A stretch of DNA of 38,440 nucleotides from Stramenopiles sp. TOSAG23-2 (taxonomy: Eukaryota): contig LT649317.1 in NCBI GenBank assembly GCA_900128395.1, positions 1 through 38,440 on the forward strand, in the 5' to 3' direction. The position numbers and the translations under genes are program-made. The notes beneath the pieces are model-generated. The model saw only the letters and a list, made by a program, of their open reading frames with translations, made no database searches and was not told where the DNA came from. This document shows, in pieces, positions 1-38,440 of the stretch; position 1 is the first letter of the stretch, and each line of letters opens with the position of its first letter.

Positions 1-554
1 CACATGTTTTTCAATAAAAAGTAGAAATATATATGTTAAAGTGGTATAAATGTATAGATTATAATACTAAATATTGTACTTAAATATACCCTATTATATA
101 GTACTTTTTTTACTGATCCTCCTGATCTTATCGAAGATGGGTCATATATGATATTATTATTTTTATTTTAATATCATATTTTTAAATATTATACTCTACC
201 ACGGTACAATGTATCACACACCTTTGAACAATACACGGTTTTCAATTGATGCATCATATAATGTGTTAATTGCATCTCTTGTTTACCTCCACCAATGTTT
301 TTATATCTTAAAAATATTGGCAAACTCTGTGGATTTCAATGAACTCTATCGCAATGTTACGATTCATTGTATGATACATCTTTCAGTTTATTGAGATAGA
401 TTTGTCTCAGTTATTGTATCATATTCTTTCTGGAGAGTAGGAATTATCATGAGTAAATTAAAAAATAAGTTATTGCATTAATTATACTATATATATTACT
501 CGTATAATATCATATATTATAAAAAAAAAACACACACACATCATATCATACCAT

Positions 555-3500
555 TTATTTCTCATCTAAAGTATCAACTTCTAATTTCCCATCCCATTCA
601 CCTTGTCCATGAATAGTTGGATCAAATGGATCCCATGAATATGCATTTAATGCTTTGTAAGTTTTATTAAAACTATCTTTGACTTTTTTTACGCCAGAGG
701 CAACAGTATCAATGAGACCTTTAAATTTAGAGAAAAGTGCCGCTTTTGCCTTTTTTTTTAAGAAATCTAATTCACCTTTTGCTTCTACCTCTTCCTCAGT
801 AGACCATACACTTTCCTCATCATCACTGCTGTCTAGTGAAACATATGCAATACCTTTTCGCTTTGCATCAAGTCGTGCTATTTTTTCATCATATTCTTTT
901 CTTCTTTTTTTTCGAATTCGATTCTCCCTCCAATTTTCATATCCTTCATCCCAAGGACGTCTTTTCTCTTCCTTCTCTGCGCGGATTCTATATCGTAGTT
1001 GAATCGTTTTTGCTTTATCAATTTTATACTTATTAAATAGGTCTTCTTTTGTTCGTTTAGTCCATTCCTTATTATTCCATGTACCTTGTTCTTGTGTTAC
1101 ATTTCTAGCTTTTTCAATATTTTCAAAGTCTACTTTTTCTCTTTCATATTTTTCTCTTAATGTGTTTAATCGTTTATACGCCTCTTCTTTGCTACGAAAT
1201 TTATGTAAGTTGTAACTTCCTCCATTTTCAAAATGATTTACACGAGTTTTAATGTCTTCGTATTTCCCTTCTGTTTTTTGAAACGTTTTTAGAATTTTTA
1301 AAAATTCTTCCTCAACGGTAATTTGACTCTCTTCAATTTTTTTCATTCTATTATTAACCTCGTTGTACAACTTAAGCTTCCCAGCAATACTCCGTAAATA
1401 TGCTTCAATGTCTTTTTCTACTCGTGCCAAAGATGATTTTATGTACTTATATTCTTGGGATAAACGCTTTGCTTCTTTAGGTGAATAAATTACTTCTTGT
1501 ATGATAACCCAATCATTCGTTTTCTTATTGCCATTTTTCTTTTTCTTTTTTTTCTTCTTTTTCTTTTTCTTCTTCTTTTTTTTTGCATCATCATCATCAT
1601 CATTATCATTATTCCCATCATTATCACTATCGGAGGAATTTGGTGGCATTTCTTCTTGTTTTTCCTCCTCTTCACTTCCTGATTTTTTCTTTGCTTGACC
1701 AGGTATAGGACCAAATGGGCGTCGCCAAACTTTTAATTTTTCTGCAACTTTACCATAAGGACCCTCGTAATCCCTAATAGCCAGCAACAATTGATCCATT
1801 GAATACGGCATACTTAAGGTTGCGCGGATTCTTAATTTTGCCGGTCGTTTCATCCTTCCGACCATTTTTTCAATTTGTATTTTCGTCATAGTTGTCGCAT
1901 CTGCCCACAATTGCTCCCCAGACACATTTTGTCCACGGCCAATTTTTAATAGCAAGTGATCTTCTTGGATTTTCCCATCGTCATATTCTTCTGCTTGTCC
2001 TGTTGTCTTATGAATTAATACTCCAAAATCATGGCCAGGTATTGGTTTGAATGTTATTCCAATACTTCCAGGGCTGAAAAATTCAGCTATATATTCTTCC
2101 GGTTTTAAATCGATAAAATCCGTCGAACGTACTATAAAACATTTCATGGTTGCACCGTCAGCCCCCCATGGCATTTCACATCTCTCAACGCGCCTTTTAT
2201 CAATTGAATTCAACAATGCACTTAGCACCTTGTAATGAAATTGCTGCGCGCGTAACAATATTAAGTCGATGACGCCTTGAACTACGTCAGCTGAATTTGA
2301 ACCAGCTGGAAAAGGTCCATTAACATATCCATCGGCCATTGAATCAATATCAGATACATCATTCTTATCTAAATAGGAAAGGATTAATGGATCGATTAGC
2401 AAATTATTTGCTTTTGGTGTCAATCGAGAATGTGCAAATTTAACATTTCGATCTTTCATAGCCTTTCTAAAATCATTTAAGCGCCATTCTCGCACCGCAC
2501 AATACTCGCGTACAGAATCTGTTCCAAAACCAACTGGGGCAAAAAATTTCGGTTTTTTAGCACGTATTCGATCACCAACATAAATACCTTCACCTGGTGG
2601 TGGGCGAATATCAATCCGCTCTAGTTCTTCTTGGTGTATTTCGCCATCAAATCTACCTGCGCGTAATCCACCATTACCAGATGCTACTTCGACATCGCAA
2701 GATTCCTTATTATCCGCTTGAAATGCTTTTCTAGGCTTAACACCATGACTTAAAAATTGTAAGCATTTTTTTTGTACGCATCGGGCGCGTGATGTATCAT
2801 CAAATACAACATCATAAGTACCGTCAGTATTAACTGTACTAATTGTGCCTTCATGATACTTGCTCCAACCCGATTGTCCTTTTTTGAACCTTGGTATAGG
2901 GGGTTTTAGTTTTAAATTCTCAATTCTTTCATCTGTCCACCACCAATCACACATTTGTATTTTCTTATTCACATTTGGATTCAATTCGCCGGTTACATCG
3001 ATTGCTAATTCAAATGGTGGTGATATTAAAGTTTTATTCCACCCCAACATTAATTGCTTCAACGCTGTTAAATGTTGAAATGATAACGGCAACTCTACTA
3101 TACGATTGGCTTGCAACCATAGCTTTTCCAGTGACGAGCGGAGTGCACCTTGACCAAATGATTCATCGATGCTCTTGATACGATTAGAGCTTAAATATAA
3201 ATTTCGTAATGACGGCATTCTTGCAAAATCCAACGGAATTTTCTTCAGTTTATTTCTACATAAGTCTAAATGTTGTAATGATACCAATTGATCGAAACCT
3301 ACGGGCAAGCGCCTGATATTATTGAATTGCAACGTCAACCTTCTCAAATTTTTACAAAGTGTTATAGATTGTGGCAATTTTACTAATCTATTTAATTCTA
3401 GTTCTAGCACTTCCAACCCAATACATTTGCCGATGCGTTCTGGCAAGTCGCTTATTTTGTTTCTACAAATTCGTAGTTCTTTCAATCGAAACATATGTAC

Positions 3501-6500
3501 AAATTTTTCAGGCAATTGTTGTATGTTATTATCTTCGCAATAAAGATATCGTAAACTTTTCAATCCGCAGACTATTTCATTGATTTCAGTCAAACGATTA
3601 TTGGCAACATGTAATGTCACTATGGTTTTCAGTTCTTTTACATGATCTGGGATTGCAGTAAAATTGTTATTATTAATTCGCAATTCGGTCAAGCTTGTCA
3701 GAGCTAAAAATTCATGTGGAATGTCTGTCAATGATCTCCATTGCAAATCAAGTTTACCAGTTTGACTGGCAATTCTTGCAACTTCTTTAGTTTCGTCATC
3801 GAATCGTGGTTTGGGGATTACGACTTCGTCAAATAAACCTCGTTTTGAAAGGCCTACATTTGGGGGGCGTCCTCCATGCTTCTTTCTCCATTCTTCTTCT
3901 TTCAGATGATATTGATATGCTGGTATTCCACCTTTTTCAAACAACCATCTTAATTTATCATCAACAGCATTCCCACCAAGCATCAAATCGGTTAATGACG
4001 TTAAATACATCATAGTATATGGTAATTCTTCTATTCTATTTGCTTGAAGCCAAACCCGATTTAAATTGGTTAACTGGCCAAAACATTCTGGAATTTCTGT
4101 AATTCGATTTCGATCTATTTTAAGACATGTTAATGCCGTCATTTGATTAATATATTTTGGTAAATGATGTATATAATTATTTGACATAATTAATGTATGA
4201 AGCCTTGTCAATTTGCAAAATGACCATGGCATTAATTCAATTTTATTATTTTGCGCCCATAGTTCTTCTAATAGAACACATTGCCCGATTGTTTCCGGTA
4301 AATCGCGGAGGAGAAGATTTTCTAAGGACAAAAACATTAAATTTTGTAATACGAAATTATCTAACGACTTTGGCATTTTCGCTGATTTTCGCCGGGATAG
4401 ATTATTATAATAAAATGATTTGCCGTTCCTGCTATCAAATTGTATTTCCCACACAGTTTGCCGTTCCCGAATCAATTTTTGATAAGGTGTTAACGATGCG
4501 AGATCCGTTGATGTGGGTACCTCTGGTAATCGTGCTATAACTTCATCAGTATCAACATGCCTGTAACCAATGCATTCCTCATTTTCGCCTGAGCCGATTA
4601 AAATCGGTTCCCAAAGGCGCAGTTCATCTTCTGTTGGTGGAGGTGGCAATTTTCTTGGCACATGCATCAATGCCAACGTAGCGACAGGATTAAAACCTAA
4701 ATGTAATTGTGCCAGGTTTTTCAATTCTGGTATAGTATCAGGCATTCGCATTAAATTATTCTGCTTTAAATAAATTTCTTCTAATTGGTGTAATTTTGCT
4801 ATTGAATTTGGTAACTCATTTAATTTATTATTTGTTAAATCGATAATTTCTAAACGTGTCAAACGTCCAATATCCCATGGCAATTCAGTAAGATAATTAT
4901 GTGGGAGATACAATTCTTCTAATGCTGTTAATATGCCGATATTATCTGGCAAAGCAGTTAATTTATTACTTCCTAAATGCAACTCGGTTAAATTTGGGAA
5001 ACTTCGAGTGAACCACGTATCTAATTTACTAATTTTATTGCCAGTTAATCTCATAATCCTTAATCCTGCTATTTGAAACCCTAGTGTCGTTACGAAACTT
5101 TTTGGAATCTTTGTTATATTCATCCATAACATTTCAACTTCTCCATTGTTTCCCATGGATTTATGAAATGCACGTTTAAATAATTCTTCTTCCGTCATGT
5201 CATCCATGTCTTTTTGTTTTTTTCCTCCTGAAGATGAATTTAAACGCTCTATTTTGTTTTTCATTATATCCGTACCTAATGTCCCCCAGCCTTTAACTTT
5301 GTCTTTTGCCCATTTTAAATCTACAATATCTTTCTCCCACGTTTCAAAGTCTCTTATTGATTGTTCAACCTGTAAATCTGCTTGCGCAACAATCGTTTGT
5401 CTTGCAATCATGTGTGAACTAAGTTCCTTTGCAGATTCTGCATACGTTATAGCGTGGCCTGCTCTGCCATCATGTGCTACTGTGTATGGCCTTTTCTTAG
5501 CTGCTTGCTTTAACAATGCTTCTACATCTATTTTATCTTTATCAATTTTAACACCTTTTAGTGGAACAGGTTTTTGTAATGGTATTCGGCCTAACTTTGT
5601 TGTTTTTGGTCGAGTCATTGGTGCTCTTTTATCTGGTGTTGCCGGTGCTGTTTGTTTTGCAGCTTGTTTTGGATATGGAACAGTTCCTCTAACATCTATT
5701 AACCATGGATGTTCTGCATTCATTTTCTGTTCTAAAGATCTATTAGCGGACGTTTTTGGTCGATTTTTTTCTTCCTCTTTTGTTAATGGACGTTTTGGAT
5801 ATGGGGTAATTGGTGGTTTCAGACTAGGATCAAAATTTTCATACACAAGTCTCGATGGGTCGTTTAATTTTCTAATAGTCTCAGCCGTATAAGGCCTTTC
5901 TTCTTCTTCTACATGGTATATAGTTGGTTCATTGTTGTATTCTTTTCCCTCATCCTCATCTTCTTCTTCTTCCTTTTCAACAATAATTCCGCCACCACCA
6001 TCAACATTATTTGATGGTGTAGTTATTGGTCTACCAAAATTATTATATGATGTATCTGACGTAGTAGGTCTTGACATATTCCCGGCAATGTATGTATCTG
6101 ACGTCATGGGACGACCACCAACATAGGTATCGGATGTTGTAGGTCTACCACCATATATATCAAAAACATCCGATGTCATTGGTCTGTAATTACTATCAGA
6201 TGTCATTGGTCTAAATGTTGTTGCTGTAGATAATGGTCTACCATACATATCCGTCATAACATCGGCAGTTAATGGTCTACCATATATATCTGTCATTCTT
6301 GAACTGGGTCTACTAGTAGAAAAATTTGTTGCTCCTGTAAGTGGTCGTAGACTGGAATTACTGGTAGTCATTCCAGTACCAGGACGAGACGATGCCGTGC
6401 CAGGTTTTTCACTCATATACCATTTTGTCCATTCTTCAGCTGCACCAACTAATCCAGGTTTTTTAATTATTGCACCACCATATGGCCCGTATGTTTTCTC

Positions 6501-6782
6501 CGGCTTTTTTGCATTTTGCCTATGATGCTTTTCAGCGAGAAGAGTATTAGATAAAGTTGCTGCATTTCTATTTTTATCTTTCCGTATCAGTCGCTTCAAT
6601 TCATTAACGCTTTTTTGTGCTTCCTTTGGTTTCCCAGGTGGAGCTGGCATGACATATTTATTTTTCATTTTTTTTACAGGGGATGTTGGTGGTAAATTTG
6701 ACGTAGTAGACGATGACGAGGGTAGCATTTTCTCTTCTTTATCATGTTTTTCTACTTCTTCTTGATCGTTTGAGTGTTGCAT
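555..6782 (-). CDS. Giant leucine-rich-repeat protein (2075 aa) with N-terminal RPx[S/T] repeats, WW-like, Tudor-like and PDZ-like modules and a C-terminal coiled coil
   Basis: Uninterrupted ORF. Many LxxLxLxxNxLxxLP repeats (LTELHLGSNKLTALP, LEELYLPHNYLTELP, LQHLDLCRNKLKKIP). WW-like WEIQFDSRNGKSFYYN, Tudor-like GTISTVNTDGTYDVVFDD, PDZ-like FSPGSIGITF...GVLIH. Confidence 0.85.
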   Translation of the reverse strand: MQHSNDQEEVEKHDKEEKMLPSSSSTTSNLPPTSPVKKMKNKYVMPAPPGKPKEAQKSVNELKRLIRKDKNRNAATLSNTLLAEKHHRQNAKKPEKTYGPYGGAIIKKPGLVGAAEEWTKWYMSEKPGTASSRPGTGMTTSNSSLRPLTGATNFSTSRPSSRMTDIYGRPLTADVMTDMYGRPLSTATTFRPMTSDSNYRPMTSDVFDIYGGRPTTSDTYVGGRPMTSDTYIAGNMSRPTTSDTSYNNFGRPITTPSNNVDGGGGIIVEKEEEEDEDEGKEYNNEPTIYHVEEEERPYTAETIRKLNDPSRLVYENFDPSLKPPITPYPKRPLTKEEEKNRPKTSANRSLEQKMNAEHPWLIDVRGTVPYPKQAAKQTAPATPDKRAPMTRPKTTKLGRIPLQKPVPLKGVKIDKDKIDVEALLKQAAKKRPYTVAHDGRAGHAITYAESAKELSSHMIARQTIVAQADLQVEQSIRDFETWEKDIVDLKWAKDKVKGWGTLGTDIMKNKIERLNSSSGGKKQKDMDDMTEEELFKRAFHKSMGNNGEVEMLWMNITKIPKSFVTTLGFQIAGLRIMRLTGNKISKLDTWFTRSFPNLTELHLGSNKLTALPDNIGILTALEELYLPHNYLTELPWDIGRLTRLEIIDLTNNKLNELPNSIAKLHQLEEIYLKQNNLMRMPDTIPELKNLAQLHLGFNPVATLALMHVPRKLPPPPTEDELRLWEPILIGSGENEECIGYRHVDTDEVIARLPEVPTSTDLASLTPYQKLIRERQTVWEIQFDSRNGKSFYYNNLSRRKSAKMPKSLDNFVLQNLMFLSLENLLLRDLPETIGQCVLLEELWAQNNKIELMPWSFCKLTRLHTLIMSNNYIHHLPKYINQMTALTCLKIDRNRITEIPECFGQLTNLNRVWLQANRIEELPYTMMYLTSLTDLMLGGNAVDDKLRWLFEKGGIPAYQYHLKEEEWRKKHGGRPPNVGLSKRGLFDEVVIPKPRFDDETKEVARIASQTGKLDLQWRSLTDIPHEFLALTSLTELRINNNNFTAIPDHVKELKTIVTLHVANNRLTEINEIVCGLKSLRYLYCEDNNIQQLPEKFVHMFRLKELRICRNKISDLPERIGKCIGLEVLELELNRLVKLPQSITLCKNLRRLTLQFNNIRRLPVGFDQLVSLQHLDLCRNKLKKIPLDFARMPSLRNLYLSSNRIKSIDESFGQGALRSSLEKLWLQANRIVELPLSFQHLTALKQLMLGWNKTLISPPFELAIDVTGELNPNVNKKIQMCDWWWTDERIENLKLKPPIPRFKKGQSGWSKYHEGTISTVNTDGTYDVVFDDTSRARCVQKKCLQFLSHGVKPRKAFQADNKESCDVEVASGNGGLRAGRFDGEIHQEELERIDIRPPPGEGIYVGDRIRAKKPKFFAPVGFGTDSVREYCAVREWRLNDFRKAMKDRNVKFAHSRLTPKANNLLIDPLILSYLDKNDVSDIDSMADGYVNGPFPAGSNSADVVQGVIDLILLRAQQFHYKVLSALLNSIDKRRVERCEMPWGADGATMKCFIVRSTDFIDLKPEEYIAEFFSPGSIGITFKPIPGHDFGVLIHKTTGQAEEYDDGKIQEDHLLLKIGRGQNVSGEQLWADATTMTKIQIEKMVGRMKRPAKLRIRATLSMPYSMDQLLLAIRDYEGPYGKVAEKLKVWRRPFGPIPGQAKKKSGSEEEEKQEEMPPNSSDSDNDGNNDNDDDDDAKKKKKKKKKKKKKKKKNGNKKTNDWVIIQEVIYSPKEAKRLSQEYKYIKSSLARVEKDIEAYLRSIAGKLKLYNEVNNRMKKIEESQITVEEEFLKILKTFQKTEGKYEDIKTRVNHFENGGSYNLHKFRSKEEAYKRLNTLREKYEREKVDFENIEKARNVTQEQGTWNNKEWTKRTKEDLFNKYKIDKAKTIQLRYRIRAEKEEKRRPWDEGYENWRENRIRKKRRKEYDEKIARLDAKRKGIAYVSLDSSDDEESVWSTEEEVEAKGELDFLKKKAKAALFSKFKGLIDTVASGVKKVKDSFNKTYKALNAYSWDPFDPTIHGQGEWDGKLEVDTLDEK

Positions 6783-7424
6783 GTTATATGCGTTTCTTAT
6801 TTTGGGTATGATTATATATATTTACAGTAGAATCATTGATGCCATTTTTATTTGCTTGGTATCGCGTTTGTGTTTTCTATTTCATTTTGTATATCCATAT
6901 ATATATAAAAGTTAATTTACAAAAAAAGGACTAATTATTATTATTATATATGAGTAATAAATAATAATATATTATATTATAGTAACGGTTTGGTTTTTAT
7001 CATTATTTGTAATTAGAGTAATAGTAGTGTCTTTTCTTGGCTTCCAGAGGCTTTTCCTGGCTTCCGTCCAAATGAGAAAAAGGCTGTTGTCCAGGTTGTC
7101 CTGGTTGTCCGCATCGCACCATATTATATTGTTATACTAGTTAATACCTTATTTGTACTTTTATAATCCATAGTGATGTGATGCTGGCCGGGTATTAGTT
7201 TAGGCGGCAAATTGATGAAGAAACACAATTTTAACAATGATATACTGTGGAGTGCCAGAGTGCACGAGAGTGTGGAGTGGAGAGTGAGTGCTGGAGTGTG
7301 GTGGAAGAAAATAATCATCTCTTCTTATTATTATATAATAAAACTAAAAAAAAATAGCAAATACAAAATTCAAAAAAAAACGTTGCAGTGTGTGTATATA
7401 TAGAACAGGGTGTATGTAAATATA

Positions 7425-7431
<7 letters not shown>

Positions 7432-7459
<28 letters not shown>

Positions 7460-7471
7460 GATAGATAGATA
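7432..7471. repeat. (AT)n/(AGAT)n microsatellite just upstream of the BRCT gene start
   Basis: Read directly from the sequence. Confidence 0.85.
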
Positions 7472-7477
7472 TTTAAA

Positions 7478-10400
7478 ATGGATTTGGAAACCCAATTTTA
7501 CGACGAGGAAAATGAACCTGCAGCGGTTGTTGCATCATCCTCCCCTGGCAATAATCAAAATGTCGATAATAATAATACAAATAATCAATCTAACTTAATT
7601 AATATTAATAAAACAAATGTTACAAGTGTTACTGATAGCAAGGATGGTGGTGCTGTAATGGAGACGCAAGAGCTTGTTGCTACGCAAGAATTTGTTGAAG
7701 ATGAAGAAGGAGAAGAGTCAGATGCAGAATCTGATGAAATGTACGAAGATGATTTTGAAGAAGTCCAAGGGGAAGTCAGTCCAAATGACACCCAGTTTTC
7801 ACTAACTGATGACCCAGAGGGTATATTTGCTACGCAAAAAGATTTGAATAATACCCAACACGATGCTATCACAACGCATCAAGATAGCAGTCCTGCAGTT
7901 GTTGCCAAGGAGCAAGACAACGATGAGACGCAAAACTACGACACAACGTTAAATTATGAAGAAAAAGAAGAGGAAGTCCAACATAATAACAATAATGTCG
8001 TGGAGGACGATTTCAATGCTACACAAGTTGTTCAAGACGACGATGACGACGAGGAAGACGAAGATGAGATTGAAATTGATGGTGGTGCTACCCAGGTATT
8101 TGATGCAAATGAAAATAATACTAATCAATCCGTGACACTAATCATTGATAATGATGCGACTCAAGTGTTCAATGACAACGATGATGATGCTGCTAATACC
8201 ATTACCACCACTACCACTACCACGCCTGGTAATAGATCAACAACGGTGGTGGAAGGAGGAGGAGACACATCAACAACAAATAGTGACGATGATCGTAATG
8301 CGAAAATCATTGCCTTGCGAAAAGCTTTAGCAGATGCAAAAGCACAGGTAGAAAGGGAAAAGCAGAATTATATAAATTCCCTTGCTTCACAGAAAAAAGA
8401 ATCTGGCGAAAGTATAGCAAAATTGCAACTGGAAGTGCAAAATGCATTTTCTGAAATGCAAAATATACAACAAGAGCTTAGTGCGAAAGATGCACAAATG
8501 AAGAAACAAGCAGAAGAATCGACAGCCAATAATGGGCAAGTGATTGTTGATCTTGAATCTAAGGTTAAAACTTTGAATTCCAAATTAGAAAACGACAAAG
8601 CAGAATTTTTAAAAGCAATAAGCACGAGAGAGAAATCGATTGTGGAATTACAAACAAAGTTGGATAACTTAACTCGTGACCATCAGAAAGCTATTAATGA
8701 TCATAAAATACTCCTTGAGGAAGAACAGAAACGAAATCAAGACGTTGCTTCCAAAAGTCAAGAAGCTTTAGATTCTGTCAGAGAAGACCATAAAGTAGCT
8801 AATGAACAAATGGCAGAAAAAGATAATAAAATAGCAACTTTGAAAGGAGAAGTGGCGGGTTTACAAGGACGTTTGGAAGAATCAAAAGCAGGTGTAGGAG
8901 ATTTGCAAAAAACTCTGGATCAATTGTCAAAAAAGATGAACGAAATGGTAGAAGCGCACAAAGAACAGGTTGAAGTGAATGCAGAGCAAGTGAATGCACT
9001 ACAAGCGGAACGGGATGAATTATCAAGTTCAATTGAAAAGCACATTAGTGAAGTGAAAGATTTAAAGGACAAACTGAACGCTAAGGATAATGATTTAAGA
9101 GAACATGCTGATAACAAAGCAAAACTTGAGAATGAAATTGAGGAAATGAAAAAGAAAGCTGCGGCTGGCATCGAACATATGATGTCAAAACACAAATCTG
9201 AAATACAAACTTTACGAAGTAAATTGAGTGATGAAATTTCTGAATTAAAGGAAAAAGTAAAAAGTGATGAAACATTTGCAAATGTTGCTGTTAATGCTAA
9301 TGGATCGTCATCGTCAACAAGGGCAGAAACGGCAGCAACAACCAATACTAGCACAACAACAACAACAACAACAACAAGTAATACTTTTATTGTAAATGAT
9401 GATAATAATGACAATATTATGGGTGATGATGATGACACAAATACCAGTGCAAATTCAACATTAAATAGTTCATTAAAACGACGTTCTTCTAGCAGAAATA
9501 ATAAAAAAACAAAGACAAAAAAAGTTTCTTTTTCAAAAGAAGTTATTGCAGGTGATGATAATGAAGAAGAAGAAGAAGAAGAAGAACAACAACAAATTGA
9601 AAAACCATCACCAAGGAAAAAAAGAAAAGTCAATTCAACACGTAGTGTCATAAAAACTAAAGGCAAAGGTGGTAGTAGTAGTAGCAGCAGCAGCAGTATG
9701 TCTTCGAAAAAAACATCGCGAACTTCAACCAGAAATGTATCGAATAGAAAAGTTGTATTCTGTTATACTGGTATTGCAGTAGAAAAAGGTTTAAAAAGAA
9801 ATTTGTCGAAAATTAATGCAAGTTATGCTGATAATTACAACAAAGACGTGACGCATATTGTTATGCAAAAAAAACACGTAAAAGGCCGTACGATGAAAAT
9901 TATGTTGGCATTAGCTGGAACATGCACTGATGATGGATTACCACACTTTGTAAATGAAGATTTTGTAAATGAATCAATTCGTTCCGACCAATTACAAAAT
10001 GAAAGTGATTTTAAGCCTATATGGACAAAAGATGAAGAAAAGAAACATGGAGTAAATTGGCAGAAAACATTGCAACAATTTAAAAATCGAAAAGGGCCAT
10101 TATTTAATGGCTATCGAATTTTTATGAGCAAAGCGATTACAAAAAATTCAAGGCCATCTAAAAGTGACGTCACTGCATTAATTAAATTTGGTGGTGGTAC
10201 CATTTTAGGAAGATTACCACGTTCAGGTAGTGTTGATTCCGGTGGAGATTTAGTAATACTTGCGTTAGATGAGAAGGATGCTAAAAAATATGAAGCTAAT
10301 AAACCATCAGGTGGTATCTTTGATGTAAAGGTTTTATTTGATGCTGTATTTTTACAACAACCGTTTAATATAATGAATAAAAATCACTTGCGATTGGATG

Positions 10401-10513
10401 GTGGTGGTGGTGGAAGCAGTAGTAATAGTAGCACTAGATCATCTAAAAGAACATCAAAGAATGCAGCTGATGGTGGTACTGCGAGTTCAACAAGAAAACG
10501 AAGGAGGCGATAG
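7478..10513 (+). CDS. MDC1/PTIP-like DNA-damage mediator: acidic TQ cluster, central coiled coil, C-terminal tandem BRCT
   Basis: 1011-aa ORF with ten TQ dipeptides in the acidic N-terminus. BRCT1 (VVFCYTGI...VTHIV...GRTMKIMLAL) and BRCT2 (LFNGYRIFMS...LIKFGGGTIL) resemble the MDC1 tandem BRCT (VLFTG...RRTVKFLCAL...LLEGYEIYVT). Confidence 0.75.
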   Translation: MDLETQFYDEENEPAAVVASSSPGNNQNVDNNNTNNQSNLININKTNVTSVTDSKDGGAVMETQELVATQEFVEDEEGEESDAESDEMYEDDFEEVQGEVSPNDTQFSLTDDPEGIFATQKDLNNTQHDAITTHQDSSPAVVAKEQDNDETQNYDTTLNYEEKEEEVQHNNNNVVEDDFNATQVVQDDDDDEEDEDEIEIDGGATQVFDANENNTNQSVTLIIDNDATQVFNDNDDDAANTITTTTTTTPGNRSTTVVEGGGDTSTTNSDDDRNAKIIALRKALADAKAQVEREKQNYINSLASQKKESGESIAKLQLEVQNAFSEMQNIQQELSAKDAQMKKQAEESTANNGQVIVDLESKVKTLNSKLENDKAEFLKAISTREKSIVELQTKLDNLTRDHQKAINDHKILLEEEQKRNQDVASKSQEALDSVREDHKVANEQMAEKDNKIATLKGEVAGLQGRLEESKAGVGDLQKTLDQLSKKMNEMVEAHKEQVEVNAEQVNALQAERDELSSSIEKHISEVKDLKDKLNAKDNDLREHADNKAKLENEIEEMKKKAAAGIEHMMSKHKSEIQTLRSKLSDEISELKEKVKSDETFANVAVNANGSSSSTRAETAATTNTSTTTTTTTTSNTFIVNDDNNDNIMGDDDDTNTSANSTLNSSLKRRSSSRNNKKTKTKKVSFSKEVIAGDDNEEEEEEEEQQQIEKPSPRKKRKVNSTRSVIKTKGKGGSSSSSSSSMSSKKTSRTSTRNVSNRKVVFCYTGIAVEKGLKRNLSKINASYADNYNKDVTHIVMQKKHVKGRTMKIMLALAGTCTDDGLPHFVNEDFVNESIRSDQLQNESDFKPIWTKDEEKKHGVNWQKTLQQFKNRKGPLFNGYRIFMSKAITKNSRPSKSDVTALIKFGGGTILGRLPRSGSVDSGGDLVILALDEKDAKKYEANKPSGGIFDVKVLFDAVFLQQPFNIMNKNHLRLDGGGGGSSSNSSTRSSKRTSKNAADGGTASSTRKRRRR

Positions 10514-10868
10514 ACAGGAGTGTGTGCGAAATGTGTAAAAATTGTAAAAATAATACCGCGCGTTCGTATATTTTAGTAAAATGTATTATTTAAACAAACA
10601 TATGATACCGTAAAAAAATAAATTATTTTTTTTTTCTTTATTTCTCGCACTAAATCAGAACAGCAACACACCTAATTTTGTCCATTCACAATTATAATAA
10701 ACGCGTAAAAAAAAATTATTTTTTTTTTTCCATTTTTTTTTTTATTTTGATATATTTTCATTAATATTTATATTATTAATTGTTAATTAAAAACGATTTT
10801 CTTTTTTCTACATCTTTAAAAATAAATTATAACAATTATTCTACAGCCTTCTAGTTTAAATTATAGAA

Positions 10869-11234
10869 TCAATCGGTACCAACTGCATCTTCTAATGCTG
10901 CCATACGATGATCTAAACCTTCAATTTGTGTAACTAATGCAGCTTTTTGTGCTTTTTGTGCAATAACTTGGTTTTGCAATTGTTTATTTTGCACGACAAT
11001 AAATGCATGTTTAAATTGTAAATCTTCTTTAATTTTTTCTACATGGCCTTTTACTTTACTTTGTATTTCACCTTTAAATGTTTGAAGCTCACTAACTAAA
11101 CGTTTGTTTTCCTCGCGTAAAACTGTAATAACTTCCCCTTGTTGCCTTATTGTTTCCTCAGCAGCTTTTAAACTCACTTCACATTTTAATACCCTATCTT
11201 TCACTGTACCTTGTTGATCTCCATTTTGCGCCAT
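10869..11234 (-). CDS. Small coiled-coil hypothetical protein (121 aa)
   Basis: ATG after an A-rich leader, heptad-like pattern throughout, flanked by AT-rich non-coding DNA. Confidence 0.7.
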   Translation of the reverse strand: MAQNGDQQGTVKDRVLKCEVSLKAAEETIRQQGEVITVLREENKRLVSELQTFKGEIQSKVKGHVEKIKEDLQFKHAFIVVQNKQLQNQVIAQKAQKAALVTQIEGLDHRMAALEDAVGTD

Positions 11235-12445
11235 CTTGAGTTTTTTTTTTTTTTTGCCTCTCTTTTCTATATATATATATATATTAATTTTATTATATTT
11301 TATATACTTTTATATATACACACGTGATACTTCTCTTAGTGATAATAAATCTCTTTTGTAAAAAGGTATCCAATATATTGATGACATTCATGTGTCATTT
11401 TCTTTCCTATACATACCAGATTGCTATTTTTATAATTAATTTAACCAGAAGAAATGTGTACTAACATTGTTGTTTAATTATTTTTCAACGACTCTTTTTA
11501 AGGTTTAAGTGGGGATTTAAACTTTTCATCAAAAACACGAGGTGTGTATAGAGGCCGAATAATTAGGCGCCGCTATAGATAAACATATGCATAGATGATT
11601 TAGATTAGATGACGCTTTTATAGATTATTAAACGTAGAGAGGATCCGCTATAACCGGTTGAACGAGGCCAAACTTGGTATAAAGTAACTCAATTAAATTA
11701 CCACAGCTCTCAAAAGCCCAAGTACCACGTATTATGGAATATATCTCCTACAATGATTAATATAATTTCGTTAACAATGATAGTCGTCTATATATACTGT
11801 AATGAATAATAATGCGATTCAGCGTAAGCACATTATAGTTCCTGTTCATAAGATCAATATGTTGTATTAGACGACGACTACATGTGTCGTCTCTCTACAT
11901 TTAATCTAGTTTTAAAAGTACTGGTACACACATAAATCATAAATTCCCCCTTTTATTTTTTTTATCATCAAATTTGACTCTCACTCGGATTCAATTTCGT
12001 TGTTAAGGTATTTATTTATGGTAAGCCTGATAAGTATATTAGATCCTTCTACCTATAAGGCACCACTTCAGGATACACACAGTAAAGTAAATAAACTCGA
12101 TTCACTTGGACATCACATACCTTAAAATATGATAGATCAATCACAACATTGTCGGGGACGTATCATAAATTATTACAGCTGTAGCAGGCGAAGATGAGGG
12201 GATCGAGTATAGGCAAAACATCTGATGTACGTTGTGCTCTTCTTTTTTTTTTTTACAACTTTAACTTATACCCGGAAAATATCTATATCGATATATATCT
12301 TCCACAACACACTTTGCAAAAGATATATCATATACTAAAAAATAACATCTTTTTTATTATTATTTGTTGCTATATATAAACAATTTACATGTCTGTGTAT
12401 ATATCCTAATATTATCGAAAATATTACTGGTGAAAAAATTCGAAC

Positions 12446-13303
12446 ATGGGTAGTATTGCGAAATTTCATCGTAGACAAATTTTATCCAAAAATGCAGCAT
12501 ATAAATTTAAATATCAAGATAATTATTTACAAGAATCTATCTTTGCAGACACACGAGCAAAAAGTTATGCAAAAGAAATTGAAAAACAAAAACAACGAAA
12601 TAAAGCACAATCCTTCTATGTGGAACCATATGAAAAAGGGCCTAATACAGCAATGAGTATGAGTAATTATGGCACATTAAATGCTTCATTTTCCTCCTCC
12701 TCCTCCAATAATGTAACAAATAATAATAATAATAATGAATCAATAAGTCCAACATCCAAAAAAGATAATACTACAAGTAGTAGTAGTAGAAGAAGAAAAA
12801 AACATAATATTAAAAATCCTACATTACTTGCAAAAAAAAGAGCATTAGCATGGAAAAGAAAACAACAGAAAGAAGAACAAGAAAAAATGCAAATTCATAA
12901 TAAAAAATGGTATCATGTAGAAAATAGACCTTTACCAACTGTTGGTGATATAGAAAGTGTAAAAGCACGAGCAAAATTAGCAATTAAAAAAATTAAAGAT
13001 GAACGTGAAAGAAAAGAAAAAATGGATAAAATTAAATATAAAAAAGAACAATTTAAAAAGAAATTATTGTATAGTGAAGCACAACGTATTATATCTGATA
13101 ATGTTGGCAAATTTGAAAAAGGCTCATATATAATTAGAACAGAAGATAGACGAAAACCAAAAACAATTGAAGAGGAATTATATAAGCCAACATGGCAACC
13201 AACTGGATATTACAATGATATTGAATCAACACAAAATACGAAAAAAATGGAAGACTCATACGACAATAAACCAGGAATCTTTCGAACCTTTAGTTATCCA
13301 TAA
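12446..13303 (+). CDS. Basic lysine-rich hypothetical protein (285 aa)
   Basis: Long ORF with the same composition and poly-S/poly-N tracts as neighbouring genes. No recognisable domain. Confidence 0.7.
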   Translation: MGSIAKFHRRQILSKNAAYKFKYQDNYLQESIFADTRAKSYAKEIEKQKQRNKAQSFYVEPYEKGPNTAMSMSNYGTLNASFSSSSSNNVTNNNNNNESISPTSKKDNTTSSSSRRRKKHNIKNPTLLAKKRALAWKRKQQKEEQEKMQIHNKKWYHVENRPLPTVGDIESVKARAKLAIKKIKDERERKEKMDKIKYKKEQFKKKLLYSEAQRIISDNVGKFEKGSYIIRTEDRRKPKTIEEELYKPTWQPTGYYNDIESTQNTKKMEDSYDNKPGIFRTFSYP

Positions 13304-13675
13304 AAATGGGGAAGGTTCAAACATGTGTGTTTACATGTATATATATACAAGGAGATTCGTGTTGCGTGGTACAAGAATAATGCAAGGGAGCGTAGCAGTA
13401 CAAATTACGAGTAAATTATTTGTTTTTTATAATAATTAATACGTACCGTACACCGTACACATATATATTTGCGGTGGCGCATGAGAGCTTGCGGCGACGT
13501 CAGGAGAGCTTTATTATAGTAGGATAGCATATTATTCTTGCGATTGAGTATTGAGCATATTACTTTAACACGAGAAGTGTAAAATTATTATAACTTAGAT
13601 TTTAACCAATATTTTATATATGCATTCTAATTCGTATCAATAGCATACAAAAAATATATATATCGCCTCTCTCTT

Positions 13676-14701
13676 CTATAAATCGTCCATTCCAATTTTC
13701 ATTTTTTTCATAGGTTCATTCATTAAATTTTGTTGTTCATCACCACCACCATTTTCTTCTATCCCACTTGAAGTATTGCCATCACGTCTCTTACCAATTT
13801 TATTCATACCTGGAATCAATCCTCTAATAAAATCTAAAATATCTAAAAAAAAATTACAACAACTTTGTATTTTTCCTAAATGTGGTATTGCCTCAAAACC
13901 ACCGATGCCTAAAAGAAATTTATTATATGCAGTACGTAAAACAAAATAGATAATTATTAATGATAATATAATATGCATGAATCTAGGCCCTGTTGTACTT
14001 CGTGGACATGCATGCATCGTTGGCCAAACTACATGATAATGGCATGTTGGACTTTCATATGCAAATGCTGGTGGTTCAGAGGACAAAAAATTATTAGCAC
14101 ATACCATATGATAACTAACTGAACGCTGTCCACGCCCACCACATGGTTGTCCACCATTGTACGTCAAAACAACTCCTTTTTGTGGTTTTGCAACATCCAT
14201 AACATACCATCCCATTTTATCTAAGTCTCCAAGGTAATAACATGATTTGCCGGGCTGATTTGTTTGGAATACGGGAGAAGGCTTGCCATGTATTGCAGAT
14301 TGTGCTTTGCACGATTCAGGCAATTTCATCTTGTCAACATTTGCACACATATTCAAGGTCAAAGTGAATTTTTGTTTTTCAAAGTTGACAGTATAATCAT
14401 CCACACCTTCAGGTTTTGTTAAAGGTGATAAATCATACACCCAACCGTCAGGGGAAGTAAATACACAACCATGCGTAGTTTTACCTTTCAACGGATGTAC
14501 CAATGGTTTTCCTGGCGCGTTAGCTATTGGTGGTCCACCTGCTGCACCTGGTGCTGCTGCTGGATTACGTATTTGATTTATTCTAGTTTGTATTGGAATG
14601 GTTTGTCCAGTTATATTATAAATTAATATTGAACTTATCAACATAATAATACATAATATTTGTACTACATTATTATTATTATAAAAAGCAAAAAAAAACA
14701 T
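13676..14701 (-). CDS. ATG27 / cation-dependent mannose-6-phosphate-receptor-like type I membrane protein (MRH domain)
   Basis: N-terminal hydrophobic signal. MRH motifs YDLSPL, LTLNMC, GVVLTYNGGQPC and CHYHVVWPTMHAC. A TM helix (FMHIILSLIIIYFVL) is followed by GFEAIPH, typical of CD-MPR/ATG27 juxtamembrane tails. Confidence 0.8.
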   Translation of the reverse strand: MFFFAFYNNNNVVQILCIIMLISSILIYNITGQTIPIQTRINQIRNPAAAPGAAGGPPIANAPGKPLVHPLKGKTTHGCVFTSPDGWVYDLSPLTKPEGVDDYTVNFEKQKFTLTLNMCANVDKMKLPESCKAQSAIHGKPSPVFQTNQPGKSCYYLGDLDKMGWYVMDVAKPQKGVVLTYNGGQPCGGRGQRSVSYHMVCANNFLSSEPPAFAYESPTCHYHVVWPTMHACPRSTTGPRFMHIILSLIIIYFVLRTAYNKFLLGIGGFEAIPHLGKIQSCCNFFLDILDFIRGLIPGMNKIGKRRDGNTSSGIEENGGGDEQQNLMNEPMKKMKIGMDDL

Positions 14702-15552
14702 ATTGTGTAAGTAATATAGCTAAAATGGTATAGATTGGATGCTTTCAATGTTTATGCTATCGTAATAATGTTTATCATATACAAATGACGAATGGCTCTC
14801 TATTATTTTGATCAATCTAAATGAATTCTTACCAACAAATGAAATGTTTCTACGTTCTTGTATATTTTCATTTTTAATATCTTCAAAATAATTTCTATTA
14901 TTATTATTAATTATTATTTCTTGAGTGGATTTGGGGGGGGTCTTTTTTTTTTTGCCACGTTGCCCACAGACGACAGCAGCACAGCAGCATAATAACAGCA
15001 GTTTTTTGCGGAAAACCAAAAAACTTTACTTAAACTTATTATTGTTATTTCTGTGCATCACAGATTATAATAGCATGATATAGCATGATATATAAATATT
15101 AAAAGTGCTATATATACTTATATTCTAATAGGTACCACAAATCTAAATCTATATTAATATCTAAATCTAAATCTAAATCAAAGTTATAAATAAACAGAGA
15201 GAGTCTGAAATAAATGTTGTTTTTGTGAATTTTAAGGTTTTGTCACCTATATTTAGCATATAAATAGCATTAATGTTAACACGAAAAAAAAAAACCCACA
15301 GCAGAGCAGAGCCCGCATTTGTTTATTTTACTATATATATGCATGCAGTGCTATTTTTATATAGTTCATACCAACGAACTTTTGCAACAATATATACAAA
15401 ATACAAAATTATATATTCATGTATACCACAGTATCGATAGTACTATTAACGTATAGTATAAATTAAACATAAAAAGAACACCTGCGTATTGTTATTATAT
15501 TTACGAAAATTAACGAAACAGTTCAGCATTTACACGAATTAGCAAATGCGTT

Positions 15553-17673
15553 ATGAAAATGAACATAGCATTGCACTTATTAGTGCTTCTACTTTTTATC
15601 ATCAATAGTTGCTGCACCCATGCTGCATATAATAATGCCACAAGATGTCCCGAACTTGATGGGAAAATATATGAAAATAAATGTTACTTTGTACCAAAAA
15701 ATTTCAAAAGTAGTCAATGTGGATGTCAAGAATATTGTAATGAACATGGGAATGGTACACTAGTATGTGTAAAATCAAAAGAGCATATGACATGGATAAA
15801 TGAGAACTTTCCCGTAAAGCGGGAGGATGACGAGCATGAATTTTCAACATGGCGTTATATTGGTCTTTATAAAACCGAGCCAACAAGACAAAAAGATCCA
15901 TCAAAATTTTCACAAATTTCTATGTCTTGTGCCAATTCAAACATGTATTTAGACGGATTTGTTAATGGTGAACCAAACGATTATTTTAGTTATGAACAAT
16001 GTGTTGTCGAGAATGGCGAGGGGTGGCTAGATGTACCTTGTGACGATGTTCGTCAATGTATATGTGAAACAGATTCAATTGTAAATCCAAAATATACGGA
16101 TGAAAAAAATGGATCATGTGTTCCTGCCCCCAGATACGGTTCAATCATTCAATTTATTATTACAATATGTATAATACTTCCGATTATTGGAATAAATTAT
16201 TACTTTTGTACCACGCCAAAATCAAGTGAAAATAAGGATATTCCGATTTCATCAAATGAGATAGAAGATGGTAGTGAAAAAAATGCCATTAAACAAATTG
16301 TACCTAGAAAAATAGATACAAAGGCATTGACCGGTTTACGTGGGATTGTTGCATTGCATATTGCAATTAGCCATTATAGTGGTGGTGGTCTGGGTGTAGA
16401 TCTTTTAGGTGGTCCAAGTCTAGCCCTATTTTATATACTTTCAGGATATATCATGACAATTGGATATGCTTCAAAATTAATACACCCAGATGTAAATCAA
16501 CGGCGGCTTGCAAAACCATTGGATAAAAAACGATTTATGGTCAATAGAATTGCAAGAATATTTCCATTGTATTGGTTTACAAATGTGTGTTTTTTTTTGT
16601 ATCTGATAATATTTGGTTCTCATGAATTACTTGAAGGTGGTGGTGGGCGTATGGGTCACGCAGGTAATTTTGCGATGACAATCTTATTATTAAATATGTG
16701 GTTCATACCATTTAATCTATGGTTACCATATGGTGGTAGATTTCAACAGCCAACAAATGGTGTGACTTGGACAATTCAAACTATGTTTGTATTTTATATC
16801 ATATTTCCTTATGTTATTCCATATCTAGCTACATTAAGAAATCGTGTTAAAAATTTATCTTTAGCTGTGGAACAATTATATTATTTGCAAATGATTATTT
16901 ACATTGTTCTTGCTTTCATTGGTTCCGAAGTTTTGCACGATTTTCAATTTACATACTGGGCTGCACGAGCATATCCACCTGGTCGTATACCAGTGTTTAT
17001 GATGGGATGTGTACTAGCACTTCGTTCCATGTATGGAAATGATAATGATTCGCAAAGATTATGTTGTATCAAGTGTTGTAAAAATGATAAGAAAATGATG
17101 GACAATTATGATGGTACTCAGCAACAAAATGAAGAAGAAGAAAGAAAAAAAATGGAATACGCAGCAAAAGAAGCAGATCGAATATCGTTTTGTATTTGCA
17201 TGATTTATTTTATATCAATTTTAATTCATACAACTTTGTTAGGTCGAAATTCAATCCTTTTTCGTCTATTATTGGAACCATTAATGCCTATCAGTTTTGC
17301 AATATTAATCGTACATTTAACGAATGCAGGGGAAGGCAAAGGCATAGTAAATAAAATTTGTCGTTCTAAAAATGGACAATTTATTGGTCGTATTTCTATG
17401 AGTCTTTATCTTATTCACATGGGGATTTTTGGTTTTTTTTATGCAATAGGTGTCATCCAACTATTTCCACCATTAATATTACCTCTAGTATTGTTACTCA
17501 CTGGCGTAGTATCATATGGTGTTACAATTTGGGTTGAAGATCCATGTAGAAAAAAAATCAGGGGATTGATATCTAATAATGGTTCCATACACACTTCGCA
17601 GTCCGCTTTGTCAGCAGCACTAGAAGTTAAAGTATCGATGGAAAACACTGAAAGTTATGTAGAGAATACATGA
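15553..17673 (+). CDS. C-type lectin domain fused to an acyltransferase-3 (OafA-like) multi-pass membrane domain
   Basis: Signal peptide. CTLD (CY, C..YC...G.LV.V, YIGL, GEPND...EQCV, WLDVPC..C.CE), then a TM helix. Acyl_transf_3 motifs LTGLRG.....IAISHY, FYILSGY, RIARIFPLY, TWTI, GRISMSLYLIH, VEDP. Confidence 0.8.
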   Translation: MKMNIALHLLVLLLFIINSCCTHAAYNNATRCPELDGKIYENKCYFVPKNFKSSQCGCQEYCNEHGNGTLVCVKSKEHMTWINENFPVKREDDEHEFSTWRYIGLYKTEPTRQKDPSKFSQISMSCANSNMYLDGFVNGEPNDYFSYEQCVVENGEGWLDVPCDDVRQCICETDSIVNPKYTDEKNGSCVPAPRYGSIIQFIITICIILPIIGINYYFCTTPKSSENKDIPISSNEIEDGSEKNAIKQIVPRKIDTKALTGLRGIVALHIAISHYSGGGLGVDLLGGPSLALFYILSGYIMTIGYASKLIHPDVNQRRLAKPLDKKRFMVNRIARIFPLYWFTNVCFFLYLIIFGSHELLEGGGGRMGHAGNFAMTILLLNMWFIPFNLWLPYGGRFQQPTNGVTWTIQTMFVFYIIFPYVIPYLATLRNRVKNLSLAVEQLYYLQMIIYIVLAFIGSEVLHDFQFTYWAARAYPPGRIPVFMMGCVLALRSMYGNDNDSQRLCCIKCCKNDKKMMDNYDGTQQQNEEEERKKMEYAAKEADRISFCICMIYFISILIHTTLLGRNSILFRLLLEPLMPISFAILIVHLTNAGEGKGIVNKICRSKNGQFIGRISMSLYLIHMGIFGFFYAIGVIQLFPPLILPLVLLLTGVVSYGVTIWVEDPCRKKIRGLISNNGSIHTSQSALSAALEVKVSMENTESYVENT

Positions 17674-18229
17674 ATGAAAAAAATAAATCTAAGTTTTATT
17701 TTTTTAAATATAATATAATATTTTATAAAAAAATAAAAATTTATTTATTAAAAATATAACGTGTTACATAATCTTTTAGCTTAAAAATACCAGGTACAAC
17801 GCAAAAGTGTTTAATCCTATTTTTCCTACAGAGTTCAAGTTTCAAGTTAACAAATCTATCAACAACATCAAGAAAGCGCCCTGTAGAATCGTGTGCCATG
17901 ATCCCTCTCTGCACCTCCTCTCTGTATTCTGGTATTTTCTGTAAAAATATACTATAGAGTGTGGGATACGGAAAAGGTGCAGGTGGTAGGTGGTGGAAAT
18001 TAGAATGTTTAATTGTGATTTGATAGGCAACAACTTCTATAGACTATCGTAAATTTGTACTTGGTATTTTTCCATTACATCCACAATATATATATCCGCA
18101 TCATATATATATATATATAAGTTATTATACTTTATAATTGATTGTGATACATATAGTAACATTATTCTATGTAGACAAATTCAGAAGAAAGAAATATATA
18201 TATATATTACAAGTGTGTGTCTATAAAGG

Positions 18230-18895
18230 ATGGCAGCGAATCTATATGCAGCGCTGGAAGATAGCGATTCCGATAGCGACGATGAAGATAGTGTCTTTAG
18301 ATCCGATAAGGAAAAAATAGAGAAAAAAGCAAACAATTTATTTGCACAAACATTTATGCAAAACCAAACATTTTCATTTTCAACAGAGGCTAGTAAACAA
18401 AATTCTGTTGCCGGTTCAAAGAACCAGAAAGAATCGTCTTTGTCCTCCATGGCAAATGTATTGGATTCATTAGGTGACGATATCAAAAATATTGCGAGAA
18501 AAGAAAGAGAACACGTTGTGAAGAAAAGATGGAATTTTAATGGACTATCAAATATTGTACATGATGAAGAAAAACAACATTCGACGCAAATTAATGTAAA
18601 CGATAAGTACAATCCATTATTATCTACAACAATAAATAATCATGAAAAAAATGTAAATAATTTAATGCAAGCGATACGTAGTAATTCGAAATTTGTAAAT
18701 AATTCTAGTAAATCAACGGCTAAATCGAAAAAAAATAGTAAAATGTTTAGATCAAGAGCAGCAAATAAACGAAAAGCACGTATGTTAGCAAAAGGTGAAG
18801 CAAATGCAGATAAAAATAAACATAAAATTGGTAGAAAAAAAGGAAAGTTTGGTGTTAATAAATTACGTAGAAAAATGAAAAATGCACCTTACTAA
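18230..18895 (+). CDS. Hypothetical protein with acidic N-terminus and very basic C-terminus (possibly nucleolar or ribosome-biogenesis related)
   Basis: 221-aa ORF with NLYAALEDSDSDSDDE and a K/R-rich tail. The functional guess rests on composition only. Confidence 0.65.
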   Translation: MAANLYAALEDSDSDSDDEDSVFRSDKEKIEKKANNLFAQTFMQNQTFSFSTEASKQNSVAGSKNQKESSLSSMANVLDSLGDDIKNIARKEREHVVKKRWNFNGLSNIVHDEEKQHSTQINVNDKYNPLLSTTINNHEKNVNNLMQAIRSNSKFVNNSSKSTAKSKKNSKMFRSRAANKRKARMLAKGEANADKNKHKIGRKKGKFGVNKLRRKMKNAPY

Positions 18896-19108
18896 AAAGA
18901 AGAGGAGAGACGAGAAAGAAAATAAAAAAAAAAAGAAAGCGTTTGTGCAATCAAATAACAAATATTGCATGACATGTTTATGTATTTTATATATGTAACA
19001 CAAAATAAATCTCTCTTTCTCTCTCAAAAAAAAATCAAAAACAGTTTGAAGCAGACCACGGACAATTAATTTTGTACTCTTCCGTGCCTCTTTTTTGAGT
19101 ATTTTTTA

Positions 19109-20125
19109 CTACAATAAAACTTCTTCAGTAGCTTCCTCTTCTTCAGCTTTTTTATCTTCCTCTTCACATGTATCAGCTTGTGGCCATCTCTCTGTCATTG
19201 TAGTTACACCACCTAAGTAATCTTTTGGTAACATTGTTTTGCCACCAATCAATTGATGCATTTTTTCTATTGAAACATTTTTAAAACGTTCTGACATTTT
19301 TTTCGATAAAAACAACCTCATGATACGCATCAATGCGCTCATCCACCAAGGCGATCCAACAATAATTATACTTTTCATTTTAACTGGCAAACATCCATAA
19401 AACATTCGATTCATTTCTTTTTCAATACCACTGAAGGCATTATTCATTTTCACCATTTCACCAACTCCCATGTTATTAAAACTTTGGACAATGACAACAC
19501 CAGGATGCTGTGCTTTTTTATCAAACAAACAACATACAACCGTATACCAAAACCAACGCATCAACAGTTTATCGGTAATGCCCCATTCTTTTAAATCCCA
19601 ACCACGTCCATGTGATCCCATCGCATACGCCCAAAGGGGAGATCCACCAGCTACTTCATACTCTGGTGTGAAAGCACTCATAAATTCATTAACAACCCTG
19701 ATTTCTTTCAAATACACAGGAGTATCCCAATATTTTTCAAAATAATCATCTTGGCACTTTGCAAAACTTGTTAACCGTTTGAACGCTTTTGTGATATTAA
19801 AACATTCATTTTCAACATCTTCATCTTTTTGAGACCAATAGAGGAAGCCTCTATAAATATCATCTTTCGTTTTTCCCCTAGCCGCTGATTTTCCTAAGTG
19901 AACTGATTTAAAGTCATATATGGTATCAGTTTCATCCTCTTTTGCTGGTATCATTGCTTTCAATGCTAATAATGCATCGCCAATATCACCAAAGATAATT
20001 TTATCACCATCCTGATCCTCAACCTCCATATTATTCATAGCTTTCAATTCAGTTGTCACCGTGGCTGTCAATCTATCATCAAAACCAATTGCTTTCAATG
20101 AGTTATTCGCTGCAATTTCTGCCAT
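19109..20125 (-). CDS. CRAL-TRIO (Sec14/clavesin-like) lipid-binding protein
   Basis: CRAL-TRIO signature GCLPVKMKSIIIVGSPWWMSALMRIMRLFLSKKMSERF and LPKDYLGG. GVVIVQ strand and an N-terminal FNITKAFKRL helix. Confidence 0.85.
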   Translation of the reverse strand: MAEIAANNSLKAIGFDDRLTATVTTELKAMNNMEVEDQDGDKIIFGDIGDALLALKAMIPAKEDETDTIYDFKSVHLGKSAARGKTKDDIYRGFLYWSQKDEDVENECFNITKAFKRLTSFAKCQDDYFEKYWDTPVYLKEIRVVNEFMSAFTPEYEVAGGSPLWAYAMGSHGRGWDLKEWGITDKLLMRWFWYTVVCCLFDKKAQHPGVVIVQSFNNMGVGEMVKMNNAFSGIEKEMNRMFYGCLPVKMKSIIIVGSPWWMSALMRIMRLFLSKKMSERFKNVSIEKMHQLIGGKTMLPKDYLGGVTTMTERWPQADTCEEEDKKAEEEEATEEVLL

Positions 20126-20507
20126 ATTAATAAAAAACTTATTTTTAATTTATGTTCTCCTTTAATATTATTATTATATATACGTATATATTATATTTAT
20201 ACAAATATCCAAAGCAATATATATATATATATTATATCATTATTTTAAAATAAATCATAAGTTTGTACATTTCCCATTTTTCTTTTACCTGGCATACCTA
20301 CTTTTATTTTTTTTTATTATTATTATTAATAATAATATCAACACAAAACTACAACAAAAAAATATATTTAATAATAAAAAAAAAATATAATATCATAAAT
20401 CAAATATCGTATATATATAATACGTACAAGATACGAGTATGAATAAAAACATCTCTCTGATCATCATCATCTACATATATACTACACATGTATCTTAAAT
20501 AACATAA

Positions 20508-21365
20508 ATGAAAATAGGATTGTTACATCCTGGTGCAATGGGAAGCACCATTGGTGCGTGCCTTGTACATAATAATCATGAAGTGTTTGTTGCATTAAAT
20601 AATAGATCAAAAGATTCAATTGAAAGAGCAGAAAAACATAAATTACTAAATTGTGAAAATATTGAAAATATGTGTCATTTATGTGAGATTATCATCTGCA
20701 TTTGTCCACCCGCATTTGCAATGGATGTTTGTAATATTGTAGTGAATTGTAAGTTTAATGGATTGTATGTTGATGCAAATGCTATTAATCCAGCGACATC
20801 GATGATAATAGCAGAAAAAATTAATAATTCAGGAAGATATGTTGATGGTGGGATTATTGGCCCGCCTGCAATAGTTGCAAATACTACTCGATTATATTTA
20901 TCCGGTCCAGAAGCATTACAAGTTGCTGCGTTGTTTGAAAATACATTATGCCAGGCTATACCATTATCAAATGATAAATCTGTCGTTTCTGCATCTGCCA
21001 TGAAATTGGCATATAGTAGCTGGACGAAAGGTAGTTCTGCTTTATTATTGTCTGTATTAAGTTTTGCTAAACATCAGAGACTCGACAATGAGTTATTAAA
21101 GGAATTCAATATTAGTCAAAAATATGCTTTACTGCGATCTGAGCGATTAGGCTTTGTAGCACCAAAAGCATGGAGATTTGAAGGTGAAATGGAAGAGATT
21201 GCTGCAGCTTTTAGTTCAGCAAATTTACCATCAGGATTTCATGATAGTAGTGCTAAAATATATCGAAGATTAAAACATCTAAAAGGTGCATTGGCAACAG
21301 ATTATAAAGTAAATCAAATGACAGATATAATCATAATAAAAAAGGATGAGGATGAGGGGGAGTAA
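20508..21365 (+). CDS. NAD(P)-dependent oxidoreductase of the 6PGD/3-hydroxyisobutyrate dehydrogenase superfamily with DUF1932-type C-terminus
   Basis: MKIGLLHPGAMG Rossmann motif, YVDANAINP, YVDGGIIGPP, TRLYLSGP, ASAMKLAYSSWTKG, PKAWRFEGEMEEIA. Confidence 0.85.
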   Translation: MKIGLLHPGAMGSTIGACLVHNNHEVFVALNNRSKDSIERAEKHKLLNCENIENMCHLCEIIICICPPAFAMDVCNIVVNCKFNGLYVDANAINPATSMIIAEKINNSGRYVDGGIIGPPAIVANTTRLYLSGPEALQVAALFENTLCQAIPLSNDKSVVSASAMKLAYSSWTKGSSALLLSVLSFAKHQRLDNELLKEFNISQKYALLRSERLGFVAPKAWRFEGEMEEIAAAFSSANLPSGFHDSSAKIYRRLKHLKGALATDYKVNQMTDIIIIKKDEDEGE

Positions 21366-21380
21366 TTCGAATGTATATGT

Positions 21381-21581
21381 ATTTACCTATACTATTTCAT
21401 GATAGTAGTGCTAAAATATATTTAAAACATCTTGGGTGCGTTGGCAACAGATTATAAAGTACCTGGTAAATCAAATGACAGATACAATCATAATAAGAAC
21501 GAAGGATGGGGATGGAGTTGAAGATAAACGAGTGATGGGTGAATATAGTGAATAATTCGAAAAAGAATATATATGCATTTA
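21381..21581 (+). repeat. Decayed tandem duplicate of the 3' end and proximal 3' UTR of the dehydrogenase gene
   Basis: ATTTCATGATAGTAGTGCTAAAATATA occurs at 21236 and 21394. TTGGCAACAGATTATAAAGT and AAATCAAATGACAGATA are also shared. Indels break the frame. Confidence 0.9.
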
Positions 21582-21610
21582 TTTATATTATTACAGGTAT
21601 ATATAGTAGT

Positions 21611-21849
21611 CCTGATATAATTGTTACTGTGCCGGCCAGTCACCGATTTTCGGTACAATTTGTTTGTATACTTAAACACTACATTACCAATCAAATACAC
21701 AAATTAATCCAAAACTCACACACTCGAAATTTATTGAAACCTGAAAACCGATTAATTTGTGTATTTGATAGGTATTATAGTGTTTAAGTATACTAAAACA
21801 TTTGTACCGAAAATCGGTGACTGGCCGGCACAGTAAAAATTATATCGGG
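21611..21849. mobile_element. MITE-like foldback element with ~100-bp terminal inverted repeats
   Basis: 21611-21709 is the near-perfect reverse complement of 21750-21849 (TACTGTGCCGGCCAGTCACCGATTTTCGGTACA / TGTACCGAAAATCGGTGACTGGCCGGCACAGTA). About 40-bp spacer and no transposase. Confidence 0.75.
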
Positions 21850-22152
21850 TATTATGATGTATTTTTTTATTATTTATTTATTTATTGAATTATACTTCAC
21901 ATACACAATCCGCAATCACAATATCACAATACTGGAAAAGGGAAATATGGAAACATATAATACTGTATTGTTTCGCTAATCTCGTGTATGTGTTTTCTTT
22001 TTGTTTTGTGGTGGTGATCATTATAAGTCAATAAAATTGTATTAACAACGAGTACAATTTGAATAGATAGGTATATATATATATATATATATATTAATTT
22101 GTTCACTATTTTATTATTTTTTTATTTTTAATATAATTTTTACAAAAAAAAA

Positions 22153-22614
22153 ATGTCGATAGAATGTGTTGCAATTGTTGGGGAAAATAATAATCCATTG
22201 TATTTAGCGACGTATCCAAAGTTAGATAGTACCGATCTGCAACATCGATTTCAATTAATAGTATATTCCTCCCTTGATATAATAGATGCATGGGTAAAAC
22301 AGCAGAAAAGTGGTAATAGTGATAATAGTAATATTGATAATCAATTTGTGGGATATTTATGTTCAATGGAACATTTCAAAGTTTTTGGATATGTAACAAA
22401 TACATCATTAAAATTTTTAATCGTTGTCAGTGATGAAGTTGATTCGTTGCGTTTGCCATTCGGTAGCGTACATAATTTCTTTCTTAACTTTCATCAAATA
22501 TATATAGAAGCGTTGTATAATCCATTTTATAAAATTGGTACACCTCTTACATCTCCAAAATTTAGCAAAAAAATGAGTTTATTAGTCAGTCAAAGTGAGA
22601 AGAAAATGTTTTGA
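22153..22614 (+). CDS. TRAPPC2L: Trafficking protein particle complex subunit 2-like (sedlin/longin fold)
   Basis: CVAIVGENNNPLY, YSSLDIID, FVGYLC...FKVFGYVTNTSLKFLIV, NPFY...PLTSPKF match the TRAPPC2L family. Confidence 0.85.
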   Translation: MSIECVAIVGENNNPLYLATYPKLDSTDLQHRFQLIVYSSLDIIDAWVKQQKSGNSDNSNIDNQFVGYLCSMEHFKVFGYVTNTSLKFLIVVSDEVDSLRLPFGSVHNFFLNFHQIYIEALYNPFYKIGTPLTSPKFSKKMSLLVSQSEKKMF

Positions 22615-23388
22615 AGAAAGTAAAATTATATTAATGATCGATAAAAAAAAATATCTTTTGTGTGGTGTGTTTAATAAAATTTTGCACAAAACACACACAT
22701 GGGGTGTCGTACCCTGCCGGTGTATGGAATATCTCGTCACCACTGCCAGTTGGTGTTGTACAACAAAAGTCACTAGCAGAACAACATTCTTGCCCATGTA
22801 CGCCAATTAATATGATAATACTATGATAATAAATGGGACCAATATACAAATAAATATTTTAATTTTACAGACTTTGTCATGATGTTGGTCCTTTATGTGT
22901 TAAAAGCTAGTGTTCATATACGTGTACCCCTTTCCTATTGTCATAGACCAATAACTAAACTTCTTTGTTGATATATATTATTTATTTCGCTTTTTGCAAA
23001 AACATAGTATATGTAAAATATGTAAAATATGCATATATATGCAACCATATATAATATGCACCTGGTACTGTATTAGACGACTATAATAATAAATTCAAGG
23101 CAACAAGTCTAGGTAATACCAGGTATATACCACAGTATACCAAGTTCGCAGAAAGGAAGAAGACGGTTAGATATAGTGCGTTATATATTTTAAAAAGCTA
23201 TTAGAGCTACTACAAATATACCTATTTCTTGAAAAAAAAAAAAGAACATATATATATATATATATTGCGTGTGGAAACAAAGAAGTTCATTTAGTAAAGA
23301 GAATAATAATAATAATAATAACAATATCAAAACATACCTACATATATATATATACACACTATATTTTTTTTTTTGAAATAATATCATC

Positions 23389-24495
23389 ATGGCAAAAGTA
23401 GATGGAATGGATGGTGAGAAAATGACGGCTGTTCATATTACGGAATGGTTACAACCTGGAACGGTACCGGAAAAAATTAGTTTTGGGCAAATAAATGTAC
23501 CACCAGCACCAAAGAAAGCTGAAGTAATTATTAGTGTCAAAGCAGCTTCAATACAAGGTGATGATGTTGCGTTGATGCAAGATACATGGGCTGGTGGTAC
23601 CGCTCATAGCCGTAAGCCCACAGCTGATAATCCAGTTATAGGTGGAACCGATTATGCAGGTGTCGTTCTTGCTGTAGGTCCAAACTGTAGTAAATTAAAA
23701 GTAGGTGACCGAGTGTGTGGAATTGTGAAGCCATATGAGTATCAAATGGGAACATGGGCAGATAAAATACTGGCAAATGAAAAAGATGTTTGTGTTATTA
23801 CGGATGATAGTATCTCCTTCGTTGATGCTGCAGCAGCCCAAATGGGAACGTTTGTTAGTGCAGATTTGGTAAGACTTGCAAGTAGTAAACTTGAAAAAGA
23901 TGGGTGCCGTTCCATTGTTGTAGGTGCGTCAGGTGCAATTGGTTTAGTTTTGCTTCAAATGTTAAAAAAATACAAAAATGGGCACGTAACTGCCATTTGT
24001 AGTGGTTCTAATGCAGAAAAATGCAAATCGATGGGTGCAACGGAGACGATCGATTATACAGTCAAACCATTTGGTGAACAGCTTGCGGATAAAGATAAAT
24101 ATGATGTTGTATTTGATCTTGTTGGTGGTAAAGATATTGAAGCACAATCAAGACCATTGTTGAAAAAATCAGGTGCGATGTTTATTACTGCAGTTGGTGA
24201 AACACGATTTATGGGAATGGAAGGAAAACTTGAAGGTGTAGGTGGCATGATTTGTCGTATAATTTGTCGATCAATGTGTGGTTGTTGTTATTCTCCATAT
24301 AAATGGGTTCTTGCACAACCATATCCACCAATGAAACAAGACATATTTGAGAAATATGTAGTTAATGATAAAGTTCGTGCTTCTATTTCTGAGGAAATAC
24401 CATTTCAAGAAGCACCAATACGTCAAGCGATGACAAGGGTTTTTCAACATCATGCCGGTGGAAGAGTCGTAATCAATATGGAAAGTAGTGCTTAA
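23389..24495 (+). CDS. Medium-chain dehydrogenase/reductase, NADPH:quinone oxidoreductase (RTN4IP1/AOR-like)
   Basis: EVIISVKAASI, GTDYAGVVLAVG...LKVGDRVCG, VVGASGAIG, MGATETIDY, YDVVFDLVGG, HAGGRVVI. No zinc-ADH GHE motif. Confidence 0.85.
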   Translation: MAKVDGMDGEKMTAVHITEWLQPGTVPEKISFGQINVPPAPKKAEVIISVKAASIQGDDVALMQDTWAGGTAHSRKPTADNPVIGGTDYAGVVLAVGPNCSKLKVGDRVCGIVKPYEYQMGTWADKILANEKDVCVITDDSISFVDAAAAQMGTFVSADLVRLASSKLEKDGCRSIVVGASGAIGLVLLQMLKKYKNGHVTAICSGSNAEKCKSMGATETIDYTVKPFGEQLADKDKYDVVFDLVGGKDIEAQSRPLLKKSGAMFITAVGETRFMGMEGKLEGVGGMICRIICRSMCGCCYSPYKWVLAQPYPPMKQDIFEKYVVNDKVRASISEEIPFQEAPIRQAMTRVFQHHAGGRVVINMESSA

Positions 24496-24828
24496 AAATT
24501 TTTGTCTACATCTAACATATGCATAAAAATACGACACGGTTCGTATATGTGTTATATAAACTGCAACGTGCAACTGTATGAACCTTTTTTATACAACAAT
24601 AAATAATAATAATATTTTTTTATTTGAGCTTTTTTCATCGGGCTCTTCGGAATTCATCGGGTCGACGATAGTTTTGAATTTGCTCTATTGCCTCTACTAT
24701 CGATAAGATCTATTTAAAACGATACACTATTGATTTTTTAAAATAGCATATATATAGCATTGTATTAGACCACCACGGATATAAGCTATAGATAGCTAGC
24801 TCTAGCCCAGCTGGGCCAGCTATAGCAA

Positions 24829-25074
24829 GGATGAAACTCTCCTCAAAACAGGCGGGGTCAAATTAGTACAGATTTAGTATACTATAAATATTTGATAGGT
24901 AGATCTTGGAAGATAATAAATCCATAAAATCCAAAAATGACCAATGTTAATTGGATGAAAATATCTAGAATATCCGATTATTTATATTATCCTATATAAA
25001 TATATATTTATAGTATACTAAATCTGTACTTATTAGACCACGCCTGTTTTGAGGAGAGAGATTTAGATTCATCC
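24829..25074. mobile_element. Second MITE-like element with ~55-bp inverted repeats
   Basis: 24837-24891 (CTCTCCTCAAAACAGGCGGGGTCAAATTAGTACAGATTTAGTATACTATAAATAT) pairs with ~25004-25058 with three mismatches. GGATGAA/TTCATCC extends the match across an indel. Confidence 0.7.
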
Positions 25075-25285
25075 GTCGTCTTATTATTTTATCGTATGTG
25101 TTGTTACATAACAGGTAAATAATGTAATAGAAAATAGAAATTCAAATTGTTGTGAGAGAGATGTACATTATATATATCTTTTTATGCATATATATATATA
25201 TATATATATTATATTAAAGATACATCATTTCATACTAGTAATATCATCAGTGAAAATCAAATAATATTAAAACAAATAAACAACA

Positions 25286-26515
25286 ATGAGAAAAAATTTA
25301 AAACGACTACAAGAAGAGGAGGAAAATAATTCTTCATCCAATTCAAATTCAAAAAAAAAACAAAAAATTACAAGTACTCCTCAAAAAATTGAATTTTCAT
25401 TAGCTGATTTAAAATATACGACAATATCTGCATCATTGAAAGAATCTACGGAAGACGATATAATTAAAAAATATTTTGAAGACATTACTAATTTATTGAC
25501 AACAAATACGAAGCTTCCTGTTGGTCTTGATTGTGAATGGTGTCCACCATGGTTTAGAAGTGCTGAGGAACCAGAAGAACGTATATGCACAATGCAATTT
25601 TATAATCCAAACGTAGGAGCATTAGTTTTATCAACAGTTGGTGTTAAAATTTTGCCAAATTATTTAATAGATTTTTTTGGAAACAATAATATTTTAAAAG
25701 TTGGAGTAAATATTATTGGTGATGGTGCTCGTATTAAACGTGATTTCAAAACAACTGTAAATGGTTTATTCAATTTAGAACAATTATCAAATGCTCAAGG
25801 TAGACTATCAATGGAAAAACTTGTAGCAAATCATTGTCCTAAGAAATTTCATATAAGCAAAAATTCAATGGAAAGTAAAGTTAGGCTTGGTGATTGGTCT
25901 AAATTTCCACTCGATAACTTGCAATTGAAATATGCTAGTGTTGATGCTGTATTATCATTTACAATTTTTTTGTTTCAAAAAAAACTTAAATGGATGAATG
26001 GAAAAGATTTCAATATCAATGAAAAGGATAAAGTTCTACAAGGAGGCAATGTACAATCAGTTGAATATGATCCATTGTTAGAAAAAGAAAATGAAGAAAA
26101 AGATCAAAATGAATTACAAAAGAAAAAAGCTTCTAGCGATAAAGCAAATTCAAATTTTTTCATCATGCATCGAAATCGATCCATCGTGCCACCAAATTTA
26201 AATTCAAAAGAACACCCGAAAGGTACGAAAACTTGCTTGGATGGTTTAGTTATTGTTGCTAGTGGTGTTTTAGATAGCTTTTCACGTAAGGAATTTGCTG
26301 AATATGTTAAAAAACATGGTGGAAAAATTTCTAAATCCATCACAAGAAAAACTTCATTTTTAGTTAATGATCATGGTACCGTTGGTCCATCAAAATTTAA
26401 AAAATGCCAAGCAAATAATATACCTGTAGTGGGAGAAGATCATATATTAGAATTGGTTCGGAAAAATAGTAATGAGGATAGTTGTAGTAGTATCAATAGT
26501 AGTAATATGCCATAA
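25286..26515 (+). CDS. WRN/EXD2-type DEDDy 3'-5' exonuclease fused to an RFC1-type BRCT domain
   Basis: Exo I VGLDCEW, Exo II KVGVNIIGD, DWSKFPL..LQLKYASVDA (Exo III). C-terminal SKEHPKGTKTCLDGLVIVASGVLDSFSR...HGGKISKSITRKTSFLV...GPSK...GED closely follows the RFC1 BRCT pattern. Confidence 0.85.
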   Translation: MRKNLKRLQEEEENNSSSNSNSKKKQKITSTPQKIEFSLADLKYTTISASLKESTEDDIIKKYFEDITNLLTTNTKLPVGLDCEWCPPWFRSAEEPEERICTMQFYNPNVGALVLSTVGVKILPNYLIDFFGNNNILKVGVNIIGDGARIKRDFKTTVNGLFNLEQLSNAQGRLSMEKLVANHCPKKFHISKNSMESKVRLGDWSKFPLDNLQLKYASVDAVLSFTIFLFQKKLKWMNGKDFNINEKDKVLQGGNVQSVEYDPLLEKENEEKDQNELQKKKASSDKANSNFFIMHRNRSIVPPNLNSKEHPKGTKTCLDGLVIVASGVLDSFSRKEFAEYVKKHGGKISKSITRKTSFLVNDHGTVGPSKFKKCQANNIPVVGEDHILELVRKNSNEDSCSSINSSNMP

Positions 26516-26929
26516 ATAAATAAGAAATAAGAGTACACTCTTATGTGATAAATAAATAGATATATTATATACTTGTAGACCTATCCAGCTATGCCTATAT
26601 ATTATATTTTTTACAACTTTTTTATTATATTACGATTTTAATTTACCTGGTCAATGCTATTCAATGCTAAAAATCACACACAGCCTTTTTCCATCCGTTT
26701 TGGTTTCCCAGTTTGCAACTGGAATACCATATAAATAATAGTAAAACTAATTTATAATATTAATAATAATAAAAGTAATAATAGTATTTTAATAGGTATT
26801 AATAATTGCTTATATTTATATTATTTATTATGCACTTCTTTTTTTATAACTATTCACTATGTAATAATAATTATATATATATATGTAATTTCATTGCCTT
26901 TCGATATTTTGTCTAGTTCAGTCACGCAA

Positions 26930-26954
26930 ACACACACACACACACACACACACA
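26930..26954. repeat. (AC)n microsatellite
   Basis: Read directly from the sequence. Confidence 0.9.
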
Positions 26955-27196
26955 TTTTTTTTCCCAACATTCTTGTACGACACTTAAAGTCCGTTATAAG
27001 TAGCTGGTATATGTACACACACAACAGTACCATTTGGAACAAGGCAAATCGATCATTTCTAGAACCTTATTATATGTAACTACAACAATCAATATTCCAA
27101 TAAACTAAACTATAAAATAAATGTATATAAAATAAATATTAAATCAAACAATAAACATTAAAGGTCTATATATACGTAGCTAGTATACGAACCATC

Positions 27197-30100
27197 ATGT
27201 CAGATTCTAATAATAATAACAAGAAAAGTATTTCAATAGGAAAGAAGAAAGTCAATCCACTGCATAAATTGAAAACAGTCCGGGAGGAGGAAGAGGCGGA
27301 TACAATACAAGACCAGGTAAAAAATGATGCTTTTTTTAATAGTCTAGTAAATGAAATCCATGGAAACAATGTATATATTGCCGTCAACGCGGTATTAGAA
27401 GGCGAGATGAAAAATGAAAAAATACGTTTTATACAATCTTTAGGTCTTCCTGTAAGTGTTAAAATTTCTCCCGGAGTTGAATTGGATGAAAAATTTTGCC
27501 TTTCTACTAAAATGGCCCAATTTGATAAAGAGAAAATAAAATCATTGCAAGCAATTGGGGAAAATAATTTTGAAACAATGAAAGAAGAGGCAGTCAAACA
27601 AGCTAAAGCAAGTCCAGATCATTTTGTTCATGCTTCCATCATAGCACAGACGCTTCTATTGGAAAAACAATTTCCTTCAAAAGATAAGCTTGCTGCTGCA
27701 AAGGCTATTGGAAATTGGCATGTAGAACAGTTTGTAAAAACAATGGTTGGTTCTGATGTACAAGAAAAAGATATGGAAAAATATCGAAATGTTGTTCTTG
27801 AAGGTATTAGCGAAATGTTTCATTCTGGGGACAGTCTTAATTCATCGGGACAAGGTAATAATAATAATAGCAACAATACCAGCAACAATTTGAAGAACTC
27901 GTCGCTATCATCAACATCTCCACTTCCAGTAATATCATCTTCCTCTGCATTGCTAGATGATATATTAGAAATTAAATCAATACCAAAAAAATCTGCAAGT
28001 AATTCTATCTATGATCAAGTTTCTGGTGCGGCAATACTTATCCAATCAGTTTTCAAAGGTTATAAAGTTCGTAAAAGTATATCAAATTATCAATATAGAA
28101 AATCCAGTTTAATGTTACAAAAATGGTATAGACATACAAGATCTGGGCATGACGAAAGGGTATCGTTTCTTAAAACACGACGTGCTATTATCAAATTGCA
28201 AGCTTTGTTACGTGGGCGTAAAGTGCGTAAAGAAATAGAAATTAAAAATGATTTATTGTTGAATGAACAAATGATAGAATTATTTAATCATTTTCATAAT
28301 GCTGCTACACGAATTCAAGCTGTTATACGCGGTATAGTCATCCGCAAACGATTGCGTAAAGTGTTCGTTGCACAGCAACAAGTTAAAGCTGCGTTGTTAT
28401 ATCAAGCAAAACTACTTGGAGGCATAGTTCAATTTCAAGCTCGAGTTCGAGGATATTTGATGCGCGAATATAATAGAAAGTATAATGGCGAGATAAATCG
28501 TATGATGAAACTTCGTGTGGAATTAGAAGAAGAAGATGAAATTCTACAAGGTTTACACCGTTCTTTGGCATATTGGCATGAAGAGTCGGACCATGTAAAT
28601 GATATTGTAATCGATTTCATAACAAATAATCATTACACAAGAGCAGCAATTAAAATACAGCAACTATACCGAGATGTCAAATTACGAATTTATGCTGCGG
28701 GTATGATACAAAGTGTATGGAAAGGGTATGTAACTAGAAAACATCTTGCTTTTTGGAATGCGTATGCAACGACAATACAAAAGGTTGTAAGAGGAAGGCT
28801 GGGCAAATTGCGTTTTAAGCGTACCTTAGTATCTATGAAATTAAAAAAACGTGGAATGGCATTTCAATACTATGCAAAAAATGAAAAACAAGTTGTTATT
28901 GTACAAAACATTTATAGAAGATGGTCATGTATGAGAAATAACAAATTACTTTTGCTTATTGTTAAGGTTCAACGAACATTTCGTCGCTATCAATTTCAAA
29001 GGCAAGTTAAAACATTTATTAAAAAAGTTAGATTTGTTAAACATTTCTTAGGAATGTGTCTCATTCGAAGGAGATATCTTTCCTACAGACGCAAGATTAA
29101 AAGACGTCGTCAAGCTACAATAGTGTCATCACTGGCTCGTAAAATGTTTCAAAGAAAAAAATATTTAAACAAGCGGCAAAAAGTAATCTTAATGCAAACA
29201 TATTCAAGAAGAAAGCTGAGTTACAATCGTATAAAAAAAATGCATCGAGCGGCTACATATTTAAGTAGTTTATGGCGCTGCCATGTTATAATGGAACATT
29301 TTCAGCATCAAAAAAAAAATGCAGCTACTATCCAAAAGCAAATAAGAGGTTTTATAACGCGCATTCGCCTTTACAACAGTAAGGATTCAAAAAAAACGCA
29401 TGTTGTACAGCTTTTATATCGTCGCTTGGAAGAGGAGAAACAGCGTCCGCTGCAAGTACGAATAGATTCGGCAACAATGTTACAGTCGCATTTTCGCATG
29501 TATTTCCAACGAAATGTTTACAACTCCAAAAGAAGAAAATATATTATTATACAATCATTGGCGCGTCGTTTCCATACCTATTGCAAGATATTGCGAACAA
29601 ATCCTATTACAAAAAAAAGATATTTGTTTGATGGTACTTTTCCTGGAACGATACTCCGGAAAGGAAATGGTTCTATGACATTTGATATTTACCTTTTTGA
29701 TGGAACCTTGCTAAAAAACGTACCTCACAGGCGTATCTTGCCACTAACGCATGATAATGCTAAATTTAACGCAATAAGATTTTCTGTGGGTGATCACGTT
29801 GATGCATCGATGGAAAACGGTTTAGATAGATATCCGGGAACGATTACTAAAGCTTATCCGGGATCTGCTCATTATGACGTATTGTTTGAAGGTGATACAG
29901 TTTCAAAACAATACATACCAATAGAAAATATTTTTGCATCTTATGGACATGATGAAACTGCTGCGGAAGTCGAACACCTTCATTATAGCGTTCACGAAAG
30001 TGTTGAAACGACAAATGATCATTGGAAAACGGTTTCTCTAGCATACATTATAAATCCAAATCATAATGATGGTATAAAAAAACAAGCCAATGCTAAAGCA

Positions 30101-33100
30101 AGTAATCATCATAGAAAACATCGTCGACATCATGAAAAACACCAACATCATGATGAACAAAAACATCTTAAAAATAATAAACAAACGAAAAAAAATAGCA
30201 ACAACATCGTGAACACTACGAGAAAAGAACAAAAGTTTTATTCAATAAAAATGATAGGTTCCAAAGGAACTAGGGATAATGTTCCATATTATTCGCTTCG
30301 AAAGAGACACAAAGACTTCCAAGCTGGAATGTATGTTGAAGCATCATATAATAGTAATGCAATAAAAAATGGCAAAATAAATGAAGTTTACAAGCGTGGA
30401 CAAATTCTTTCTGTTGATAAAAAAACATCAACTTGCGAAGTTTTATTTAGGAAATTAAGTACAACCCCACGAACTGTGCCTTTTTCAAAAATTAGAACAT
30501 TAAGAGGTAAAGTTTACAAGAATGGTTTAAAAGTTAGAATCATTGACAAAGGGCAGAAAAGTCATCAGTCATCTTTTTTAGTGAATAAACTACATCGAAA
30601 TAATTTCTTGCCAACCCGAGGAGCAATAATTAAAAAAAGGGGTGAGCATTGTCAATTCTACAATGTTTCCTTTACAAACGGTAAACGTGAAAATACAACT
30701 GTCCACTTTTCATTAATTGTTCCAGTGCAAACACAACGGCAACAAATATTTGATATTGTGAGAGTAAATATGAGTGCAAATGGCTCTTTTACTCATAAAG
30801 AACTTTTGAACAAATATATTTGTGGTATTACGAAAAATAATGCAAAATTAGCACGGTTCCAAGCCCATGTACGAAGAAGGCGACAACGAAAAAAATACCA
30901 ATCTTTTTTAAACAAAGTAATTCTTTTACAAGCTACGGCAAGACGTAAAATTGTTGAAATAGAAGAGACAATAGTAAATAGAAAGGTAACCCAAATTCAA
31001 AAGCTTGTGCGAGCTCGGAATCAGCAAAAGGAGTATAAAAAAGTTCAAAAATTGGCAATGAAAATACAGTCTATAGTTCGATTATTTATAGCAAAAAAAC
31101 AATTTGTTCAAACACGGAACAAAGTGCGGAAAATTCAAGCCCACATGCGCGGAGTGGGGGGAAGAAATAATTTGATGAAAACCTTAGAAGTAAACGAGGG
31201 TCTTCCATGCATCATCGATTCGCAAATTAGTGACAATAATGAATATAATATTGAGTTAGAGGATGGAACATATATAACAAATGTGAAAGAAACATGTCTA
31301 ACTAAGCGTCCTAGGTACAACGAGGAGTGGTTAAAGGTTGGAACAAAGGTAGATGCAACTACTGATAACTGGGATAGTCATTTTGCTGCAATTATTGCAT
31401 CGGTTACTTGGGATTGGAAATACAACGTAGTATTTTGTGATCAAATTGCAAATAGTAAAAATATGGTGTTGTTGCAAAAAGATTCTGTACGAAAATTGGA
31501 TGATGGCGACGTAGACCTCCCACCTTATAAATGGAATACTGAGCTTGAAATGACAGATGATCGTTGGAAAAGCGTTTTCAGGGTTCGGGTGACTAAGAGT
31601 TTAAAAGGACAATGCTATAATGTTATCCGCCTGGATGGGGAACAGAAGGTAAAGTCGATAAATAATGTGAAACAGTGTTTCTTAAGAAAGCCATTTGTAC
31701 CTTCTGAGTTGCAACCAAATTCTGAAATTGAATATTACACGCCATTAAATAAAAAGAGGAAATACTCAATAGGAATTATTAAATCGATCAATAAGCGGTT
31801 TAAAACTTTCACCATTGTTGATCAACTTGACAAAAACTCTGAAAAGTGCATATCTTGGTCAAAAGTAAGACCAGTTCCAGTTAAAATATTTAAGTTGAAT
31901 ACAAACGTTACTATTCTTTCATCCCAAAAACAAGGAAAGATTTATTCAAGGAACAAATACTTGCAATACACAGTACAACTGCCGAATGGAAAATTTGTAT
32001 ATCGATTAACCGGCTATGAGATCTCTGAAGTTAAACCATTTCAAATTAATGAGAAATTGATGTATTTGCCGATGGAAGATCCATATAGACAAGGAAAAGC
32101 AAAAATGTCCATTGTTGAAATGGCAAGTCATCGTAAAAAAGGCAAAGAAAAGACAGCTGACATTGCAAAAAAAGCTGCAATGATACAATCCCTATTCCGT
32201 TCATTTAAGTGCAGGGTGCCGTATTTGAAAAAGTTGAAATTAATCATTTCAGTTCAAACCCAATTTAGACGGTTTGATGCTGAACGACAATATTATATAG
32301 CTCGCGGTTTAGTTTTTATGATACAAGCTAACTATCGCATGCTTGGTCCTCGAAAACAGTATAAAAAAATGCGTAACGCTGCTATTTGTATTCAATCTTT
32401 TATGCGTGGGAGATACATTCGGGAACAAGCTCGTATAATGGGTGTTTTGGCTTCAAAAATACAAAGACGATACAGAAAGCATTTAAAAAACCCTGGTAAA
32501 GAAGAGCTTGTAAAATCAAAACAAGCTTCATCAGTACGTTCGAACGTAAAATATCAATACAATAAACAGCGTATTAATATTCATCAATATAACGAGAAGG
32601 AACATATTGAAGCTGCTGTAACCATCCAAAAGTATATTAGAAGATTTCTTTGTGAAAATCTTTTTAAATTACGAAGGCAAAGCCATGAAGCGGCAATAAT
32701 AGTACAGCGGCGGGTGCGTGGATCATTGAGCAGAAAAGCGTTGTGGAAAGAGATTCCCCATACTCAAGATCATGAATACGATGGATATCTTCCAGGTACC
32801 ATCATTGGTTCAAATAAAGATGGTACTTTTAAAGTCGAATTTGATTTCGGTCAAATTTGCAACTCCATTAATCCATTTTCAATTAAAGAGGAAACAGTTA
32901 AGCATTTTCAAGAAGGTGATCGTTGTGAGGCGACGGAGGATGCATGGCAAAGTTATCTTACTAGTACTATTACAAATGTTTACCGTGGCAGTACATATGA
33001 AGGAGAGGAAACGTTTTACGATGTATTGTACGATGATGGTACAACTGGAACATCTATTCCAGAAACATATTTACGGCATGTGCCGAAGTTTCATCATAAA

Positions 33101-34921
33101 TTGAAACTAGGTGAATTTGTAGAAGTTACAAAAAGGCATTGGGAAGATCGCCAAGTTGGATATATATTAGATATAAATATACACAAGAAGTTGCCCAGAA
33201 CGTATCGTGTGAAGTTGAAAAACAAGGATGTAGATAATCGTATCTTAGATAATGTGGAGGAATATCAAATATGCCCATATTCTGATTTTGAAGATGGTTG
33301 CAGAGTTGAAGCAACTAGGCGTGAGTGGAATTATGCCTATTTTGAAGGAACAATTGTCAATATTGATCGTCATTTTGGAACATTTGGTATAAGTTTTGAT
33401 GATGGAGAATATTTCGAAAATACAGAATTGGTAGATGTACGGCGAAGACATTTCCATTTGTATAATGTTGGACATAATGTGTTGGTTAAATTTGACACTC
33501 GTTCAGAACCATTTTTAGGAATTATTAAATCTGTTACGAAGAGTAAATCTTATTATCATATAGAATTTAGTGAAACTGACAATGATGACAAATGTGTTGA
33601 AAAGATTCATGTCTCGGCCATTTTACATCGCGTAAGAAAGGATTGGAATAAATATGATCGTGTAGTAGCAAAACTTCCAGGTGCAGAATTAAGTTTTATG
33701 GATCAAGTAAGAATACATAAACAAAGTAAAGAACAAAAGGCTAAAAAAATGTATGCTATACTCTTAATCCAACGATGCGTAATGAGGTGGAAAGCTAGAC
33801 GTAAACGCAGAGTATTAGCTGAAAAGAAACGCGTTGAGCAAGAGAAATTACATTTGGAAACTGCTTCCATGTCTAAAATAAGTCTTCATGGCCTTGTAGA
33901 TGAAGATGGGGCAAGAACTACCAAGAATGCAGACATTTTCCATAAGAAGATTGAATCATATATTGAACAACGTGTAGAGAAAAATCTGGAAAGGCATTTA
34001 TCATCTTTGTCTCCCAATGATCGCGGTCAGTTTATAGAAAATGAAGAGGAATTGCACCATGAAGATGACTTTAGCAGAAAACTTGATTTCCAAATTAGGA
34101 AAAAGATTAAACAGCACATTGACAAGCGTCTTCTGTCCCCATCATCATCATCATCAAACAACATGATAAGTAATTATTCAAGACAAAATGAGATGAATAA
34201 TCATATACCTAATCTATTACATATTAATGATTTTGAAAAAGCTAATAGTGACAATGTTGACAGTTTATCAACAGTAACAACAACCACTGTTAATAATAAC
34301 ATGAACAATAACAATGGCCTTTTTCTAAGCTTTTCAATGGGAGATTCTGTGTTGGCAACACATTACGATTGGGATGAAAAGTATTATCCTGGAAATATTG
34401 CTGGTATAAACTCCGATGGAACATATTCTGTTCAATTTCTAGATGGAGATTATTCTTCTCAAGTTTTATTGAAACATATAAAAAGAGATGCAGGTTATCC
34501 TAATCACCGACAATTAAATATGCGCCAAAAAGCAAATAATAATACTATTGATAATGTAAGAAATCACCCACGGATGCAAAATATTTTAGAACATGAATTT
34601 AAGTATTTACCAGGTCATCCGGTATTGGCAACAAATTCTGATTGGGATAGCACGTATTTTCCTGGAAGGGTTGAAACAGTAAACGACGATGGTACATATG
34701 TAATTCATTTTTATGATGGACATGTTTCCAAGAATATCCATTTGAATCATATAAAAGATATACCATTTAAAAAAGACGATCGAGTCTTGGGAAAACAGAA
34801 TCATTGGGTCAAAATGCATCCTGGAACAATAGAACGTTTAAATAGTGATGGTACATACATTATTTTATTTGATGATGGAGATTCAAAAGATATCTTGTTG
34901 AAAAATATCGTGAAAATGTAA
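27197..34921 (+). CDS. Giant IQ-motif (calmodulin-binding) and Tudor/Agenet-like repeat protein (2574 aa)
   Basis: Many IQxxxRGxxxR motifs (IQSVFKGYKVRK, LQALLRGRKVRK, IQAVIRGIVIRK, IQSFMRGRYIR). These alternate with repeats such as GDSVLA...YYPGNIAGINSDGTYSVQFLDGD and YFPGRVETVNDDGTYVIHFYDG. Confidence 0.85.
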   Translation: MSDSNNNNKKSISIGKKKVNPLHKLKTVREEEEADTIQDQVKNDAFFNSLVNEIHGNNVYIAVNAVLEGEMKNEKIRFIQSLGLPVSVKISPGVELDEKFCLSTKMAQFDKEKIKSLQAIGENNFETMKEEAVKQAKASPDHFVHASIIAQTLLLEKQFPSKDKLAAAKAIGNWHVEQFVKTMVGSDVQEKDMEKYRNVVLEGISEMFHSGDSLNSSGQGNNNNSNNTSNNLKNSSLSSTSPLPVISSSSALLDDILEIKSIPKKSASNSIYDQVSGAAILIQSVFKGYKVRKSISNYQYRKSSLMLQKWYRHTRSGHDERVSFLKTRRAIIKLQALLRGRKVRKEIEIKNDLLLNEQMIELFNHFHNAATRIQAVIRGIVIRKRLRKVFVAQQQVKAALLYQAKLLGGIVQFQARVRGYLMREYNRKYNGEINRMMKLRVELEEEDEILQGLHRSLAYWHEESDHVNDIVIDFITNNHYTRAAIKIQQLYRDVKLRIYAAGMIQSVWKGYVTRKHLAFWNAYATTIQKVVRGRLGKLRFKRTLVSMKLKKRGMAFQYYAKNEKQVVIVQNIYRRWSCMRNNKLLLLIVKVQRTFRRYQFQRQVKTFIKKVRFVKHFLGMCLIRRRYLSYRRKIKRRRQATIVSSLARKMFQRKKYLNKRQKVILMQTYSRRKLSYNRIKKMHRAATYLSSLWRCHVIMEHFQHQKKNAATIQKQIRGFITRIRLYNSKDSKKTHVVQLLYRRLEEEKQRPLQVRIDSATMLQSHFRMYFQRNVYNSKRRKYIIIQSLARRFHTYCKILRTNPITKKRYLFDGTFPGTILRKGNGSMTFDIYLFDGTLLKNVPHRRILPLTHDNAKFNAIRFSVGDHVDASMENGLDRYPGTITKAYPGSAHYDVLFEGDTVSKQYIPIENIFASYGHDETAAEVEHLHYSVHESVETTNDHWKTVSLAYIINPNHNDGIKKQANAKASNHHRKHRRHHEKHQHHDEQKHLKNNKQTKKNSNNIVNTTRKEQKFYSIKMIGSKGTRDNVPYYSLRKRHKDFQAGMYVEASYNSNAIKNGKINEVYKRGQILSVDKKTSTCEVLFRKLSTTPRTVPFSKIRTLRGKVYKNGLKVRIIDKGQKSHQSSFLVNKLHRNNFLPTRGAIIKKRGEHCQFYNVSFTNGKRENTTVHFSLIVPVQTQRQQIFDIVRVNMSANGSFTHKELLNKYICGITKNNAKLARFQAHVRRRRQRKKYQSFLNKVILLQATARRKIVEIEETIVNRKVTQIQKLVRARNQQKEYKKVQKLAMKIQSIVRLFIAKKQFVQTRNKVRKIQAHMRGVGGRNNLMKTLEVNEGLPCIIDSQISDNNEYNIELEDGTYITNVKETCLTKRPRYNEEWLKVGTKVDATTDNWDSHFAAIIASVTWDWKYNVVFCDQIANSKNMVLLQKDSVRKLDDGDVDLPPYKWNTELEMTDDRWKSVFRVRVTKSLKGQCYNVIRLDGEQKVKSINNVKQCFLRKPFVPSELQPNSEIEYYTPLNKKRKYSIGIIKSINKRFKTFTIVDQLDKNSEKCISWSKVRPVPVKIFKLNTNVTILSSQKQGKIYSRNKYLQYTVQLPNGKFVYRLTGYEISEVKPFQINEKLMYLPMEDPYRQGKAKMSIVEMASHRKKGKEKTADIAKKAAMIQSLFRSFKCRVPYLKKLKLIISVQTQFRRFDAERQYYIARGLVFMIQANYRMLGPRKQYKKMRNAAICIQSFMRGRYIREQARIMGVLASKIQRRYRKHLKNPGKEELVKSKQASSVRSNVKYQYNKQRINIHQYNEKEHIEAAVTIQKYIRRFLCENLFKLRRQSHEAAIIVQRRVRGSLSRKALWKEIPHTQDHEYDGYLPGTIIGSNKDGTFKVEFDFGQICNSINPFSIKEETVKHFQEGDRCEATEDAWQSYLTSTITNVYRGSTYEGEETFYDVLYDDGTTGTSIPETYLRHVPKFHHKLKLGEFVEVTKRHWEDRQVGYILDINIHKKLPRTYRVKLKNKDVDNRILDNVEEYQICPYSDFEDGCRVEATRREWNYAYFEGTIVNIDRHFGTFGISFDDGEYFENTELVDVRRRHFHLYNVGHNVLVKFDTRSEPFLGIIKSVTKSKSYYHIEFSETDNDDKCVEKIHVSAILHRVRKDWNKYDRVVAKLPGAELSFMDQVRIHKQSKEQKAKKMYAILLIQRCVMRWKARRKRRVLAEKKRVEQEKLHLETASMSKISLHGLVDEDGARTTKNADIFHKKIESYIEQRVEKNLERHLSSLSPNDRGQFIENEEELHHEDDFSRKLDFQIRKKIKQHIDKRLLSPSSSSSNNMISNYSRQNEMNNHIPNLLHINDFEKANSDNVDSLSTVTTTTVNNNMNNNNGLFLSFSMGDSVLATHYDWDEKYYPGNIAGINSDGTYSVQFLDGDYSSQVLLKHIKRDAGYPNHRQLNMRQKANNNTIDNVRNHPRMQNILEHEFKYLPGHPVLATNSDWDSTYFPGRVETVNDDGTYVIHFYDGHVSKNIHLNHIKDIPFKKDDRVLGKQNHWVKMHPGTIERLNSDGTYIILFDDGDSKDILLKNIVKM

Positions 34922-35040
34922 CACAAAAATAAGTTATGCATTAATTAACATATATTTCTCATTTATATCTGAGTCTAAAAAAGTGACTTTTCATATTTTG
35001 TTTGCCTCTCTTTCTTTCTTTGCCTCAAATTTCCATTTTT

Positions 35041-35880
35041 TTATAATTTTTGATCAAGTTTTGTTGACATTCTTGTGTTATTATTATCATCCCATTTTTG
35101 TGTTGCTGCTTCTTTTTGTGCTAGCATTGATGCTTCTTTACTAAACGTACTATTTGATTTTTTACGTATTGCATCAAAATTTCCAGCATGTTCTAATGCT
35201 CTTATTGTAGTCATAGTTGCATACATCGGGTCTCTCCCTTTGACATTATATTTTTTAAATTGTTCAGCTTGATATGTATTGACAGGCACAAATGCATCTG
35301 GTGCGTGTTTACTATTTAAATATATATCTACGACATCTGAAATATCCATCCATGCCGCTTGATACACTTCTGGGCTTACTTGCTCACGCTCATGTTTCGA
35401 CATAGTCCAAAAAGCACTATTTCTATCCATATATTTTCCCGCGAAAATCTTGCGTTTTTCCAATAATCTTTTATTTAAATCTTCCACATCAATATCATTC
35501 AACCATGGATTTTCATCTGCTAAACATACGAAATTCCACATTCTATATGATTTGCCTTGTATTACCCGCGTGGAATTGACTCGAAAAGGCCTTAAAATTG
35601 CATCTTTTGGTACGACTGTATCAAACTCTTCCGATAGTTCTCTCCGTGCTGTTTCCTCAATTGTTTCACCATCATCTTTAGACCCACCAGGTAGTTTCCA
35701 CTCACCTCCATACCTCATTAAACTAACATTATCTGGGTTTTCAGAGCGAACCCAATTTACAATTTCTGATTGTCCCAATAATACTTGCAAATTCGACTTA
35801 AACTCCCAATTGAAATCCTTCAGTTGCAAAGTGCCTTCTTTTGTTAAATTGTAATTTTTATGATTTAAAATTGTTTTATA

Positions 35881-35916
<36 letters not shown>

Positions 35917-35994
35917 TGGATTCAATCTTACTGGTACGACTGTTGCGGCATCAACTACAATTACATTTGAGTTATTATTATTGAACGATGCCAT
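35041..35994 (-). CDS. Nudix hydrolase
   Basis: WKLPGGSKDDGETIEETARRELSEEF fits the Nudix box GX5EX7REUXEE. Start placed at the first ATG (35994) rather than the GTG at 36006. Confidence 0.85.
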
Positions 35995-36863
35995 GGGTAT
36001 AAACACTGTGTACTATAAATTAGATAAATGATAATAACGGAAGTATGACTATATATAAATTCTATACAGCGTATTGTATATCTAATTGTAATAAATATAT
36101 TACTGTATCAAATATACACGTATTGATATATCTAAGAAGAATAAGAAGTGGACAAGTGTGACCTTCTAACCTGGAACTTTGAAACTTTGAAATTTTTTTT
36201 GGCACTATACTCTAACTTGCCAGCCCAGCCAGCTGCTTGATGCATCTTGTGCTCTTCTTTGATGTGGTAAATAAAATTGATGAAAAAATATCCTTTAAGT
36301 ACAGTATAACAATACGATTATATTCTATCTATAGTGCTGTGTACCTCCTATATCCTATATCCCACATTCCCGATATGATTATTTTTACATGAAGACGACT
36401 ACTATACTAATACGAAGATGTGCATATACTGGCATACTTTTTTTTTTGATTTTTTATTTTTTCCAAAAAACTTTTAAGCAGCACTTACTTTACTTACAGT
36501 AAAACTTATTAAAAAAATTCTCTTATTAAACTAAAGTATCTTAGAATTAACAAAAATTATATGCTGAAGAAAAGTGAAAATAGTTTTTCCTGCATCATAT
36601 TAGAGAGTCATTTAATATGTGTCCTTTTTATGTTTATGTACAAGGAATAATATAAATAAAATAGGTTATCGAAAAATCTTAAAGAATTTACATCATACGA
36701 CAAAAAAAACGGGATTTTTAACCTTTTGATTAAACATTTTTTTACCACTGGGCCACACTACTCGTCGCACAGTGGTGCCACACCGATGGGAAATTTTAAT
36801 TTAAATAAAAAGTTTCCGTTTTTGTCCTTTTTTTAATATAAAAGATGGATGTTTTTTGTTAAT

Positions 36864-36976
36864 ACATATATTATATATAAGATATCTCAAGTCATAAATT
36901 TTGATTTTTAATGTTTATTTTGTTTTTTATTTTTCGGTTTAAATCAATTGACTGTCATTTAATTTTGTGTATATGT
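36864..36976 (-). promoter_or_regulatory. Candidate SECIS element in the 3' UTR of the GST gene
   Basis: Minus strand reads ATGA-C-AGTCA-A-TTGATTT-AAA...AAATCAA-AATTTA-TGACT-TGAG. This gives an AUGA/GA core (36958-36955; 36889-36886), a ~13-nt helix II and apical AAA. ACATATA/TATATGT could form helix I. The apical loop is unusually long and helix II has an asymmetric bulge. Confidence 0.55.
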
Positions 36977-37158
36977 TTCATGGTCTGTATCTATTTTATT
37001 ATCTTGTGTTTTTTTTTTACTTTGTTATTATTATGAAATTTACACTTTTTATCTTTATATTTTTTTGTTTTCAGGGTCATCTTCTTTTTTATTTTATTAT
37101 TAATTTGTATACTTTTTTTTTGTTATTGTTCTGTGTGTGTGGAGACACATTTTTTTCA

Positions 37159-38229
37159 TTAACGTGCAAATGTTAACCATTGTTGTAATCGTTCTAATTT
37201 TGATAAATGCATTTCAACAAATGCTTTAGGTGGTTCACTTAATGATGCAATACTTGGACTTGTCAATGCTAAACTTTCACGGTCACGCACTGCTTCTAAC
37301 CACACAAATAATTTCATTAAATTTAATGATCGGCAATCCTCAAAAATATCAATACTACGATGAAATGGTAAATTAGCTAACATGCGGACTACAAATGGCG
37401 CTGTTAAACATTCAGCTAATGTAAAATTATATCCGATAAAAAATGGGCCACCATCCTCGCAACCATGCATACGTAAACAATTATCAACTTTTACAAGTGC
37501 ATGTAGAAATTTCTCATAATGCTTCTTTAATTCGGTTTTTTTTTTAGCTTTCATTAATCGATAATAACCTGGAACAACATTACCCATATATAAATCAACA
37601 AATAAATCAATACGAGCAGCACTTAAAGCTTCTCTAGCATGTACGTCGCCTAAAAGACCAGGCCATGCTGGCAATAAATCTGACCCGCGATAAGGCCATG
37701 CCTTCGCGACGTATTTTGTACACACAGAGGATTCGACTAACTGTACATAATCTTTCTCCCCTGGAAATCCTACTTCTAATATTGGCACTTTCGCACTAGC
37801 TTGATGATCTGGATGAATTGTTTTATACATTATTTTAAATTCTTCAGATTTTTTTGATAAATCAACGGTTCGGCTTGTAAACGGTAATTGTTTTTCAACC
37901 ATAGCAATCCAAGGCCGTTGAGACCAAGGTCAGTCTGATGCCCCGTTCTCCGTCATGGCATTGTTCCAAAAAGTGATAGGCGGGCCGTCGTACGATATTG
38001 ATATTTCATAATCACCAGCATGTATATGATCATCAAAATGGTGCGCTTGTGGATTAATCTCGTTAACGTTATTATTATATGGTAAAAATTGTTGTTGTTG
38101 TTGTTGTTGTTGTTGTGGATTTGGTTGTTGAAATTTTTGTCCTTCATTCATCATGTCGTTTCTATTATTACTGATACTGCTACTGTTTGACGTAGTATTT
38201 GGTGATGGAATGTACAAGGATGATGACAT
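37159..38229 (-). CDS. Omega/lambda/DHAR-like glutathione S-transferase, probable selenoprotein (356 aa, in-frame UGA at codon 100)
   Basis: The two listed ORFs are joined in frame by TGA(37932-37930)-CCT TGG TCT CAA CGG CCT TGG ATT GCT-ATG, giving SD[U]PWSQRPWIAMVEK. Other GST motifs are intact: KVPIL cis-Pro loop, LVESSVCTKYV, GPFFIGYNFTLAE...APFVVR. Confidence 0.8.
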
Positions 38230-38440
38230 GAGGGAAAAGAAAAAACCTGTTTTAAAAGAATGCGTTTATCATACAGTATATCTATGTTTGTATATGTTTC
38301 TCGTAATTACATAACAAAGTGAACAATTTGTTTTCTGTTATTATTCTATAGAGAATAGAGAATTTAAATTTTAGACGGAAAGAAGACACTATGGATGAAA
38401 TACGCCTCTTATTTTAGCTAAAATCGGTCATGTTTTTTTG

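What the first reader, a model, noticed from the sequence alone, without database searches (positions are those of the whole stretch)
37159..38229. Hidden selenoprotein: UGA at the catalytic Cys of an omega/lambda/DHAR-class GST
Seen: the 99-aa and 247-aa ORFs share one frame, separated by one TGA plus nine sense codons, reading TFWNNAMTENGASD*PWSQRPWIAMVEKQLPF. No AG dinucleotide lies between the TGA and the downstream ATG, so canonical splicing cannot remove the TGA while keeping the PWSQR motif. The rest of the gene has no lesions. Established: Cys-GSTs (omega, lambda, DHAR, CLIC) carry an active-site CP[FYW][SA]QR motif at this position, and Sec/Cys alignment at a redox site is the hallmark of selenoproteins. 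Inference: the UGA is decoded as selenocysteine, giving a UPWSQR seleno-GST or thioltransferase with an N/Q-rich N-terminal extension. Standard gene callers would truncate it and lose the active site. GST-like selenoproteins have been reported in some marine microbes and algae, so the novelty of this lineage needs checking.
Basis: partly seen in the sequence, partly recalled or inferred. Interest (0 to 1): 0.9.

Follow-up and report, generated by a model that had tools for sequence, protein, structure and literature searches.

The report
Likely selenocysteine GST, marine protist
A glutathione-transferase gene of an uncultured marine eukaryote has a conserved, transcribed TGA exactly where its relatives have the catalytic cysteine, so it most likely encodes a selenoprotein that public gene callers cut in two, although no standard selenocysteine-insertion RNA signal could be found.

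Summary
On the minus strand, a 99-codon ORF and a 247-codon ORF share one frame, separated by TGA (37932-37930) and nine sense codons. Read through, they give a 356-aa omega/DHAR/TDR1-like GST. The TGA sits on the catalytic Cys column, at the N-cap of helix alpha1.

The TGA is not an error or a recent lesion. Three independent DNA assemblies and RNA-library contigs from four studies carry it, unspliced. Diverged relatives have upstream ORFs ending at the same ...NGASD. One relative was called with W there, so its codon is TGA; its frame continues into PWSQRPWIAL and it has no Met at position 110. A second lineage (36-44% identity) shows the same signs. 71 other homologues have Cys.

Weak points: Rfam finds no SECIS, and my scans of the whole mRNA found only one weak AUGA...AAA...GA candidate, which would probably fail SECISearch3 filters. 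No genome is held, so the Sec machinery is untested.

Sec-containing GSTs are already reported in algae and marine metagenomes, so this is a new member of a known kind. I put Sec decoding at about 0.72. The distal 3'UTR is as conserved as the CDS and remains unexplained.

The parts
37159..38229 (-). Full recoded coding sequence, 356 codons plus TAA, with TGA read as Sec at codon 100.
   Evidence: Start Met and the first residues (MSSSLYIPSP) resemble the start of relative P0171 (MSNSLYVPSP). An RNA-library contig reaches 38261.
37933..38229 (-). N-terminal part, codons 1-99. Residues 1-70 are an N/Q/S-rich segment modelled with low confidence (pLDDT <50 for 1-35 and 47-70). Residues 85-91 (ITFWNNA) form strand beta1 of the thioredoxin-like domain.
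   Evidence: AF2 model. Homology to Cys forms P0019/P0023 extends upstream of the TGA. Length differences between strains are in-frame CAA units of 3 and 6 nt.
37930..37932 (-). In-frame TGA at the catalytic Cys column (U100).
   Evidence: Identical in the window, L001 and L002. No other letter at these places in the RNA-library contigs of 4 runs. W at this column in P0171, P0054 and P0074.
37903..37929 (-). Nine sense codons, PWSQRPWIA, the start of helix alpha1 carrying the P-[FYW]-[SA]-Q-R motif.
   Evidence: 0 of 30 columns vary among the three assemblies over 37932-37903. PWSQRPWIAL is kept in P0171.
37159..37902 (-). The 247-codon ORF that public gene callers report. It covers the rest of the N-domain (VP149, ES166-167 of the glutathione site) and the helical C-domain.
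   Evidence: P149, E166 and S167 are invariant in 47 sequences.
36828..37158 (-). 3'UTR, at least this long. RNA-library contigs of two other runs reach 36752 and 36689.
   Evidence: X16 record 5 spans 36827-38177 in one piece. X16 and X20 contigs stop at 36827/36828, at the end of a genomic A7 run, which is a weak hint of a poly(A) site.
36864..36976 (-). Only SECIS-like candidate, and a weak one. Elements: AUGA 36958-36955; helix II AGUCA/UGACU plus UUGAUUU/AAAUCAA; AAA at 36940-36938 opening a 33-nt A-rich loop; GA 36888-36887; possible helix I ACAUAUA (36976-36970) / UAUAUGU (36870-36864).
   Evidence: Duplex energy -7.1 kcal/mol and whole constrained fold -5.1 kcal/mol. 1 of 76 columns varies, in the loop. 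No Rfam match.
36745..36800 (-). GC-rich block, identical in the three assemblies, in the distal 3'UTR or just beyond it. It folds as a hairpin without a GA/AG kink-turn. Role unknown.
   Evidence: 0 of 56 columns vary; single copy in the window; z -1.87.

Best explanation
The gene encodes one 356-residue Cys-GST-type enzyme (omega/DHAR/TDR1-like thiol transferase or reductase). Its catalytic residue is encoded by UGA and is most likely selenocysteine (U100, motif U-P-W-S-Q-R).

Shown:
- The fold, the position of the UGA at the N-cap of helix alpha1, and the glutathione-site residues.
- The UGA in three DNA assemblies and in RNA-library contigs.
- The same stop kept in diverged relatives, with coding conservation on both sides.

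Inferred:
- Ribosomes insert Sec at the UGA, directed by an element in the conserved distal 3'UTR. That element is either the weak AU-rich AUGA...AAA...GA candidate or one not recognisable with present models.
- The selenolate attacks a disulfide, dehydroascorbate or S-glutathionylated substrate and forms a Se-S bond with glutathione, which a second glutathione resolves, as the Cys forms of the class do.
For: Placement of the TGA:
- phmmer puts the TGA on the catalytic Cys of TDR1, GSTO3C and DHARs. Pfam finds GST_N_2 and GST_C_5.
- The AF2 model (pLDDT 83.7) has beta1 at 85-91, upstream of the TGA, and alpha1 at 101-112, just after it. Best Foldseek matches are GST Omega, DHAR, TDR1 and CLIC1.

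The TGA is real:
- It is identical in the window, L001 and L002, which are 97.3% and 95.0% identical to the window overall.
- In 4 of 4 RNA-library runs from 4 studies, a contig bridges the TGA with no other letter there. No joint lies anywhere in the coding sequence.

Both sides are coding:
- The only indels upstream are 3 and 6 nt of CAA. In residues 50-99 the only change is synonymous.
- The upstream part is homologous to Cys forms P0019/P0023.

The stop is kept across lineages:
- Upstream ORFs P0172, P0123 and P0173 all end ...NGASD.
- P0171 reads NGASD-W-PWSQRPWIALVEKELPF. This means a TGA called as Trp, the frame kept, and Met110 replaced by Leu. Gene model P0006, from a relative of about 90% identity, starts only at Met134.
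- In a second lineage at 36-44% identity, P0054 has W at the column, P0027 starts just after it, and model P0178 lacks the stretch around it.

Homologues and code:
- Of 169 other proteins compared, 71 have Cys at the column, 2 have W, and 40 start within about 25 residues after it; 8 of those 40 are this gene's own near-identical forms.
- TGA ends 2 of 14 long ORFs in the window. Frames of 2,088 and 2,588 codons run without any TGA.

Literature and 3'UTR:
- Sec-containing GSTs are reported in algae (PMC7539508, passages and section 5), in Aureococcus (PMC5917014, passages) and in marine metagenomes (PMC2398784, one table passage).
- The distal 3'UTR is conserved like the CDS: 3 of 132 and 0 of 56 variable columns, against 15 of 130 in the proximal UTR.
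Against: - Rfam gives no SECIS match at E<=10 in any of four searches. These include 521-nt and 121-nt windows, where matches of 12-17 bits to other families were reported.
- My constrained-fold scans of the whole mRNA and 600 nt beyond it found no stable UGA...GA hairpin.
- The single candidate is weak. It has a 6-nt versus 1-nt asymmetry in helix II and a 33-nt loop. Its 3' core is UGAG where the published consensus is KGAW, and its total energy is -5.1 kcal/mol. One RNA-library contig lacks 10 nt of its putative helix I strand.
- My scan criteria were set after I had seen the candidate.
- Sec machinery is untested.
- That W stands for TGA in P0171, P0054 and P0074 is an inference about the callers, because their DNA could not be fetched.
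- All RNA evidence comes from Logan contigs, which show neither strand nor level and can include DNA.
Confidence: 0.72

Rival explanations
1. The UGA is read through without selenium. A near-cognate or suppressor tRNA inserts Cys, Trp or Arg at some frequency, giving a full-length GST with an ordinary residue or a low-yield enzyme.
For: All the conservation evidence shows only that the UGA is translated, not which residue is inserted. No canonical SECIS was found.
Against: A stop kept for this long exactly on a redox-active Cys column, while 71 homologues use Cys, is the known signature of Sec; this rests on established knowledge of selenoproteins. Sec-GSTs already exist in marine eukaryotes. 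The context UGA-CCU is not the readthrough context I recall (UGA-CUAG; recalled, not tested). If Cys were wanted, one base change to TGC or TGT would give it.
Confidence: 0.1
2. TGA terminates translation. The locus makes a 99-aa peptide and, from Met110, a truncated non-catalytic GST-like protein, as the public gene calls have it.
For: This is how all the public calls found here read it: P0002 cluster with 45 members, P0172 with 30 members. An ATG lies 9 codons after the TGA.
Against: Met110 is Leu in P0171, and the gene model of a close relative starts only at Met134. The nine codons between the TGA and the ATG keep the PWSQR motif and do not vary. A protein starting at Met110 would lack strand beta1 and most of helix alpha1 of the thioredoxin fold. 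The upstream part is homologous to the N-termini of Cys forms.
Confidence: 0.06
3. The organism uses a variant nuclear code in which TGA is a sense codon (Trp or Cys).
For: Three predicted proteins carry W at the column.
Against: TGA ends 2 of 14 long ORFs, with only 2 and 14 further codons before the next TAA or TAG. Frames of 2,088 and 2,588 codons have no TGA, whereas the 14 ORFs use 112 TGG and 122 TGT/TGC. Within this gene, Trp is TGG and Cys is TGT or TGC everywhere else.
Confidence: 0.03
4. The gene is a pseudogene with a nonsense mutation, or the TGA is an assembly error.
For: There is a single in-frame stop, and no SECIS was found.
Against: Three independent assemblies and contigs of four RNA libraries carry the TGA. 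The same stop place occurs in diverged lineages with both flanks intact. Changes in the conserved parts are mostly synonymous: 6 synonymous and 2 non-synonymous in codons 50-356.
Confidence: 0.02

Closest known systems
'GST' selenoprotein family of algae (Jiang et al. 2020, PMC7539508) and the GST selenoprotein of Aureococcus anophagefferens (PMC5917014)
   Same: A GST-fold protein with Sec in a marine unicellular eukaryote. The family exists mostly as Cys or other homologues; the paper states that nearly 90% of algal genomes have only those. The split found here is similar: 71 Cys forms against a minority of TGA-type forms.
   Different: Whether they belong to the same GST class (omega/DHAR-like, U-P-W-S-Q-R) is therefore unknown. 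Here no canonical SECIS was found, and the organism is an unidentified AT-rich (27-39% GC), intron-poor eukaryote.
Cys-GSTs: omega class (Trametes GSTO 1C/2C/3C, 6HJS/6SR8/6SRB), plant DHAR (5EVO, 7F8S, 5D9V), Leishmania TDR1 (4AGS), CLIC1
   Same: The fold (Foldseek E 1e-11 to 1e-9). The catalytic position at the N-cap of alpha1, followed by P-[FYW]-x-Q-R. The glutathione-site residues Val-Pro149 and Glu166-Ser167 are invariant.
   Different: TGA replaces the Cys codon. There is an N/Q/S-rich N-terminal extension of about 70 residues, modelled with low confidence. A roughly 10-residue insertion (GLLGDVHARE, about residues 191-200) is absent from the nearest Cys forms. Sequence identity to solved structures is only 17-23%. 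The assignment to one class (omega, DHAR or lambda) is not resolved.
Sec-containing GST (COG0625) of the Global Ocean Sampling metagenome (Zhang & Gladyshev 2008, PMC2398784)
   Same: A GST with Sec in marine microbes, found by TGA/Cys pairing (one table passage seen).
   Different: I did not read how that paper assigns its GST entries to organisms. By recall, not from a call, it is a survey of mostly prokaryotic sequences, where the SECIS lies in the coding sequence just after the UGA. Here the gene is eukaryotic, and the local fold around the UGA is no better than shuffles (z -0.28).

Membership tests
Cys-GST group of the GST superfamily (omega / DHAR / lambda / CLIC / TDR1) | Thioredoxin-like N-domain plus all-helical C-domain | tested here: met
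   Pfam GST_N_2 1.6e-8 and GST_C_5 5.7e-7, both above their cut-offs. AF2 model pLDDT 83.7, pTM 0.78. Foldseek top matches are GST Omega, DHAR, TDR1 and CLIC1.
Cys-GST group of the GST superfamily (omega / DHAR / lambda / CLIC / TDR1) | Catalytic Cys at the N-terminus of helix alpha1 in a C-P-[FYW]-[SA]-Q-R-like motif | tested here: inconclusive
   The motif P-W-S-Q-R is present and the column aligns with the Cys of 4AGS, 6SRB and 5EVO. However, the codon is TGA, not Cys, and which residue is inserted was not shown. 71 homologues have Cys.
Cys-GST group of the GST superfamily (omega / DHAR / lambda / CLIC / TDR1) | Glutathione-site residues: cis-Pro after Val at the start of beta3, and Glu-Ser before alpha3 | tested here: met
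   P149, E166 and S167 are invariant, and V148 is 90% or more conserved, in the 47-sequence alignment. Their roles are assigned from recalled knowledge of GST structures.
Cys-GST group of the GST superfamily (omega / DHAR / lambda / CLIC / TDR1) | Assignment to one class (omega, DHAR or lambda) | tested here: inconclusive
   Omega, DHAR, TDR1 and CLIC chains score alike (E 1e-11 to 4e-9, identity 17-23%). No tree was built.
Eukaryotic selenoproteins | In-frame UGA aligned with Cys of homologues, with conservation on both sides | tested here: met
Eukaryotic selenoproteins | UGA kept in orthologues of other lineages | tested here: met
   Upstream ORFs of three lineages end at ...NGASD. P0171 has W there with the frame kept. 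A second lineage shows it too (P0054, P0027, P0178).
Eukaryotic selenoproteins | SECIS element (kink-turn core UGAN/KGAW, helix II, unpaired AA in the apical loop) in the 3'UTR | tested here: inconclusive
   No Rfam match. There is one weak candidate at 36976-36864 with AUGA, AAA and GA in place, but with poor energy, strong asymmetry, a long loop and UGAG in place of KGAW. The SECISearch3 paper says non-metazoan SECIS elements are the hardest to predict and that some lineages have their own features (passages).
Eukaryotic selenoproteins | Sec machinery in the genome (tRNA-Sec, EFSec, SBP2, SecS, PSTK, SPS2) | not testable with these tools
   No genome is held for the window. The records behind L002 are not held either. 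No tRNA is found in the window.
Eukaryotic selenoproteins | Selenium in the protein | not testable with these tools
   This needs labelling or mass spectrometry.
Algal 'GST' selenoprotein family (PMC7539508) | Sequence relatedness to published members, and the same Sec position | not tested
   No published member sequence was available. Supplements and the database could not be read.

The most novel reading that the evidence does not exclude
The UGA is decoded through a 3'UTR signal that is not a canonical kink-turn SECIS. The distal 3'UTR (about 37008-36745) is as conserved between strains as the coding sequence, yet it holds no stable UGAN/KGAW hairpin. It contains only a very AU-rich AUGA...AAA...GA arrangement with a 33-nt loop and, about 90 nt further on, an invariant GC-rich hairpin. 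If Sec, or another residue, is inserted here, this lineage would have a strongly divergent or new kind of recoding element.
Probability: 0.15. Interest if true: 0.8.

Novelty: new member of a known kind. Interest (0 to 1): 0.42.

Why it matters
The gene is split or truncated in every public call found here: the 247-aa form has 45 member sequences and the 97-aa form has 30. One eukaryotic gene model starts at Met134, and one in a second lineage skips the site altogether. Annotations of these widespread marine protists therefore lose the active site of a redox enzyme. They also undercount selenium use in a group for which my literature searches turned up no selenoproteome paper.

The 20 runs that hold the stretch come from 12 studies; most are labelled marine or seawater metagenome, and 2 rows may be the source sample. 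The failure to find a standard SECIS in an otherwise convincing case makes this a useful test for SECIS models outside animals and algae.

Tried and rejected
- **Rfam.** Four searches around the gene and one over L001 and L003 gave no SECIS. The only matches were chance-level hits to unrelated families.
- **First SECIS scripts.** One found nothing because it allowed no bulges. Another did not enforce its constraints. I discarded both.
- **Other AUGA sites in or beyond the 3'UTR.**
  - The AUGA overlapping the stop codon (37162-37159) is AUAA in L002.
  - The AUGAs at 36695 and 36610 lie at or beyond the last RNA contig and carry indels between strains.
  - Hairpins inside the CDS are multi-branched and not SECIS-like.
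- **GC-rich block 36800-36745 as a SECIS.** It has no GA on either stem strand, so I rejected it.
- **GC-rich block as a tRNA or tRNA-Sec gene.** ARAGORN finds nothing down to 80% thresholds. At 60-70% it gives two conflicting calls (Arg with intron, or Tyr) over 36699-36800. At most this is a tRNA-like relic.
- **Local hairpin around the UGA.** It folds no better than shuffles (z -0.28).
- **Searches for relatives' DNA.**
  - The viral-contig scan found no relative.
  - The metagenome scan gave only two close loci. The other 78 loci are 22-36% identical GSTs and I did not use them.
  - L003 is cut before the active site and has only 77 nt after its stop.
- **Earlier notes of this scan.** Nothing was found.
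- **Lineage.** It was not determined. Pfam on the neighbouring genes and one Atlas look-up say only that it is a eukaryote. Literature searches for accession prefixes found nothing.
- **RNA contig cover.** In all four RNA runs there is no cover over 35985-36664 and 38280-38364.
- **X16 joints at 36933-37105.** They have 20-22-letter sides in an A-rich stretch with very high depth, and I take them for other organisms' low-complexity reads.
Full report
**The observation.**
On the minus strand, the ORF listing gives a 99-aa ORF (38229..37930, stop included) and a 247-aa ORF (37902..37159). They share one frame. Between them lie TGA (37932-37930) and nine sense codons. Reading TGA as U gives a 356-residue protein with no other stop...ITFWNNAMTENGASD-U-PWSQRPWIAMVEKQLPF.... 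The 27 bases between the TGA and the ATG contain no AG.

**What the protein is.**
- Pfam finds GST_N_2 (residues 100-176, 1.6e-8) and GST_C_5 (206-305, 5.7e-7), both above their cut-offs.
- phmmer against PDB sequences finds Leishmania TDR1 (4AGS, 1.2e-7), Trametes GST Omega 3C (6SRB, 3.9e-7) and several plant DHARs. The printed alignments put the TGA column on their catalytic Cys: SATCPFCHR, CPYVQRSW, GDCPFSQR.
- An AlphaFold2 model built on 47 sequences has mean pLDDT 83.7 and pTM 0.78. Strand beta1 is at residues 85-91, upstream of the TGA. Helix alpha1 is at 101-112, starting directly after it. Residues 1-35 and 47-70 have pLDDT below 50.
- Foldseek's best PDB matches are GST Omega 1C/2C/3C, DHARs, TDR1 and CLIC1 (E 1e-11 to 4e-9, identity 17-23%).
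- P149, E166 and S167 are invariant in the 47-sequence alignment. From recalled GST structures, these are the cis-Pro and Glu-Ser of the glutathione site.
- A protein starting at Met110 would lack beta1 and most of alpha1.

**Is the TGA real?**
- The metagenome scan returned two close loci from other assemblies, L001 and L002. They are 97.3% and 95.0% identical to the window over about 1.9 kb. Both carry the TGA, and none of the 30 columns over 37932-37903 varies.
- Upstream of the TGA, the only length differences are 3 and 6 bases of a CAA run, so they are in frame. In codons 50-99 the only change is synonymous. In codons 101-356 there are 5 synonymous and 2 non-synonymous changes.
- 20 public runs from 12 studies hold the stretch, and 6 are on record as RNA.
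- I laid four RNA runs from four studies. In each, one Logan contig bridges the TGA: X12 37108-38079, X16 36827-38177, X18 37847-38155, X20 37763-38079. No other letter is listed at 37930-37932, and no joint lies in the coding sequence.
- These are contigs from RNA libraries. They show neither strand nor level and could include DNA.

**Relatives.**
- In the 5.8-billion-protein collection, the only hits of near-full length were the 247-aa truncated form (P0002, 45 member sequences), a 281-aa Cys form (P0003, 42% identity) and P0004, which starts just after the site. P0003's cluster-mate P0019 is an MMETSP transcript.
- The Cys forms read ...IPYSGSKIRFWHSNQTFNKASTCPWAQRAEIALVEKQIPF..., so homology runs across the TGA.
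- The exhaustive representative search gave 442 hits at E<=0.001. I compared the query with all 169 other proteins held at that point:

| Category | Count |
|---|---|
| Cys at the column | 71 |
| W at the column | 2 |
| A, T or a gap at the column | 1 each |
| Start within about 25 residues after the column | 40 (8 are this gene's own near-identical forms) |
| Start later | 32 |
| Unaligned residues upstream | 19 |
| End before the column | 2 |

- A search for short proteins over residues 48-125 was decisive.
  - P0172 (the L002 form), P0123 and P0173 are upstream ORFs of three different sequences, and all end at ...NGASD.
  - P0171 (184 aa, 81% identical over the region) reads ...NGASD-W-PWSQRPWIALVEKELPF....
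- A W exactly there is what a caller using a TGA=Trp table would print, so I infer that the codon is TGA in that lineage too. The frame and the PWSQR motif are kept. Met110 is Leu there, so the "second ORF" has no start at that place.
- The gene model of a relative of about 90% identity (P0006) starts only at Met134.
- A second lineage at 36-44% identity shows the same pattern. P0054 has GKSK-W-PWAHRAW. P0027 (23 cluster members) starts just after. Model P0178 jumps from GKSK to AKVPIIE, as a predictor would to avoid an in-frame stop.
- I could not fetch any of this DNA.

**Genetic code.**
- TGA ends 2 of 14 long ORFs of the window, with 14 and 2 further codons before the next TAA or TAG.
- Frames of 2,088 and 2,588 codons contain no TGA.
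- The 14 ORFs use 112 TGG and 122 TGT/TGC. Their lack of internal TGA follows from how they were defined.
- A general TGA=Trp or TGA=Cys code is therefore unlikely.

**The SECIS problem.**
- Rfam found no SECIS at gathering thresholds over the window, nor at E<=10 over 2,941, 521 or 121 bases. In the 521-base search, unrelated families were listed at 12-17 bits, so a SECIS_1 match of that size would have been shown.
- My constrained folds over every UGA/GGA...GA pair from 37175 to 36050 found nothing stable inside the transcript. Every UGA...GA pair over the whole mRNA also gave nothing SECIS-like.
- A duplex-based scan found one candidate:
  - AUGA at 36958-36955.
  - Helix II of 5 + 7 pairs (AGUCA/UGACU and UUGAUUU/AAAUCAA).
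  - AAA 14 nt after the core.
  - GA at 36888-36887.
- This candidate is also the best helix when any GA...GA pair is allowed.
- 3 of 400 dinucleotide shuffles of the UTR do as well, and the window's two strands hold 8 such sites in 76,880 nt, or 0.05 per 480 nt. The criteria were set after I had seen the candidate.
- Against the candidate:
  - Helix II has a 6-nt versus 1-nt asymmetry.
  - The loop is 33 nt of mostly A.
  - The 3' core is UGAG, where the SECISearch3 paper gives KGAW.
  - The whole constrained fold is -5.1 kcal/mol, against an unconstrained -7.8.
  - One RNA-library contig lacks 10 nt of the putative helix I strand.
- The passages I read of the SECISearch3 paper list too much bending, loop length and energy as reasons to discard a candidate. 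They also say that non-metazoan SECIS elements are the hardest to predict. I therefore count the SECIS as not found, which lowers but does not overturn the Sec reading.

**A conserved distal 3'UTR.**
Variable columns among the three assemblies:

| Region | Variable columns |
|---|---|
| Proximal UTR, 37158-37030 | 15 of 130 |
| Around the candidate, 36989-36860 | 3 of 132 |
| GC-rich block, 36800-36745 | 0 of 56 |
| 36744-36600 | 36 of 155 |
| ORF2, for comparison | 8 of 741 |

Something in about 37008-36745 is under constraint. The GC-rich block folds into a hairpin (z -1.87 to -2.47) with no GA/AG core. It is single-copy in the window. It contains TGGCCCAGTGG, which matches the tRNA A-box as I recall it. 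ARAGORN calls a tRNA there only at 60-70% thresholds, and inconsistently.

**Comparison with what is known.**
- GST is one of the 42 selenoprotein families of algae. It is found in the Sec form in a minority of genomes and is reported in Mamiellales and E. huxleyi (PMC7539508, passages and section 5).
- Aureococcus has a GST selenoprotein (PMC5917014, passages).
- The GOS metagenome had 12 Sec-GST sequences (PMC2398784, one table passage).
- I could not see the sequences or the Sec position of any of these, because supplements are closed.
- This gene therefore works like, and most likely is, a Sec form of a Cys-GST, which makes it a new member of a known kind.

**Verdict.**
- Recoding of the UGA is well supported.
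- Selenocysteine is the most likely residue (about 0.72).
- The SECIS and the Sec machinery remain open.
- The lineage was not determined beyond "eukaryote".

Noticed in passing
window 36699-36800 (minus strand): A GC-rich block in an otherwise A-rich stretch, identical in all three assemblies. It holds two direct copies of GTGTGGC-CCA-TG. One copy fits the tRNA A-box as I recall it (TGGCCCAGTGG). It is followed by GGTTAAAAATCC and a T8 run. ARAGORN calls a tRNA here only at 60-70% thresholds, with conflicting identities. It could be a tRNA-derived relic, a small RNA gene or a 3'-end element.
   Followed up: partly
window 37008-36745: The distal 3'UTR is about as conserved between strains as the coding sequence (about 0-3% variable columns). 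The proximal 3'UTR varies at about 11% of columns and the sequence beyond 36744 at 23-36%.
   Followed up: partly
window 38118-38111: The CAA (polyQ) run in the N-terminal extension differs in length between assemblies by 3 and 6 nt, giving 9, 8 and 7 Gln.
   Followed up: yes
window 36827-36835: Contigs of two poly(A)/oligo-dT RNA libraries from different studies stop at 36827/36828, at the end of a genomic A7 run. Contigs of two other libraries run on to 36752 and 36689. There may be two poly(A) sites, or the shorter ends may come from internal priming.
   Followed up: no
L002 about 4170-4300, against window about 36520-36450: L002 stops resembling the window about 640 nt downstream of the GST stop codon, while L001 continues to match. 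This may be a structural difference between strains.
   Followed up: no
window 555-6821 (-), 27155-34921 (+), and other ORFs: The window is gene-dense, with very long uninterrupted ORFs. One is a 2,088-aa leucine-rich-repeat protein and another a 2,588-aa protein with IQ, Tudor and Agenet domains. Others are BRCT proteins, an ATG27-like protein, a C-type lectin plus acyltransferase-3 protein, and CRAL-TRIO, ADH-like and NUDIX proteins. GC content is 27-39%.
   Followed up: partly
protein P0178 (relative, not in the window): A public eukaryotic gene model of a second lineage lacks the 47 residues around the catalytic column that P0054 has. This looks like an artificial intron drawn to avoid an in-frame stop.
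   Followed up: partly
window residues 191-200 of the protein (about 37659-37630): An insertion of about 10 residues (GLLGDVHARE), between the two GST domains, is present in this clade and absent from the nearest Cys-form homologues.
   Followed up: no
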